Positions 1 to 64,000 of a stretch of 64,000 bases of DNA are shown here, piece after piece. The position numbers and the translations under genes are program-made. Positions within the stretch are counted from its first letter, which is position 1. Every line of letters begins with the position of its first letter. This DNA is from an uncultured delta proteobacterium (lineage in GTDB: Bacteria; Desulfobacterota; Syntrophia; Syntrophales; Smithellaceae), in the NCBI GenBank assembly GCA_963753975.1, contig CAVWEH010000001.1, positions 160,001-224,000 on the forward strand. Reading direction: 5' to 3'. The notes under the pieces are model-generated. The model saw nothing but the letters and a program-made list of their open reading frames with translations, did no database searches and was not told the origin of the DNA.

Positions 1-2
1 AT

Positions 3-262
3 AGTGAGACTCAAATTGGTAGCTACCTGAAGGGTAGCTACGATACTTAAGGTAGATACTTATTTGCCCTTTCCCCGCTCACATCGCCGCTTGACAGCGG
101 CTGATTGCGCGGGAAACTGTATTCAAAAACTAAGTACATAACCTAGCCGAACTATCCCGCTACAGGCGGGGCAGTGAGACTCAAATTGGTAGCTGCCTGA
201 AAAGTAGCTACGATACTTAAGGCAGATACACTTATTTGTTCTTTTCCCGCTCACATTGCTGC
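3..262 (+). repeat. Degenerate tandem direct repeat (170-bp period) related to the hairpin element family
   Basis: AGTGAGACTCAAATTGGTAGCT...CCCGCTCACAT starts at 3 and again at 173; shares GAGACTCAAATT and GAACTATCCCGC..GCGG with the dispersed element. Confidence 0.85.
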
Positions 263-364
263 AGTTTATGCCCGTTAAATTATCAAACAAAATTCAATAG
301 CATTGAAGGAAAATTTGCGTTATAAGATTTTAAAATAAAGGCAATCCCGAGAAAAGAGGGAAAA

Positions 365-1057
365 ATGAACAGAGCAGCTCTCCACAAAATTAGTTACGGT
401 ATCTATATAGTGACTTCCGGACAGGATGGAAAATTCAACGGCCAGATAGCTAATTCCATGTTTCAGGTCACAGCGAACCCGGCAACAATCGCCATCAGTA
501 TCAATAAAGAAAATTATACACACGAATTAATCAAACTCAGCCGCAAATTTGCCGTTTCGATTCTGGCGGAAGCAACACCCATGAAGTTCATCGGCCTTTT
601 CGGTTTTAAGAGCGGGCGGGATGTAAACAAACTGCAAAACACGAAAACAAAGACAGGTGTGACAGGCGTGCCGATTGTTCTGGAAAACGCCGTCAGCTAT
701 ATCGAAGCTGAACTCACGGGCGAATTGGATGGCGGTACGCATACCATATTTGTCGGGCGCGTCGTTGATGCGGATGTTATCAGCGACGAAGAACCTTTGA
801 CGTATGCCTATTATCAGCAAGTTAAGGGAGGCAAATCGTCCAAAAATGCACCAACCTATGTGAAAGAAGATACGGCAGCACCATCGGCTTCAGCGGGAGC
901 GCGCTATGTTTGCACAGTTTGCGGCTACATTTATGATCCGGCCAAAGGCGACCCGGATGGCGGCATTCCCCCCGGAACAAAGTTCGAAGATATTCCCGAT
1001 TCCTGGGTTTGCCCGGTTTGCGGTGCGGAGAAGTCTAAGTTCGAAAAAGAAAAATAA
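365..1057 (+). CDS. Flavin reductase-rubredoxin fusion (high-molecular-weight rubredoxin type)
   Basis: N-terminal flavin reductase-like domain ([18 protein letters not shown]); C-terminal rubredoxin [10 protein letters not shown]...WVCPVCG. Confidence 0.9.
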
Positions 1058-1423
1058 CGATAATTTTTGTGTTAATTTATTTCTTCCTGAAACAAAGCAT
1101 TAGGTAATTTTTACGGACATACGTGCTTTTAATCCGTAATAAACACAATTATACCCGACGACAAATATCGAAACAATTTTTGTGGTTAGAGAAAATTGAG
1201 AAGTATTGTGCTCACTGTGAAAATAATCCAACAAAGCAATGACCATGATAACGCACAACAATGACAGGTTAAACATGCTCCGGCTATTCCATGGATCAAA
1301 AAAGGGTATGTGTATGTAATGGGTTATTTATTTTCAGGAGAAATATTGATTTCGTAATTCTGACAACCCGCACTATATTTTACTCGATAATCATGATTCT
1401 GCCAAAATCTTTTCTGCCGACCT

Positions 1424-1780
1424 CTAGCTAAATTCACTCTGTTTTTTCAAATCATTTATCATATAGTCGATAAGAGCCTTGTAATCTTCGGCACTCAATT
1501 TAACCGGTTTCATGACACCTTGGCCTCTGTTCAATACACGATTAATCTTTTCTTTACTGAGATTTTTCCAGGCTGAAGATGTGGTAAAATCTTTAGGCTT
1601 ATACTGTGCGTGGTAGGCAGAAACAGGAGCCCCTTCTGATTTAATGAGATGGCATGCTGTGCAGTTATTTCTGAATATAACTTTACCCTTGCTATAGTCT
1701 TCGCAAAATACACTGCCGGCAAAAAAAAGACTAATTCCGAGAAATAATGAAACGTAAATAATATAATTAGTTATTTTCAT
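1424..1780 (-). CDS. Monoheme cytochrome c, exported
   Basis: Signal peptide from ATG 1780, CxxCH (CTACH), distal Met in GVMKP. Confidence 0.8.
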   Translation of the reverse strand: MKITNYIIYVSLFLGISLFFAGSVFCEDYSKGKVIFRNNCTACHLIKSEGAPVSAYHAQYKPKDFTTSSAWKNLSKEKINRVLNRGQGVMKPVKLSAEDYKALIDYMINDLKKQSEFS

Positions 1781-2067
1781 AAAAGCACAACCTTGCAAAG
1801 TATTTGCAAAATTTACTAACATCGAGTTGTGAACATGTCAAGAAAAAAGCTAATGGGTTCCTGCCTGAATGCGTTTCAGAATGCCTACTGACTTGATCGA
1901 ATACTTAAAATCCATGTCCATCCATATCGGATTCAACGTGATTACATCGACTAATCACATTAACGGTTGTTTTAGTGCACACATGATTTCAATTGGTAAT
2001 CTTCAGTTTTACCCGTTTCATGAATCTGTCGACTTGTAGGTGAAACAAACAACTCGGTTCATTGGGG

Positions 2068-4548
2068 TTAATTGCTAACTTTTCCCCAAACTCTTTTCCA
2101 AACTGTCTTCAGGCGCAACGAATTACTGACGACCGAAACAGAACTCAAAGCCATGGCCGCTGCGGCAAATTCGGGATTGAGCAGTATTCCGAAGAAAGGA
2201 TACAAAATACCCGCGGCAATGGGAATCCCAATCACATTGTAAATGAAAGCCCAGAAAAGATTCTGCTTGATCACCCGCATGGTAGCGGAAGATAGATTGA
2301 TAGCTTCCGGCACGCCCATCAAATCATCACGGATCAACGTTATATCGCCCGCTTCAATCGCCACGTCCGTTCCGGCCCCAATGGCAATGCCGACATCGGC
2401 GGCGGCGAGCGCCGGAGCGTCGTTGATGCCGTCGCCCACCATGGCGACAACTTCACCTTCTTTTTGCAGCTTTTTAATTTCATCCGCTTTACTGCCCGGC
2501 AGAACTTCCGCCAGGACACGATCAATTCCTAATTGAGAGGCGACTGCCTTAGCCGTACCGGCATTATCCCCGGTAACCATTGCCACCTTCAAGCCCCGGC
2601 GCTTCAGTTCGTAAATGGCCTGTTTTGCCGAATCTTTAGGCACGTCGGCCAGGGCAATAAGGCCAATAGCATTATTTTCCCTGGCAATATAAACAACCGT
2701 TTTCCCCTCTAGCGCGAGCTTAGCGGCCGCTTGATTCAAAACCGCCGTTGGAACACCTTCGGCCTCCATCAGCAGACGATTGCCGATAAGGCATGATTTG
2801 CCATTCAGCATCGCTTTTGCTCCCATTCCGGATAATGCCGTAAATTTATCCGCTTGCGCCAGGAATATTTGATCGGCTTGCGCTCGCTTCAAGATCGCCT
2901 GAGCCAGCGGATGCTCGGACATTTTTTCCAGCGCAGCGGCCGTAGCCAAAACTTCTTTGTCACTGAAACCGCGGGCACTATGAACATCGGTTACCACGGG
3001 TTCCCCGCGCGTCAATGTTCCCGTTTTATCGAAAACGATCACGGAAAGCTGATAAATTTTCTCCAGAGCCTCCCCGCCTTTGATTAGAATGCCTCCTTGT
3101 GCTCCCAAGCCGGTGCCCACCATAATTGCCGTGGGCGTTGCCAGGCCCAGGGCGCAGGGACAGGCGATAATAAGCACTGAAACAAAATTGATTAAAGCAC
3201 GGGCGAAATTATTATCGGCGGGAAGAAAATACCAAATAGCAAAAGTAATAATAGCAATGACAAAAACAGTGGGAACAAAAACAGAGGCAACTTTATCTGC
3301 CAGCCGCTGGATGGGTGCTTTGGATCCTTGAGCCTCTTCCACCAGACGGATGATTTGCGCCAGAACAGTTTGGGCGCCTACGCCTGTGGCGCGCAGAGTA
3401 AAACTTCCGGTTTTATTTATCGTTGCGGCAAAAACCTTTTGGCCGATCTCTTTTGTTACCGGTATGCTTTCACCGGTTAACATTGATTCGTCGATAGTAG
3501 AAGCGCCGGTTAAAATAAGACCGTCAACGGGAATCATCTCACCAGGTTTCACCAGAATCAAGTCGTCTGCCTGCACATCCTCTACGGCAACATCCAACTC
3601 TCCGTCATCTTTGATCAGATGTGCCGTTTTGGGTTTAAGCCCGATTAATTTTTTTATAGCTTGCGAAGTTTTTCCTTTCGCTTGCGCCTCCAAAAGCCGA
3701 CCTAACAAAATGAGAGTGACGATCATTGCCGCCCCGTCATAATAGACATGGGGCATTACACCGGCTTTCATGAATAAATTGGGGAAGAATGTTGCGAAAG
3801 AGGAATAGGCGTATGCCGAAAAGGCGCCTACGGCCACCAGAGTGTTCATATCGGATGTCTTCTGCCGCGCGGATTTATAGGCACCAATAAAGAAGCGGCT
3901 CCCCACCCAGAAAACAGCGGGAGTAGTCAGAACAAACATTGCCCAGAGCATCATCTGACGAGGAATGAACTGCAAGAAGCCAAACCAGTGCTGCATGGAG
4001 CCGAAAAAAATGATGACACTCAGTATTGCGCCGCAAATTACTTTTAACTTCAGTTCCCGTAGATCCCGGGCACGGGCGGTTTCCGCCGGATCGGTAAGTG
4101 TGTCTTTCATCTCGCCCAGGAATTCATAACCGTGTTTTGTTATAGCTTTAGCCAGCGCCGGCAAGCCTCCCCAGCTGGCGGCATGAATCACAGTAGCCCG
4201 GGATGTGGCCAGGTTTACGCCGGCATCCAGCACACCTTCAACACCTTTAAGTGCATTTTCCACCCGCCGCACACAGGCCGCACAGGTCATTCCGCCGACG
4301 GTAATGGTGACTTTTTCCTGATCCGTTCCGGAGGCATCCACGAAAGACTCATAACCCAGATCATGGACTTTATTTTGCAGTGCTTTTATATCGACAATAT
4401 TTTTGTTATATTCCACCTGCGCTTTTTCCGTTGCAAAGTTTACCGTGGCTCTGAGCACGCCGGGCGTTTGCCTCAAGCCTTCCTCGATGCGCCGGACACA
4501 GGCCGCGCAGGTCATACCGCTGATATTAAGCGTTACTTTATCCGACAA
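2068..4548 (-). CDS. copA: Cu(I)-translocating P1B-type ATPase
   Basis: Two GMTCAAC HMA domains, TGES, CPC, DKTGT, SEHP, GDGIND, YN and MALSS motifs. Confidence 0.95.
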   Translation of the reverse strand: MSDKVTLNISGMTCAACVRRIEEGLRQTPGVLRATVNFATEKAQVEYNKNIVDIKALQNKVHDLGYESFVDASGTDQEKVTITVGGMTCAACVRRVENALKGVEGVLDAGVNLATSRATVIHAASWGGLPALAKAITKHGYEFLGEMKDTLTDPAETARARDLRELKLKVICGAILSVIIFFGSMQHWFGFLQFIPRQMMLWAMFVLTTPAVFWVGSRFFIGAYKSARQKTSDMNTLVAVGAFSAYAYSSFATFFPNLFMKAGVMPHVYYDGAAMIVTLILLGRLLEAQAKGKTSQAIKKLIGLKPKTAHLIKDDGELDVAVEDVQADDLILVKPGEMIPVDGLILTGASTIDESMLTGESIPVTKEIGQKVFAATINKTGSFTLRATGVGAQTVLAQIIRLVEEAQGSKAPIQRLADKVASVFVPTVFVIAIITFAIWYFLPADNNFARALINFVSVLIIACPCALGLATPTAIMVGTGLGAQGGILIKGGEALEKIYQLSVIVFDKTGTLTRGEPVVTDVHSARGFSDKEVLATAAALEKMSEHPLAQAILKRAQADQIFLAQADKFTALSGMGAKAMLNGKSCLIGNRLLMEAEGVPTAVLNQAAAKLALEGKTVVYIARENNAIGLIALADVPKDSAKQAIYELKRRGLKVAMVTGDNAGTAKAVASQLGIDRVLAEVLPGSKADEIKKLQKEGEVVAMVGDGINDAPALAAADVGIAIGAGTDVAIEAGDITLIRDDLMGVPEAINLSSATMRVIKQNLFWAFIYNVIGIPIAAGILYPFFGILLNPEFAAAAMALSSVSVVSNSLRLKTVWKRVWGKVSN

Positions 4549-4738
4549 CTTCGTACCCCGCCTTTTTTATCGCCGCGGCGATTTTTTGAGGATCAACCGG
4601 TTTTACTTCCTCGTAAGTGGCCAGACCGCTTTTTAAATCCACCTGAACATTTTTTATGCCTTCCAGAGCGCCGAGCGCTTTGGTGACCGCCATAACACAG
4701 TGCTGACAGCTCATTCCCTTTATTTTAATGCTTTTCAT
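4538..4738 (-). CDS. copZ: Copper chaperone (HMA domain)
   Basis: 66 aa, GMSCQHC motif, overlaps the copA start. Confidence 0.9.
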   Translation of the reverse strand: MKSIKIKGMSCQHCVMAVTKALGALEGIKNVQVDLKSGLATYEEVKPVDPQKIAAAIKKAGYEVVG

Positions 4739-4766
4739 CTTGTTTCTCTCCTTAATAATAAAATTT

Positions 4767-4789
4767 AATGTTCTTAATTTAAGAACATT
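4767..4789. promoter_or_regulatory. Perfect 11-1-11 palindrome, candidate operator of copZA
   Basis: AATGTTCTTAA-T-TTAAGAACATT, about 30 bp upstream of the copZ start. Confidence 0.5.
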
Positions 4790-5057
4790 TTACCTATAAG
4801 CAAGATTAATAATCACTGTTTTTGGCATTTTATTCACTCAAGCTTAATATCTTCTTCTTGCTTGATATTAATTTTATTCTATATTATGGCAAAAAAGATA
4901 GGGAGAATGATTATTCACTGCTGGGGCGTCAAAAGTAAAAAATATCTCGAATATTTTGCCGTTTCCCAGTCAATGGAATTGGTGCTCTAATTTTCCGGTT
5001 AGTGCACTTATGAATTAATCAGCACTGTAAATATACCGCTAAGGAGAGTACAAAAAA

Positions 5058-5450
5058 ATGGTAATTTTATTTCATATGTCATTAATGGCTTTAGGAACGC
5101 TTTGCTTTGTTGCCGGTATCGGTGCTGCTGTTTTTTTTCGCAAAAAAAGAAATTGGCTGAAAATTCATAAAAATTTCAATTCAGCCGGTTTTATGGCTCT
5201 ATGTGTGGGAGCAATTATGGCCTTCACTTTTGTTGCGGAAAATAACGGCAAACATCTTGACGGAATTCACCAAATTTTCGGTTTTACCGCGTTTATTTTG
5301 ACTCTTGTTACTTTGGTCTTGGGGTTCCGTCAGTTTAAGGCTGAAAATAAAATAGCAGTGAGAATAACCCATCGCTGGGCGGGCAGAGCATCTTTGCTTT
5401 TGATTATAATTACTCTGATATTGGGATTAATACTCGCTAGTATCATTTAA
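5058..5450 (+). CDS. Four-helix membrane protein, cytochrome b561-like
   Basis: Four hydrophobic segments each with a His (FHMS, KIHK, IHQI, THRW); GGAG SD. Confidence 0.6.
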   Translation: MVILFHMSLMALGTLCFVAGIGAAVFFRKKRNWLKIHKNFNSAGFMALCVGAIMAFTFVAENNGKHLDGIHQIFGFTAFILTLVTLVLGFRQFKAENKIAVRITHRWAGRASLLLIIITLILGLILASII

Positions 5451-5456
5451 TATTAA

Positions 5457-6113
5457 ATGTGGCGCTGGAATGCTAAAAAAATTCTGTACACTTACTTGGT
5501 CTTTATTTTGATCTTTCTTGTTGTGACTAATCCGGCAACTGGAGCGCAGAAGAATATGAAGACAAAAATTACAGAAAATATTAATGAAGAAATCACGCTG
5601 GGCGGAGGCTGCTTTTGGTGTTTGGATGCTGTTTATAGAGAAATCAGAGGAGTAGAAAAGGTTCTTTCCGGCTATTCCGGAGGTTCAGTTGTTAATCCGA
5701 CTTATGAGGAAGTGTGCACAGGATCGACAGGGCACGCCGAAGTTGTGCAAATAACGTTCAATCCCCGAATCATAACTCTCGAAAAACTGCTCCAAATATT
5801 TTTCGTCATCCATGACCCAACGACATTAAACAGTCAGGGAGCCGATGTCGGCACTCAGTACCGTTCGATTATTTTCTATAGTAATCAAAAACAAAAAGAT
5901 GTTATCGATAAGGTCATCGGAGAGCTTAAAAAAGACAAGGTTTATAAAAACCCCATTGTAACCGAAGTAGTTCCCTATCAATCTTTGTATGCCGCCGAAG
6001 ACTATCATCAGGATTATTACAGTCAAAATAAAGAGCAGGGTTATTGTCAGGTTATCATTAATCCTAAATTGGGAAAATTTAAAAAGATCTTCCACGATAA
6101 TTTAAAGAAATAA
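5457..6113 (+). CDS. msrA: Peptide-methionine (S)-S-oxide reductase
   Basis: GGGCFW, GHAEVV, GTQYRS, AEDYHQDY, GYC motifs; hydrophobic N-terminal extension (alternative start at MKTKI). Confidence 0.93.
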   Translation: MWRWNAKKILYTYLVFILIFLVVTNPATGAQKNMKTKITENINEEITLGGGCFWCLDAVYREIRGVEKVLSGYSGGSVVNPTYEEVCTGSTGHAEVVQITFNPRIITLEKLLQIFFVIHDPTTLNSQGADVGTQYRSIIFYSNQKQKDVIDKVIGELKKDKVYKNPIVTEVVPYQSLYAAEDYHQDYYSQNKEQGYCQVIINPKLGKFKKIFHDNLKK

Positions 6114-6153
6114 TCGTTCTTATTAAAGTCTGATTCTTTTTACGGTCAAAAAT

Positions 6154-7953
6154 ATGTTCCTGCCGACTACTGCTTTAGAGTTAAAAAAATTAAAATGGGA
6201 TAAACTCGACATAATTCTTGTCACCGGCGATGCCTATATTGACAGCCCCTATATAGGAGTTGCCATTATCGGCCGGATTCTGTCGCATGCCGGGTATCGC
6301 GTAGGTATTATCGCCCAGCCGGATGTTAAAAGTGATGTTGATGTTCGCCGTCTGGGAGAGCCAGCACTGTTCTGGGGAATTACCGGCGGTTGTATGGATT
6401 CAATGATCGCCAACTACACGGCCATCAAGAAAAAAAGGCATGCCGATGATTTGACTGCCGGAGGAAAAAACATTCACCGTCCCGACCGCGCCGTTGTCGT
6501 GTATGCCAACCTGATTCGTCAGTATTTTAAAAATACTAGGCCACTGGTTTTGGGCGGCGTCGAGGCGAGTCTCCGCCGCGTTGCCCATTACGATTACTGG
6601 TCGGATTCCATCCGCCGCTCGATTTTATTTGATGCCCGCGCCGATATTCTTGTCTATGGCATGGCGGAAAAAGTCATACTGGAACTGGCACAAAAACTGA
6701 TGAGTGGAGAAGATACGAAAAATATCCGCGGCACTTGTTATATTGATTCTACTGCCGTACCCGGATACATTGAATTACCATCTTATGAAAAGGTTATCGC
6801 CGACAAAAGAGCTTTCATCCAAATGTTTAATTCATTTTACCGCAATAATGATCCGTCGACTGCCTGCGGTTTGTTTCAGCAGCACGGTTCCCGCTATCTG
6901 ATTCACAATCCGCCTCAACCTCATCTGACGGTTGAGGAATTGGATCAAATCTACGCTCTTGATTTCACGCGGGACGTCCACCCCTATTATAGTGAACAGG
7001 GGAAAGTTAGGGCTATGGATACAATTAAATTCTCACTGACAACACATCGCGGCTGCTATGGCGAATGCAATTTTTGTTCAATTGGCCTGCATGAAGGAAG
7101 AACGGTAATCAGCCGTAGCGACCAATCGATAATTAATGAGGCGCGCCAAATTGCCGCCCGCCCTGACTTTAGAGGCTATATTCCAGATGTGGGCGGGGCA
7201 ACAGCAAACATGTACGGGATCGACTGCCCGCGAAAAATGAGCCTAGGAGTCTGTGAGAATAAACGATGCCTTTACCCACAGGTCTGTACGTCCCTGAAGC
7301 CGGATCACAGCCGTCAGATCAATTTGCTTAGGAGTTTGCGCAAAATCAAAGGAGTAAAAAAAGTATTTGTTGCTTCCGGAATTCGCTATGATTTGCTGGA
7401 GGCCGATAAAAAACACTGCGATGCTTACCTGCAAGAGCTCGTTTTTCACCACGTCTCGGGCCAGTTAAAAGTTGCGCCGGAACACACTTCTCCCGGTGTC
7501 TTAAAACTGATGGGCAAGCCGCAGGCAAAGTCATTGACAAACTTCAAAGCGCTTTTTGAAAAAATTGATCACGGGTATGAACCACAAAGCAAGCCGCGAG
7601 GTACCACACCTTCCGCTACGCGGGATTGTTCGACTAAGCAATTTCCGCGCACTTCGTTACGGAAATTGCAGTTTCACAACAAGTCATCAGGGCAGAAACA
7701 ATTTCTTACTTATTACTTTATTGCTGCCCATCCGGGATGCGTCGAAGAAGATATGCGCGAACTAAAGGCTTTCGCCACCAGAGAACTGAAAATTAATCCG
7801 CAGCAGGTGCAAATATTTACGCCGCTTCCTTCCACTTATTCTGCTCTGATGTATTTTACCGGAATTGATCCAGCAACCGGCAGGAAGATTTTTGTGGAAA
7901 AGAATATCGCAAAAAAACAGAGACAGAAAGATATTGTTGTGGGAAGAAGTTAA
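6154..7953 (+). CDS. YgiQ/UPF0313-family radical SAM protein with a 37-aa in-frame repeat-derived insertion
   Basis: VTGDAYIDSP, CYGECNFC (CxxxCxxC), SGIRYDL, KVAPEH, YFIAAHPG. Confidence 0.9.
   Translation: MFLPTTALELKKLKWDKLDIILVTGDAYIDSPYIGVAIIGRILSHAGYRVGIIAQPDVKSDVDVRRLGEPALFWGITGGCMDSMIANYTAIKKKRHADDLTAGGKNIHRPDRAVVVYANLIRQYFKNTRPLVLGGVEASLRRVAHYDYWSDSIRRSILFDARADILVYGMAEKVILELAQKLMSGEDTKNIRGTCYIDSTAVPGYIELPSYEKVIADKRAFIQMFNSFYRNNDPSTACGLFQQHGSRYLIHNPPQPHLTVEELDQIYALDFTRDVHPYYSEQGKVRAMDTIKFSLTTHRGCYGECNFCSIGLHEGRTVISRSDQSIINEARQIAARPDFRGYIPDVGGATANMYGIDCPRKMSLGVCENKRCLYPQVCTSLKPDHSRQINLLRSLRKIKGVKKVFVASGIRYDLLEADKKHCDAYLQELVFHHVSGQLKVAPEHTSPGVLKLMGKPQAKSLTNFKALFEKIDHGYEPQSKPRGTTPSATRDCSTKQFPRTSLRKLQFHNKSSGQKQFLTYYFIAAHPGCVEEDMRELKAFATRELKINPQQVQIFTPLPSTYSALMYFTGIDPATGRKIFVEKNIAKKQRQKDIVVGRS
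7568..7678 (-). repeat. Hairpin element family 1, copy E (in frame inside the radical SAM gene)
   Basis: Reverse complement TGTGAAACTGCAATTTCCG...CGGAAATTGC..AGTCGAACAATCCCGCGTAGCGG...CATACCCGTGAT aligns with copies at 27539 and 50613. Confidence 0.9.
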
Positions 7954-8166
7954 TTAGAGACATCCCCAATATCTTCAAAGAGTCCACCTACAAACAAACG
8001 GAATCAAGGCAGTTAAAGTTTATTGATTACCAGTGGAAACATGCGATAATCACTCCCCGAATTCCGCGGCCCGTTTCTGATAGAGGGAGGGGGCAAAAAT
8101 GGTGGTGTTGCAGGAGAAGGCTGATGGGATCGATAGTCTTTACCGTCTCTTTGTTCTGAAACTGGA

Positions 8167-8460
8167 CTATACGTAAATCTCTTTATCAGGATGGGGAAGG
8201 ATCATCAGAATTAAGTATCCTGCTATAGCATACACGATAAGCGCGGCAAGGGTGACAAAATCAACCACGAAACCTGAAAATTTCAGGTCCGGATTGATTT
8301 TGGCAAATGGCGCTACAAGCAGCGCCGTGACACCATAAAGCCAGGCAACGAAAGGCGTACCTGCATTAACTACCAAAAACTTAAATACCAACCTGAAAGT
8401 TAAAAGTAGTTCGATAATGCCCACGACAATATTAATGAAAGCCCTTATAATTCTAAACAT
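8167..8460 (-). CDS. YggT-family small membrane protein
   Basis: 97 aa hydrophobic, N..TPFVAWLYGVT..LVAPF pattern. Confidence 0.7.
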   Translation of the reverse strand: MFRIIRAFINIVVGIIELLLTFRLVFKFLVVNAGTPFVAWLYGVTALLVAPFAKINPDLKFSGFVVDFVTLAALIVYAIAGYLILMILPHPDKEIYV

Positions 8461-8841
8461 AAATTTGTTTTAGTCCTGTTTTACTTAAGTTAATACAACT
8501 CCTTATGCTCTTTCGTATTCTATTGCTGAAAACATTTCTATTTTTGCTATTTGACTGTAAGTCTTCCGTGTAGTCAAAGTAAAAAAGTATTTTGTCAATG
8601 GCCAAACACAACTGTCCGGGTCAGGGTGATTGAAGCTGTAGATGTAGGAATGGAGATGAATCGATGATTTTGTCGTCAAACATCTCTAAATAACCTATTG
8701 ACTAAAGTAAACCAGATATTAAAATATTTTAAAAAGGAAATTATATACTTGACTAATTTTTTATTGATATAGACAATTGCAAGAGTTTCTTTTAGATCAG
8801 AATATAAATAGCGGAACGCGAAGAGGAAGAGAGACCGGGCA

Positions 8842-11800
8842 ATGAAGGCACTGGGTTTATGCTTAGGAGCTTCTACCATATCTATTGTTGAGCTGATCAA
8901 TTCTGCGGGCAAACCGCAGATTATTAATTACTCGCTGAATCAGCACGAAGGTGATCCCAAGAGGGCACTTCTGGCAGCGCTGGCCAAATATGATTTAAAA
9001 TCTTTTTCCCGTATCGGCGCTACTGGTCGAAAATTTCGCAAATTTGTCAATTTATCATTCATTTCTGAACCGGAAGCTGTTGAATATGCTTATCGGTTTG
9101 TCAAACCCTCCAACGTTTCCTGCCCGGCAGTAGTATCCGCAGGTGGAGAAACTTTCGTCGTTTACAGAATGAACAAACTCGGCCAGATAGCCAATGTCCT
9201 TACCGGTAATAAATGCGCTTCCGGCACCGGCGAATTTTTTCTCCAACAATTGCGTCGTATGAATGTTTCTTTAGAAGAAGCTGCCACCTGGGCAGCCAGC
9301 GAACAACCCTACAATGTTTCCGGCCGGTGCTCCGTATTTTGCAAATCGGATTGCACTCACGCCACGAATAAGGGCATTTCCAAAGCCAAGGTTACTGCTG
9401 GGCTATGCAAGATGATGGCTAATAAAATTTTGGAATTACTGAAAAAAGTAGAGCGTAAAAACATTATGGTTACAGGCGGGGCTTCCAGTAACAAGATGAT
9501 GATTGAGTACCTCAGGCGGGAAATCCCCGGTCTGATTGTGCCGAGGGAGGCTCCTTTTTTTGAAGCTCTGGGCGCTGCGCTTTGGGCTTGTGAAAATGAA
9601 ACCATGATTGTTACGGATGCGGAAGATTTGTTTAAAACAGAAATTTCTTCTTTTGACACCCTTCCTCCTCTGGAGCAATTTCGGCAACAGGTTGAATTTA
9701 AAGCAATTGAAAAAGCCATCGTACGGGAGGGAGATGTTTGCCTCCTCGGCCTAGATGTCGGCTCCACGACAACAAAGGCTGTATTGATCAGGAAAAGAGA
9801 CAATGCCTTCCTGGCCGACGTTTATTTGCGCACCAATGGCGATCCAGTCGGCGCTGCACGGCTTTGTTATGAGAGCCTTTTTAAGCAAATCAAAAAACAT
9901 ATTGATCCCGCCCTAATAATCATTGAAGGATTGGGCGTTTGTGGCTCCGGCCGCCAAATTGCCGGTTTGCATGCCCTGACCGACGGCGTAATCAACGAGA
10001 TTATTGCCCATGCAGCAGCCGCGGTCTATTTTGATCCGGCTGTTGATACCATTTTTGAAATCGGCGGTCAGGACGCCAAATATACTTATCTGACTAATTC
10101 TGTCGCGTCCGATTATGCCATGAATGAAGCCTGCTCGGCGGGAACTGGTTCCTTTCTGGAAGAATCCGCTTACGAAACATTGGGCGTAAAAATGGAAGAT
10201 ATAGCGGTAATCGCCCTCCAGGGCAAAAAGCCGCCCAACTTCAACGATCAATGTGCGGCATTCATTTCCTCCGACATGAAAAATGCGATCCACGACGGTG
10301 TTGCCCGTGAAGACATTGTGGCAGGGCTGATTTACTCAATCTGTATGAATTATTCCAACCGCGTTAAAGCAAACAGGCAGGTAGGCCAGAAAGTTTTTAT
10401 GCAAGGCGGTGTTTGCTATAACGAAGCAATCCCTCTGGCCATGTCCGCCCTTACAGGCAAACCGATCATTGTGCCACCTGAACCCGGCTTAATGGGGGCC
10501 TTTGGTGTCGCCGTCGAAGTGAAAAAAAGGATTGAACTGGGGCTGATTGAAAAAGAAAAATTTGATTTGGCGGGGCTAATCAGTCGTGAGGTCAAATATG
10601 ATGAACCCTTTATTTGCAAAGGGGGCAAAGAACAGTGCGATCGTAAATGTTCTATCTCTATAATTGAGCTCGAAGGGAGGAAGTATCCCTTCGGCGGCGC
10701 CTGCAACAGATATTACAATATGCAACACAATATTAAATATGATGTTGCGACATTTGATCTGGTTAATTTGCGGCATAAATTGATTTTTGAACAATATGCA
10801 GCGAAGGAAGCAGTTGGAGCTATACGTGGTTCAGTTGGATTCAATCGCAGTTTCGTCGTCAATACATATTTTCCGCTCTATTCCACTTTTTTTACTCAGC
10901 TGGGATATGAGCCCATAATTTGTGATTCTTATAATCAGTCCGGCATCGATAAAAAAGATGCTAGTTTTTGCTATCCGGCCGAATTATCTCACGGCTTCTT
11001 TCATGCCTTGCTTAATCAGGGAAAGTATCTTGATTTTATTTTTTTACCGCATTTCAAAGCATTGCCCAATGCTGACAAAACTACGGATTCCCAGGTTTGT
11101 CCCTTTGTGCAGGGAGAAACATATTATCTGCAAAGCACGTTTCGAAAGGAAATCGACGAACAGAAAAACCGGGGAACGAAAATATTGGCGCCCCTGCTCG
11201 ATCTTTCGGAAGGGCTGGAAACCGCAGAAAAACCGTTGATAGAAATTGCCAGGCGAATGGGATTAAACTCCCGTAAAGCGGCGGAAGCTTTCCGGACGGC
11301 TCTGCATCAGCAACTGGCCTGCCAGTCGAAAATGGAGGAAATCGGAAAGCAAGAGTTGGCGAAATTGGAGGAAAATCCGGATCAGGTGGCAATCGTTATT
11401 CTCGGACGTGCTTACTCCGGTCTCGTGGAAGAGGCCAATAAAGGAATTCCTATGATGATTGCTTCCCGCGGCTATCGGGTTATTCCTCTGGATTTTTTGC
11501 CGCTGTATCATAGGCGAAATAAACGGTGCATGTATTGGGGTATGGGACAGCAGATAATGAAAGCGGCAAACCTGGTTCAGGAACATCCACAGCTTTTCGG
11601 AACTTATATAACCAATTTTTCCTGCGGCCCGGATTCGTTTATGATTGGTTATTTCCGTGAAATAATGGGGTGCAAACCCTCTTTGACTCTAGAGCTGGAC
11701 AGTCATACTGCCAATGCAGGTTTAGAAACAAGGATAGAAGCTTTTCTGGACATCGTTGCCGCTTACCGTCAGCTTGTTTGCCAGAAAAAGATTATTCCAC

Positions 11801-13161
11801 GGGTCAGCTCGTTTAGGGCGGCAAAAACAACTATGCACAATGGAATTCCTACGGTAGTGTCTTCGGCAAACAAATTAATATCGATGACCGATCCCCGAGT
11901 GACCCTGCTCTTCCCATCAATGAACTGGCCGGCTTCGGAAATGCTAGGCGCCGCTTTTCGCAGTAAACGGTTCCATGCTTTTGTCCACCCGCCTGCCGAC
12001 GAAAATATTTTAAAAATCGGCCGCGCTCATACTTCCTGTAAAGAATGTTTGCCGCTGATTTTAACGACCGGAACATTGATCAATTATATCCGCAATCTGA
12101 GAAAGTCCGATGAAATCGTAGTGTATTTTATGCCGACAGGTAGCGGTCCCTGCCGTTTCGGCCAATATTCCATCTTTATGGAAGATTTAATCAAGCGCTT
12201 GGAAGTTCCCAACGTGGCCGTCTTTTCATTGACATCAGAAAATTCGTACGCGGGAATGGATAGGTCTTTCAGGCTGAGTGCCTGGTGGGCAATTGTTATT
12301 TCGGATATTCTGGAAGATATTCGTTCGATGCTGCTTGCAAATGCAAAAAATCGAAATGAAGCGTCGGAAATATACCATGAGGAATGCCGCCTCTTAATTG
12401 ACAAATTGCAGAGTGGTGATTATCAGAGCCTGCAGAACCAATTGATGAATAGTGTTGATCATTTTGCCGCAATACCATTATTGCGGCCAGCCCCGGAAGT
12501 ACCGGTCATCGTAATGGTTGGTGAAATTTATTGCCGCCGAGACACCCTTTCTCGGCAAAACATTACGGAAAAACTGGCCGATAAAGGGTTTGCCGTGATT
12601 TGCTCACCGGTGGGAGAATGGGTGCTTTACGCTGATTATCTAGTAGAAAAAAACCTTGTCCGGCATCGACTCTCGTATCTGGAAAAATTGAAGTTGCTAT
12701 TGACAAAAAAATATATGGATCACTATACTCGACGATTGAGCTCGATTATGAGCAGGTCCGGTCTGGTAGCTTCCACTCCTGTGAATATTAAGGAAATTAT
12801 TCACAATGCCTCGTCATTTATTTCTCCCCATCTTACCGGCGAAGCAATTCTGACTGTCGGCAGTGCTTTGACTGAAGTGGGTAGGCACGCCTGCGGTGTC
12901 ATATCTGTCGGTCCCTTCGGCTGCATGCCAAATCGCTTGGCTGAAGCGATCCTGAATGAAACGATGAACAGTAAAACTAAGCTGGCCCTTGATTCGCAAA
13001 ATAAATATCTGAAAAAAGCCTTTGCCCATTTTGATGATTTACCTTTTTTGGCAATCGAGACTGATGGTTCGCCTTTCCCGCAAGTTATCCATGCCAACAT
13101 CGAAGCGTTTTGTTTACGCGCGAACCGTGTCCATGAGTATATGCAGGCCGCCCGCCATTAA
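8842..13161 (+). CDS. Multidomain acyl-CoA dehydratase activase (two BadF/BadG/BcrA/BcrD ATPase domains plus DUF2229/HgdAB-like domains)
   Basis: GNKCASGTGEF, GRCSVFCKS, GLDVGSTTTK, EIGGQDAK, NEACSAGTGSF, NFSCGPDSF, GPFGCMPN. Confidence 0.88.
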   Translation: MKALGLCLGASTISIVELINSAGKPQIINYSLNQHEGDPKRALLAALAKYDLKSFSRIGATGRKFRKFVNLSFISEPEAVEYAYRFVKPSNVSCPAVVSAGGETFVVYRMNKLGQIANVLTGNKCASGTGEFFLQQLRRMNVSLEEAATWAASEQPYNVSGRCSVFCKSDCTHATNKGISKAKVTAGLCKMMANKILELLKKVERKNIMVTGGASSNKMMIEYLRREIPGLIVPREAPFFEALGAALWACENETMIVTDAEDLFKTEISSFDTLPPLEQFRQQVEFKAIEKAIVREGDVCLLGLDVGSTTTKAVLIRKRDNAFLADVYLRTNGDPVGAARLCYESLFKQIKKHIDPALIIIEGLGVCGSGRQIAGLHALTDGVINEIIAHAAAAVYFDPAVDTIFEIGGQDAKYTYLTNSVASDYAMNEACSAGTGSFLEESAYETLGVKMEDIAVIALQGKKPPNFNDQCAAFISSDMKNAIHDGVAREDIVAGLIYSICMNYSNRVKANRQVGQKVFMQGGVCYNEAIPLAMSALTGKPIIVPPEPGLMGAFGVAVEVKKRIELGLIEKEKFDLAGLISREVKYDEPFICKGGKEQCDRKCSISIIELEGRKYPFGGACNRYYNMQHNIKYDVATFDLVNLRHKLIFEQYAAKEAVGAIRGSVGFNRSFVVNTYFPLYSTFFTQLGYEPIICDSYNQSGIDKKDASFCYPAELSHGFFHALLNQGKYLDFIFLPHFKALPNADKTTDSQVCPFVQGETYYLQSTFRKEIDEQKNRGTKILAPLLDLSEGLETAEKPLIEIARRMGLNSRKAAEAFRTALHQQLACQSKMEEIGKQELAKLEENPDQVAIVILGRAYSGLVEEANKGIPMMIASRGYRVIPLDFLPLYHRRNKRCMYWGMGQQIMKAANLVQEHPQLFGTYITNFSCGPDSFMIGYFREIMGCKPSLTLELDSHTANAGLETRIEAFLDIVAAYRQLVCQKKIIPRVSSFRAAKTTMHNGIPTVVSSANKLISMTDPRVTLLFPSMNWPASEMLGAAFRSKRFHAFVHPPADENILKIGRAHTSCKECLPLILTTGTLINYIRNLRKSDEIVVYFMPTGSGPCRFGQYSIFMEDLIKRLEVPNVAVFSLTSENSYAGMDRSFRLSAWWAIVISDILEDIRSMLLANAKNRNEASEIYHEECRLLIDKLQSGDYQSLQNQLMNSVDHFAAIPLLRPAPEVPVIVMVGEIYCRRDTLSRQNITEKLADKGFAVICSPVGEWVLYADYLVEKNLVRHRLSYLEKLKLLLTKKYMDHYTRRLSSIMSRSGLVASTPVNIKEIIHNASSFISPHLTGEAILTVGSALTEVGRHACGVISVGPFGCMPNRLAEAILNETMNSKTKLALDSQNKYLKKAFAHFDDLPFLAIETDGSPFPQVIHANIEAFCLRANRVHEYMQAARH

Positions 13162-13409
13162 TAATTTCAATTTGAAGACTTTGCAAAAATGACTTATTCG
13201 CGCTGCCTGATAGATATTTGTCGGGCGTCAATTGTATTTATTACGGATTGAAGTCCCGCATGCTCGACAAGGATGACAATCTGTTTAGTTCAGGAAGAAG
13301 TCTTCATATAACTAGGAAGGGCAGCCATTACTATGAAGCGGCTTGGCCATACAATTTCGTTTGGAAGCTGCCGCCTGTTCGGCGCCACTCCCCGGAAGGG
13401 TAGAAAATT

Positions 13410-13658
13410 ATTATTGCGCGCCCTTTGGTTGCGCACCCGGTCAAAGGATACCGAGACGGCAATGAAGCTCCAATTTCAAAAGCGAAGTGCATTGAAATTG
13501 GCAAGCTGAATTGTCCAGCTTAAGCTCTGGTAAGGAGGAGGTTCCGCAGGCGTATTTGACATACGTCGAGGATGCTGACGATCCGGCATACGCCGGACAG
13601 GCTCCGCCAACAAGGTTAGCCAAAGAACGGAAGCGCATCCCGAAGGAAAGCGCATAAT
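13410..13658 (+). repeat. Repeat family 2 copy interrupted by a family-1 hairpin module (13463-13531)
   Basis: ATACCGAGACGGCAA[insert]GGAGG...GCAGGCGTA..TACGTCGAGGA..GCCAACAAGG aligns with the reverse complement of 29679-29803. Confidence 0.75.
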
Positions 13659-13723
13659 GAACAAGCTGCCTTTCTTTACCGATAATCGCCACTTGTAAAG
13701 TGGTGATTACAAGCATAATGGCA

Positions 13724-14068
13724 TTAAACCCGGCCGTATTTATCTTCCAGCCTTTCAATATCATCTTCGCCGAAATATTCGCCGGTTTGCACTTCAATAA
13801 TTACCAGATTTTCGGCAGATGAATTTTCTACACGGTGTTTAGCTCCTTTAGGAATGTCCAGCGTGCTGCCGACGCTTAAAGCAAAATTCTTGTCTTCCAC
13901 AATCGCGTTTCCCTTGCCGGAAACAATAAACCAATGTTCCGAACGCAACTTGTGAAGTTGCAAGCTCAAAACGCCGCCCGGCGCAACAACGATTCTTTTC
14001 ACTTTATGGTCCGGGGCATCGGATAATACTTCAAAATATCCCCAAGGTCGTTTATTATTCGCTTCCAT
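13724..14068 (-). CDS. Cupin protein, mannose-6-phosphate isomerase type II C-terminal-like
   Basis: RPWG, LSLQLH..RSEHW, EVQTGEYFGEDDIERLEDKYGR. Confidence 0.9.
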   Translation of the reverse strand: MEANNKRPWGYFEVLSDAPDHKVKRIVVAPGGVLSLQLHKLRSEHWFIVSGKGNAIVEDKNFALSVGSTLDIPKGAKHRVENSSAENLVIIEVQTGEYFGEDDIERLEDKYGRV

Positions 14069-14277
14069 TCGGTCAACTCTTTTTTTATTTTTCGTAACAC
14101 AAAATTAAGTGGATATAAAGATATCTTTAATATTTTTATGAACTCGCTTTAGCTGCCAATCTATGGTAATCAAATATGTTAACAAGCAGAAAGCAGAAGA
14201 TATTAATATATATCCATGATAGAAATTCAGATGCCGCGCTGGAAATCCCGCCATAAAATCTTGCAGGAAGTATTTTC

Positions 14278-14958
14278 ATGAATATCAACTATACTTTGAA
14301 AAGAAGCAGAAAAAGAAGAAAAACAATTTCTCTGCAAATCAGTAATAACTCGGAAGTTACTATTTGCGCGCCATACTTTACGCCCACCGGTGAAATCAAC
14401 CGTTTTGTCCAGGAAAAACAAAACTGGATTCAGAAAACGATACAAAAGCAAACCTCGCTACGCACTAAAGAAAAAAAATATGCTACCGGCGAATTATTTT
14501 ATTATTTAGGTGAAGCTTTTCCCCTAGAAGTCTTCTTTGAAGAAAGTGCCCGTAAAGGACTTATTTTTTGGCGTGATCGGTTCTATCTTAATTCCGTGGA
14601 TGCGGCAGTTGAGGGAATGCCTTTCTTTATTTCCTGGTATAAGAAAAAAGCCGGAGAATATTTAAGTGAACGTGTTGAGCTCTACGGCCGGAAGCTTTCC
14701 CTTCAGCCGCTGCAAGTGAAAATAACTTCGGCGGGCAAGCGCTGGGGGTCATGTTCGGAAGATAACAATTTATCCTTCAGCTTTCGGCTGATAATGGCGC
14801 CGCCGGCCGTGATTGATTATGTCGTTGTGCATGAACTCATGCATATCCGGGAAAAAAGTCATTCATCAAGATTTTGGAAATTAATAGAAGCGGTTATGCC
14901 GGAATATAAAATACATAGGCATTGGCTGAATGAAGAAAGCAGTAAATTTATTTTTTGA
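14278..14958 (+). CDS. DUF45/YgjP-like zinc metallohydrolase
   Basis: RSRKRRKTISL, RWGSCS, YVVVHELMH (HExxH), HS..FW. Confidence 0.88.
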   Translation: MNINYTLKRSRKRRKTISLQISNNSEVTICAPYFTPTGEINRFVQEKQNWIQKTIQKQTSLRTKEKKYATGELFYYLGEAFPLEVFFEESARKGLIFWRDRFYLNSVDAAVEGMPFFISWYKKKAGEYLSERVELYGRKLSLQPLQVKITSAGKRWGSCSEDNNLSFSFRLIMAPPAVIDYVVVHELMHIREKSHSSRFWKLIEAVMPEYKIHRHWLNEESSKFIF

Positions 14959-14991
14959 TTCCCTCAGAGAAAGGATTGGGTAGTATTTTTT

Positions 14992-15849
14992 ATGGAAAAA
15001 TTGGAAACAATCGATTTTCAGCATCGCGGACTTCTCATCGACAGCTTTAAGCAATTGAATTTGCCGATTTCCGATTATACTTTCGCTAATATTTATCTCT
15101 TCCGTAAAGTCAGCCATTATGAATTTCTGACAACGGATTGCGGCTTATTTATTTGCGGCAACAATAAACAGGGGCAGCGCTACGTAATGCCCTTGAACGA
15201 TCTGCGCAGTTGCGATATGCAGATATTCAGAGACGTTTTGATTAATCAGGGTTTTTTCTTCCCCATACCCGAAGAATGGCTCTCTTTTTTCCCCCCTGAT
15301 AAATTCGTCATAACCAGCGACGATAGCGAATCCGACTACATTTATCTTGCCGAAAAAATGGCTTCCTTCAAAGGGAAGCAATACACGCGTCATCGCAATC
15401 ACTTGAATCAGTTTTTTTCCTCATATCAGCCGCAGGCTCAATCTATTGGCGTAAATAATCTAGGCGACACGACGAATATTTTGCAACAATGGCAAAACGA
15501 AACCGGACTGGCGCTGGATAAAACGGACTTTGAACAGTGCAGCGAAGCTCTGCATAAATTTCCCGAGCTTGCTTTATGGGGCACAATTTATTACATTGAT
15601 AAAGAACCCGCCGGATTTATAATCGGTGAAGCGCTCAACACTGATACATTTTGTTTACACTTTGCCAAAGCGTCCAAGAAATACCACGGTATTTATGAAT
15701 TTATGTTTAACGATACAGCCAAAAAATTGCAGTTTCAATATAAATATCTCAATCTCGAAGAAGATATGGGTAATAAAAATTTACGGCGGACGAAAAGCTC
15801 TTATGGCCCGGAGATGCTTTTAAAAAAATACTGTATATACCTCAAATGA
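14992..15849 (+). CDS. DUF2156 / phosphatidylglycerol lysyltransferase C-terminal-like protein
   Basis: SDYTFANIY, DYIY..G..Y...RNHLNQF, HFAKA, YLNLEEDMG..NLR..KSSY. Confidence 0.8.
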   Translation: MEKLETIDFQHRGLLIDSFKQLNLPISDYTFANIYLFRKVSHYEFLTTDCGLFICGNNKQGQRYVMPLNDLRSCDMQIFRDVLINQGFFFPIPEEWLSFFPPDKFVITSDDSESDYIYLAEKMASFKGKQYTRHRNHLNQFFSSYQPQAQSIGVNNLGDTTNILQQWQNETGLALDKTDFEQCSEALHKFPELALWGTIYYIDKEPAGFIIGEALNTDTFCLHFAKASKKYHGIYEFMFNDTAKKLQFQYKYLNLEEDMGNKNLRRTKSSYGPEMLLKKYCIYLK

Positions 15850-15867
15850 TATGAGAAATATTAATCG

Positions 15868-18105
15868 ATGAACAGTCCAATTGTTATTACAGATTTGCAT
15901 GAAGGCGATCAGGGAATTATTCACTCCATTAAAGGAGGCTCAGCCTTGACCAGCAGGCTCGCCGGTATGGGCATAGTCGTAAACGCCAGATTCCGCACCG
16001 CCCAGGTCAGCGGCGGCCTTATTGTAATTCAAGTAGCGGATACGCGGATTGCTTTGGGCCGCGGTGAAGCGTCAAAAATAATGGTTGATAAAATTGATTC
16101 CGCCGCCGAAATCTGCCTGCCGCCCGTCGAAAAGGAAATCTTTGTAGCGCTTGCCGGCCAGCCCAATGTAGGTAAATCGACGGTGTTTAATATTCTTACC
16201 GGTTTGTCCCAGCATGTTGGCAACTGGCCGGGAAAAACAGTGGAGAAGAAAGAGGGAATCCATCGCGCCGATAATGTTTTAATCAGGATTGTGGATTTAC
16301 CGGGAACTTACAGCCTGACCGCGTTTTCCGAGGAGGAAAGAGTCGCCCGCGATTTTATCATCAAAGAAAAGCCCGATCTTGTTGTGCTGGTGCTCAATGC
16401 CGCGGCCCTGGAAAGAAACCTTTACCTCTTATCCGAGGTTCTTCTGCTCGATCGCCCGGTAATAGTGGCTTTAAATATGCTAGATGTCGCTTCCAATCAA
16501 GGTATCCAGATTGATACGAAGTCTCTGCAGGATTCGTTGGGAATACCGGTAATTCCTATGGTGGCCAAACGAAATAACGGCATTAAAGAACTTGTCGCGC
16601 AAATATCATCGCTCGCCTTATGTGACACTAAATTTCATCCGCAGTTACCGGAGGTCTCGCCCGACCATCAGCAAATCTACCAAAAAATATTGGAAGCAGT
16701 CCGGCCTTATATTCAGGAGCCTTACACATCCGAATGGATTGCGATAAAATTGATGGAAGGCGATCCCGAGGTATCGAAAATGGTGGAAGGAAAGGCGCAG
16801 AAATCCGCCTGGAAGGAGATACAGAATCTTCTCATCAAACATGAAGACGCACTGCATGCCGTTGTCAACGGCCGCTATGACTGGATCGAGAAAATGACCA
16901 GAGCGGCCATTTCCCGTTTTAAAATGGGGCAGGTAGTGTTAACCGATAGAATCGATCATATTCTGACTCGTCCAATATTCGGCATTCCGGTTTTGCTCGC
17001 GGTAATGGCCGCTGTTTTTTCCCTTACTTATTCGGTGGGAGTGCCTTTGCAAAATTGGATGAGCAATTTGATCCGTCAATTCATCCAATTTTGTGGACCA
17101 GTTACAACCGGTCTGCCTGTCTGGCTTCAGGGACTATTACTCAACGGCGTCATTGGGGGAGCAGGATCAGTACTCACTTTTCTGCCGATTCTGCTCATCT
17201 TTTTTACGATCATGGCGCTTTTGGAAGATGTGGGCTACATGGCGCGCGCCGCCTTTGTTATGGATAGAATCATGCATCTGGTCGGCCTGCATGGAAAAAG
17301 TTTTATTCCGATGTGCCTGGGATTCGGGTGCAACGTGCCTGCCGTTCTGGGCGCGCGGATTATCGAGACGCGCAAAGCCAGAATGATTACTTTGCTTTTA
17401 ATCCCCTTTGTTCCCTGCACGGCGCGGTTGGCGGTATTGACACTGGTTTCCGCCGCTATCTTTGGAACCAACGCTGCCTATGTATCCTGGAGCATTCTGT
17501 CTCTGAACATAATCGTTCTGGGATTGGCGGGAGCTTTGGTGAATAAGACGCTCCGGGAGCAGGACGCGCCTTTTATTATGGAGTTGCCGATTTACCATAG
17601 TCCCGACCCCCGAACAATTATGATGGTCGTCTGGTCCAGAACAATTTCTTTCATCCGCAAAGCGGGAACAATTATTCTTGCCGTTGCCTTGCTCGTCTGG
17701 CTTTTATCTTATTTTCCTTCCGGCGTTGTGGAGGAAAGTTTTCTGGCTTCATTAGGGAAATTTCTACAGCCGCTGGGAGCGCCGCTGGGGCTCGATTGGA
17801 AAATGATTACCGCTCTTTTGACCGGTCTTGTAGCTAAAGAAAATGTTGTGGCTACTTTGGGCGTTCTTTATTCTGTAGGCGCAGCAGGTTTGGTTAATGT
17901 TCTGCCGACGGTGATGAGTCATGCCTCTGCCGCGGCCTTCCTCGTGGTAATGATGCTTTTTATTCCCTGCGCTGCAACAATCGCCGTGTTGAAAAAAGAA
18001 ATGAACAGCAATAAATGGTTTTACTCCACTATCGTGATGACGCTGATTGTTTCCTATCTTGGCGGAATTGCGGCTTATAGCTTTGTTAAATGGCTGGGGA
18101 TATAG
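15868..18105 (+). CDS. feoB: Ferrous iron transporter B with fused N-terminal FeoA domain
   Basis: FeoA-like N-terminus (RLAGMG, RIALGRGEA); GQPNVGKS, GNWPGKTVE, DLPG, NMLD; GFGCNVP and PC gate motifs. Confidence 0.93.
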   Translation: MNSPIVITDLHEGDQGIIHSIKGGSALTSRLAGMGIVVNARFRTAQVSGGLIVIQVADTRIALGRGEASKIMVDKIDSAAEICLPPVEKEIFVALAGQPNVGKSTVFNILTGLSQHVGNWPGKTVEKKEGIHRADNVLIRIVDLPGTYSLTAFSEEERVARDFIIKEKPDLVVLVLNAAALERNLYLLSEVLLLDRPVIVALNMLDVASNQGIQIDTKSLQDSLGIPVIPMVAKRNNGIKELVAQISSLALCDTKFHPQLPEVSPDHQQIYQKILEAVRPYIQEPYTSEWIAIKLMEGDPEVSKMVEGKAQKSAWKEIQNLLIKHEDALHAVVNGRYDWIEKMTRAAISRFKMGQVVLTDRIDHILTRPIFGIPVLLAVMAAVFSLTYSVGVPLQNWMSNLIRQFIQFCGPVTTGLPVWLQGLLLNGVIGGAGSVLTFLPILLIFFTIMALLEDVGYMARAAFVMDRIMHLVGLHGKSFIPMCLGFGCNVPAVLGARIIETRKARMITLLLIPFVPCTARLAVLTLVSAAIFGTNAAYVSWSILSLNIIVLGLAGALVNKTLREQDAPFIMELPIYHSPDPRTIMMVVWSRTISFIRKAGTIILAVALLVWLLSYFPSGVVEESFLASLGKFLQPLGAPLGLDWKMITALLTGLVAKENVVATLGVLYSVGAAGLVNVLPTVMSHASAAAFLVVMMLFIPCAATIAVLKKEMNSNKWFYSTIVMTLIVSYLGGIAAYSFVKWLGI

Positions 18106-18114
18106 GTTCTCGAA

Positions 18115-19293
18115 TCAGTTTCCAAAGTTTATTGCGGGGTTCATAACCGTGACTACAACGGGACGGTAAAGAAAAAGATTTTTACGGATGAAATTTATTC
18201 TATCCTGAAAATTTTCTAATGAATTACAAACATAAGTTGCCACGATCTTCTCGTGGTGGGAAAATTCTATATGCTCTTTACCGGCATAACAAAAATTTTG
18301 ATCGTCATACCGGGGGCTTTTAGGATCAACTTCGGGAATTTTTTCGACTAGAACTTTGGGCTTTGTCCAGGGGCCTTCCAGCTTATCCGCAGTTTGATAC
18401 AAGAGTTGATTGCCGTCGTTTTGCGGGGATAGGTAAACAGCGATCCACTTTTCATAATCAGCATGGTAGCGCACGCTTAACTCGGAGACACCGGCGGCAA
18501 GAACGATTCTAGCCTTAGCGGGCACAACCCCCTTTTCCCATTTTCCGCCTTTGTCTAAGTATTCTATGGAATTGGCAGGATCATCCAGTTTGTCAATCGG
18601 AATGCGGACCAGGATATTGCCGGAAACTGTCGTTCTTTTCTTCACGGAGGTATAAAGCTGGTAAAAATAAACATGATTCTGGAAAACAACGGAAGTTGCG
18701 GCAAAAGCTTCAATGCCCGGTAGAATTGCTTCTTTTAAATCTATGTAATCGACAGTCCACTGAAGGGGATCCGCCAGTGTATAATTTTTGATTCTGGCAA
18801 TTTTGTGTCTGACTATCTTAAAACTAAAAGGCGCTTTTAAATCCAGCAGCGCTTTTACAACTAATAGAGGCACGTATAATACATCATTAACGATAAATGG
18901 GTCTTGCGGCCAGAGCCATTCGTTTTCACCAAAAAACGACACAAATTTCTCATTTTTCTTTTTCAGATAATAGTGAATATGGAATTGGCCATTGGGGGAA
19001 CAGGTGGAGATGGCCAGAGTTGTTCCCATGACAACATCCATACCAATGCGGTCTTTTCTGCCCTTATCAGGAGAAACAAATGTGTCACCGAAGAGCCACA
19101 GCGTGCGCTCTTGATCCAGTTTGATGGAGTAAGCACCATCACCGCCATACCATCCGTCTTTATCCGGAAAACTGGGCAAACAACATTGGTTTGCAGGAAA
19201 ATAAGAAATGTATTTTCCTGTCCAAACGGGTGAGCAGGCAGTAAATCCAATGCTCAATATTAGTAGAATAGGCCAAATTAATTTTTTCGTCAT
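18115..19293 (-). CDS. DUF4185-like lipoprotein
   Basis: Probable start MTKKLIW, lipobox FTAC, GGDGAYS, TLWLFGDTF, LEGPW, YRP. Confidence 0.7.
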   Translation of the reverse strand: MTKKLIWPILLILSIGFTACSPVWTGKYISYFPANQCCLPSFPDKDGWYGGDGAYSIKLDQERTLWLFGDTFVSPDKGRKDRIGMDVVMGTTLAISTCSPNGQFHIHYYLKKKNEKFVSFFGENEWLWPQDPFIVNDVLYVPLLVVKALLDLKAPFSFKIVRHKIARIKNYTLADPLQWTVDYIDLKEAILPGIEAFAATSVVFQNHVYFYQLYTSVKKRTTVSGNILVRIPIDKLDDPANSIEYLDKGGKWEKGVVPAKARIVLAAGVSELSVRYHADYEKWIAVYLSPQNDGNQLLYQTADKLEGPWTKPKVLVEKIPEVDPKSPRYDDQNFCYAGKEHIEFSHHEKIVATYVCNSLENFQDRINFIRKNLFLYRPVVVTVMNPAINFGN

Positions 19294-19385
19294 AATCAAT
19301 TCTTTGTCATGTGACGCTGTCGTGCAGCGTAATAATGAACTCAAAAGCGGTCCACATTGCCGACGCTCTGCATTATAACTTGATT

Positions 19386-19516
19386 TGCCCAAGTACAAGT
19401 TGCTCAAATATCTGCTTGGCTTCATCGCGCTTTGTCCGCGCGTTTCTTTCCAGTTCTATACGTCGAGGAGCCGACAAAGCAGCCGGGAAAGATAGCCGAA
19501 TGAAGGCGACTTGGCA
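19386..19516. repeat. Repeat family 2, rearranged copy
   Basis: TACGTCGAGGAGCCGAC...GATAGCCGAATGAAGGCGACTTGGCA resembles one half of 29679-29803 (reverse complement); ends TGCCCAAGT/ACTTGGCA are inverted. Confidence 0.65.
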
Positions 19517-19523
19517 TTGTTTT

Positions 19524-20324
19524 TCATTTTCCCTTAAAGTCCGGCGGCCTTTTTTCGATGAAGGCGGTGACTGCTTCTTTGAGATCATCCGAAGTCATCA
19601 GCACCATATTTTTTTGTATGGCCGAAGACATACCGTCTTTAACATTGGCGTACCGGCTATAGTTTAAAACTTCCTTTGTAGAGCGAATAGCCAGCGGTGC
19701 GTTTTGGGCAATCTCCGCCGCTAATTTTTTTGCGGCCGCCATCAGCGCATCCTTATCTTTATAAACGGCATTGATCAAGCCCCTTTTCTCCACTTCCCGC
19801 GCGGGATATTCGGCGGCGGTATAGGCCATTTGCCGGGCGAATCCCTGACCGACAATTAACGGCAATCTCTGGAGGACTCCCATATCGGCGACAAAACCGA
19901 TCGCCGCCTCTTTAAGGCAGAAGCTCGCGTCTTCCGAGCAAAGACGAATATCGCAGGCGGAGATTATATCCAGTCCGCCGCCGATACAGCGGCTGTGGAT
20001 AGCCGCGATAACCGGTTTGGGGCATTCTTCGATGGCATTGCAGCAATCGAATAAAGGCTGGGATCTTTCCACGGATTCGATCACACCTTTGGCTGTGCCG
20101 TGAAAACTGCCAGCGGCTTCTCTCAAATCGAGGCCGGCGCAAAAAATTCTAGCCTTGCTTTTGAGGACAATTACTCTTACATCGTCCATCATTCCCAGTT
20201 CTCTGAAAACATTCGCAATCTCGGAAGCAAATTCCAGAGACAAAGCATTCAGGCTTTCCACTCTGGCAAGCGTTACGTCCGCGACATAATTTTTTATTTC
20301 CAGTTCAATAAACTTATATTTCAT
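19524..20324 (-). CDS. Enoyl-CoA hydratase/crotonase family protein
   Basis: FCAGLDL, KPVIAAIH..CIGGG, ADMGVLQRLP; start at MKYKF after AGGAG. Confidence 0.92.
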   Translation of the reverse strand: MKYKFIELEIKNYVADVTLARVESLNALSLEFASEIANVFRELGMMDDVRVIVLKSKARIFCAGLDLREAAGSFHGTAKGVIESVERSQPLFDCCNAIEECPKPVIAAIHSRCIGGGLDIISACDIRLCSEDASFCLKEAAIGFVADMGVLQRLPLIVGQGFARQMAYTAAEYPAREVEKRGLINAVYKDKDALMAAAKKLAAEIAQNAPLAIRSTKEVLNYSRYANVKDGMSSAIQKNMVLMTSDDLKEAVTAFIEKRPPDFKGK

Positions 20325-20843
20325 ATATTCTCCTTCAGGGTGTTTTAGTCTCAATATGAATTTAATATTCTAAATTGTGCATTTTGTCCAATGAATATCT
20401 CATTTTCGGCGACCGCGCTTACTATAAAATATGTTGTATATTCAAATACCTAAACTGTGCAATGGCGCGGCTCCCCATTAAACAATAAAAAAATAGGACT
20501 GCCGGTCAAAATAGTTTGAATTCAAAAATTATTTTTGGTAGGGTGGAAACTACTTGGGACAAATGATTTATGCTGAGAAAAGCAAACTGTATCTTTTTGG
20601 TATTTGGTTCTATAAGGCTGTTCCCGTCCGGCATTGCTTGCGGAAAAAATCGTTTGACCCCCGTTTCGAGAATATTTGTATGCTTTAGTGAAAACTATTC
20701 CTGAATATTCCCGATGATAGTATCTTTCTCGTGAGATTATTTTCTTGCGAAAATATCTATTGCCCGGTGATGGATTTGCTTTTTCAGGGATTATTTTGGA
20801 CAAAAATGGCTATAAAATAAAAATCAAAGAAAGGATGGAAAAA

Positions 20844-21725
20844 ATGAAACTCGATGATGTGAAAAATGTATGTGTGGTTGGGGCCGGGAACATGGGCCAT
20901 CAGATTTCTCTTCTTTGCGCAATTTACGGCTTCAAAACAAAGTGTTCGGATGTCGTGCCGGAAATGCTCAAGAAGGCCGATAATTTTGTCAATAACTATC
21001 TTCCCGGTAGAGTCGAGAAAGGTAAATTAACAAAAGAACAGGCGGACTCGGCGCGGAAAAATATTTCTTTTACTTCCGACATGAAAGAAGCCGCTAAAGA
21101 CGCGGATTTTGTAATTGAAGCGGCTACGGAAGTCCTCAATCTGAAAAGAAAGATATTTGCCGATCTCGACAAATTTGCGCCTGCTCATGCCATTCTGGCG
21201 ACGAACAGCTCTTTTATCGTGAGCTCCCGCATCGCCGATGTTACCAAGCGGCCGGATAAAGTTCTGAACATGCACTTTTTCAATCCGGCGCTGGTGATGA
21301 AGCTGGTGGAAGTGGTCAGAGGTCCGCATGTTTCTGAGGAGAGCGCCAACCTTACGATGGATTTTTGCAAGAAATTGGAAAAGGTTCCGGTCCTCATTAA
21401 AAAGGAAGTAGATGGCTTCCTGCTCAACAGGATTTTCCGCGTGATTGCCAGAGAAGCCCTATGGATGCTGGATATGGGTGTTGCCTCCGCGGAAGATATT
21501 GATAAAGCCTGTGTTTACGGGGCAGGCCATCCGATGGGCCCCTTTCGGTTGAATGATTTAACCGGTATCGATCTTACCTACATCATGGGTATGGAAGGCT
21601 TCAGAAAATCAGGCAATCGCGACGATCTTCCCTCGCCAAGTGTTGTAGAACATTATGTTAAAGGTGAATACGGAGAGAAAACCGGCAAAGGCTGGTATGA
21701 ATACAAAAAACCGGAAAAGAAGTAG
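20844..21725 (+). CDS. 3-hydroxyacyl-CoA dehydrogenase
   Basis: GAGNMG, IEAATE, ATNSS, HFFNP, GHPMGPF; likely start MKLDDV. Confidence 0.93.
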   Translation: MKLDDVKNVCVVGAGNMGHQISLLCAIYGFKTKCSDVVPEMLKKADNFVNNYLPGRVEKGKLTKEQADSARKNISFTSDMKEAAKDADFVIEAATEVLNLKRKIFADLDKFAPAHAILATNSSFIVSSRIADVTKRPDKVLNMHFFNPALVMKLVEVVRGPHVSEESANLTMDFCKKLEKVPVLIKKEVDGFLLNRIFRVIAREALWMLDMGVASAEDIDKACVYGAGHPMGPFRLNDLTGIDLTYIMGMEGFRKSGNRDDLPSPSVVEHYVKGEYGEKTGKGWYEYKKPEKK

Positions 21726-21888
21726 ACCCATCGATACTGTAAAAAAATTGCGTTGGTATTATTTTGATTGGGTAAGAATGAGGAGAGCAAAAATGCCATC
21801 CTGATTCTCATCTCCAAGAATTATTTTCTGTTGGTTATTCGGGCATTTACCGATGATTTTGTGAAAAAATAAAAAAAAGAGGTGAAAT

Positions 21889-23097
21889 ATGAGTAACAGA
21901 GAAGTTGTATTTGTTGACGGAGTGCGGACGGCATTCGGTACTTTGGGGCGTACTCTAAGAAACATTCCGATGGAAGAATTGGGTGGTTTAGCCATTAAAG
22001 GACTGATGGCAAAAACCAAAATAGCGGAGAAGGGCACAGTGGACGCGGTTTTTTGCGGTTCGGCAATCGGCGCGACTTCTGCTCTTAACCCGGCACGTTG
22101 GGCGGCATTAGCCGGCGGACTTCCGGAGAGCACTTCGGCTTCCTACGTAGAGATGCAGTGCGGCTCGGCGATTGACAGCATGAATCATGCGGCATGGAGA
22201 ATACTTGCCAACCATGCGGATATCATGATCGCCGGCGGTATGGAATCTTATAGCCAGGCATGTGCCAAATTTTCCATGGCCACAGAGCCGTATCGGATGA
22301 TCCCGCCCTTCCCCATTGCGCCATCCCTTTCGCCTACCAAGGATCCGGCAACCATGAATATGGGGTTGACGGCGGAGGCTCTGCAGAAGATGTACAATAT
22401 ATCGCGTCAGGCGCAGGATGAATTTGGCCTGCGCAGCCAGGTTTTGGCGAAAAAGGCCATTGATGCGGGATATTTTGTTGAGGAGATTGTTCCTGTCATG
22501 GTCCCTCAAGGAAAAAAGAATCCCCCTATAGAGTTCAAGGTTGATGAACATCCGCGGATGACGTCCATGGAGGCGTTATCGGCCTTACCGCCAGCCTTTA
22601 TAAAGGATGGAACTGTCACTGCCGGAAATGCTTCCGGCCGCAATGACGGCGCTGCCTTTGTTCTGATGATGACCATGGAAAAAGCCAAAGCACTGGGCTA
22701 TAAGCCGATGGCGAAGTGGCTGGCCGGCGGCGATTACGGTGTCGATCCCAAAATCATGGGAATTGCTCCCGCCTACGCCATGCCTTTAGCTTTGAAGCGA
22801 GCCGGTTTGAAGCTTTCCGGCATGGACGTAATGGAATGTAACGAGGCATTTGCCGTGCAGAACCTGGCAGTTATCAAAGAACTCGAAAAGCAAACCGGGG
22901 AAAAGATTAATATGGACAAGTGGAATCCCAATGGCGGCGCCATCGCCTTTGGACATCCCAACGGAGCCTCGGGAGCGCGCATTTGCATAGGCACGATGAA
23001 AGAACTCATCCGCAAGGGCGGTAAGTACGGTATTTTCAGCTCTTGCTGCGGCGGCGGCTTGGGCGTAGCAACGGTTATTGAAAATTTGCAGAAATAA
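21889..23097 (+). CDS. Thiolase (acetyl-CoA C-acyltransferase)
   Basis: Catalytic Cys (QCGSA), NEAF, GHPNGASG, CCGGGLG. Confidence 0.93.
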   Translation: MSNREVVFVDGVRTAFGTLGRTLRNIPMEELGGLAIKGLMAKTKIAEKGTVDAVFCGSAIGATSALNPARWAALAGGLPESTSASYVEMQCGSAIDSMNHAAWRILANHADIMIAGGMESYSQACAKFSMATEPYRMIPPFPIAPSLSPTKDPATMNMGLTAEALQKMYNISRQAQDEFGLRSQVLAKKAIDAGYFVEEIVPVMVPQGKKNPPIEFKVDEHPRMTSMEALSALPPAFIKDGTVTAGNASGRNDGAAFVLMMTMEKAKALGYKPMAKWLAGGDYGVDPKIMGIAPAYAMPLALKRAGLKLSGMDVMECNEAFAVQNLAVIKELEKQTGEKINMDKWNPNGGAIAFGHPNGASGARICIGTMKELIRKGGKYGIFSSCCGGGLGVATVIENLQK

Positions 23098-23168
23098 AAA
23101 ATTGCAAATAGTTGTTAATTATTTTTGCGCTTGTGAAAACATACGCATTACAAAGTGGCTGTGTTTCC

Positions 23169-23203
23169 AATATCTCCGTGGCGTTGTCAGCCACGGAGAT
23201 ATT
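23169..23203. terminator. 14-bp stem hairpin between convergent genes
   Basis: AATATCTCCGTGGC-GTTGTCA-GCCACGGAGATATT. Confidence 0.65.
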
Positions 23204-23291
23204 ATTATAAATTGCCGAAAATCAATGGTAACAAGCAGTAGCTTAGAAACAAGGGAGAAAAATTGCGGAAAATAATTAAGTGTCCCCGGAA

Positions 23292-23672
23292 TTACACGCG
23301 GTTCTCCTCGCCCAGGGCTTTTCTTATTTTACTTAGCAGATAATCAGTGTCGAACGGTTTTACAATGTAATCTGCCGCACCCATCTCCAGCGCTTTTTGC
23401 TTGACCTCTGATTTAGCTACACCGGTAATAAAAATTACAGGGGTTATGGCGGTCACCGCGGATATTTTTAAATTCTCAAAGATATGTATGCCACTACGTA
23501 CGGGCATCATGATATCTAAAAGAATTAAATCGGGTTTTTCTTTATGGGCTGCTGCTATGGTCTGCATTCCATCAAAAGCTACGATAACCTCATACTTATT
23601 ATCCTTTAGTACAGAAGTAAGAAATGATACGGAATCTTGATCATCATCTGCAATCAGTATTTTTTTCGGCAT
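23292..23672 (-). CDS. Single-domain response regulator
   Basis: IADDD, PDLILLDIMMP, FIT, KPF. Confidence 0.92.
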   Translation of the reverse strand: MPKKILIADDDQDSVSFLTSVLKDNKYEVIVAFDGMQTIAAAHKEKPDLILLDIMMPVRSGIHIFENLKISAVTAITPVIFITGVAKSEVKQKALEMGAADYIVKPFDTDYLLSKIRKALGEENRV

Positions 23673-24120
23673 AATTTGTTGTTCCTTCCTATTTCAATAG
23701 CATGATTCATCTGCCAATAGCAGAAAGATCATGTTCTGCCTGATAATTATCAAAGGTAGCCTTTGGGATTAGGATAGTTGGCAGCAGCTTTGGCAGCATG
23801 GAGATGTCCTGATGTTTATTGCTCAGGCCATAGATAAATTTTCCTACGAGGGCTTACCTTAAAACCTTAATCTTTAGTGTGGATATTATAACAAAATAAA
23901 AACCCCCGTCAACATAAGAAAAAATAATTGTAAAAAGCTAATAAAATGGCCGCTGGAGAAGTCATTAGCACATGGTAACAGCTGAGACGGATGGAGTAAA
24001 GTTTCTTGGCAATTTTCAGGAAAAGCTTTAAAGGATCGCTGGGAGTCTGGGCGTAGTAGAAGATGATGATGGTTGTATTCTGCTGCAGAGAGGAATAGCT
24101 TAAAAATTCAATGGTATATG

Positions 24121-24155
24121 AAAAAGGCCACGGGGCAAATCCCATGGCCTTTTTT
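24121..24155. terminator. Intrinsic terminator
   Basis: AAAAAGGCCACGGG-GCAAAT-CCCATGGCCTTTTTT downstream of the beta-barrel gene. Confidence 0.7.
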
Positions 24156-24239
24156 GCAGCTCTTAAAGATTGTTACTTAATTCATTCGGCGGCCGTAGCG
24201 CCTATCCGGCCAATTACTTGTCCTGCAAAAACCAATACC

Positions 24240-25088
24240 CTAGAATGAAAATAGAATTCCTGCATTAATGCCATACTTATTAGTTCTGCTTGACGGCTCA
24301 TAAAAACCCGTAGCAGCATCGACATCGCTCGCGCCAAATGAACTGTATTCGTACCAAGGTGTTACTGAAATTCCGAAATTATTTGTGAATTTATAAGTCA
24401 CGGGAATTTCCGCATAGAAACCGATTCGGTTGCCTAAAGTGAAATCCGTATCAGGACCTCCTATGTATGAAAGATAAGCAGTCAATGTGCCCCAGAACAT
24501 AAAATTGGCCGCGGCAGAAGCGGCTATATTCAATTTTTCCGTTATGTTATAATCAGCTTTGATTCCCACGGGAATGTAGAACCATTTATACACTTCTTGA
24601 AATTGGACCGTACCACCGGACTCCGGAATAATCCTGTTATCACCCCGTTCCCAGTATTGGTAACCGCAGCCCAGATATGGAATTAACAGGAAGCCCTTGG
24701 CTATGGGTATGGCGTAGCCGATATTTGTTTCAAATTTGAGCATCCTGGCGGATTCATCCGTAAACTTTAGCGGCGTACCGGAGGGCTGAGTTGAACCGTC
24801 ATAGGTTATATCGGCGGTAGCATAGCTTAAAAATACTTTTGCATATATTGATGACTTCTTTTTGAAAGTATAATCCAAATATATGCCCGGCAGCCATCCG
24901 TATTCCGTACTTTTGTCCGGCATGACCAAATCTTCTTTGTAGTCAAAATAATAGTAAGTCATACCTATCTGTATAGTTGAAGGCTTTTCCACAGGTGTCG
25001 CGTTTTCCGCCATTGACGGGGTGCTGCAAAAAAGAAAAAGTGCGAAAAATAAATTAAAACCAAGAATAACGTTCAATGTTTTTTTCAT
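24240..25088 (-). CDS. Outer-membrane beta-barrel protein
   Basis: Signal peptide, aromatic/Gly-rich alternating strands, C-terminal Phe. Confidence 0.75.
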   Translation of the reverse strand: MKKTLNVILGFNLFFALFLFCSTPSMAENATPVEKPSTIQIGMTYYYFDYKEDLVMPDKSTEYGWLPGIYLDYTFKKKSSIYAKVFLSYATADITYDGSTQPSGTPLKFTDESARMLKFETNIGYAIPIAKGFLLIPYLGCGYQYWERGDNRIIPESGGTVQFQEVYKWFYIPVGIKADYNITEKLNIAASAAANFMFWGTLTAYLSYIGGPDTDFTLGNRIGFYAEIPVTYKFTNNFGISVTPWYEYSSFGASDVDAATGFYEPSSRTNKYGINAGILFSF

Positions 25089-25255
25089 AATGCAATGATC
25101 CCCCCTCTCTCTATTTTTTTCCTCTATCCGAGGAATTTTTACCGAATTTTTTTAAGATAACTAAAAGCATAATTTTTTTCTTTATATTTTAAAACTTGTC
25201 TGCTGACATTTAAGTTAATTATCGCAATATTTGTCCGGTGCGTCAACCTATTTCC

Positions 25256-25907
25256 TCATGATTTTTTATAGAGAGAGTTTTTAGCGATGTATTGGCGGAC
25301 TTTATCCGGCGTAAGATATCTTACGGATTTATCCGCTTTGATCATCTCTTTCATCCGGGATGAAGAAATGTCCAAAAAGCTTACGTGACGGAAATATATC
25401 GTGTGACCTGTGGGACCTTTAAATCCGTCAATTTTTTCATTGTAAGTAAATCGTGCGGCAAAGTCTTTCGGCAGGATACCGTCCAATTTCATATTCTCGT
25501 AGCCGGGACGTGTCATAACGGCAAAGTTGCACAACAGCAGAAGTTTTTCCCAGTCTTTCCACGTCGTAACGGCTTGGAAAGCATCCTGCCCGACGATGAA
25601 GTAAAGTTCCAAATTTTCCAGATACTTGTTTAATATATATTCCACTGTTTCTACGGAATATGATTTGCCGGCTTTTAAATTTTCCACGTCCGAAAAGGAA
25701 AAAGATAACATTACCTTCAATGGCCATCCGAATCATCTGCTCGCGATGGTAAAAAGAGGTGATTTCGGCTTCCAACTTATGCGGAGGCCGCGATGAAGGG
25801 ATAAAAATGATCCGGTTTAAATCAAAGATTTCCAGCATTTCTTCCGCGCCCGTAAATGTCCGAAATGAATCGGATCAAATGTTCCCCCCAATAAGTCCCC
25901 ATTTCAT
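25256..25907 (-). CDS. nadD: Nicotinate-nucleotide adenylyltransferase, broken by three single-base indels
   Basis: ATG overlaps the proA stop (ATGA); [32 protein letters not shown] lie in shifting frames. Confidence 0.85.
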
Positions 25908-27160
25908 GTTCGCACCTGTCCGTTGCCGTAAATTATAAATTTTGTTGTTGTCAATTCTTCCAGCCCCATCGGCCCGAAGGCATGAAGCTTGGTCGTGGAG
26001 ATGCCGATTTCTGCGCCTAATCCCAACTCAAAGCCATCGCTGAAACGTGTGGAGGCATTGACCAGCACGGTCGACGAATTGACCTCGTTTAAAAAGCGTT
26101 GAGAATTGTTATAGTCATTTGTTATTATGGACTCCGTATGTAGGGAACCGTATTTTTCAATATGAGCGATGGCTTCGTCAATACTATCCACGACCTTCAC
26201 CGCCAGAATCAAATCGAGATACTCGGCAAACCAGTCGTCTTCGGTCGCGGCCTCAATATTTTTTAAGATCGATCTTGCTTTTTCGCATCCCCTGAGGACG
26301 ACGCCGGCTTTTTGCAATTTAGAGGCTACCTGGGGCAAAAACTCACGGGCAATGTCTTTGTGCACCAGTAGAGTTTCCATAGCATTGCAAACACCCGGGC
26401 GTTGAACTTTGGCGTTGAAACAAATATTAACGGCCATATCCTCGTCGGCCTGCGCGTCCACAAAAATATGACAGACCCCTTTGTAGTGCTTGATTACGGG
26501 TATTTTGGATTGGTTAACTACGGCGCGAATCAATTCTTCTCCGCCGCGAGGAATTATCAAATCAATGTATTCATCCAATTGCAGCATTGCCGAGACAGCT
26601 TCACGGTCAGTCAGCCCAATAACTTGAATCGCCGCCGTGGGCAGGGAGTTTTTGCGCAAAACCTCTTGCAGGATTGTGGCTATTGCCAAATTGGAATTAA
26701 TTGCTTCGGAACCGCCCCGTAAAATTACCGCGTTTCCGGATTTGAGGCAAAGAGCGGAGGCATCGACAGTAACATTGGGGCGCGATTCGTAAATGATGCC
26801 GATAACTCCCAGGGGAATACGCATCCTGCCCACCAGAAGGCCGTTGGGACGGCGCCACATAGAAGTTACCTTGCCCACAGGATCGGGCAGACGTGCCACT
26901 TCCCTTAATCCTTGCACCATCGATTCAATCGTAGATTTTTCCAGACTGAGACGGTCAATCATGGCTGGGGGAAGTCCTGATTGCTTGGCTTGGGAAATAT
27001 CTTTGGAGTTTTCCGCCAGAAGGAAATCACGATTACGGTCAAGTTCAACTGCCATTTGCAAGAGAGCATTATTTTTGACCGCCGATGTCACACGGGAAAT
27101 GCTTCGTGCCGCTGCCAGTGCGTCCCGGGCGATTTGTTTCATTGAATTTTTTATATCCAT
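25904..27160 (-). CDS. proA: Gamma-glutamyl phosphate reductase
   Basis: [51 protein letters not shown]. Confidence 0.96.
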
Positions 27161-27182
27161 GAAGTATCCTACCGCTTAAAAA

Positions 27183-27375
27183 ATCACGGGAACCCCCAAT
27201 TCAAGCTGCGGGGTCCCCTCCGCTTTGCGGGATTGTCCACCGCTTCCAAGCGGTATAATTCGACTTGCAAATTTCAGTTCACTGCGTTTCTGAAATTTGA
27301 GTCTCATTACAACTTGCCGATTCCGACGTGTGACCTTCAGGTTATATGCTTCACTTTCGGAATTGGAGTTTCGCA
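27183..27375 (-). repeat. Hairpin element family 1, copy C (with nested 72-bp module 27238-27309)
   Basis: Near-identical to 63841-63978 over most of its length; ends CCCGTGAT. Confidence 0.92.
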
Positions 27376-27538
27376 AATAAATATCTTGCATTTTTCCCAA
27401 TTATTGATAAAAGCCGCCTCATTTAATGAGGGTTGGGTAACTTTTTTATATATGATATAAGAAATTTGCCAATAATCAATAATTGTCTTAATTTACAGGA
27501 CAATAATTTTTGTGTCAAGACCTTTGCCGGGATAGAAA

Positions 27539-27650
27539 ATCACGGGTATGAAAACCCAAAGCAAGCTGCGGAATATTATACCCTCCGCTTTGCGGGATTG
27601 TTCAACTTGCCAATTCCGCTACGCTTCGCTTTCGAAATTGGAGTTTCACA
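27539..27650 (-). repeat. Hairpin element family 1, copy D (core form)
   Basis: Reverse complement TGTGAAACTCCAATTTCG..GCGAAGC..GGAATTGGCAAGTTGAACAATCCCGCAAAGCGGAGGGTAT...CATACCCGTGAT. Confidence 0.92.
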
Positions 27651-27657
27651 AATAAAC

Positions 27658-28725
27658 ATGAATAGGATAAGAGTTAAAGCTGGTGAGCGAGTTTACAAAA
27701 TTATCAAGGATGGCGGTTTTGATCTAAATTCCGTTTCGACGTATTATGGGGCGGCAGTAGGGCCAAGATGGTTGATTGCCAGTGGCTTTGATTTAACTCT
27801 CTTGAAAGGCGGATTTTTAGGCCGTTCCAGAGCAGTTAATTTGGTTGGTTCCTCTGCCGGAGCGTGGCGTTTCGCCGCCTGGCTACAACCGGAAGCTGCG
27901 CAATGTTATCAGAAACTTTTAAATGCCTATATAAATACAAGATACTTCCGAAAAGATAATCCTTCCAGCGTGTTGCAAAAAATTACCGGCCTCATTAATG
28001 AATATCTGGAAGACGACGCGTTGCCTTTTGCTTTAGCGAATAAAAGGTATCGTTTAGCCATAATTACCGCCCGGTCACGCGGTCTTGTTGCTTCAGAAAC
28101 TCAGTGGTTACAGAAAGTAGGTTTGGTAACTTGCTATTTATTTAATCGCCTCAGCCGCAATAATATTTACCATTTTGCGGAGAGGGTTGTATTTTATAAT
28201 TGTTCCATGCCGCCTCCCTTTTGTTTACAGCCGCAGTTCCGCGGCCGCTATGTAAGAATCAATGAAATCAATTTTAAGTACGCGGTAATGGCATCGGGAG
28301 CCATACCTCTTGTTGTTGCCGGCGTGCGCAACATTTATGGTGCTCCACGCGGCATTTACCGTGACGGCGGGCTCATTGATTATCATCTTACGCACCAATT
28401 TGCCGCTAAAGAAAACGAAACAGTGCTTTTCTTTCATCATCAGGAACGGATCATTCCGGGCTGGCTCGATAAAAATCTGATGCACCGTGTGCCGGACGAG
28501 GAAACATTAAGCAATGTCTTGATGGTATTTCCCACACAAAATTTTGTGGAAAAGCTTCCGGGTGAAAAAGTTCCCGAACGCGCTGATTTTCTCGCCTACC
28601 TTGATGATCAGGAAACAAGAATTAAAAATTGGTATAAAGCCGTGGAATTGTCTGCCCCGCTGGGCGAGGATTTTATAGAATTGGTGGAAAGCGGCAGGCT
28701 AAAGGACGTGGTCGAAAGACTCTAA
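27658..28725 (+). CDS. Patatin-like phospholipase family protein
   Basis: GSSAG nucleophile elbow, ASGAIP, DGG; upstream part of the listed ORF is repeat-derived. Confidence 0.8.
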   Translation: MNRIRVKAGERVYKIIKDGGFDLNSVSTYYGAAVGPRWLIASGFDLTLLKGGFLGRSRAVNLVGSSAGAWRFAAWLQPEAAQCYQKLLNAYINTRYFRKDNPSSVLQKITGLINEYLEDDALPFALANKRYRLAIITARSRGLVASETQWLQKVGLVTCYLFNRLSRNNIYHFAERVVFYNCSMPPPFCLQPQFRGRYVRINEINFKYAVMASGAIPLVVAGVRNIYGAPRGIYRDGGLIDYHLTHQFAAKENETVLFFHHQERIIPGWLDKNLMHRVPDEETLSNVLMVFPTQNFVEKLPGEKVPERADFLAYLDDQETRIKNWYKAVELSAPLGEDFIELVESGRLKDVVERL

Positions 28726-28748
28726 ACAAACTTGCCACCCCTCAAATA

Positions 28749-29675
28749 ATGGATTTATCAGATAGCGTTTTCGCACTCAAAGAAATATTCGAGGATTGCG
28801 TGCTTTGTCCCCGCCAGTGTCATGTCGACCGTACCAGAGGAGAATTAGGCTATTGCCGCCTGCCGGCGAAGATCGTTATGGATTGCGCGCTGGCGCATCA
28901 CGGCGAGGAGCCGCCGCTATCCGGGAAAAACGGTGCAGGTACTATCTTTTTTTCTTCGTGCAATTTGGGCTGCATCTATTGTCAAAATTATCAAATATCG
29001 CACAATACCTGCGGTAAAGAGCTCAGCGTAAGCCAAATGGCCGATGTAATGTTGGATTTGCAGGAACGTCATTGCCACAATATTGAGCCGGTGACACCGA
29101 CACCGCAAACGCCGCTAATTATGGATGCTCTTCTTCTAGCGCGTAACAGTGGGCTTACGATTCCTTTCGTCTATAATTGCGGTGGCTACGAAAATCCGGA
29201 AATTATCAAAATGCTTTCGGGCATGGTGGAAATTTATCTGCCGGATTTCAAATACGGCCTGGAAGAGGACGCCGTGGTATTTTCTTCGGCGCCGCGGTAT
29301 CCGCGATTTGCACTGGATTCTTTAAAAGAAATGGTGCGTCAGGTAGGCGACGATTTGGAGCTGGAAAATGATGTGGCGAAAAAAGGAGTAATTGTCCGCC
29401 ATTTGGTTTTGCCCGGCAGAATGGAAAACTCGAAAGAAGCTCTTAGGCTCATCAAAAAGGAAATATCCACATCGGTTCCCATAAGCCTCATGTCTCAGTA
29501 CACGCCTATGGACAAGGTACGTCAGCATCCGCTTTTGGGACGCCGAATCACAAAAAACGAGTACAAGCAAATTTTGGATTACGCGCTGAAATTAGGTTTT
29601 GAAAATCTTTTTGTTCAAGAAGTAAACAATTTCAAGCTAATTCCCGATTTTGACAGAGATAATCCCTTTGATTAA
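28749..29675 (+). CDS. PflX-like radical SAM protein
   Basis: CVLCPRQC, HHGEEPPLSG..G.GTIFF, CNLGCIYC, YLPDFKY, RHLVLPG. Confidence 0.9.
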   Translation: MDLSDSVFALKEIFEDCVLCPRQCHVDRTRGELGYCRLPAKIVMDCALAHHGEEPPLSGKNGAGTIFFSSCNLGCIYCQNYQISHNTCGKELSVSQMADVMLDLQERHCHNIEPVTPTPQTPLIMDALLLARNSGLTIPFVYNCGGYENPEIIKMLSGMVEIYLPDFKYGLEEDAVVFSSAPRYPRFALDSLKEMVRQVGDDLELENDVAKKGVIVRHLVLPGRMENSKEALRLIKKEISTSVPISLMSQYTPMDKVRQHPLLGRRITKNEYKQILDYALKLGFENLFVQEVNNFKLIPDFDRDNPFD

Positions 29676-29678
29676 TTG

Positions 29679-29803
29679 ATACCAATTCGCACTCATTCGT
29701 CTACCTTTGTTGGCATCGTCATCGGCTCCTCGACGTATTGTACTATACGACTGCGTCGCCTTTTCCTTGCCGCCTCGGTATACTTTTGACTGCACATTGG
29801 TAT
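29679..29803. repeat. Repeat family 2, MITE-like 125-bp element with terminal inverted repeats
   Basis: Ends ATACCAATTCGCA / TGCACATTGGTAT; core CTCCTCGACGTA..TACG.CTGCGTCGCC shared with the copies at 13.5 kb and 19.4 kb. Confidence 0.75.
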
Positions 29804-29859
29804 AAATTGCGTTTGAGTGGATAACGAAAAAATCAGCCGGAGTAAACGATCAGCTCTGT

Positions 29860-30186
29860 TTATCTACCTTCGCGTTCACTTTTCCACATTATTATTACTT
29901 TTCTAGCAAGAAAAAATACCAAAACAGTATTTATAATTGCACATATTAGCAGAATTATTTTTTTATCAACATGTACGAATTCAAAATTAAATATAACTTC
30001 TATTAAATTGAGAGGAAATGCTATGAGAAAGCTCCACGGCATCGTTAATATACCTATGAACATGGCGGAAAATTTGTCCCCAGGTCGTGATATCATGAAA
30101 GAAAATGCCCAAACGCACGATACAACATATAGGATACATAATATGCTGGGCACCAATAACTCCCGTTTGAACATGTCAAACCTCAT
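29860..30186 (-). CDS. Hypothetical small membrane protein
   Basis: 108-aa ORF with three hydrophobic segments. Confidence 0.55.
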   Translation of the reverse strand: MRFDMFKRELLVPSILCILYVVSCVWAFSFMISRPGDKFSAMFIGILTMPWSFLIAFPLNLIEVIFNFEFVHVDKKIILLICAIINTVLVFFLARKVIIMWKSEREGR

Positions 30187-30309
30187 CTTGAACTTTCACA
30201 TGGCATAACAATTAATATACTTGGTTGATATTTTCCGGACTTTTGTGCAAGTTTACTTTATTTGATAAAAAATGAAAAGAGAAGCTTCCATAATGCTTGA
30301 TTAGTATTT

Positions 30310-31062
30310 CTAAGGCATATCAAAAATGCTAACGCCGGCTGGCGGTTGAAATTGAAACATTTTATCAGTAAGTCCGTTGTTGATGAGTATATTGGAAAAT
30401 TTTACCGAAGTGGAGTTACCGAATGTATCGTTGAAGCTAACCTGCAATATATAAAATTTATCTTTATGCACGGTGATTTGAATAGGATTGAGAATACTAT
30501 TCTTTTCGAGAGGAGTTAGCAGCAATAAATAATTTCCATTTTTGTCCAAAGCTTTAGGATCAGCATAGGTGATGGCAAAATCGTCTTTTAATTTTCCTAA
30601 ACCGGATAGAAATCTGATTAACGCTTTAGATTGGAAAATATTGTCCGCTTTTTGCCGATAGGCTGACTTTTCTTGCGGAAGATATAGCCATGCCGTATGC
30701 TGATTAATTACCAGTTTTTTTGCTCTGGGTTTTGTATAATCCCACAGCATGTTCTTCGGATTTTTGAAGAAAACGCGCCCTTCTTCTATTTCCGTCTTCT
30801 TTATCGATCTAACCGTTGTTTCTTGAAGAAAATTAGCCTTAAAATCCCCCGTATTCTCGTAAGTATGCTGTAATTTTTGGACAACATCGTCGATTAGAGG
30901 AAGTTCTTCGGCCGGGACAATGCCGGGTAAAGATATTATCAAAAACAGAGCGACAATTAGCCAAAAACTGGCTTTAATTGATGTAACTATTTCATTTGGC
31001 TTAAGAAAATTTTTGCTTATTTTTTTATAAAAAAAATCAAAGTACGAGATCATAAATGGCAC
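30310..31062 (-). CDS. lolA: Outer-membrane lipoprotein carrier protein (start uncertain)
   Basis: FKANFLQ, G.VFFKNP..MLWDY..P, C-terminal FQFQPPAGV. Confidence 0.82.
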   Translation of the reverse strand: MPFMISYFDFFYKKISKNFLKPNEIVTSIKASFWLIVALFLIISLPGIVPAEELPLIDDVVQKLQHTYENTGDFKANFLQETTVRSIKKTEIEEGRVFFKNPKNMLWDYTKPRAKKLVINQHTAWLYLPQEKSAYRQKADNIFQSKALIRFLSGLGKLKDDFAITYADPKALDKNGNYLLLLTPLEKNSILNPIQITVHKDKFYILQVSFNDTFGNSTSVKFSNILINNGLTDKMFQFQPPAGVSIFDMP

Positions 31063-31220
31063 ATTTTTTTCTAGGGAGTTTATATCTGTTTCTTTTGCTT
31101 CCTTATAAGTGGCGGTGATGACAGGGTATATTTATAAACAATTGATTTTATTTAATATTTATCTTGCTCAAACCTTAGGCAATTTGGTATAGAATCGCGC
31201 CAATTACGGACTGGCGGGGA

Positions 31221-31266
31221 TTATCAACAGTGATATCAACAGCCTTTTCCACAGATTTGTGGAATA
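31221..31266. promoter_or_regulatory. Cluster of DnaA-box-like 9-mers
   Basis: TTATCAACA (31221), ATATCAACA (31233), TTTTCCACA (31245), inverted TGTGGAATA (31258). Confidence 0.45.
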
Positions 31267-31326
31267 CAAATCCAAGTGCCTGTATCCAAGGGGGAAAATC
31301 TATGGTCATCATTTTTTGGTATAGTA

Positions 31327-32404
31327 CTAGCCATGGATTTTGACGCGCCAGCCGAATTTATCTTCCTTCAATCCGTATTGGATTTGCACAATTTCATTAT
31401 ATAGTTTTTCGGCCAGAGGACCGGTTTTTCCAGAGTTGATTATATATTCTCTGCCGCGAAAATAAATTTGACCGACCGGTGAAACAATTGCCGCTGTTCC
31501 CGAGGCAAAAACTTCTTTTAGGGTGCCCTTTTTGTAAGCGGCCATAATTTCATCTACCGAGAGCGGACGCTCCGCAACTTTCACTCCAAAATGACGGGCC
31601 AGTTGAATGACGGAGTGACGAGTGACACCCGGCAGAATTGTTCCGGTGAGCGCCGGAGTAATCAGTTCATCGCCAATCACAAAAAAAATGTTGCTTGTTC
31701 CGACTTCTTCCACGTATTTCTTTTCCCTGGCATCAAGCCATAAAACCTGAGTATACCCCATATTTGTGGCAATGCGGCTGGCATAAAGGCTGGCAGCATA
31801 GTTGCCTGCTGCTTTGGTGTGGCCGGTTCCGCCGGCCGCCGCCCGCACATGCTCCTCTGAAACATAAATTTTTGTCGGCGAAAACCCCTGCGGATAATAA
31901 GCTCCCACCGGTCCGACGACAATAAAAAATAGATATTCATGAGCCGGATGAACTCCCAGTGCCGCTTCCGTGGCAATCATGGTCGGACGAATGTATAAAG
32001 ATGTTCCGGCACCGTGAGGGATCCAGTCTTTTTCCAGAATTACCAGTTTTTTCAGAGCATCGAGGAAAATATTTTCGTCAAGCGACGGCATACAAAGTCT
32101 GTCCGCGGACGCGTTCATTCTTTTGATGTTTTCCGTGGGACGAAAAAGGAAAATTTCCCCGTCTTTACCGCGATATGCTTTCAACCCTTCAAATATTTCC
32201 TGAGCATAATGAAGACACATTGCTGTAGGATCAAGCTCAAGCAGCCGGTAAGGTTCAATAATCGCATCGTACCACCCCCGGCCTTCCTTATATTTCATGT
32301 TGAAAAAATGATCGGTAAAAATTTTGCCGAAGCCAAGCTTTGATTCATCCTTCGGTTTTGCTTTCATCTTTTCCGGATTGAGCTTTAATGATTTTGATTT
32401 CCAT
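31327..32404 (-). CDS. ilvE: Branched-chain amino acid aminotransferase (+1 frameshift near the N-terminus)
   Basis: LGFGKIFTDH, LHYAQEIFEGLKAY, KAAGNY, EEVGTSN, ILPGVTR; SD GAGG plus ATG at 32404 is out of frame by one base. Confidence 0.92.
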
Positions 32405-32514
32405 AAATACCTCTTAAACCGAGTTGCCTCTATATCAGATATTACCTTAATTGGCTCTATCCGGCCACTCTTTGTTCAAAGTTTAATATATTAATATAAT
32501 TTTTGTACTTATCA

Positions 32515-34045
32515 TCAAATTAAACTGCGATCAAGAGATCGATACTGAATTGCTTCGGCTACATGAGCTGATTCGATGCTTTCCTTGTCCTTCCAGATCG
32601 GCGATCGTGCGGGAAACTTTCAATATCCGGTTTACCGCCCGGGCGCTTAATCCCAGTTTTTCAATAGCCATTTCAATGAGCTTATGCGAATCTTCGCCGA
32701 TGGGGCAAAAATTCTTTATTTGCTTCTCCGTCATGCGGGCATTACATAGAGTACTATCAACACCGAAACGTTTTTTCTGTAATTCCCGCGCATAGTTTAC
32801 GCGACTTTTGATGGTCGAGGAGGATTCCCCCAATTCTTTGTCGGAAAGTGCCCGATATTTGACCGAAGGCACTTCGATATGCATATCTATCCGATCCAAG
32901 AGTGGCCCTGATATTTTGGCTTGATACTGTCGAATTTGCTGCGCACTGCAGCGACAGGTGCGGATACGATCGCCGAAATAACCACAAGGGCAAGGATTCA
33001 TAGCGGCAACCAGCATAAATTTTGCGGGGAAAGATGCTGTTATTGCAGAACGAGTAATTGTTATGGCGCCTTCTTCCAATGGCTGACGAAGAGCTTCCAA
33101 TGCGTTTTTTTTAAACTCGGGCAGTTCATCCAAAAAAAGAACTCCTAAATGAGCAAGACTTATTTCGCCCGGCCGCGGCATCTGTCCGCCTCCAACCAGA
33201 CCGACATCGGATATTGTGTGATGCGGCGAACGAAAGGGACGTACGGCAACTAAAGATTTGTTTCTATTCAATGAACCCGCGACAGAAAATACTTTTGTTA
33301 CTTCAATAGCCTCCTCGAAAGAAATATCTGGCAATATAGTGGGGAGTCTTTTTGCCAGCATACTTTTACCGGAGCCCGGGGGGCCGATCATCAGCACATT
33401 GTGACCTCCGGCCGCCGCAATTTCCAACGCCCTCAATGCTTGCTTCTGTCCTTTAATTTCATTAAAATCGACTTCATATTGACGCGTTTTCTGAAAAATC
33501 TTGCTTATATCCAAAGAAAGAGGCTCGATATTGTGTCGTCCGTTAAAAAATTCCACAACATCCGGCAATGTTTTGATCGGGAAAACATTAATTCCTTCGA
33601 CCATAGCCGCTTCGGCAGCATTTTCTTCGGGAACGAAAACCGACTTGACACCTGTTTCCTTTGCTTTAAAGACAGCAGTCAGCACGCCGCTTACTCCTTT
33701 AATACTGCCGTCCAGCGATAATTCTCCGATAAAAAAGCAGTCACGCAAAACAGTTTCTTTAATCAATTCTTCCGCGGCTAAAATGCCTACGGCAATGGGA
33801 AGATCAAAACCGGTTCCTTCTTTCTTAATGTCCGCCGGAGCTAAATTTACGGTCACATGGCTGCGGGGAAAGCGGTAGCCGGAATTCTTTATGGCGGCTT
33901 TAATTCGGTCTCTGCTTTCTTTGACGGAAGCATCGGGCAGTCCAACAGTGGCAAATTGAGGCAGCCCCTGGGATATGTCCACTTCCACGAACACGGGGTA
34001 CGATTCCATGCCGATGACGCTCATGCTAAATACTTTAACAAACAC
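32515..34045 (-). CDS. comM: YifB/ComM Mg-chelatase-like AAA+ ATPase (+1 frameshift near the C-terminus)
   Basis: VGLPD, NLAPAD, GPPGSGKS, FRSPHH, LDELPEF, NPCPCG; canonical end HVAEAIQYR lies in another frame and stops at 32515. Confidence 0.9.
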
Positions 34046-34216
34046 TAATATTCTCCAGCTTCAGTTTTGTCAAAAATACTAGCGAATCGCAATATTTATA
34101 TCAAGTTTTTTAATTCAATAAAAAATGTGAGACTTTCTTGACTCATTAATTGCGCTATGTTAGAGTCCGCCGACATCAATTGGTTACATAATTAATTCCT
34201 GAGTTCATTAACTGCC

Positions 34217-34723
34217 ATGCGAAAATTATCCCATGTAAATAGAAAAGGTCAAGTTCAAATGGTGGATATTACAGCTAAGGGGGAGACTCTTCGCCAAGCG
34301 AAGGCTGTCGGAATTGTCCAGATGGATAGCCGGACTTTGGAGTTGATTGAAAAAGGGCAAATTGTTAAAGGGAATGTTTTGACAGCGGCAAAGATTGCGG
34401 GCATTATGGCGGCAAAAAAAACCGGAGAACTTATTCCTCTTTGCCATCCGCTGGAGGTGACCGCAGTAGAAGTAAATTTAGAAATTGACCGCAATAAATC
34501 TCAAATCATCATTCAATCGGAAGTAAAAAATATGGGCAGAACGGGCGTGGAAATGGAAGCTCTTACCGCTGTCAGTATAGCTGCCTTGACTATTTACGAT
34601 ATGTGCAAGGCGGTTGATAAGAGAATAATTATAGGAAATATCATGCTTCTGGAAAAAAGCGGCGGTAAAAGCGGCACTTTTGTTCGTGAAACTCCAATTC
34701 CGAAAGCGAAGCGTATAACCTGA
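34217..34723 (+). CDS. moaC: Cyclic pyranopterin monophosphate synthase
   Basis: LSH..MVD, AGIMAAK, LIPLCHP, TGVEMEAL, YDMCKAVD, KSGGKSG. Confidence 0.95.
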   Translation: MRKLSHVNRKGQVQMVDITAKGETLRQAKAVGIVQMDSRTLELIEKGQIVKGNVLTAAKIAGIMAAKKTGELIPLCHPLEVTAVEVNLEIDRNKSQIIIQSEVKNMGRTGVEMEALTAVSIAALTIYDMCKAVDKRIIIGNIMLLEKSGGKSGTFVRETPIPKAKRIT

Positions 34724-34903
34724 AGGTCACATGTCGGAATTGGTAAGTTGTAATGAGACCCAAACTTCAGAAACAGAGTGCATAACCTGAAGGTCATCTA
34801 CGACTGGAGCTTGCAGGTCGAATTATCCCGCACAGCGGAGGATATGATCCGTAGCTTGCTGTGGACTCGGTTTCTGAGCTTGCTTGGAAATCATATCCGT
34901 GAT
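34685..34903 (+). repeat. Hairpin element family 1, copy B (overlaps the moaC 3' end)
   Basis: CGTGAAACTCCAATTCCG...TCGGAATTGGTAAGTTGTAATGAGACC...CCCGCACAGCGG...CATATCCGTGAT. Confidence 0.9.
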
Positions 34904-34982
34904 CAGAAAGAAAAATAAAGCCATTCAATAAAACCCTCATTACGAATGGCTGGAATGATAGAATTACGTGGTCAAGCAATAA

Positions 34983-35498
34983 ATGGCACAAAATATTTTT
35001 AAAGTCAGGCGGGCTTTTCTTATACCTTTAACGGCAGTAATTGTCCTTCTGTTTCTGTTGTTGCTGATCAGTTTATTTAGAGGGCAAATGGGGGAAAGAA
35101 TAGTTCTGGCGGTTTTTTTTATTGGTTCTTTATTGACCGACATTGAAACGGCAAGAAGAGAAATTGTCGTGACCGAAGAAGGGTTGCAATTAAAAAAGTT
35201 TTTCCGGACAAAAAATTTTTTTTGGCGGGAAATCACCCATCTGGGGGTTGTGGAACTGCGCAATAAAGCCTATTTTTTATTAACAACGACCAAGGGATTT
35301 TATTTTTTCTCCAATATATTAGAAAAACACTCTTTACTTGTTCGCTCTCTTGTGGATAAGCTCGGAGCAGAAAAAGTGGAAATAGAAGTAAAAAATTATT
35401 TAGATCATCCTGTCGAGCGACTTTCTTTGATTGTTATGAGTTGGATTACGGTATTTATCATTATTGTCGTTTTAATTTTAAAATTTTTGCCAGCTTAA
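34983..35498 (+). CDS. Hypothetical membrane protein (PH-like domain possible)
   Basis: Two N-terminal TM helices, soluble beta-rich middle (W.EIT), one C-terminal TM. Confidence 0.7.
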   Translation: MAQNIFKVRRAFLIPLTAVIVLLFLLLLISLFRGQMGERIVLAVFFIGSLLTDIETARREIVVTEEGLQLKKFFRTKNFFWREITHLGVVELRNKAYFLLTTTKGFYFFSNILEKHSLLVRSLVDKLGAEKVEIEVKNYLDHPVERLSLIVMSWITVFIIIVVLILKFLPA

Positions 35499-35574
35499 AT
35501 TTAAAAAAACATATTGAGAAACACACATTTTTAATTCTTAATTTAATCTTGTCCGGAAGGGGGAACTTCAAAAA

Positions 35575-35880
35575 ATGCAATCGAAAAAGCAAAAGAGTTC
35601 AAGAGTAGTAATGAATGTGAAGGAAACCCCTTACGCGGTTGTTGAAGAAGTGTTGGAAAAAAAGCTGGAAGATGTTGCCACCGTTTTATCGGCTTCCGGC
35701 GGTCGTAAAAGTAAGCTTTACGAACAAGTTATGTCGATGGTGGAAAAAGGCTTGTTTAAAATTGCTCTGCGCCGTTCCAACTACGTGAAAAGTACGGCGG
35801 CCGTTTTTCTGGGAATTAGCCGCAATACGTTTACCGATAAAATGGTCAAATTAGGTATCAACTGTGAAAAGAATAAATAA
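35575..35880 (+). CDS. Fis-family HTH protein
   Basis: LYEQVM..VEK.L...AL......AA..LGISRNT...K. Confidence 0.8.
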   Translation: MQSKKQKSSRVVMNVKETPYAVVEEVLEKKLEDVATVLSASGGRKSKLYEQVMSMVEKGLFKIALRRSNYVKSTAAVFLGISRNTFTDKMVKLGINCEKNK

Positions 35881-35897
35881 GTACTATAAAAACATCT

Positions 35898-37166
35898 ATG
35901 ACTAGAGCTTTTAAAAAAAATCTAAACTTACCTGAAAAGGTAACTTGTCTCTTAAAGAAAGGGGTTCGGATGACGGCCCCTTTTTCTGTGGAAATCGGCG
36001 AGGAAGTAAATCCGGACAGAATTGACGGTTCTTTAATAATTTACGGTGCGGCAAGGATTTGCGGAGAAAATACGTTAATTGCTCAAGATGTAAAACTGGG
36101 ATATGAAGCGCCTGTTAATTTGATTAACTGCCAACTGGGAACGGCAGTGGAGCTCAAGGGTGGGTACTTTGCCGATTCGGTTTTCCTGGATAAGGTAGCA
36201 ATGGGTAGCAATGCACAAGTCCGCTCCGGTTGCCTTTTAGAAGAAGAATCCAGGGGAAATCACACTGTCGGTCTAAAGCAGACAATCCTATTTCCTTTCG
36301 TGACTCTGGGCAGTCTGATCAATTTTTGTGATTGCCTGATAGCGGGTGGCACAAGCCGGAAAAATCATAGCGAAGTAGGTAGTTCTTATATCCATTTCAA
36401 TTACACTCCCCAGCAGGACAAGGCAACCCCTTCTTTAATGGGAGATGTTCCGCGAGGAGTAATGTTGCGCGAAGAGCCGATATTCCTGGGCGGTCAGGGG
36501 GGGCTGGTGGGGCCGCTGCAAATAGCATACGGTATAGTTATTCCGGCAGGTGTTATTTGCCGGCAGGATTGCCTAACTGCGGGAATGATTTGCTCTCCTT
36601 CTGTTTTATCACGCGAGCGCAAAAAATTTATTCCCGGAAATTATGGTGATATTAGCCGCAAGGTTCACCACAATATAGTTTATATCGCCAATTTATTGGC
36701 TTTAAGACAGTGGTATCGCTTTGTTCGCCGCGAATTCTTTATTAGATCTAAGTACGGCGAGGCTCTATATGCCGGGACCCTTGATGTTCTAGATAAAGCC
36801 ATTGCCGAAAGAATCAGACAGATGCGACTGTTTGCGCAAAACTTGGAGAAAACAATTATGCTTGCAGAAAAAATGAAGAAAGGCTTGTCTGGTACGGCGC
36901 GGCGCAAACAAAAACAATTTATCCGCGATTGGCCGCAGATGGAGGAGCATCTATCCGGTAATAATGAGGAAGAAATTTCTTTGAAGAAAAAGGGAACGTT
37001 TATAAAAATATTACAACGCCGGTCAGGTAAGACTAATTCTTATCTGCAGACAATGCGGTCATTAACGTCCCTGGAAACCAGAGTGGGTGTAGATTGGTTG
37101 AATGATGTTGTTTGGGAGGTTGCCGCCGGGTGTATGAAAATCTCTGGCGTTCTGCGGCAAAAATAA
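35898..37166 (+). CDS. GlmU-like left-handed beta-helix acetyltransferase with no recognisable uridyltransferase domain
   Basis: Hexapeptide repeats; EVGSSYIHFNY..QDKAT...GD resembles the GlmU C-domain; directly upstream of the glmS-like gene. Confidence 0.6.
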   Translation: MTRAFKKNLNLPEKVTCLLKKGVRMTAPFSVEIGEEVNPDRIDGSLIIYGAARICGENTLIAQDVKLGYEAPVNLINCQLGTAVELKGGYFADSVFLDKVAMGSNAQVRSGCLLEEESRGNHTVGLKQTILFPFVTLGSLINFCDCLIAGGTSRKNHSEVGSSYIHFNYTPQQDKATPSLMGDVPRGVMLREEPIFLGGQGGLVGPLQIAYGIVIPAGVICRQDCLTAGMICSPSVLSRERKKFIPGNYGDISRKVHHNIVYIANLLALRQWYRFVRREFFIRSKYGEALYAGTLDVLDKAIAERIRQMRLFAQNLEKTIMLAEKMKKGLSGTARRKQKQFIRDWPQMEEHLSGNNEEEISLKKKGTFIKILQRRSGKTNSYLQTMRSLTSLETRVGVDWLNDVVWEVAAGCMKISGVLRQK

Positions 37167-37172
37167 GAAACA

Positions 37173-40100
37173 ATGTTAGTTGCGCAAATATTAAGTACGA
37201 TAAAAGATATAAGACTTTATTTCAAGGTCTGCAAAATATTTGTTGGAAAAAATCCGGCTTACATTAGCGCTCCGGCAATAATATTTTTCCCGGTTATACC
37301 TTTTCAGCTTAACTGCGGTTTTGCCGGTTTGATGACTTTTCGGGCTCGGCAAAAATCTGCAAGTTTAAATGCTGATTTAGAGCTTATGCAATTGTGGGAT
37401 AAGATTAAACGTTCGTCACTTGAAAATGTTTTAGCTGGAGATATTGTCGCTAAAGCTTATATGTGCGGACTTGATGTACTTACCTCCATGGAAAAAGCTG
37501 CGTTGGAGCTGAAGCGGGAGAGTGCTCAGGAAACTCTTTTCTTTCAGAAGCAAAGAGCCAAAAAACTTTCTAATTTAGCCGATGCAATAAAAGCATTTTT
37601 GGCTCAGGAAGAGAAGATGCTGGAAGATCAAGCTGTAAAATTTACCTCTGCTGATCTGGAAACCATCAATCGCGGGATTATTCTGCTTAAGGATATTCAG
37701 TGGACTTTGGGAAAAGACATTTTGGCGAATTTTGATAAAATTACCGCTGTTTCGGGTGCGGCTAAACCAACGGCAATAAACCCGGCAGCCTTTAAAAAAT
37801 ACCGGAAAATCAATTTCCTGCTCAATTCCCTGGACCGCCTCGAAGTGCGAGGGCGAGATTCGGCGGGACTGCAAATTGTATTCACCCTCGAAAACGAAAA
37901 AACGATGGAAAACATAATGCTCGAGCTGAAGGAAAAAAGTTTATATGAAGACTACTGGAAGCGGTCACGGGAGGGGGACCTCGCTAATGGTTCAATACGG
38001 GTTGCGCCTGTAGTATTTACCGGAAGCAAAAAGGGAATAAATATAACCTTTACCTATAAGACGTTTTCTATCGTCGGCGAATTGGGTCGCAACGTCCGTG
38101 ATTTAAGACAGGTCATCAGAGAAGACCAAATCCTGCAATGTTTTGCCCCGTTGGATACGGCGTGCGAAACAGCTATTACCCATACGCGCTGGGCTTCCGT
38201 TGGCTCCATTACGGAAGAAAATTGTCATCCGATCAATAACTTCAAGCCTGATCAAGCCGTTCAATCCTTCCCTTTTTATCCGAAATCCAAGGCTCAAATT
38301 AATATAGTCTTAAATGGAGATATTGATAACTATTCGGCACTCCGCGCGGACTTGGAAACGCGTAATGAATGGATTGCGCCCGAAATTACAACCGATACAA
38401 AAGCTATCCCTCTGCAAATTGAGAAATATTTAATGGCCGGAGATAATCTTGCCGACTCCTTTCGCTTGGCGCTGAAAGATTTTGATGGGTCGCATGCCAT
38501 AGCTATGACCAGTGATTTGGAACCCGGCAAGGTTTTTTTGGCGCTTAAGGGCAGCGGTCAGTCTATCTATGTTGGGATTGGGTCCGATCAGTATATGTTT
38601 TCTTCGGAACTCTATGGTCTGGTAGAAGTGATGCCGAATTTCATAAAAATGAACGGCGAGTCGAATGTTGATGGTGAAAACTCGGCAGCGGGACAAATTT
38701 TTATTTTGGACCAAAATTCCTGCGGGGGGTTAGCAGGAATTGCCGCTTATCATTATGACGGCACAAAAATTAGTTTAAAAGAAAGTGAAATACAAAAAGC
38801 CGAAATGACGACCCGCGACATCGATCGCGGCGCTTATCCGCATTTTTTCCTGAAGGAAATTTTCGAATCTGTTGTCTCCATAAGAAAAACCTTGCGGGGC
38901 AAATACCGCATTTTGACGAGCGACAAATCTTTGCCGCAAGTCATCTTCAACTTAGGCGCAGATATTGTTCCGGAGGCTGTTCGCGTAGGTCTCCAAAACG
39001 GTGCTATTAAGAATATCATAGTCATCGGCCACGGGACTGCCGCTGTTGCCGGGCTGGCCATAGCCGATGCTCTGGAATCTTATTTGAAGGGCAGAAGCCT
39101 TAATATAATGGCCAGAGTGGCTTCCGAATTAAGCGGTTTTTTGTTAAAAGACGATTTGTCGGATACACTCGTAATTCCGATCACTCAATCCGGAACAACA
39201 ACAGATACGAATCGTGCTGTGGCAATGGCCAAAGAGAGGGGCGCTTTTATAATTTCCATAGTAAACAGAAGGCAATCGGATATTACCACTAAATCGCATG
39301 GAATATTTTACACCAGCGACGGTCGCGATATAGAAATGTCCGTTGCTTCCACAAAAGCTTTTTATTCCCAGATCATTGCCGGGCAAGTTCTAGCCCTTTT
39401 TCTGGCGCAAGTAATGAAAACCAGAACCGATGACTACATAGTTCGGGAACTGCACAATCTGGAGACGGTGCCCAAATTAATGGCGCGGGTCTTTGAACGA
39501 AGGACTCAAATTTCCGCTTCGGTCGATAAAACTTTGGCCAAGAAATTCTGGGCGGTTGTAGGCAGCGGGCCCAATAAAGCGGCCGCCGATGAAATAAGAA
39601 TCAAACTCAGCGAGCTTTGTTATAAAACGATTTCTTCCGATATCGTGGAAAACAAAAAGCATATTGATTTATCGGCAGAACCTTTAATATTGGTTTGCGC
39701 TTCCGGTAATCCGGAGCCGGTTGTGGAAGATATTGCCAAAGACGTGGCAATTTTTAAAGCACACAAAGCCGCAGTTATAGTTTTTGCGGAAGAGGGGGAC
39801 GATCGGTTCGATAAAATCGCCGATGCGGTGATTCCAATTCCCTCTGCTTCCATGCCGCTGCCGGTAATACTGAATACTATGGCGGGGCACTTGTGGGGAT
39901 ATTATGCTGCTTGTGCTATTGATAAAGAAGCTCTCGTTTTCCGGGAATTTAGAAACCGTTTGAATTTGGCTCTGACCGAACAGGCCAAGATAAATTACTC
40001 GTTGTATGAGAGAATTGCGGATCCCCATTTTCGCCACCTGATAAATGATTTTTACCATACCTTTAATGGTCAACGTAATGATGGCGCTTTCAATTTATTA

Positions 40101-40901
40101 GGCGTCAAAACTATTTCCGATTTAGCGCTCTTGCTGAAATATGCGGCAGGCAAGCTGCCGTTGGAGGATTTTCGCCATGAATTCAGAAATGAAGACTCTC
40201 CGCTTGATCTTTTAGATATCACCTTGGGGAAAGCGATTGATGAACTTACCCGGCCTATAGATGCTATTCGCCATCAGGCCAAGACAGTTACGGTAGGTAC
40301 AAGCCGTAAAGAGAAGATATTAAGGGGAGTCGTGTTCGATCTTCTGGAGAAACTGAAGTTTGCCGCGAAAAATTTAACGTACAAAAATATTTTAGCCGTA
40401 AGCAGGGTACAACCGGCGGTCTTAACCGTGCGCGGATATACTCTCTATAAGATTAACAACCTTGATGAAGCGGGGAATCCTGCGGAAGGCTCTACCATTG
40501 TTATAAAAGAAAAAGGCGGAATAGCCAGGAAGATGATTTCACGCGCTGAGAAATCCCATCTACTCATGGGAACTAAAAGAACTATTGTCAGTACGGGCAA
40601 TATTTATATGGGGAAGGGTAAGGCAGATGCGGCATCCATATTGGTTTTGCCGTTATTGGGAGAAAATGGTTTTGTCGGCAATTTACTTTTGCTGCATATT
40701 GAATATAATGAAGCTTTATCTCTTCGCGAAAAGAAAATGGTACTGGGTTACAGGTATAACGATATCAGGAACTTGGTCGATGAATATAACGTTAATTGGG
40801 ACGATAATTATTTGGAAAAAATTTCACTCGTTGACTTGTTCAGCGAGCCGGTAGAAAATCTTGCTGGGCGTATTAAGCAATATTCTCTTATAGAGAGTTG
40901 A
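37173..40901 (+). CDS. glmS: Enlarged glutamine-fructose-6-phosphate transaminase-like protein
   Basis: CGFAG (Cys48), LEVRGRDSAG, HTRWAS, LNGDIDNY, TQSGTT, VASTKAF, RHQAKTVTV; 1242 aa. Confidence 0.75.
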   Translation: MLVAQILSTIKDIRLYFKVCKIFVGKNPAYISAPAIIFFPVIPFQLNCGFAGLMTFRARQKSASLNADLELMQLWDKIKRSSLENVLAGDIVAKAYMCGLDVLTSMEKAALELKRESAQETLFFQKQRAKKLSNLADAIKAFLAQEEKMLEDQAVKFTSADLETINRGIILLKDIQWTLGKDILANFDKITAVSGAAKPTAINPAAFKKYRKINFLLNSLDRLEVRGRDSAGLQIVFTLENEKTMENIMLELKEKSLYEDYWKRSREGDLANGSIRVAPVVFTGSKKGINITFTYKTFSIVGELGRNVRDLRQVIREDQILQCFAPLDTACETAITHTRWASVGSITEENCHPINNFKPDQAVQSFPFYPKSKAQINIVLNGDIDNYSALRADLETRNEWIAPEITTDTKAIPLQIEKYLMAGDNLADSFRLALKDFDGSHAIAMTSDLEPGKVFLALKGSGQSIYVGIGSDQYMFSSELYGLVEVMPNFIKMNGESNVDGENSAAGQIFILDQNSCGGLAGIAAYHYDGTKISLKESEIQKAEMTTRDIDRGAYPHFFLKEIFESVVSIRKTLRGKYRILTSDKSLPQVIFNLGADIVPEAVRVGLQNGAIKNIIVIGHGTAAVAGLAIADALESYLKGRSLNIMARVASELSGFLLKDDLSDTLVIPITQSGTTTDTNRAVAMAKERGAFIISIVNRRQSDITTKSHGIFYTSDGRDIEMSVASTKAFYSQIIAGQVLALFLAQVMKTRTDDYIVRELHNLETVPKLMARVFERRTQISASVDKTLAKKFWAVVGSGPNKAAADEIRIKLSELCYKTISSDIVENKKHIDLSAEPLILVCASGNPEPVVEDIAKDVAIFKAHKAAVIVFAEEGDDRFDKIADAVIPIPSASMPLPVILNTMAGHLWGYYAACAIDKEALVFREFRNRLNLALTEQAKINYSLYERIADPHFRHLINDFYHTFNGQRNDGAFNLLGVKTISDLALLLKYAAGKLPLEDFRHEFRNEDSPLDLLDITLGKAIDELTRPIDAIRHQAKTVTVGTSRKEKILRGVVFDLLEKLKFAAKNLTYKNILAVSRVQPAVLTVRGYTLYKINNLDEAGNPAEGSTIVIKEKGGIARKMISRAEKSHLLMGTKRTIVSTGNIYMGKGKADAASILVLPLLGENGFVGNLLLLHIEYNEALSLREKKMVLGYRYNDIRNLVDEYNVNWDDNYLEKISLVDLFSEPVENLAGRIKQYSLIES

Positions 40902-40952
40902 AGTTTGTCGGCGAACTTGCGGGAGAAACCGCATGAGACTCTGCAATCATGA

Positions 40953-42587
<1,635 letters not shown>

Positions 42588-42699
42588 ACATTAATTAACT
42601 TAACTTAATCATTAGCAACAAAATATACCGTAGGCAGAATTACCACAACGCTGTAAAGTGGCCTTGTGGGTTAAAAAATTCATATGTCAAAATATTCTT

Positions 42700-43902
42700 A
42701 TGGAAGCAATCAAAAGAATTTTACACTATATTGAATCCAAGAACTTATACCCTGATTTAAGAATTATTCAAAGCGGTGCTGATCCGGAAGTCATGATTGA
42801 CGGCAGGAAGGTCTTAATGTTTTCATCGAATAACTATCTTGGGTTAGCAACACACCCTAAAGTTGTTGCTGCCGCGATTGAAGCAACTAAAAGATACGGA
42901 ACAAGTTCAAGCGGTTCTAGAATGCTTTCAGGAAATTTGGAGCCTCATCGTGATTTCGAATTGGCCATCGCTAAATTTAAGGGGGGCGAGGATGCTATTG
43001 TTTCGCCCTCAGGCTATTGCGCCAATTTGGGAGTTATAACGGCAGTCATGGATCCTCCTAAAATTGGTCCATCAAATTTTTGGAAAAAAAACGCTGTTAT
43101 AATCAGTGACGAGTTTAATCATGCAAGCATTATCGATGGTTGTCGAATGAGTCGGAAGAAAATTTCAATCTACAAGCATTGCGATGTTATTGATTTGGAA
43201 GCAAAGTTGAAAAAATATAAACGGCGGGAAAAATTAGTTATTACGGATAGTGTTTTTAGCATGGATGGCGATGTCGCGCCATTGGACAGAATAGCTGCAC
43301 TGTGTAAAAAATATGGCGGCATGTTGATGATTGATGAGGCGCACGCTACGGGAATACAGGGGAAAAACGGCCATGGCACCGCAGAAAGATTTGGATTAAC
43401 TGTAGGTTCCGATATTAATATTCTTTTAGGAACTTGCAGCAAGTCATTGGCGGCAACGGGTGGGTTTGTAGTTGGGAACAGAGATTTGATCAAGTATTTG
43501 CGCGTTACCAGTCGCCCCTTTATATTTACAGCTGCAATGACACCCGCTGCTTCAGCTTCGCTTATTGCAGCTCTTGAAGTTATAGGTAAGGAGCCGCAAA
43601 TACGTCAAAATCTATGGAATAATATCAAGTATCTGCGCAATGGTCTCAGGGAAATTGGTTTTGATACGTTGCAGAGCGAAACTCAAATAATACATATATT
43701 CATTGGTTCCGAAGATAAGGCGATTCAATTTACTCGTTTACTTTTCGAAAAAGGAGTCTTTGCCCCCTGTGTACGGTGGCCTGCCGTAGAAAGGCGGAAA
43801 GCCAGAATTAGGTTTTCCGTTATGGCAACACATACCGGAGAGCAAATTGATCATTTGCTCAAATCTTGTAGTGATATTGGTAAAGAACTAGGTATTGTTT
43901 AA
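42700..43902 (+). CDS. Alpha-oxoamine synthase family (BioF/KBL/SPT-like) PLP enzyme
   Basis: SSNNYLGL, NHASIIDG, DSVFSMDGD, DEAH, GTCSKS. Confidence 0.88.
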   Translation: MEAIKRILHYIESKNLYPDLRIIQSGADPEVMIDGRKVLMFSSNNYLGLATHPKVVAAAIEATKRYGTSSSGSRMLSGNLEPHRDFELAIAKFKGGEDAIVSPSGYCANLGVITAVMDPPKIGPSNFWKKNAVIISDEFNHASIIDGCRMSRKKISIYKHCDVIDLEAKLKKYKRREKLVITDSVFSMDGDVAPLDRIAALCKKYGGMLMIDEAHATGIQGKNGHGTAERFGLTVGSDINILLGTCSKSLAATGGFVVGNRDLIKYLRVTSRPFIFTAAMTPAASASLIAALEVIGKEPQIRQNLWNNIKYLRNGLREIGFDTLQSETQIIHIFIGSEDKAIQFTRLLFEKGVFAPCVRWPAVERRKARIRFSVMATHTGEQIDHLLKSCSDIGKELGIV

Positions 43903-45993
43903 ACTGGATTGACCAAATTTGATATTGCTGAAAAAATGGTAGCCGTTTCGCCCATGCGCTTTCACATGGTACATAGCAATATCGGCATTCTTCAGTAGGG
44001 AATCCGTGTCCTGGCAGTCATCAGGATAGATGGCAATGCCTATGCTGACGCTGGAAATTATCTTATCGTTGCCACAGATAAATGGTTGCTGAAAGGCGTT
44101 TAAAATTTTTCTTGCAGCTTCAGCAGAATCCTCCACTCGTCCTATCTCCGGTAAGAGGATTATGAATTCATCACCTCCCAAACGAGCAACCGTATCATTT
44201 TGGCGCAGAAGGTCAGTTAGGCGTCGGCCAATTTCTTTGAGCAACTGATCTCCAACCATGTGTCCCAGCGTGTCATTGACATTCTTGAAGTGATCCAAAT
44301 CCAGCATCATTACAGCCAGCTTTTGGCTGTTACGCTTGGCTTGGGCCAGAGCCATTTTGAGTCGGTCCATAAACAGAATCCGGTTAGGTAATCCGGTCAG
44401 CGTATCATGGGTAGCTATATAGTGGAGTTGTTGCTCCGTCCTTTTCCGCTCGGTAATATCATGTCCAACTCCTCGAAAGCCCACAACTTTGCCGTCTTGA
44501 TCCACTTTGGGAAAAACGGAAACTTCAAAAAATGATTTACCCCCGTCCAGACGATCTAACTCATACGGATAGTTTTTTAGCGGCTCTGTTGTTTCGTACA
44601 CCTGACGAAATAATTTATATATTTCCACGATTTGATCCTGTTTAACAAAGGCCCGATAGTTCAGACCGAATATTTGCTCCGGAGAATAACCGGCGTTGCG
44701 AATAACCGCATCGTTAACGAAAACGATATTGCCGGCGAGATCAATTTCGAAGTACCACTCATCCATTTCATCAATGATAGTTCTATACTTCTCGTCAGAC
44801 TGCCGGATCGTCTCTTCCATTTGCCTGCGTTCTGTTACGTCTCGGCTGATTCCCCGAAATCCGATTGGCTTACCCTCATTGTCTCGTATAAGAGAGACGG
44901 AAATTTCGTTGAACCCCTTTGTTCCGTCCTTGCGAATAATTTCTACATCCAATAATTTAATCGGTTGGCCTGTTGAGTAAATATTAGTAAAAATTCTGTG
45001 CATTTTTTTTGCTGTTTTTTCATCTTGTAACTGCCTGTGATTCATGCCGATTAATTCCTCACGGGAATATCCGATGTTTCTGCATTCCGCATCATTAACA
45101 AAGATAAAAGCGCCTGTGAGGTCTATTTCAAAATAACCTTCTTGCATATTTTCAAGAATGTTTCGGTATTTCTCTGCGGACTGGCGCAGGGCCTCCTCCA
45201 TTTTTTTTCGGGCGGATACATTCCGGGAAACACCTCGGAATCCAACTGGCTTGCCTTCATTATCCCTAATGAGAGATACCGATGTTTCGTGAATAGCTTT
45301 TGCCCCGTCTTTTCTGATGGACTCCAGTTCTAGCATCTCTATCGGTTTACCCGTCCGGTAAAGTTCGTAGTAGGGCTGATATAATTTTTTAGCGGTTTCT
45401 TCATCCATATGCTGCCGGTAGTTCATACCGATAAGTTCTTCTTTGGTATATCCCAGATATCTGCAGTTTGTTTCATTAGCAAATGTATAGTTACCATCAA
45501 GGTCAAGCTCAAAATAGCCTTCCCGGATGCTTTCCAGAATGCTTCGATATTTTTCCTCACTCCCGCGTAATGTTTCTTCCGTTTTTTTGCGTTCGGTAAT
45601 ATCTATAAAGCTTCCGAGCGTAGCACGATGCCCTTTATAGGTTATGGATGTAATCATTTCTAAAATCCACATTATCTCGCCATTTTTTTTGATATACCTG
45701 TACTCATAGCTTTCGGGGTACTTCCCTTTCAGGCTCTTTATGGCGCTTTCCCTCACCATTGCTCTATCGTCAGGGTGGACACAATCAAGCGAATTTTTAC
45801 CTAGGAGTTCCGGGTCGGAATAACCTGTAAACTTACTATAAAGGGGGCTCATATAGACGAATTTCCCGCGCTGCACGATATATATACCGACGCCGATATT
45901 GGAGATGATTTTTTTTGCCAGGTTGAATAAATCAATCTGTTTGGAGCAGCTCTTTTTTTGCAAGTTGACTGTTGATTTCGTTTTAACAGCCAT
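43888..45993 (-). CDS. Diguanylate cyclase with four PAS domains
   Basis: Four PAS/PAC repeats (E.Y..I.E...EGYFE.DL.G), HD.LTGLPNR, intact GGDEF. Confidence 0.93.
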   Translation of the reverse strand: MAVKTKSTVNLQKKSCSKQIDLFNLAKKIISNIGVGIYIVQRGKFVYMSPLYSKFTGYSDPELLGKNSLDCVHPDDRAMVRESAIKSLKGKYPESYEYRYIKKNGEIMWILEMITSITYKGHRATLGSFIDITERKKTEETLRGSEEKYRSILESIREGYFELDLDGNYTFANETNCRYLGYTKEELIGMNYRQHMDEETAKKLYQPYYELYRTGKPIEMLELESIRKDGAKAIHETSVSLIRDNEGKPVGFRGVSRNVSARKKMEEALRQSAEKYRNILENMQEGYFEIDLTGAFIFVNDAECRNIGYSREELIGMNHRQLQDEKTAKKMHRIFTNIYSTGQPIKLLDVEIIRKDGTKGFNEISVSLIRDNEGKPIGFRGISRDVTERRQMEETIRQSDEKYRTIIDEMDEWYFEIDLAGNIVFVNDAVIRNAGYSPEQIFGLNYRAFVKQDQIVEIYKLFRQVYETTEPLKNYPYELDRLDGGKSFFEVSVFPKVDQDGKVVGFRGVGHDITERKRTEQQLHYIATHDTLTGLPNRILFMDRLKMALAQAKRNSQKLAVMMLDLDHFKNVNDTLGHMVGDQLLKEIGRRLTDLLRQNDTVARLGGDEFIILLPEIGRVEDSAEAARKILNAFQQPFICGNDKIISSVSIGIAIYPDDCQDTDSLLKNADIAMYHVKAHGRNGYHFFSNIKFGQSSLNNT

Positions 45994-46209
45994 AGTCTTT
46001 TAGTCTCCTCTGGCCATTAATGATGATTGTGTTCAATTTGAGGTTGTAGCTAACCCATTATAATGATTGGAGTATAATAAATCGTCAATATAAATACATA
46101 GTCGGGACTTGTTTAGGACAAGTTTGACTATATGAAGAAAGTACTTGTGTCAAGAAAATAAACGGCGTTCATTAAAACGGTGTTTAGTAATAAAAAAAAC
46201 ATAATTTTG

Positions 46210-46228
46210 GGTAGTGACTCAAATTGAA
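46210..46228 (+). mobile_element. Isolated IS1-family-like terminal inverted repeat
   Basis: GGTAGTGACTCAAATTGAA resembles the IS1 end GGTAATGACTCCAACTT; no partner end or transposase seen. Confidence 0.45.
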
Positions 46229-46273
46229 TATTCCTATGCTTGACGTTGGTGCGATCTTTGATATACTAGTTGC

Positions 46274-46522
46274 ATGAAACGATCTAAAAAGCCACTTCCA
46301 AGGGACCGGAATCAATTGGTGCATGAGATTGTGCGCCTTTCTACGGAAGACGATTCCAAAGATTTAGCATATGAGACTGCGCGTCGTTCTTCAGAAAAAA
46401 CCACTGAATCAGAAATATCAAAATATCTATCCGAGATCGAACGCAAAGGCGGCTTAAAGGGTGGCACTGCAAGGGTTAAAAAATTAACCAAAAAACAAAA
46501 ATCTGAGATCGCGCGTAAATGA
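46274..46522 (+). pseudogene. Small basic protein (PRD.NQL...GGLKGG.AR family), apparently truncated at the C-terminus
   Basis: PRDRNQLVHEIV and KGGLKGGTARVKKLT...SEIARK stop; lacks the AA.ARW tail I recall for this family. Confidence 0.55.
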
Positions 46523-46743
46523 ACACCTGTGATTATAGGTCAACATAGTAGCCAGATGAAGTTTTAAATTCACAAATTTTATAAGATTAGCTTGATTTTT
46601 TTTCTGCCCATACTGTATTGTGCGGCGAAAACTTGCAACAGGATAAAAGTAAATTGCCGGATTTCTGTGGCTGCGGTCACCAGAGTAATAAAGGCTGGTG
46701 AACGGCAACGATTCCGCAAAAAATATAAATTGAGGAGTGTATT

Positions 46744-48609
46744 ATGGCATTAAATCCGTTGGTTGATTCACGAGATGTAAGATTTGTTTTATTTGAGGTA
46801 CTGCAGGCGGATAAACTTAATAGGTACGACAAATTTTCCGGTTTTGATAAAGATACATATGAGGCGACCCTGGAGTTGGCTGAACAGCTTGCCGTGGAGC
46901 AGGTTTATCCCGCCAATGCCGAGGCCGATAAAACCGGCGCTAAGTATGATCCCGCAACAAAAGCGGTTACTATTCCCGAGGGATACAAGTCGGCAATGAA
47001 GCTCTACAAAGAGTCCGGCTTTTCCGGTTTGGGGAATGATCCGGAATGGGGCGGCGTCGGGATGCCCGAGGTCATCTGCCGCGCTATAATGGATTATTTT
47101 TCCGCCGCCGCCGTGGCGTTTCTCACTTACGATACACTGAAGGGAGGAGCTTCCCGGCTTATCGAGAATTTTGGCTCCGAAGAATTGAAAAAGACATATA
47201 TGGAAAAGATGGTATCCGGCCAATGGGGCGGCACGATGTGTCTTACCGAATCCGGCGCCGGTTCCGATGTCGGCGCTTTAAAGACCAAAGCGGTGAAGCA
47301 AAAAGACGGGACTTATCTTTTAACCGGACAGAAAATCTTTATTACCGCCGGCGATAACGATATGTATGAGAATATAATCCATCCGGTGCTTGCCAGAATT
47401 GAAGGAGATCCTCCGGGGACGCCGGGTATATCGATATTTATTGTGCCCAAATATCATGTAAAACCGGACGGAAGTCTGGGTGAGCGAAACGACATTATAA
47501 CCACCGGTATTGAACACAAGATGGGAATCAAGGGATCGGCTACTTGTTCTTTGAGTTTAGGCGATAACGAGAAATGTGTAGGCTATATCCTGGGAGCCGA
47601 ACGTCAGGGAATGAAAATCATGTTCCAGATGATGAATGAGGCGCGGCTGGATGTGGCTAATCAGGCATCGGGTGCATCGAGTGCCGCTTATATGCACGCG
47701 GTAACTTACGCAAAAAACAGACTGCAAGGAACCGATCCCGCGAAAAGAGGAGATACCGCGTATGCGCCGATTGTAAAACATCCGGACGTGAAAAGAATGT
47801 TGATATGGATGAAAGCGCAAGTAGAAGCGATGAGAATGCTTACCTTACTTGCAGCTTATTCGGCCGATATCAGCAGGGCCGAAAAAGGTGAGGCAGCGAA
47901 AGAAGCACAGGCGCTTTTAGATTTTCTTATTCCGCTTTGCAAAGCAGGCAATACCGATCTTGCCTGGCTGGTTACTTCCGAGGCTATGCAGGTTTACGGC
48001 GGATATGGGTACTGTTCGGAATACCCTGTTGAACAATTGGCGCGCGATTGCAAGATTCTGGCTATCTATGAAGGGACCAACGGCATCCAATCCATAGATT
48101 TCACCATGAGAAAGCTGCTGATGAATCCGGAGATGTACAATTACAAAGTCTTTAAAAAGAAAATTCAAGAAACGATGGGGAAAGCCAAAGGTATTGTTGA
48201 CGAAAAATATATTGCGGCTGTTCGCACCGGCGTGGAAAGAATGGATCAAACAATACAAAAATTGAACGAATATAAGGAACAGAAAAAAATGTTGGATATT
48301 CTGGCGATCGCCACCCCATTGCAGCAAGCCATGAGAATGCTGGCTCACGCTTGGATGCATTTATGGTCGTTAACAATAACTACTCCGAAACTAAAAGCGA
48401 TTGCCGGAGAGATATCCGGAGAAAAAGTCGTAAATATCATCAAGGATAATTCGGAAGCGGCATATTATTATGGGAGAATATTATCAGCCCGATATTATCT
48501 GGGCTCCGAATTCAAACATTATTACGGTTATCTGGATTATATAACATCGGGAGAGCAGGCGGTAGTCGAAGCCTTTGAAAATATATTTACCGGAGCCCTT
48601 TCCCAGTAA
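46744..48609 (+). CDS. Acyl-CoA dehydrogenase (long, ~600-aa type)
   Basis: GTMCLTE..AGSDVG, G.KIFIT.G, EHKMGIKGS, FQMMNEAR, QVYGGYGY, IYEGTNGIQ. Confidence 0.94.
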   Translation: MALNPLVDSRDVRFVLFEVLQADKLNRYDKFSGFDKDTYEATLELAEQLAVEQVYPANAEADKTGAKYDPATKAVTIPEGYKSAMKLYKESGFSGLGNDPEWGGVGMPEVICRAIMDYFSAAAVAFLTYDTLKGGASRLIENFGSEELKKTYMEKMVSGQWGGTMCLTESGAGSDVGALKTKAVKQKDGTYLLTGQKIFITAGDNDMYENIIHPVLARIEGDPPGTPGISIFIVPKYHVKPDGSLGERNDIITTGIEHKMGIKGSATCSLSLGDNEKCVGYILGAERQGMKIMFQMMNEARLDVANQASGASSAAYMHAVTYAKNRLQGTDPAKRGDTAYAPIVKHPDVKRMLIWMKAQVEAMRMLTLLAAYSADISRAEKGEAAKEAQALLDFLIPLCKAGNTDLAWLVTSEAMQVYGGYGYCSEYPVEQLARDCKILAIYEGTNGIQSIDFTMRKLLMNPEMYNYKVFKKKIQETMGKAKGIVDEKYIAAVRTGVERMDQTIQKLNEYKEQKKMLDILAIATPLQQAMRMLAHAWMHLWSLTITTPKLKAIAGEISGEKVVNIIKDNSEAAYYYGRILSARYYLGSEFKHYYGYLDYITSGEQAVVEAFENIFTGALSQ

Positions 48610-48635
48610 ATGATTCTATCTAAAGAGTATACGGC

Positions 48636-48669
48636 AAAAAGCCCCTGAAGACGAACTTCAGGGGCTTTT
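48636..48669. terminator. Bidirectional intrinsic terminator
   Basis: AAAAAGCCCCTGAAG-ACGAA-CTTCAGGGGCTTTT between convergent genes. Confidence 0.85.
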
Positions 48670-48700
48670 CATTGAAATTTGTCCTTCCGTCTTTAATTCT

Positions 48701-49126
48701 TTAATTTTCCAGAAAAGGAAGAGGTTTTTCCATGCGATAAACAAGCGCCTGGCAGGCGGCAATAAGATTATTTTTATCATCGGTCACAACAATCTCGTAA
48801 GCGGCGGTTTTTTTCGCTTTATTGATTTCTTTTGCTTCGGCAGTCAATTTCGAACCTTTGGCTGGCGAGGCGAGATAATTCACACTCATGTTTAAAGCCA
48901 CGGCCATAGTGCCGTGAGAATTGGAGGCGACTTCAAAGGCTTCGTCGATGAGCGCAAATAAAGCTCCGCCGTGAGCCATGCCGAACATATTTTCCATATC
49001 CTGAGTAAAGGCCATTTCCACTTTGGCGTATCCTTCGAGAACTTCAATTAATTTCAGACCGAATTTCTTCGCGAAAGGTTCTTCTTCCACCTGTTTGAAA
49101 ATAGTTTTTCTGATTGCTGCATCCAT
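48701..49126 (-). CDS. PaaI-family hotdog thioesterase
   Basis: N..G.AHGG.LF.L.D.AF..ASNS. Confidence 0.9.
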   Translation of the reverse strand: MDAAIRKTIFKQVEEEPFAKKFGLKLIEVLEGYAKVEMAFTQDMENMFGMAHGGALFALIDEAFEVASNSHGTMAVALNMSVNYLASPAKGSKLTAEAKEINKAKKTAAYEIVVTDDKNNLIAACQALVYRMEKPLPFLEN

Positions 49127-49227
49127 GATATTTCCCCGGCAGATTTAACGAAACTGTCTTCTTATACATCAATGTGGCACTTGGAGTCAAAAAAGAAAAG
49201 GGCCTCCTTTAAGGAAGCCCTGATTTC

Positions 49228-49302
49228 TGGTGGGCCGTGCGGGGATTGAACCCGCGGCCAACGGATTAAAAGTCCGCTGCTCTACCTCTGAGCTAACGGC
49301 CC
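49228..49302 (-). tRNA. tRNA-Lys(UUU)
   Basis: Reverse complement GGGCCGTTAGCTCAGAGGTAGAGCAGCGGACTTTTAATCCGTTGGCCGCGGGTTCAATCCCCGCACGGCCCACCA; anticodon TTT, encoded CCA. Confidence 0.97.
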
Positions 49303-49418
49303 ACTTTCTAAGTCATTTTCGGACGTGCCCTCTTAACAGCAACTTTATAGAGTGTCAAGGAGAAACTCGAATATTTCTATTACGGAAAGGATCTTTCAAT
49401 GTAATCGTTCTTCGACGA

Positions 49419-50579
49419 CTAAAGCACTCTGACTGTCACGACGCCATCGATGGACTGAATTTTCTTTACCATGTCCGATTTAATATCGCCTTCCAGATCG
49501 ATGATGTTGTACGCCATGTTCCCTTTACTCTTGTTGATCATGTCGGCGATGTTGAATTTGTTGTCCGCCAGCAGGCGCGTGATCTTCTCGATCATACCGG
49601 GCTCGTTCTTGTTCGAAATGGTGAGCCTGGCCTTGTCCGACCTCTCCAGTGCGCATTCCGGGAAATTGACCGAGTTCTTGATGTTGCCATTTTCCAGGTA
49701 ATCCATCAGCTGCATGGCCGCCATGATGGCGCAGTTTTCTTCCGATTCTTCGGTGGAAGCGCCCAGATGCGGAATGGCGATGACCTTGTCTGTTTTGATG
49801 ACCTCTTCATCGGGGAAATCCGTCACGTAGCACGCCACGATGCCGTCGGCGATGGCCTTCTTCAGGGATGGGGTATCCACGAGCCCACCTCGGGCAAAGT
49901 TGAGGAGCACGGCGCCCTTCTTCATGACCGCGAATTTATCGGCATTGATGAATCCCTTGGTGTCCTTGTTCTGAGGGACGTGCAGCGTGATGAAATCGCA
50001 CTCGGACAGGAGTTTGTCCAAGCTTGGCGCTTTCTTGGTATTGCGGGACAGTCGCCAGGCTGCCTCGATGGACAGGAACGGATCATATCCCCAGACTTCC
50101 ATGCCCAGACCATCGGCAGCATTGGCCAGCATGGTGCCGATGGCGCCTAAGCCCACTATACCGAGCTTTTTGCCGAGGATCTCGGTGCCGCCGAACTTGG
50201 ATTTGCCCTTTTCGATCAGGTCCGGCACCTTGTCGCCTTCGCCGATCAGTCCCTTGGTCCAGACAATTCCTTCCACCACCTTGCGGGAGGCCAGCAGCAT
50301 GCCCAGGATGACCAATTCTTTCACGCCGTTGGCGTTTGCCCCCGGGGTATTAAAAACGACGATGCCTTTCTCCGAACATTTATCAATAGGAATATTATTG
50401 ACGCCGGCGCCGGCGCGAGCAATGGCTTTCAGAGACGACGGCAGGGTCATGTCTTTCATTTCCTTGCTTCTCACCAGGATACCGTCGGGATCGGGAATAT
50501 CCGTGCGATATTCATACTTCTGGGTAAAAAGGTTGAGGCCTTTTTTCGAAATCTTGTTCAACAGATCAATCCGATACAT
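49419..50579 (-). CDS. serA: D-3-phosphoglycerate dehydrogenase (short type with C-terminal ACT)
   Basis: ARAGAGVNNIP, NTPGANAN, GLGAIG, NFARG, PHLGAST.E, NSVNFP, ACT domain. Confidence 0.9.
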   Translation of the reverse strand: MYRIDLLNKISKKGLNLFTQKYEYRTDIPDPDGILVRSKEMKDMTLPSSLKAIARAGAGVNNIPIDKCSEKGIVVFNTPGANANGVKELVILGMLLASRKVVEGIVWTKGLIGEGDKVPDLIEKGKSKFGGTEILGKKLGIVGLGAIGTMLANAADGLGMEVWGYDPFLSIEAAWRLSRNTKKAPSLDKLLSECDFITLHVPQNKDTKGFINADKFAVMKKGAVLLNFARGGLVDTPSLKKAIADGIVACYVTDFPDEEVIKTDKVIAIPHLGASTEESEENCAIMAAMQLMDYLENGNIKNSVNFPECALERSDKARLTISNKNEPGMIEKITRLLADNKFNIADMINKSKGNMAYNIIDLEGDIKSDMVKKIQSIDGVVTVRVL

Positions 50580-50612
50580 AAATACCTCCTATTCCTTTCC
50601 ATATCTTTTTAT

Positions 50613-50723
50613 TGAGAGACTCAAATTTCAAAAACGAAGTGCATTGAAATTTGTAAGTCGAACAATCCCGCACAGCGGAGGGTATAATACCCCAAAGCTC
50701 GCTTTGAGGTTCATACCCGTGAT
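50613..50723 (+). repeat. Hairpin element family 1, copy F (core form)
   Basis: TGAGAGACTCAAATTTCAA..CGAAG..TTGAAATTTGTAAGTCGAACAATCCCGCACAGCGGAGGGTAT...CATACCCGTGAT. Confidence 0.92.
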
Positions 50724-50825
50724 TAAAGAGTCCTCCGGTAACATGGAGTGTCTATTTTGCGCTACTATTGTACAAAACAATCACCGCACGGCCCACCGGA
50801 AAAACAAGGAGAAATTGACACAACT

Positions 50826-52127
<1,302 letters not shown>

Positions 52128-52350
52128 TTATATACTTTCCTGCATTTTAATCGGTGTAACGGAAATTACGTGTGGTAATTTCTGCAATTTCTTTAAAACG
52201 TCCGAACCGGCCAGTGAAGTCCGTGTTCAATAAGCCGGCGTTTTTTGTCTGAGCGTCGTGGCTCAGAAGCAGACGGGCAATGTTTACTCTGTTGTTGCCC
52301 AATGTGGTTCCCAGATTGTGCCGATAACGCCTGGTATGTCTTCGTTTTAT
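52128..52350 (-). pseudogene. Frameshifted ACT-domain remnant of a long-type phosphoglycerate dehydrogenase
   Basis: Manual translation across shifts: NEDIPGVIG / LGTTLGNNRVNIARLLLS...LLNTD / SDVLKKLQKLPHVISVTPIKMQESI-stop. Confidence 0.7.
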
Positions 52351-52374
52351 AAAAATCTCCTCGAATGTCGAGAA

Positions 52375-53512
52375 TTAAAGGGTTTTGACCTTTTCATTAA
52401 AAACTTTTTCCAGCTCCGCAAGTGCTGCCTTTAGATCGGCCTCTTCAATTGTTGGCCCGCACCAGAAGCGGTAACCGGCGGGCGCATCTTTGTAAGAGTT
52501 AATATCGTGAGCAATATTTTTCTTGCTCAATTCCGAAGAGATACTTTTCAGGAATTTGCCTTTTTCGTCTGCCGAAAGCGAGTTGACCTTTGGGTTGGTC
52601 ACACTCAGGCAAACTGACGTATTGGAGCGAATTTTGGCATCGGCAGCCAAAAATTCGACCCAGTCGGTTTTGGCAACCCAATCTTCCACGACTTTCAGGT
52701 TGGCCTTGCTTTTTTTGATAAGGCCGGCAAGACCGATTTCGCTTGCCCATTTTAAGGCATCCAGATAATCTTCCACGCACAGCATCGAAGGAGTGTTAAT
52801 CACGTCACCGTCGAAAATAGCCTTGTTGATTTTGCCGCTTTTCTTGAGGCGGAAAATTTTGGGCAGTGGCCAGGGTGGATCATAAGCTTCCAGACGAGCG
52901 ACGGCTTTGGGACTCAAAACAAGCATACCGTGAGCGGCTTCGCCGCCCAGACATTTCTGCCAGGAAAAAGTTAAAACATCGATTTTGCTCCAGTCTATTT
53001 CCATGGCGAAAGCAGCGCTCGTTGCATCGCAAAGCGACGAGCCCCTCGCGACTGGCAGGAATCCAATTCCAGTCGGGAATTTTTACGCCGCTGGTCGTTC
53101 CGTTGGCCACGAAAACTACATCGTTAGTCCAATCAACGGACTTCAAATCGGGCAGTTTCCCGTAATCGGCTTTCAAAATTTTGGGGTTGAGTTTGAGCTG
53201 TTTGGCGACATCTGTCGCCCAGCCGTCGGAAAAACTCTCCCAGACCAACACCGTAACCGGTTTTGATCCCAGAAGGCTCCACATGGCGCATTCAAAGGCG
53301 CCGGTATCGGAAGCAGGCATGATACCAACGAGATAATCCGCCGGTATGGTTAAAAGTTTTTTTGTTTCATTGATGGCTTTGACCAATCTTTCCTTGCCCA
53401 GAGCGGAGCGATGCGAGCGACCCACCGCTGCATTTTTCAAGGCGTCCAAACTCCAGGCCGGCCTCTTGCTGCAAGGGCCTGAACTAAAATTAGGGTTTTG
53501 CATATTCGACAT
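52375..53512 (-). CDS. serC: Phosphoserine aminotransferase, Methanosarcina type (+1 frameshift near 53039)
   Basis: NFSSGPCSKRP, GRSHRS, PASDTGA, NGTTSGV, then CDATSAAFAM and TFSWQK in the next frame. Confidence 0.9.
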
Positions 53513-53737
53513 CCTTAAAGATAAATTTTAAAAAAACCGATTATTCATATCAGCATTGAAATTTTTACTCAAGAAATTTCAGCGTGATCATGTTTTTGAT
53601 GTACGGGAGCATACCTCAATGTTGCTCTTGGGCACGATAAGAGTGCGCAATAAAAAGAAATTTTCCCCGGTCGATTCGTATTGACATTAATCCGGAAAAT
53701 GTGCTTTTCTCCATTTTTAATAAGGAGGAAATTAGAT

Positions 53738-55096
53738 TTGAAAAAAAGCAAGACGAGTTTCTTTTGTCAAAATTGCGGTTATATGTCGCCCAAGTGGTTG
53801 GGCAAATGTCCTTCCTGCAGCGGCTGGAATTGTTTTGCCGAAGAATTGCTTAGTGATTCCGATTCGGGCAACCGTGCGGAAATGAGTTTCGGCGGCAAGC
53901 CCCTGCCGATAGAAGATATTACCATAGAAGAAGGCCAACGGACTGTTACAGGTATTGCGGAAATTGACCGCGTCCTGGGCGGCGGTATTGTCGGCGGGTC
54001 GGCAATCTTAATCGGCGGAGAGCCCGGTATCGGTAAATCGACGCTGATGCTGCAAATGATGAATAATTTAGCTCAAAAAGGTCTGAAAGTGCTCTACGTT
54101 TCCGGCGAGGAGTCGGCCAGTCAAATTAAGTTACGAAGCAAACGCGTTGGGGCTGCAGCCAAAGATTTATTGGTTCTGGTGGAGGTTTCTCTAGAAAAGA
54201 TTTTGGAGCAAATTAAAGCAGTTTCTCCCGCCGTCGTCGTTATTGATTCCATTCAAACGGTTTATTCGGGAGAACTGATGTCCGCGCCCGGCAGCGTCGG
54301 GCAAGTGCGGGAGTCTTCTTCGCGATTGATTCTGTTTTCCAAAAAAAATAATATCCCCGTTTTTTTAGTCGGTCACGTGACCAAAGACGGCTCTATCGCC
54401 GGCCCCAAAGTATTGGAGCACATGGTTGATACGGTTCTTTACTTTGAGGGTGATTCCGGGCATTCTTACCGGATAGTCCGCGGCATTAAAAACCGGTTTG
54501 GTCCCACTAATGAAATTGGCGTCTTTGAAATGCAGGATAAGGGGCTCAAAGAGGTGCCTAACCCTTCGGCTTTCTTTCTGGCCGAAAGACCACAAAACGT
54601 TGCCGGTTCGGTAGTTGTTCCCAGCTTGGAAGGCACAAGGCCGATTCTGGTGGAAATTCAAGCATTAGTCAGCGCTACCAATTTGGGCATGCCTCGGCGC
54701 ACAGCTATCGGCATTGACCATAACCGTGTTTCGCTTTTGGTTGCTGTGCTGGATAAAATTTGTGGAATGCATCTGGGCACATCCGACATTTTTATCAACG
54801 TTGCCGGCGGTGTTCGGGTGGAAGAACCGGCGGTTGATCTGGGTGTGGTTGCCGCTATGGCTTCGAGTTTTTTGGATAAGCCCATTGATACGCGAACTGT
54901 TGTTTTGGGGGAAGTGGGGCTTGCTGGAGAAGTAAGGGCTGTTTCGCAAATGGATGTGCGGATAAAAGAAGCCGCCCGCCTGGGATTTAACCGCTCTCTC
55001 GTACCCAAAACAAATTTAGCCCAATTGGCAAACATGGCGAAAATGGAAATTTGCACAATTAGTTCACTGAAAGAATTGCTGGAAAATTTATTCTAA
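53738..55096 (+). CDS. radA: DNA repair protein RadA/Sms
   Basis: C4 zinc finger, GEPGIGKS, KNRFG, Lon-like C-terminus; TTG start after AGGAGG. Confidence 0.96.
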   Translation: MKKSKTSFFCQNCGYMSPKWLGKCPSCSGWNCFAEELLSDSDSGNRAEMSFGGKPLPIEDITIEEGQRTVTGIAEIDRVLGGGIVGGSAILIGGEPGIGKSTLMLQMMNNLAQKGLKVLYVSGEESASQIKLRSKRVGAAAKDLLVLVEVSLEKILEQIKAVSPAVVVIDSIQTVYSGELMSAPGSVGQVRESSSRLILFSKKNNIPVFLVGHVTKDGSIAGPKVLEHMVDTVLYFEGDSGHSYRIVRGIKNRFGPTNEIGVFEMQDKGLKEVPNPSAFFLAERPQNVAGSVVVPSLEGTRPILVEIQALVSATNLGMPRRTAIGIDHNRVSLLVAVLDKICGMHLGTSDIFINVAGGVRVEEPAVDLGVVAAMASSFLDKPIDTRTVVLGEVGLAGEVRAVSQMDVRIKEAARLGFNRSLVPKTNLAQLANMAKMEICTISSLKELLENLF

Positions 55097-55144
55097 ATAG
55101 TTTAACTAAATCAAAAATTTTTTTTTGAAAAGTGTTTCCAAACC

Positions 55145-55172
55145 TTGACATAAAAAAAATAGTGCATAATAT
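55145..55172 (+). promoter_or_regulatory. Sigma70-type promoter of groESL
   Basis: TTGACA-N16-TAATAT. Confidence 0.5.
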
Positions 55173-55232
55173 AACGTCGCTATATAAGCATTCATAAATT
55201 AATATATAAAAAATCAGGAAAGGAGAAAAAGC

Positions 55233-55523
55233 ATGAATATCAGACCTTTACAGGATAGAATCATTGTAAAACGTTTGGCGGAAGAGCAAAAAACCAAGGG
55301 AGGTATCATCATCCCGGACACAGCCAAGGAAAAACCAATTGAAGGTAAAGTTATCGCCGTAGGCAGGGGCAAAGTTGCCGATGACGGTAAACTGATCAAG
55401 CTGGAAGTAAAAGCGGGCGATAAAGTTCTTTTTAACAAATACGGCGGTACCGAAGTAAAAATCGACGGTGAAGAGTATTTGATTATGAGAGAAGACGATA
55501 TTTTAGGCATTATTGAAAAATAA
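55233..55523 (+). CDS. groES: Co-chaperonin GroES
   Basis: [25 protein letters not shown]. Confidence 0.98.
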
Positions 55524-55534
55524 GAAAATTTTAA

Positions 55535-57193
<1,659 letters not shown>

Positions 57194-57219
57194 GTGTCAA
57201 ATAACATCAAATAAAATTG

Positions 57220-57256
57220 AAGGCCCCCGGACTGTAAAGACCGGGGGCCTTTTTTT
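57220..57256 (+). terminator. Intrinsic terminator after groEL
   Basis: AAGGCCCCCGG-ACTGTAAAGA-CCGGGGGCCTTTTTTT. Confidence 0.9.
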
Positions 57257-57320
57257 AGCACCTCGATACTATTGTGGACAAAAGTGAATTACATAAACTT
57301 GATTACTTTTTTTCAGGTAT

Positions 57321-57584
57321 CTATAAAATTATCTTCACAGCCCGATGAGCTTTCAGGGCTTCATAAAGAGCCATTCGATGACTTTCGCTTTCTACGGATA
57401 GCTCCACATTGAGACAGTGATATTTGCCCTTTTCGCTGCTACGAGAATGAGATATCTTATACGTACGATCCCGGATGATTTCTGCTACTGCACTGTGCAT
57501 CTCGTCTTCATCGGGACCGATGATCTTATAGACCCACAGACAGGGATATTCCAACTGAATTTTTTTCTTTTCGTCATCTGGCAT
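57321..57584 (-). CDS. DUF493/YbeD-family protein
   Basis: LEYPC...YKIIG, SSEKGKY, H..VK.IL. Confidence 0.85.
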   Translation of the reverse strand: MPDDEKKKIQLEYPCLWVYKIIGPDEDEMHSAVAEIIRDRTYKISHSRSSEKGKYHCLNVELSVESESHRMALYEALKAHRAVKIIL

Positions 57585-57827
57585 CGTACCCCATCCTTTC
57601 CATGCCGTGAACTATTTCAAATTTTGAATCTAAAATTAATTTCATATAAAGCGCCTTGTTTCTTTTAGGTAGCATGACCGGAAAATTTGTCAAGGAAATT
57701 ATTGATGTTGGCGATTTGTGGTTATGCTTGAAACTGCCGTGTTTATGTGATAGTCCACTGCCACATATAAAAAAATCTATGTATTGCGGCTTTGCCGCTA
57801 ATTTTTTTTGGATAACAGGAGCAATAA

Positions 57828-60617
57828 ATGGATTACAAAAAGAGTTTGAATCTTCCCCAAACTGATTTTCCGATGAAGGCGAATCTGGCCCAAAGAGAAC
57901 CGGAGATGCTGAAGATTTGGGAAGAAATGGATATTTATAAAAAAATAAGAAAAACCGCCAAAGGGGGCAAGTCGTTCATTCTGCACGACGGACCTCCTTA
58001 TGCCAATGGCAATATTCATCTGGGAACTGCCCTCAATAAAATCCTCAAGGATATTGTCATCAAAGCAAAAAATATGACGGGCTTTGACGGCGTTTACGTG
58101 CCGGGCTGGGATTGCCATGGCCTGCCCATTGAACATCAAGTGGATAAAGAATTGGGCAATAAAAACCTTTCCATGTCGCAAGCCGACAAACGCCGCGCCT
58201 GCAGAGTTTACGCCGAGAAATATGTCGGCATTCAGAGGGAACAATTCAAAAGACTGGGCGTTTTCGGCGAATGGGACAATCCCTATTTGACCATGGCTTA
58301 TCCTTATGAGGCAATCACCATTGCCGAATTCGGTAAACTCTATTTAAACGGCAACGTCTATAAAGGTAAGAAGCCCGTTTACTGGTGTGCTTCCTGCAAG
58401 ACGGCTCTGGCCGAGGCGGAGGTGGAATACGCCGACCATAAAACGCCGTCCATTTATGTCAAGTTCTTAATCACGTCTGATATCAGCAAAGTTTTGCCCA
58501 AGCTTTCCGGTCAAAAAGTAAGCGTGGTTATCTGGACAACAACTCCATGGACGATTCCGGCTAACCTGGCTATCGCCGTGAAAGAAGATTTTATTTATGT
58601 GGCTGTAAAAGTGGAAAACGAGGTGCTGATCCTGGCCAAAGACTTGCTTGATTACTGCCTGGATGCCTTCGGCTACAAAAATAAAAAATATGAAATTCTG
58701 GATGAATTCGCAGGTTCTGTTCTGGAAGGCCAAATTTCTGTTCATCCGCTGGTGAAGAGGGACAGCGTTTTGATCCTGGCGCCCTTTGTGACGCTCGACG
58801 CAGGAACGGGCTGCGTGCACATTGCTCCCGGCCACGGTCAGGAGGACTACGAAATCGGCCTTAAATACGGTTTGGAAAATTACGCTCCGGTGGATGATAA
58901 TGGAAAATTCACCGACGATGTCGAACACTTTGCCGGCCAGTTTGTTTTCGATGCCAATGATAACGTCATCAAAAAATTAAAGGAAGTCGGCGCGCTTCTC
59001 GGACACTTTCCCATGGAGCATTCCTACCCGCATTGCTGGCGCTGCAAGAATCCCATAATTTTCCGTTCTACCGAGCAGTGGTTTATCTCCATGGAGAAAA
59101 ACGATTTGCGCAAAAAAGCCCTGGCCTGCATCGATCAGGTTCAGTGGATTCCTTCGTGGGGGCATGACCGTATTTACGGCATGGTGGAAAGTCGCCCCGA
59201 CTGGTGTATCTCGCGCCAGAGATTATGGGGCGTTCCTATCACAGTATTTTATTGCGGCAAATGCAAAGCAGAAGTATTGACAAAAAAGATGCTCGATTAC
59301 CTGGTGAAATTAGTCAAAGCCGGCGGTGCCGATATCTGGTTTGAAAGGGAAGCGAAAGATCTGATGCCCAAAGGCACAACCTGCCCGCATTGCCAGGGTT
59401 CTGAATTTACCAAAGAAACAAATATTCTGGATGTATGGTTCGATTCGGGAGTATCTCATGCGGCCGTGTTGGAGACGAGAAAGGATTTGCACTCTCCCGC
59501 GGATATGTATCTGGAAGGCTCCGACCAGCATCGCGGCTGGTTCCATTCTTCGCTTCTGGAATCCGTAGGGACGAGAGGGCATGCGCCGTACTTGAGCGTT
59601 CTGACGCATGGATTTGTCGTAGACGGCGAGGGCAAGAAAATGTCCAAATCTCTGGGCAATACCATCGAGGCCGAAGAAGTTATTGATAAATACGGCGCCG
59701 AAATTCTGCGGCTTTGGGTGGCAGCCGAAGACTACACCGATGATATCCGGATTTCCGATGAAATTCTCAAGCGCCTGGTAGAAGCCTACCGCCGAATTCG
59801 CAATACCGGCAGGTTCATTCTGGGTAATCTCTATGATTTCGATGTCCAGTCCGCAATGGTCAATTACAAACAGATGGAAGAAATGGACAAGTGGGCATTA
59901 CACCGTCTGCAGGAAGTAATCCGGCGCGTGAAGGAAGCCTACGAGCGCCACCAATTCCATATTGTTTTCTATACTCTTTACAATTATTGCACGGTTGATT
60001 TGAGCGCCCTGTATCTTGATGTTTTAAAAGACCGGCTTTATACGAGCAAGGCTAAATCACCGGCGCGGCGTTCCGGACAGAGCGCGATGTTCATTATTTT
60101 GCAGGCAATGATGCAGCTTTTGGCTCCCATACTTACTTTTACCGCAGAGGAGGTATGGGCGGCTCTGCCCTCCTGGAAGGGGAAAGAAGCGAGCATCCAC
60201 ATGACGCAATTTCCGGAAGTAAACGCAAAGTATGTCGATGAGAAATTGGGGGAACGCTGGAAGGTGATGATCGATGCCAAAGCGGAAATTTCCAAAGCCG
60301 TGGAGCAGGCGCGAAAAGAAAAAATTATCGGCCATTCGCTTGACGCGCGCGTGAGTCTGGCGCCGCCGGAAAAAATGCGTGGCTTATTTAAAGAGCACCT
60401 GGAGGATCTGCGGGCCTTGTTGATCGTTTCTCAGCTGCAACTGGCCGATGAGAAAGAAATCAGTAATCCCTATAAGAGCGAAGAAATTAAAGGATTAACG
60501 GTTGGCGTGGGGAAAGCTCGCGGAATCAAATGCGAGCGCTGCTGGATTTATTCCGAATCAGTAGGGGCAGACAAACAGCATCCGGCTGTTTGCGACCGTT
60601 GCTTAACTAACTTGTAA
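57828..60617 (+). CDS. ileS: Isoleucine-tRNA ligase
   Basis: [27 protein letters not shown]-terminal CERC..CDRC zinc site. Confidence 0.98.
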
Positions 60618-60640
60618 GTTTACCTTCGGGAGTTTTTTTT

Positions 60641-61135
60641 GTGAAAAGAAATATAGTTTTGTTCATTTTGGGCGCAATTGCTATCATTGTATCGGATCAA
60701 GTAACAAAAGCCGTGATTACCGAAAAGTTATTCGTGTATGGCTCGTATCAGGTGATCGACGGTTTTTTCAGCCTTGTCTATGTAATGAATCCCGGCGCGG
60801 CTTTCGGTTTTCTGGCCGGGACACCCGAAATATTTCGCTATCTTTTCTTTATCGGCGTTACCGTCCTGGCTATTTTGCTGATCATTTATTATATTTCCAA
60901 AAGTAAGTCGCAAGACGTGCTTATGGTGATATCTCTTACTTTAATCTTCGGCGGTGCCGTGGGCAATCTTATCGACCGGATACGTTTCGGCGCGGTTGTG
61001 GATTTTCTCGATTTTTATATCGGTGTTTGGCACTGGCCGGCGTTTAACGTGGCTGATTCGGCTATATCCGTCGGCGCCGCGTTGATGATCTGGGAAATGC
61101 TGGTAAGCCGCAAGAGAACAAGTTCGTCAAGGTAA
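60641..61135 (+). CDS. lspA: Lipoprotein signal peptidase II
   Basis: DQVTK, NPGAAFG, GNLIDR, VVDF, FNVAD. Confidence 0.96.
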   Translation: MKRNIVLFILGAIAIIVSDQVTKAVITEKLFVYGSYQVIDGFFSLVYVMNPGAAFGFLAGTPEIFRYLFFIGVTVLAILLIIYYISKSKSQDVLMVISLTLIFGGAVGNLIDRIRFGAVVDFLDFYIGVWHWPAFNVADSAISVGAALMIWEMLVSRKRTSSSR

Positions 61136-61141
61136 AAATAT

Positions 61142-62173
61142 ATGTACTATCGTAGTTTAGGTAAAACAGGACTTAAAGTGTCCGTAGTGGGATTTGGCGG
61201 GATTCCGATAATCCGCTTGAAGACCGATGAAACTATAAAAATTTTACGCCATGCTTATGATAAAGGAATCACGTTTTATGATACGGCCAATATGTACCGG
61301 GATAGCGAGTCCAAAATCGGTCAAGCGCTGTCCTCTCTCCGTGACAAGATAGTTCTTGCGACAAAAACGATTATGCGCGATGCGGCAGGATTACGGAAGC
61401 AGCTCGAACGAAGCCTTAAAATGCTACAGACTGATTACATTGATTTGTATCAATTTCATCAAGTGGCCAATGATGAGGAATGGGGGAAAATTACAAAAGA
61501 CAGCGGAGCTTTGAATGAAGCTAGTAAAGCAAAGAAAGAAGGCAAAATTAGATTTTTAGGTGTTACTTCGCACAATCTGCAGATGGCGGTTAAACTGGTC
61601 AAAACCGGATTATTCGACACGATTCAATTTCCCTTCAATTTTATTGAACCGGAAGCAAAAGACGAACTGCATAGCTATTCGCGAAAAAAGGGATTAGGGA
61701 TAATCGCCATGAAACCCTTTGCCGGTGGTGTAATTGACAATGCCGCCCTGGCGTTTAAATATCTGCGGCAATTTCCCTATGCCATACCCATTCCCGGAAT
61801 TGATTCGGTACAATCTGTGGATGAAATCGTTTCCATTTATGAACGTCCGAATGAAATTACCGATAAGGATTTGAAAAGCATGGAAAAATACCGGCAAGAA
61901 TTAGGCCGTGAATTCTGCCGCCGTTGTGAATATTGTCAGCCCTGCCCGAATGGGGTAATGATTACTCCGGCGATGGGCTATCCGATTGTAGCCAGCCGCA
62001 TGTCTCCAAAAGTTTCGGTTGAGTTTTTGAAAATTCCGATGGAATCTATTCAAAACTGCATCGAGTGCGGAATTTGCAGCGAAAGATGCCCGTATGAGTT
62101 GCCCATTCCTGAGTTACTCAAAAAGAATTACGATTTATTCGAAACGCACCGCGCACAAATAGGATCAAAATAA
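61142..62173 (+). CDS. Aldo/keto reductase with C-terminal Fe-S motif
   Basis: GFGGIP, DTA..Y, ATK, DYIDLYQFH, CRRCEYCQPCP, CIECGICSERCP. Confidence 0.9.
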   Translation: MYYRSLGKTGLKVSVVGFGGIPIIRLKTDETIKILRHAYDKGITFYDTANMYRDSESKIGQALSSLRDKIVLATKTIMRDAAGLRKQLERSLKMLQTDYIDLYQFHQVANDEEWGKITKDSGALNEASKAKKEGKIRFLGVTSHNLQMAVKLVKTGLFDTIQFPFNFIEPEAKDELHSYSRKKGLGIIAMKPFAGGVIDNAALAFKYLRQFPYAIPIPGIDSVQSVDEIVSIYERPNEITDKDLKSMEKYRQELGREFCRRCEYCQPCPNGVMITPAMGYPIVASRMSPKVSVEFLKIPMESIQNCIECGICSERCPYELPIPELLKKNYDLFETHRAQIGSK

Positions 62174-62188
62174 TAGGTAAATATCAAT

Positions 62189-62224
62189 AAAAAATCCCCG
62201 AAAGGGAACCTCTCGGGGATTTTT
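62189..62224. terminator. Bidirectional intrinsic terminator
   Basis: AAAAATCCCCGA...TCGGGGATTTTT between convergent genes. Confidence 0.85.
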
Positions 62225-62245
62225 ATCTTTGACAAAATCAATTTC

Positions 62246-63673
62246 TTAGAATGTCAATGTCAGTTTATTAATGACCATGTATTCGTCTCTAACGTGGTTG
62301 TTTTCGGACGCTAAGCCTTTGTAATAATCACCTACCCACCAGTAACCAACGCCTAGCATGTACGACAGGTTATTGGTGATTTTGTAATTACCGGTAACGT
62401 CAAGTTCCCAGCCGTAAGACAAGCCGGCATAACCCGCCGGAACGGCTGAAGCAGGCTGGTCGGCGGTTGCATAGGCTAGGGAAGCCTTAATATCTAAAGC
62501 AGAAGTAGGTCTAACACCGGCGTTGATTTGATAGAACCAAGCATTGCTCATGCCTGCGCTATTGGTCAGAGCATCGTTGCCTGGAAGAGGTCCAACCCAA
62601 TAAGTGCGATCATAGTAGTTGAACATGATCAAGCAGGGATTCCAATCCTGGCCGCCACTCAAAGTACCGCCTTCCTGCCTGTCCGTAGTGCCGGGATTGT
62701 CACCCGATACATAGGCAAAAGTGCCGCCGAAATAGATTGGGCCAAAAGTAGCGGTGGCGTCAAGAAAAGCGGCCAAATTGTCCAGTCTAACGTCTTGACC
62801 GGTAATGCCGCTATCATAAGTTTTTGCTTGACCCACGGCATAGTCGACTTCTGCCTGTATGTCCACAGGGCCGATTTTGCCGATAAAGTAAGGTACGAAA
62901 CCGACATATTTTGTTGCATAGTTGCCTACTGCGGGTGGTGTTGTTGCCGTTGGATTTGGTCTGTTTTGGTCATAGTTGTAGTAAGTGACTTTCATGCCTG
63001 CCTTGCCATTCTTCCATTGATAAGATCCTTCCAGACCATATTTATCAGCATCCGCATCCGTGTAGGTTGCGCCGGTATTAACAGCCGAGTAGCTCGAGTC
63101 CTGCACTTTTGTTATATCGAGACCAATCGTTACCGGGCCGGTAGTATAATAATATCTTATCCGGCCGCGCCCTCCGATTATGCTGTCGCCGAAAACGGTT
63201 CCCGTTGGTCCGTCATCCATATAGCCGACCTTGAACAAACCGATGGGCGAAGTATATTCAATGTAGGCCCAATCAAAGGCGATATTTTCATCTTCCGCCC
63301 TGGTTCCTGCCGATGGCCAGGACGTACTCGGATAACCGCCGGTTCCGGGATTTGATCTTTGACCACCCCAGATTCTTTCCAGAGCGTCAAAACGGGTGAT
63401 CAGCTTCAGGCCCGGAGAAATGACAAAATCCGTCCGGACGCGCAGTCTCTGATAATAGAAGGCTGTGCTCTCATTGTTCATGTTGGTCGATATAGTCGGC
63501 ACACCGCTGGTGTACTTACTGATGTAAGTATCTCCTTTTACCAAAGATACCTGATCCAGATACATTCCGGCTGCGAAATAAGAGCCGCTAAATTGAACAT
63601 CGACCGCGAAGGCCGACACACTGAAGGCCATAACCAGCCCCAGCGACAACAAAACTAACCAAAATCTCTTCAT
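62246..63673 (-). CDS. Outer-membrane porin-like beta-barrel
   Basis: Signal peptide ending SAFA, amphipathic strands, C-terminal KLTLTF. Confidence 0.8.
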   Translation of the reverse strand: MKRFWLVLLSLGLVMAFSVSAFAVDVQFSGSYFAAGMYLDQVSLVKGDTYISKYTSGVPTISTNMNNESTAFYYQRLRVRTDFVISPGLKLITRFDALERIWGGQRSNPGTGGYPSTSWPSAGTRAEDENIAFDWAYIEYTSPIGLFKVGYMDDGPTGTVFGDSIIGGRGRIRYYYTTGPVTIGLDITKVQDSSYSAVNTGATYTDADADKYGLEGSYQWKNGKAGMKVTYYNYDQNRPNPTATTPPAVGNYATKYVGFVPYFIGKIGPVDIQAEVDYAVGQAKTYDSGITGQDVRLDNLAAFLDATATFGPIYFGGTFAYVSGDNPGTTDRQEGGTLSGGQDWNPCLIMFNYYDRTYWVGPLPGNDALTNSAGMSNAWFYQINAGVRPTSALDIKASLAYATADQPASAVPAGYAGLSYGWELDVTGNYKITNNLSYMLGVGYWWVGDYYKGLASENNHVRDEYMVINKLTLTF

Positions 63674-63840
63674 TTTTTTCCTCCTAAATTTAGATTTTTT
63701 CCTTAAAAATGGGCGTTTTTAAGGGATTGCATTTTTATTTTTAATGCAATCGCTTGCGCAATGTACACGCCGTTTATTACAAAATGATGACAAGTCAGTT
63801 AAACTATGAAAAGATAAAAATTTTATTGCCGATTTTTATT

Positions 63841-64000
63841 CGTGAAACTCCAATTCTGAAAGCGAAGTGAATCGGAATTGGTAAGTTGTAATGAGACTCA
63901 AATTTCAGAAACACAGTGAACTGAAATTTACAAGTCGAATTATACCGCTTGGAAGCGGTGAACAATCCCGCAAAGCGGTGGTCGTGAAACTCCAATTCTA
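63841..64000 (+). repeat. Hairpin element family 1, copy A plus start of another unit at 63983 (runs off the window)
   Basis: CGTGAAACTCCAATTCT at 63841 and 63983 (142 bp apart); nested 72-bp module at 63889-63960. Confidence 0.92.

What the first reader, a model, noticed from the sequence alone, without database searches (positions are those of the whole stretch)
7567..7677. Element inserted in frame inside a radical SAM gene, adding 37 amino acids
Seen: the YgiQ-type ORF reads FKALFEKI-[DHGYEPQSKPRGTTPSATRDCSTKQFPRTSLRKLQFH]-NKSSGQKQFLTYYFIAAHPG. The bracketed 111 nt are the reverse complement of the family-1 core and have no stop. Removing them gives the F-x7-G-x-x-QFL spacing I recall for this family. 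Established parallel: Rickettsia palindromic elements insert in frame in coding genes. Inference: the element creates new peptide segments, or is removed or bypassed at the DNA/RNA level. Copy D also reads open in the same orientation (NHGYENPKQAAE...).
Basis: partly seen in the sequence, partly recalled or inferred. Interest (0 to 1): 0.8.

Follow-up and report, generated by a model that had tools for sequence, protein, structure and literature searches.

The report
Hairpin repeat translated inside ygiQ gene
A small hairpin-forming repeat that normally lies between genes sits in frame inside a conserved radical SAM enzyme gene of an uncultured Smithellaceae bacterium, where it most likely adds a floppy 37-residue loop, a rare situation best known from Rickettsia.

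Summary
Confirmed. Window 7567-7677 (111 nt, 37 codons, no stop) interrupts the single-copy ygiQ gene (6154-7953, +) between FEKI and NKSSG. The segment belongs to a modular dispersed repeat with 222 matches at 147 loci in the 2.43-Mb genome. Its 14-bp 3' hairpin covaries strongly among copies.

Only 3 of 91 YgiQ sequences compared carry the insert. A database search found 7 further insert-bearing proteins, all YgiQ. Independent assemblies and metagenome contigs bridge both junctions, so it is not a chimera.

The gene stays under purifying selection (dN/dS 0.09-0.125). AlphaFold places the insert as a disordered helix-to-strand loop (pLDDT <50 in a 90.9 model).

This is the only clean mid-gene copy among the 147 loci, and later length changes kept the frame. 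That argues for read-through translation rather than removal, but no RNA or protein data exist.

Two extras:
- The insert evolves as slowly as the enzyme and has too few variable third codon positions (6/37 versus 218/494).
- One nested lineage (G005) has lost it in frame, with the two junction codons altered.

This is a new member of a known kind (RPE-like in-frame repeat insertions). The scan has noted the same phenomenon on other DNA.

The parts
6154..7953 (+). ygiQ (YgiQ-family radical SAM protein), 599 aa including the insert. It is the only full-length match to this query in the genome.
   Evidence: TIGR03904 777.7 bits against a cut-off of 462; PF08497. One search finds only one full-length match in G000.
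7567..7677 (+). In-frame insert of 111 nt (37 codons, residues 472-508). It is a compact copy of the dispersed repeat family, 86/111 identical to the family consensus.
7633..7672 (+). The 3' hairpin of the element inside the coding sequence. The core is a 10-bp stem GCAATTTCCG/CGGAAATTGC (7638-7647 and 7660-7669) with a 12-nt loop.
   Evidence: Fold. The homologous 14-bp stem covaries across 50 full-length copies.
27183..27375 (+). Intergenic family copy with extra modules. It is present in G010 and absent (empty site) in G011 and G005.
27539..27651 (+). It is present in G010 and absent in G011 and G005.
34685..34903 (-). Intergenic family locus (a full copy plus an extra 3' module). It is the only other window copy shared with G011.
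50616..50723 (-). Best-scoring full-length family copy in the genome (104.6 bits). A stop-free frame spans it, but its translation did not look like a protein to me; I did not check it against a family library.
13461..13530 (-). Partial copy (3' hairpin module only), downstream of the 1439-aa ORF.

Best explanation
A non-autonomous, modular, hairpin-bearing repeat occupies about 147 loci in this genome, almost all between genes, and has been mobile within the genus. Its compact 111-nt form inserted once into ygiQ. It landed in one of the two frame-and-orientation combinations (of six) in which the family consensus has no stop. The mRNA is most likely read straight through, and the 37 extra polar, basic residues form a disordered loop. 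This loop lies between a helix (458-472) and the next strand (517-524) of the radical SAM domain. That is a helix-to-strand connection, which in barrel folds lies on the face away from the active site. The enzyme therefore tolerates the insert and has kept it through diversification of the lineage. Shown here: the insertion, its repeat origin, its phylogenetic distribution, continued purifying selection on the host gene, and the low-confidence loop in the model. Inferred: translation of the insert, its surface position away from the Fe-S/SAM site, and retained enzyme activity.
For: (1) Presence and absence are clean. Exactly 37 codons lie between FEKI and NKSSG in G000, G011 and G010, and nothing lies there in 9 genus or family orthologues or 79 distant YgiQ, so 3 of 91 carry it. 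A region search for residues 466-515 returned 8 proteins, all carrying PF08497, of 519-599 aa. No other protein family in the 329-1049 aa range searched carries the peptide.

(2) It is not an artefact. Three independent assemblies and one metagenome contig (L111) carry it. Contigs from 3 public runs bridge a junction with at least 31 nt on each side: X1 record 1 spans 7601-7832 with 0 differences, X2 record 2 spans 7333-7631, X2 record 4 spans 7634-7739, and X4 record 21 spans 7596-7740.

(3) The host gene is still selected. dN/dS of the flanks between insert-bearing pairs is 0.092-0.125.

(4) There is a selection filter. Of 147 repeat loci, 5 are spanned by an open frame with at least 40 codons on each side. 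Only the ygiQ one looks like a gene.

(5) Later length changes kept the frame. P0008 has a 30-residue version lacking the hairpin-encoded part, and G005 lost all 37 codons.

(6) The AlphaFold model has mean pLDDT 90.9 and pTM 0.89. Residues 475-509 are below 50, between helix 458-472 and strand 517-524. The fold matches radical SAM structures such as 9ccb (E 1e-16) and TsrM.

(7) No Rfam family, including introns, matches 7400-7850 at E up to 1.
Against: There is no direct evidence of translation. No RNA run holds the stretch, and no proteomics was available.

The substitution pattern inside the insert does not show the usual excess at third codon positions. Among 4 DNA sequences, 4, 3 and 6 of 37 sites vary at positions 1, 2 and 3, against 59, 51 and 218 of 494 in the flanks. 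Protein-level selection on the insert is therefore not demonstrated, and some nucleotide-level constraint is possible.

The G010 copy of ygiQ has a 58-nt deletion near codons 43-62. In that species the gene may be broken, or the MAG may be in error.

I had no model coordinates. The 'face away from the active site' statement rests on secondary-structure order plus textbook barrel topology, not on a measured distance.
Confidence: 0.8

Rival explanations
1. Domesticated or dual-use insert. The 111 nt are kept by selection for a function of their own and are not merely tolerated. That function could be an mRNA or DNA hairpin or binding site, or a useful peptide loop.
For: The insert is as conserved as the enzyme. 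Insert amino-acid identity is 0.69-0.95 against flank identity 0.78-0.92 across 36 pairs of 9 sequences. G000 and G011 differ at 10/111 nt (9.0%), against 24.5% at third codon positions and 15.2% in alignable intergenic DNA of the same syntenic region. Variable third positions number 6/37 against 218/494 in the flanks (Fisher p 0.0008), and 0 of 458 sliding 37-codon windows of the gene are as low. One A-T to G-C double change keeps a pair in the 5' stem.
Against: The 3' hairpin is not strictly kept. G011 (position 78) and L111 (position 95) each carry an uncompensated mismatch in the 10-bp stem. P0008 has lost the hairpin-encoded part altogether, and G005 lost the whole insert. Positions that vary between orthologues are not significantly the ones that vary in the family (Mann-Whitney p 0.12). 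Only 13 variable sites are available. Orthologous intergenic copies are also only about 11-13% diverged, so slow change may be general for this DNA.
Confidence: 0.12
2. The insert is removed or bypassed (intron-like splicing, translational bypass, or programmed DNA excision), so the mature protein lacks it.
For: The element is hairpin-rich. One lineage (G005) lost it from the DNA in frame.
Against: No Rfam family matches. 111 nt is far too small for known self-splicing introns (my own knowledge). A removal mechanism would not need an open, in-frame insert, yet the only mid-gene copy among 147 loci is open and in frame. Its variants also stay in frame. Insert-bearing DNA is what is seen in 3 runs' contigs.
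Confidence: 0.03
3. The insertion inactivated YgiQ, and the gene is a decaying pseudogene.
For: G010's copy has a 58-nt frameshifting deletion upstream. YgiQ function is unknown, and the hit list of a literature search included an E. coli 'y-ome' paper that mentions YgiQ (search listing only).
Against: Full-length ORFs (593-599 aa) are found in G000, G011, L111 and P0003-P0008. Flank dN/dS is 0.09-0.125 on branches that post-date the insertion. All invariant family residues listed by the 83-sequence alignment, including C301, C305 and C308, are present in the query.
Confidence: 0.03
4. The insert is young and spread sideways into the same site of related lineages, by homing-like or recombinational transfer. 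This would explain both its low divergence and its patchy distribution on the gene tree.
For: Synonymous divergence is lower in the insert than in the flanks. Insert-bearers are not one clade on the YgiQ tree (p-AU 0.0012).
Against: Divergence resumes immediately outside the insert. By my count on the alignment, G000 and G011 differ at about 16 of the 60 flanking nucleotides, so no co-transferred tract is seen. G005's junction codons (Y, S) differ from the I/L-N found in the other insert-free sequences, which fits a deletion scar and not a never-occupied site. With G005 left out, a single origin is not rejected (p-AU 0.095).
Confidence: 0.02

Closest known systems
Rickettsia palindromic elements (RPE). 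Source: Ogata et al. 2000 and 2002, as summarised in passages I read of the review PMC10969869.
   Same: Both are short (about 100-150 bp), hairpin-forming dispersed repeats with an open frame, inserted in frame in an unrelated metabolic gene and presumably compatible with fold and function.
   Different: The lineage differs (Smithellaceae-like anaerobe rather than Rickettsia). Sequence relatedness to RPEs was not tested. [quoted passage not shown] Here 1 of 147 loci is intragenic. This family is modular, with tandem 3' hairpin units.
Intragenic ERIC and other enterobacterial small mobile sequences, and MITEs carrying ORFs. Source: Delihas 2007 and the Anabaena MITEs, as cited in PMC10969869 (passages read).
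   Same: Both are mostly intergenic repeat families with occasional in-frame intragenic copies that form translational fusions.
   Different: No terminal inverted repeats were found in the 30-nt ends of the consensus (best local score 6). The target-site duplication is unresolved: three extra A at two A-rich sites, ambiguous. No parent IS was identified.
REP/BIME elements mobilised by RAYT (Y1) transposases (from my own knowledge).
   Same: Both are hairpin modules arranged in mosaics and tandem arrays, with pairing kept by covariation between copies.
   Different: No Y1 transposase (PF01797) was found in this 95%-complete genome, while the same search rang in 6 of 14 control genomes. The unit is longer (about 70-112 nt). 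REPs are by definition extragenic.

Membership tests
YgiQ family radical SAM protein (TIGR03904 / PF08497) | Whole-protein score above the curated cut-off | tested here: met
   TIGR03904 scores 777.7 bits against a cut-off of 462.35. PF08497 scores 404.5 against 25.
YgiQ family radical SAM protein (TIGR03904 / PF08497) | CxxxCxxC cluster motif and family-invariant residues present | tested here: met
   C301, C305 and C308 and 52 other invariant columns are present in the 83-sequence alignment. The model's fold matches radical SAM structures.
Rickettsia palindromic elements (RPE-1 to RPE-10) | Sequence membership in one of the described RPE families | not tested
Rfam returned nothing.
Rickettsia palindromic elements (RPE-1 to RPE-10) | Recurrent in-frame insertion in many unrelated genes of one genome | tested here: not met
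   1 of 147 loci in G000 is intragenic. The open frames checked in relatives proved to be upstream read-through.
MITE | Terminal inverted repeats | tested here: not met
   The ends of the consensus show no inverted match (best local score 6 over 30-nt ends, subterminal).
MITE | Target-site duplication of fixed length | tested here: inconclusive
   Two pairs of empty and filled sites show three extra A in A-runs. This may be an AAA duplication or A-rich termini. The ygiQ site gives a net gain of 111 nt.
MITE | Small, non-coding-capacity, multi-copy and demonstrably mobile (presence/absence between relatives) | tested here: met
   222 matches at 147 loci. Two window copies are present in G000 and G010 but absent in G011 and G005.
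REP/BIME with RAYT | A cognate Y1 (RAYT / IS200-like) transposase in the genome | tested here: not met
   PF01797 has 0 matches in G000 (95.1% complete). The control search rang in 6 of 14 genomes.
REP/BIME with RAYT | Imperfect palindromes whose pairing is conserved | tested here: met
   14 pairs of the 3' hairpin are paired in 34/46 to 49/50 copies, with many double changes. For example, pair 68-103 is TA in 33 and CG in 13, and pair 79-94 is AT in 30 and GC in 12.

The most novel reading that the evidence does not exclude
The insert is not passive baggage. Its nucleotides are held by selection inside ygiQ, for example as an mRNA-level hairpin or binding site superimposed on codons. The family can also leave a gene again by near-precise, frame-preserving excision, as in G005. 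Together these would make it a reversible 'loop cassette' for proteins.
Probability: 0.1. Interest if true: 0.6.

Novelty: new member of a known kind. Interest (0 to 1): 0.35.

Why it matters
It extends the 'selfish DNA inside proteins' phenomenon, best known from Rickettsia, to a free-living anaerobic lineage (Smithellaceae-like MAGs). It also provides a clean natural series for one site in one enzyme:
- a never-occupied form;
- the full 37-residue insert;
- a shortened, hairpin-less insert;
- a secondarily emptied site with a two-codon scar.

Such a series can be used to ask how much a conserved enzyme tolerates at a helix-to-strand loop, and whether repeats in coding DNA are constrained as nucleic acid, as peptide or both. 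For annotation, it warns that YgiQ length variants here are due to repeats. It also warns that open frames through this repeat upstream of genes are not coding.

Tried and rejected
- Rfam scan of 7400-7850 at E up to 1 gave no match.
- PDB sequence search found no YgiQ structure, only a weak radical SAM core hit, 9ccb.
- Sequencing runs: no RNA holder is listed. The 20 rows are DNA contigs with shares of 0.33 or less, so expression and retention in RNA could not be examined.
- I looked for other in-frame coding copies. Four further stop-free frames in G000 and two in relatives G005 and G017 turned out to be read-through upstream of real starts, or frames whose translation did not look like a protein to me. 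I rejected them as coding insertions.
- Y1 transposase search in the own genome found none. Other transposase families were not searched.
- Terminal inverted repeats: none found.
- I tested whether sites that vary between orthologues coincide with sites that vary in the family. The result was not significant (p 0.12).
- RNAalifold on three orthologous inserts gave a competing fold and only one compensatory pair, so it was not decisive.
- The DNA tree of ygiQ with 12 genomes left the G000/G010/G011/G005 quartet unresolved, and one clade of the three insert-bearers was not rejected (p-AU 0.10).
- A 6.5-kb neighbouring region put G005 outside the trio. That region is an outlier for G005 (79% against 85-90% in the matches), so I do not use it as a species tree.
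- The metagenome scan returned only one close relative with DNA (L111). I did not check whether L111 is the same sequence as P0003.
- Literature: searches for 'YgiQ' with 'radical SAM' and for 'Smithella', 'repeat' and 'miniature inverted-repeat' listed nothing on this repeat family or on an insert in YgiQ. These were search listings only.
Full report
OBSERVATION

The window has an ORF at 6154-7953 (+, 599 aa).

The protein is a YgiQ-family radical SAM protein. TIGR03904 matches at E 5.8e-234 and 777.7 bits against a cut-off of 462. The match comes in two stretches, the first ending at residue 474. PF08497 matches at E 3.7e-121.

The bracketed residues are codons 472-508, which are nucleotides 7567-7677: 111 nt with no stop.

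THE INSERT IS A COPY OF A DISPERSED REPEAT

- BLAST of 7501-7750 against the window finds about 115-nt matches at 77% identity at 50609-50726 (opposite strand) and 27539-27651 (same strand), plus partial ones.
- The window is C1:160001-224000 of a 2.43-Mb, 6-contig genome (about 43-46% G+C per contig). It is 95.1% complete.
- Three rounds of nhmmer give 222 matches at E up to 1e-3. They merge into 147 loci covering 20,325 nt.
- 52 matches span the whole 112-position model. The rest are mostly the 3' part, starting near model positions 40-44 or 59-64, and often lie head to tail. The family is therefore modular.
- The ygiQ copy is the compact form and is 86/111 identical to the consensus.
- The 3' module is a 14-bp hairpin whose pairing is kept across 50 full-length copies by many double changes. 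Pair 68-103 is TA in 33 copies and CG in 13. Pair 72-101 is AT in 33 and CG in 11. Pair 79-94 is AT in 30 and GC in 12. Between 34/46 and 49/50 copies are paired per position.
- In the ygiQ copy this hairpin is a perfect 10-bp stem at 7638-7647 and 7660-7669.
- No Rfam family matches.
- The consensus has no terminal inverted repeats.
- No Y1 (IS200/RAYT) transposase was found in the genome, although the same search rang in 6 of 14 control genomes.

The family has been mobile recently. Window copies at 27183-27375 and 27539-27651 are present in G000 and G010 but are clean empty sites in G011 and G005. Both sit in A-runs, with three extra A in the filled form.

In 58 kb of G011 syntenic with the window, only the ygiQ copy and one other copy (window about 34.7-34.9 kb) are shared.

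With one copy as query, matches were found in 7 of 81 genomes sampled from the order, G000 included. They are concentrated in its own family.

WHO HAS THE INSERT

Among 12 genus and family orthologues, G000, G011 and G010 have the 37 codons. Nine others, including G005 at 88% identity, have nothing between FEK(I/L/Y/F) and the following residue.

After adding 79 distant YgiQ from named genomes, 3 of 91 sequences have at least 5 residues in those columns.

A search of the 5.8-billion-protein collection with residues 466-515 returned 8 proteins among 10 candidates. All carry PF08497 and are 519-599 aa. One of them corresponds to the G010 gene and is named by its source as a Smithellaceae bacterium MAG. 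The organism is therefore most likely a Smithellaceae member. The best named full-length hit outside the genus is a Smithella sp. MAG at 70%.

No other protein family in the searched length range carries the peptide.

NOT AN ASSEMBLY ARTEFACT

Three genome assemblies and one metagenome contig (L111) carry the insert.

Contigs from public runs bridge a junction with at least 31 nt on each side:
- X1 record 1 spans 7601-7832 with 0 differences.
- X2 record 2 spans 7333-7631.
- X2 record 4 spans 7634-7739.
- X4 record 21 spans 7596-7740.

The same runs also hold insert-free alleles from relatives. One contig each in X2 and X4 skips 7565-7685 with 8 other letters between. One X4 contig skips 7565-7692 with 15 letters between. 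Each is a net loss of 111 nt.

IS IT TRANSLATED?

There is no direct evidence: no RNA run was listed. The indirect evidence is as follows.

(a) The family consensus is stop-free in only 2 of 6 frames. This is my own reading of the consensus printed. The ygiQ copy sits in one of those frames, and its net length is a multiple of three.

(b) Of 147 loci, only 5 are spanned by a stop-free frame with at least 40 codons on each side. Four of these, to my eye, look like upstream read-through or non-protein-like frames. Two similar cases in relatives were also upstream read-through. If the cell could remove the element from RNA, copies in genes in any frame should be tolerated. What is seen instead is the one class that translation can survive.

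(c) Later changes kept the frame. P0008 has a 30-residue version lacking the part encoded by the 3' hairpin, and G005 lost all 37 codons.

(d) The host gene remains under purifying selection between insert-bearing species. Flank dN/dS is 0.125, 0.101 and 0.092.

G000 has no second full-length ygiQ by this query.

STRUCTURE

An AlphaFold model built from an 83-sequence alignment has mean pLDDT 90.9 and pTM 0.89. The only long low-confidence segment is 475-509 (pLDDT below 50), between helix 458-472 and strand 517-524.

The model matches cobalamin-type and MiaB-type radical SAM structures: 9ccb at E 1e-16 and 6wtf at 2e-13.

A helix-to-strand connection in a barrel fold lies on the face opposite the catalytic strand ends. 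This is established knowledge of TIM-like barrels.

The surrounding linker (NKSSGQK) is the least conserved part of this region.

HOW THE INSERT EVOLVES

Across nine insert-bearing sequences, insert identity (0.69-0.95) tracks flank identity (0.78-0.92).

G000 and G011 differ at 10/111 insert nucleotides (9.0%). In the same syntenic region, codon positions 1, 2 and 3 differ at 7.2%, 4.7% and 24.5%, and alignable intergenic DNA differs at 15.2%.

With four DNA sequences, variable sites in the insert number 4, 3 and 6 of 37 at codon positions 1, 2 and 3. In the flanks they number 59, 51 and 218 of 494. The third-position deficit has Fisher p 0.0008, and none of 458 sliding 37-codon windows in the gene is as low. 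With three sequences the figures are p 0.012 and 0 of 458.

The insert is therefore not drifting, and synonymous sites are unusually quiet. This hints at constraint on the nucleotides.

Several results count against a strict structural role:
- Two of the four sequences carry an uncompensated mismatch in the 10-bp stem.
- P0008 lacks the hairpin part.
- The match between orthologue-variable and family-variable positions is not significant (p 0.12).
- Only 13 sites vary.
- The comparisons share branches and are not independent.

One double change (A-T in G000, G-C in the others) keeps a pair in the 5' stem.

A SECONDARY LOSS

On a protein tree of 18 YgiQ built without the insert columns, G005 (no insert) lies inside a clade of six insert-bearers with support 100/98. 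Insert-bearing P0005 is the next branch out (96/92).

- Holding all nine insert-bearers together is rejected (delta lnL 47.8, p-AU 0.0012).
- Holding the seven nearest together without G005 is rejected (delta lnL 35.1, p-AU 0.007).
- With G005 left out, one origin is not rejected (p-AU 0.095).

These groups were named after seeing the tree, which weakens the tests.

At the DNA level, G005's flanks are almost identical to G011's up to the site. By my count on the alignment, 6 of the 9 junction nucleotides differ, giving Y-S where the other eight insert-free genus and family orthologues have I/L/F followed by N. The simplest reading is an in-frame deletion of the element that left a two-codon scar.

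A 12-genome DNA tree alone could not resolve this (p-AU 0.10). A neighbouring 6.5-kb region places G005 outside the trio. That region is an outlier for G005: 79% identity against 85-90% in the matches. Recombination in this neighbourhood therefore remains a caveat.

COMPARISON WITH WHAT IS KNOWN

In-frame intragenic copies of small hairpin repeats are established. [quoted passage not shown] The review also describes intragenic ERIC elements and MITEs with ORFs.

The present case works like an RPE but is not shown to be one. Sequence relatedness was not tested, and recurrent genic insertion was tested and not met (1 of 147 loci).

It fails the MITE test for terminal inverted repeats and the REP/RAYT test for a Y1 transposase. 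It shares hairpin covariation and mosaic arrays with REP/BIME elements.

Earlier notes of this scan report the same phenomenon in several other genomes.

VERDICT

It is a new member of a known kind.

The quiet synonymous sites and the scarred in-frame loss in G005 are the parts worth a follow-up. Interest is 0.35.

Noticed in passing
L003 (G010:C12), locus about 1500-1560, codons about 43-62 of ygiQ: The G010 orthologue has a 58-nt deletion, not a multiple of three, that removes the conserved segment holding Q55 and P56. This is either a MAG assembly error (82% complete, 210 contigs) or a recently broken gene. dN/dS involving G010 is not raised.
   Followed up: partly
whole genome G000: With crude ORF calls, repeat loci between convergent genes are on the + strand in 21 cases and on the - strand in 1. 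Gene orientation cannot explain this, because the context is symmetric. It may be an artefact of ORF calling through the repeat or a replication-strand effect.
   Followed up: no
G061:C57:10317-10431: A genome of another family of the order holds a single copy that is 95% identical over 115 nt to window 50610-50730. That is closer than any second copy in G000 itself (82% or less). It suggests recent horizontal transfer or a mis-binned contig.
   Followed up: no
window 7943-13731 against G011:C13: The 1439-aa fused ATPase/dehydratase-like ORF (8842-13161) has no aligned counterpart at the syntenic place in G011, so there is a gene-content difference right next to ygiQ.
   Followed up: no
G000:C4:307547-307907: Four head-to-tail units of the 3' hairpin module lie at a regular 94-nt spacing. 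This is a tandem array of the repeat's module rather than separate insertions.
   Followed up: no
window 35000-42500 against G005:C31:136825-144328: G005 is only 79% identical here, against 85-90% in the window 26000-29000 matches. G011 stays at 88-89%. This is a likely recombination or replacement tract in one lineage.
   Followed up: partly
window 27433-28725 (C1:187433-188725): A start-to-stop ORF runs through repeat copy D into the downstream gene, so automatic annotation could call a gene with a spurious N-terminal extension of about 75 residues. The relatives without the copy begin the ORF at the ATG just after it.
   Followed up: partly

What the first reader, a model, noticed from the sequence alone, without database searches (positions are those of the whole stretch)
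27183..27650. Dispersed family of modular hairpin elements with covarying stems and no cognate enzyme in the window
Seen: at least six copies (7568-7678 -, 27183-27375 -, 27539-27650 -, 34685-34903 +, 50613-50723 +, 63841-64000 +) share the layout (T/C)GTGAAACT-[stem 1]-AGT(C/T)GAACAATCCCGC-NNN-GCGG-[stem 3, GGGTAT...ATACCC]-GTGAT, about 111 bp in the core form. Stem 1 changes sequence but keeps pairing: GCAATTTCCG/CGGAAATTGC (E), CAAATTTCAA/TTGAAATTTG (F), CAAATTTCAG/CTGAAATTTG (C), CCAATTTCAA/TTGAAATTGG (13.5 kb). The closing helix also covaries: ACT/AGT, GCT/AGC, ACC/GGT. Inference: structure is conserved, so this is a non-autonomous mobile element or a structured RNA/ssDNA family, at roughly one copy per 10 kb. 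I do not recognise it as a named family.
Basis: partly seen in the sequence, partly recalled or inferred. Interest (0 to 1): 0.82.

Follow-up and report, generated by a model that had tools for sequence, protein, structure and literature searches.

The report
IS200-like gene-less hairpin mobile elements
The flagged repeats are copies of a large family of tiny, gene-less, hairpin-built mobile DNA elements that look like stripped-down IS200-type insertion sequences; they litter one family of Smithella-like bacteria and occasionally become part of proteins.

Summary
The window holds seven loci. The genome (2.43 Mb) holds 121 loci by nhmmer and 130 covariance-model matches. On 77 copies, 93.3% of cells pair against 83.1% when shuffled, and 30 of 38 pairs show double changes (0 of 500 shuffles reach this).

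The elements are mobile DNA. Five filled/empty orthologous sites were found. Three simple insertions are exactly 111 nt, placed after TTTATT-like sequence, with no terminal inverted repeats and no target duplication beyond chance. The flank pairs with a linker behind the first hairpin, and the two covary. Loops carry the DNA mini-hairpin GCGAAGC on one strand only. The 5' end, GTGAAACTCC plus a hairpin, is also the end of real IS200 copies (Y1 transposase) elsewhere in the same bacterial family.

Best reading (0.7): IS200/IS605-derived non-autonomous elements (PATE-like). No cognate transposase was found in this genome or identified elsewhere.

Two copies are in-frame 37-residue inserts in genes (ygiQ and a methyltransferase).

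The family is confined to one bacterial family. The scan noted it earlier on other DNA (e1-2155100). I found no description of it in print.

The parts
7567..7677 (-). 111-nt core element inserted in frame, antisense, in the radical-SAM gene ygiQ (6154-7953 +). It adds 37 residues.
   Evidence: The site is filled in G000, G010, G011 and G024. It is empty in G005, G006, G003, G007, G008, G009, G014, G015 and two named MAGs.
27182..27374 (-). 193-nt composite. A 72-nt type-2 unit (TAATGAGAC...GCGGTG) is nested in a type-1 core between AAGTTG and (G)ACAAT. It ends 21 nt upstream of the proA start codon.
   Evidence: Covariance-model hit at 27181-27312.
27538..27649 (-). 112-nt core element. Its antisense 5' end (GGAGTTTCAC) lies 8 nt before the ATG of the + strand gene that starts at 27658.
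   Evidence: (122.7 bits).
34686..34904 (+). 219-nt composite: two hairpin units with loop insertions, plus the tail. It overlaps the last codons of moaC.
50614..50724 (+). 111-nt core element, the best match to the family model. It lies between two - strand genes.
   Evidence: z = -4.55; 137.8 bits.
63842..64000 (+). Start of a nested composite of about 357 nt that runs past the window end to C1:224198.
13462..13530 (+). 69-nt minimal unit: first hairpin, linker AATTGT, second hairpin CCAGC..GCTCTGG. It has no tail module.
   Evidence: (47.2 bits).
3..262 (+). Two tandem copies, 170 nt apart, of a related repeat that opens with the same GTGAGACTCAAATT motif. Probably another subfamily.
   Evidence: (D7 and D19). 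Not followed further.

Best explanation
These are non-autonomous, gene-less derivatives of IS200/IS605-type insertion sequences (PATE-like elements).

Written 5' to 3' on the strand that folds, the core is: GTGAAACT; hairpin H, a 9-10 bp stem capped by a GCGAAGC-type DNA mini-hairpin; a linker AACAAT; a small hairpin CCCGC-NNN-GCGG; a tail hairpin GGGTAT...ATACCC; and GTGATT. Units of 70-111 nt occur alone, in strings, or nested in one another.

Inferred mechanism: a single-strand (HUH, Y1) transposase supplied in trans cuts the folded top strand at both ends. It then pastes the excised strand immediately 3' of a short target (TTTATT for type 1, TT-N-TA for type 2) without duplicating the target. 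The target is read by base pairing with the linker that follows hairpin H.

Shown here: mobility, target preference, absence of inverted repeats and of target duplication, structure conservation, flank-linker complementarity, and a left end shared with real IS200 copies.

Inferred only: the enzyme and the single-strand chemistry.

In this genome the copies are old (mostly 77-90% alike) and no transposase is present, so they are probably relics. Some have been co-opted as protein inserts or sit where a ribosome-binding site is needed.
For: (1) Mobility. There are five filled/empty pairs.
- ygiQ: 111 nt.
- A G020 methyltransferase: 111 nt. It is empty in all 10 other genomes compared by tblastn, 7 of them also aligned at DNA level.
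- G010 filled against G000 C2:571.5 kb empty: 111 nt.
- A metagenome contig filled (184 nt) against G000 C2:623.3 kb empty.
- G000 C2:605.8 kb filled against G011 empty.

(2) Target. The empty sites read TTTATT^, GATATATT^, CATTATTG^ and CTTTTA^. Of 127 full copies, 88 have ATT or ATTN just before GTGAAAC.

(3) No target duplication. A 3-nt flank repeat occurs in 36 of 127 copies against 31.8 when shuffled (maximum 41). A 4-nt repeat occurs in 8 against 6.2. The right end ATT stays constant while the left flank varies. No terminal inverted repeat is present (sequence).

(4) Structure. 93.3% of cells pair against 83.1% shuffled. 30 of 38 pairs and 304 cells carry double changes. 0 of 500 shuffles reach this. 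Slid controls pair at 30-43%.

(5) Guide-like helix. In 60 of 75 units the flank plus the first two nt form at least 4 contiguous Watson-Crick pairs with the linker. The mean is 4.0 against 2.29 shuffled (maximum 2.79 in 1000). At least 8 covarying variants occur, among them ATTGT/ACAAT, TAAT/ATTA, ATCAAT/ATTGAT, TAGT/ACTA and TTCGT/ACGAA. At flank position -3 the pairs are A-T 33 and G-T 22. IS200/IS605 elements choose targets by pairing with a DNA guide in the left end and make no duplication (passages read in PMC10055086, and PMC3597680).

(6) DNA-type loops. GCGAAGC occurs 56 times on the top strand and 0 on the bottom in 15.8 kb of elements, against 366 in the whole genome on both strands. 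d(GCGAAGC) melts at 76.5 C, whereas r(GCGAAAGC) melts at 39 C (passages in PMC13037366).

(7) Shared end. A bona fide IS200 in G045 has a 146-aa TnpA (NF033573, 139.3 bits against a cut-off of 55). It begins, on the strand opposite tnpA, with GTGAAACTCC followed directly by a hairpin. Matches in other copies (G163, several at contig ends; G180) and in roughly 150-nt gene-less derivatives (G060, G152, G164, G045) begin 1-8 nt upstream of that motif. Their flank AAAG|TG pairs with CTTT after the hairpin. A second IS200 (G017) ends GTGAACTACC plus a hairpin.
Against: No Y1 transposase is present in G000, either by Pfam PF01797 or by the G045 TnpA protein. The genome is 95.1% complete.

Y1 genes do not track element abundance across 41 genomes of the family. 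G000, G010, G011 and G051 are rich in elements and have none. G018, G049, G052 and G055 have 4-7 Y1 matches but gave no match to the 40-residue peptide encoded by the ygiQ copy; G049 did give 2 covariance-model matches.

Among 24 loci holding Y1, TnpB or RT genes (144.7 kb), the model finds 6 matches in 3 loci. That is background density (nhmmer agrees).

G163, which holds several copies of the G045-type IS200, has only 1 element match. That particular IS200 is therefore not the mobiliser.

The two terminal hairpins of the element are unlike each other, whereas IS200/IS605 ends normally carry similar hairpins. The right end shares nothing with the IS200. An apparent GTGATC match lies 12-18 nt outside the conserved IS and is taken as coincidence.

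The guide lies 3' of the hairpin, not 5' as I recall for IS608.

Orientation is not significantly biased toward the G-rich (leading) strand: 67-69 of 121, p = 0.15-0.28.

The three simple pairs leave a 3-nt junction ambiguity, because ATT stands on both sides. In some subfamilies the 5' arm of the helix lies inside a larger conserved unit, not in target DNA.

No long, gene-bearing version was seen among 81 metagenome matches.
Confidence: 0.7

Rival explanations
1. A family of structured RNAs (small RNAs or cis-regulatory leaders) whose conservation reflects RNA function. On this reading the dispersal is secondary.
For: Structure and covariation are strong. G-U pairs are common at two positions. 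Several copies lie directly upstream of start codons. One example is 27182-27374 before proA. In 10 of 103 elements, a start codon of a long ORF on the opposite strand lies within 16 nt of the element's 5' end.
Against: Orientation is unbiased relative to flanking genes in co-directional spacers: 37 same against 46 opposite. Copies sit antisense inside coding sequence. Copies nest within the stems of other copies. Outside two positions, G-T and A-C mismatches are 71 against 58. The loop motif is the DNA-stable GCGAAGC, whose RNA counterpart is far less stable. No Rfam family matches: the best E-value is 0.48.
Confidence: 0.08
2. REP/BIME-like host elements spread by a domesticated RAYT-type Y1 transposase. 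The family's genomes do hold Y1-domain proteins of 225-350 residues.
For: The elements are mosaic, hairpin-built and mostly intergenic, with more than 100 copies per genome. Y1-domain genes of 225-350 residues exist in 29 of 41 family genomes. In G020 one such gene has a composite element about 330 bp from its Y1 domain.
Against: Only 1 of 20 Y1 loci has an element within 400 bp, and none is flanked on both sides. Presence of the Y1 gene and abundance of elements are uncorrelated. G000 has 121 loci and no Y1 gene.
Confidence: 0.07
3. A miniature element moved by some other, unidentified enzyme that makes a 3-bp duplication (ATT or TTG) of an A/T-rich target. On this reading the element runs GTGAAAC...CCCGTG.
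For: In each simple filled/empty pair, the same trinucleotide stands at both junctions: ATT, ATT and TTG. No cognate Y1 enzyme was found.
Against: Across 127 copies, the left and right trinucleotides do not covary beyond composition: 36 observed against 31.8 expected. No terminal inverted repeats are present. The left end is shared with IS200 copies.
Confidence: 0.1
4. Host-selected single-strand DNA signals, for example priming or protein-binding sites on the lagging-strand template. On this reading they are kept for function and are not selfish.
For: GCGAAGC-type mini-hairpins occur at primase-dependent origins and at single-strand promoters (passages in PMC13037366). Structure is maintained in old copies.
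Against: No significant strand bias relative to GC skew. Presence is patchy even within the genus: G003 is 95% complete and has none. The insertion polymorphisms and the nesting are typical of selfish spread.
Confidence: 0.05

Closest known systems
PATEs: gene-less derivatives of IS200/IS605 insertion sequences. Examples are those of Haloquadratum walsbyi (PMC3119063, search listing only) and Geobacillus stearothermophilus ISGst (PMC10055086, passages read).
   Same: They have no inverted repeats and no target duplication. They insert just 3' of a short A/T-rich motif (TTTAT and TTCAT in ISGst; TTTATT here). They have subterminal hairpins. The target is read by pairing with element DNA. They occur in many copies per genome and depend on a transposase in trans. 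The left terminus is shared with real IS200 copies.
   Different: No matching autonomous partner was found. The two end hairpins are unlike each other. The guide sits after the hairpin. The units are modular and nest in one another. The loops are capped by GCGAAGC mini-hairpins. No TnpB or omega-RNA association exists: TnpB is in 3 of 41 family genomes.
REP/BIME elements with RAYT transposases (PMC3479197, search listing only)
   Same: Mosaic arrays of short palindromic units that are mostly intergenic, number in the hundreds, and are linked to the HUH Y1 enzyme family.
   Different: No RAYT is flanked by these units. The units are longer (70-111 nt), target a defined motif and also insert in genes.
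Rickettsia palindromic elements (RPE; review PMC10969869, passages read)
   Same: In-frame insertion of a palindromic element into unrelated genes, adding a conserved peptide that is retained across species.
   Different: There is no sequence relation. Only 2 clear in-gene cases were found here (ygiQ, methyltransferase), against 44 in R. conorii. Most copies here are intergenic.
BOX elements of Streptococcus pneumoniae (recalled; named in PMC10969869)
   Same: Modular build: head, a variable number of middle units, and a tail.
   Different: They are unrelated in sequence and host. The mechanism of BOX is unknown. No TTATT targeting is known for BOX (recalled).

Membership tests
IS200/IS605-derived non-autonomous element (PATE) | No terminal inverted repeats | tested here: met
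   The 5' end is GTGAAACTCC. The reverse complement of the 3' end is AATCACGGGTA. The two are not alike.
IS200/IS605-derived non-autonomous element (PATE) | No target-site duplication | tested here: met
   Flank repeats in 127 copies are no more frequent than in shuffles. A 3-nt ATT ambiguity remains in single pairs.
IS200/IS605-derived non-autonomous element (PATE) | Insertion 3' of a specific 4-5 nt motif that abuts one end | tested here: met
   The empty sites read TTTATT^, GATATATT^ and CATTATTG^. 88 of 127 copies have ATT or ATTN before the 5' end.
IS200/IS605-derived non-autonomous element (PATE) | Subterminal imperfect hairpins at both ends, similar to each other | tested here: inconclusive
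   Hairpins are present and covary. However, the left (H) and right (tail) hairpins differ in sequence.
IS200/IS605-derived non-autonomous element (PATE) | Target or cleavage motif pairs with a guide inside the element | tested here: met
   60 of 75 units have at least 4 contiguous pairs. The mean is 4.0 against 2.29 shuffled. The guide position (3' of the hairpin) differs from IS608 as I recall it.
IS200/IS605-derived non-autonomous element (PATE) | Ends shared with an autonomous IS that encodes a Y1 TnpA | tested here: inconclusive
   The left 10 nt plus an adjacent hairpin are shared with IS200 copies in G045, G163 and G180. The right end is not shared. G163, with several copies of that IS200, has 1 element match.
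IS200/IS605-derived non-autonomous element (PATE) | Cognate TnpA present in the same genome | tested here: not met
   G000 has no PF01797 match and no match to the G045 TnpA. This is compatible with relic copies.
IS200/IS605-derived non-autonomous element (PATE) | Orientation bias relative to replication (lagging-strand template) | tested here: inconclusive
   67-69 of 121 are co-oriented with the G-rich strand, p = 0.15-0.28. The genome is in 6 contigs and the origin is not mapped.
IS200/IS605-derived non-autonomous element (PATE) | Single-strand excision and integration by an HUH enzyme | not testable with these tools
   This needs biochemistry or genetics.
REP/BIME with RAYT | Units flank a single-copy RAYT gene | tested here: not met
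   Of 20 Y1 loci, one has an element within 400 bp and none is bracketed on both sides.
Classical MITE (DDE-derived) | Terminal inverted repeats plus target duplication | tested here: not met
Any Rfam RNA family | Match at the gathering score | tested here: not met
   Only a tRNA matches in the window. On the element region the best E-value is 0.48.

The most novel reading that the evidence does not exclude
The elements are a self-diversifying family in which a short DNA guide behind the first hairpin programs the insertion site. Subfamilies have re-targeted themselves by changing the guide; at least 8 guide/target pairs were seen. Because the guide resembles its own target, the elements nest in one another. 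On this reading they are moved by an enzyme that is not a recognisable IS200 TnpA, either a new or highly diverged single-strand transposase or a host enzyme. That would explain why no cognate Y1 gene tracks them in more than 100 genomes.
Probability: 0.2. Interest if true: 0.8.

Novelty: new variant of a known kind. Interest (0 to 1): 0.55.

Why it matters
The family gives a natural series of guide/target pairs for single-strand transposition. If the linker really sets the target, these 111-nt units are minimal, re-programmable substrates for HUH transposases.

They also show that in-frame 'palindromic element' inserts, known from Rickettsia, arise in free-living anaerobes and persist across species. 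The ygiQ insert is kept in four species of two genera.

The antisense 5' end of several copies places a GGAG just upstream of a start codon.

For annotation, about 100-270 copies per genome in Smithella-like MAGs create spurious ORFs, N-terminal extensions and assembly breaks.

Tried and rejected
**Candidate enzymes**
- IS110 DEDD transposase is not in G000.
- The TnpB zinc ribbon is not in G000 and is in only 3 of 41 family genomes.
- The single RT of G000 is retron-like, sits beside an HTH gene, and has no element nearby.
- A self-megablast of G000 found no multi-copy IS.

**A gene-bearing version of the element**
- Among 81 pattern matches in 80 metagenome loci, every match is preceded by another hairpin unit, never by an ORF.

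**Plasmids, phages and viral contigs**
- No match in any of the three.

**Expression**
- No RNA holder was listed for 26000-35900. The best DNA holders share 0.05-0.08 of the sampled words.

**Junction details**
- The trinucleotide repeats seen in single pairs were not supported as a target duplication by the 127-copy test.
- An apparent GTGATC match at the far end of the G045 IS200 lies outside the conserved IS and was dropped as coincidence.
- An integron attC reading was considered, because GTTGAAC fits GTTRRRY (recalled consensus). It was dropped: it applies to type 1 only, the copies are dispersed rather than in cassette arrays, and no test was run.

**History of the ygiQ site**
- I tried to decide between precise excision and repeated insertion. 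In the tree, the empty G005 is nested among the filled species only with weak support (0.62 and 0.78). G024, of another genus, is filled. The question stays unresolved.

**Structure of YgiQ with the insert**
There is no result.

**Other checks**
- A first regex found nothing because of a pattern error; it was corrected.
- mishandled minus-strand loci; it was corrected.
Full report
**1. Observation**

There are seven loci in the window:
- three simple cores of 111-112 nt: 7567-7677 (-), 27538-27649 (-) and 50614-50724 (+);
- three composites: 27182-27374 (-), 34686-34904 (+), and 63842 onward (+), which runs on to C1:224198;
- one 69-nt minimal unit at 13462-13530 (+).

The quoted stem variants and closing pairs are all present.

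The window is C1:160001-224000 of a 2.43-Mb genome in 6 contigs. Genome-wide counts are:
- blastn: 119 merged hits;
- nhmmer: 166 hits in 121 loci;
- a covariance model built from 8 copies: 130 matches at E <= 0.01, among 150 candidates scored.

The nearest named records for the ygiQ product are a Smithella sp. MAG and a 'Deltaproteobacteria' MAG, at 70% in the scan's best segment. By my alignment without the insert they are 75% identical. The organism is therefore Smithella-like (Syntrophales). I did not establish its name otherwise.

**2. Anatomy**

The alignments show a modular build.
- a 5' end GTGAAACT (type 1) or (TA)ATGAGAC (type 2);
- hairpin H, with a 9-10 bp stem, an internal loop and a 2-bp cap around GAA;
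- closing pairs ACT/AGT;
- a linker: AACAAT, AATTAT, AACTAT, AATTGAT and others;
- a second hairpin: CCCGC-NNN-GCGG, or longer ATCCC...GGGAT forms.

Type-1 cores add a tail, GGGTAT-(optional inner hairpin)-ATACCC-GTGATT. Units occur alone (about 70 nt), with the tail (111 nt), in strings, or nested in stems and loops of other units.

**3. Covariation**

On 77 copies (window, other G000 loci and relatives) aligned to the model, results were as follows:
- 93.3% of 2647 cells pair, against 83.1% in shuffles;
- 30 of 38 pairs and 304 cells carry changes on both sides;
- 0 of 500 shuffles reach any of the five measures;
- sliding the partner by 1-3 columns drops pairing to 30-43%.

The caveat is that the alignment was fitted to the model's structure.

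The 2-bp cap alternates G-C (34) and A-T (31).

Mismatch types are G-T/T-G 124 and A-C/C-A 59. After removing two positions where G-T is the commonest pair, the counts are 71 against 58. There is thus little sign of RNA-type wobble on one strand.

Single copies fold better than shuffles on both strands, with z from -1.4 to -5.8.

**4. DNA-type loops**

GCGAAGC occurs 56 times on the top strand of the elements and never on the bottom strand, in 15.8 kb. The whole genome holds 366 on both strands. Related caps (ACGAAGT, GCAAAGC, GCGTAGC and others) show the same asymmetry.

A 2026 review (PMC13037366, passages read) reports that d(GCGAAGC) melts at 76.5 C, whereas r(GCGAAGC)'s close RNA counterpart r(GCGAAAGC) melts at 39 C. 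It also places such mini-hairpins at single-strand replication origins and single-strand promoters.

This favours folding as single-stranded DNA of one particular strand.

**5. Where the copies lie**

I built a crude longest-ORF gene map. Against it, 73 loci are intergenic, 36 touch an ORF edge and 12 lie 'inside' ORFs. Most of the 12 are short or over-extended ORFs.

Orientation relative to neighbours is unbiased. In co-directional spacers there are 37 same and 46 opposite. There are 19 loci in divergent spacers and 15 in convergent ones. Four loci spanned by a long ORF were set aside.

Orientation relative to local GC skew is also not significant: 67-69 of 121, p = 0.15-0.28.

**6. Mobility and target**

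*(a) ygiQ.* The gene (6154-7953) matches the YgiQ family model in two stretches, the first ending at residue 474, where the element begins. Exactly 37 residues (111 nt) are extra. The site is filled in G000, G010 and G011, and in G024, which belongs to another genus. It is empty in G005, G006, G003, G007, G008, G009, G014, G015 and two named MAGs.

*(b) A methyltransferase of G020.* It carries a 111-nt insert that is absent from all 10 other genomes compared by tblastn, 7 of which were also aligned at DNA level. In gene orientation the empty site reads GAGCAA|AATAAA. The filled site reads GAGCAA[AATCACGGG...GGAGTTTCAC]AATAAA.

*(c) G010 against G000.* G010 is filled and G000 C2:571.5 kb is empty. 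The insert is again 111 nt. In element orientation the empty site reads GATATATT^GTGAAAAATT.

*(d) A metagenome contig against G000.* The contig carries a 184-nt composite and G000 C2:623.3 kb is empty. The empty site reads CATTATTG^CTCCAG.

*(e) G000 against G011.* G000 C2:605.8 kb holds a type-2 composite that G011 lacks. G021 holds a different unit at almost the same point.

In element orientation the simple insertions therefore follow TTTATT-like sequence.

Each simple pair leaves a 3-nt ambiguity, because ATT (or TTG) stands at both junctions. Across 127 distinct full copies, however, flank repeats are no commoner than in shuffles: 36 against 31.8 for 3 nt, and 8 against 6.2 for 4 nt. The right end stays ATT while the left flank varies among ATT, GTT, TTT and ATC.

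I therefore read the element as GTGAAAC...GTGATT, inserted 3' of the target without duplication.

No terminal inverted repeat exists.

**7. A guide-like helix**

RNAalifold pairs the last three flank bases plus GT with ACAAT in the linker.

In 75 units found by a regular expression in G000, 60 have at least 4 contiguous Watson-Crick pairs between flank-plus-first-two-bases and the linker. The mean is 4.0 against 2.29 in shuffles (maximum 2.79 in 1000). The variants covary: ATTGT/ACAAT, TAAT/ATTA, ATCAAT/ATTGAT, ATTAAT/ATTAAT, TAGT/ACTA, CAGT/ACTG, TTCGT/ACGAA and TCGT/ACGA.

In the 77-copy alignment, one pair of this helix is T-A 36 and A-T 26, another is G-C 54 and A-T 19, and the outermost is A-T 33 and G-T 22.

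IS200/IS605 elements insert 3' of a tetra- or pentanucleotide in single-stranded DNA. They recognise it by pairing with a DNA guide in the left end, make no duplication, and excise without a scar (PMC3597680 and PMC10055086, passages read).

Two caveats apply. In strings of units, the 5' arm of the helix is supplied by the linker of the preceding unit. In one subfamily it lies in a conserved 20-nt leader. It is therefore target-derived only in simple copies. Because linkers such as AATTAT resemble the targets, units insert into each other's linkers, which explains the strings.

**8. Link to real IS200 elements**

Y1 transposase genes occur in 29 of 41 genomes of the family.

One of them, in G045, is a classic IS200. 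Its TnpA is 146 aa and matches NF033573 at 139.3 bits. On the strand opposite tnpA it begins with GTGAAACTCC followed directly by the hairpin CCCCGCGG-CAAG-CCGCGGGG. An exact 10-mer at that place is expected about 0.006 times in the locus by chance (my estimate).

DNA search found relatives in 9 of 101 family genomes, none of them among the 14 genomes of the window's genus:
- an 80%-identical full copy and several contig-end fragments in G163;
- a fragment in G180;
- gene-less derivatives of roughly 150 nt in G060, G152, G164 and G045.

The matches in these copies all begin 1-8 nt upstream of the same motif. Their flank AAAG|TG pairs with CTTT or CTTG after the hairpin.

A second IS200, in G017, ends GTGAACTACC plus a hairpin.

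The left end and the flank-guide architecture of the flagged family are thus those of a local IS200 clade.

**9. What speaks against a simple story**

- G000 has no Y1 gene, no IS110 or TnpB, and no multi-copy IS.
- Y1 presence does not follow element abundance.
- 24 loci holding Y1, TnpB or RT genes (144.7 kb) contain 6 matches in 3 loci, which is background density.
- G163, with several copies of the G045-type IS200, has a single element match, while G180 and G152 have 101 and 107.
- The right end is not shared with the IS200, and the two end hairpins differ.
- No gene-bearing version appeared among 81 metagenome matches.
- Copies are old. Within G000 most pairs are 77-90% alike, with one pair at 95% over 110 nt. 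In G020 the best other copy is 97% over 96 nt, then 90%.

I conclude that the copies in this genome are relics of a partner that is extinct or was not sampled.

**10. Distribution**

By the covariance model, matches occur in 35 of 43 other genomes of the family. They occur in 7 of 77 genomes of other families of the class, with 1-3 matches each; contamination or transfer was not resolved. They occur in 0 of 148 genomes outside the family in a phylum-wide sample of 150, which included G000 and one other family member.

Within the genus the distribution is patchy. G003 is 95% complete and has none.

There are no matches in plasmids, phages or viral contigs.

**11. Consequences for genes**

Both in-gene copies are antisense and read in the same frame (...NHGYEPQSK...FH|NK). 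The reason is that the target, AAT AAA in gene sense, was in that frame. The ygiQ insert has diverged about as much as the gene (82% against 80% identity between G000 and G024), so it is old and tolerated.

In the YgiQ tree, the empty G005 sits among the filled species with weak support (0.62 and 0.78), and the filled G024 lies outside the genus. Precise loss, repeated insertion or gene exchange cannot be told apart.

In 10 of 103 elements examined, a start codon of an ORF of at least 120 residues on the opposite strand lies within 16 nt of the 5' end. In clear cases (27538-27649, C2:579.3 kb and C5:620.3 kb) the only GGAG upstream is the element's own GGAGTTTCAC.

**12. Literature and earlier notes**

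The search for Smithella with 'repetitive element' returned 0 papers, and Syntrophaceae with 'miniature inverted-repeat' also returned 0. Rfam holds no matching family.

I reached the target independently. I add the no-duplication statistic, the guide covariation, the DNA-type loops, the in-frame inserts and the IS200 left-end link.

That note's claim of near-identical copies in Bacteroidales was not tested.

**13. Verdict**

The family is real, abundant and confined to one bacterial lineage. Its kind is known (IS200/IS605-derived gene-less elements), but its build is unusual and I found no description in print. The enzyme is unidentified.

Noticed in passing
window 3-262: Two tandem copies, 170 nt apart, of a different repeat. 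It opens with the same GTGAGACTCAAATT motif and contains GAACTATCCCGC. It is probably another subfamily of the same superfamily.
   Followed up: partly
window 27649-27660; also G000 C2:579.3 kb, C5:620.3 kb and C5:177.4 kb: The antisense 5' end of the element (TTGGAGTTTCAC) lies 1-12 nt before the ATG of a gene on the opposite strand. The element seems to supply the Shine-Dalgarno GGAG. This holds for 10 of 103 elements within 16 nt.
   Followed up: partly
G000 C2:429437-429970 (locus L108, 1366-2244): The genome's single reverse transcriptase is 292 aa and sits directly after a small HTH (XRE-like) gene, so it looks retron-type. No hairpin element lies nearby.
   Followed up: no
G000 C2:603927-604785 (locus L166): The G000 ortholog of the G020 methyltransferase has one extra base at GATAAATCAATCC, compared with GATAAA-CAATCC in G011. 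It then reads out of frame with stops. This is either a pseudogene or a sequencing or assembly error.
   Followed up: no
tail module of the elements, e.g. window 50686-50706: The optional inner hairpin of the tail (consensus CCCCGCAGCTTGCTTTGGGG) resembles the reverse complement of the IS200 end hairpin CCCCGCGGCAAGCCGCGGGG of G045. This could be a nested, inverted IS200-type hairpin or chance.
   Followed up: no
G073:C57:10316-10432 (locus L201); G134:C58; G128: Near-perfect single copies (up to 135.8 bits) occur in genomes of other families of the order, which otherwise have 1-3 matches. This could be horizontal transfer or foreign contigs in those bins.
   Followed up: no
G021 locus L161 about 3370-3480, against G000 L166 3357-3546: Two different units (TAGTGAGAC... 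in G021, TAATGAGAC... in G000) sit at almost the same point after the same gene. This suggests a recurrent insertion spot.
   Followed up: no
G000 C5:168169-169897 and C5:176953-178034: A duplicated segment (419 bp at 90% and 324 bp at 97%) carries a gene, a hairpin element and another gene in both copies.
   Followed up: no
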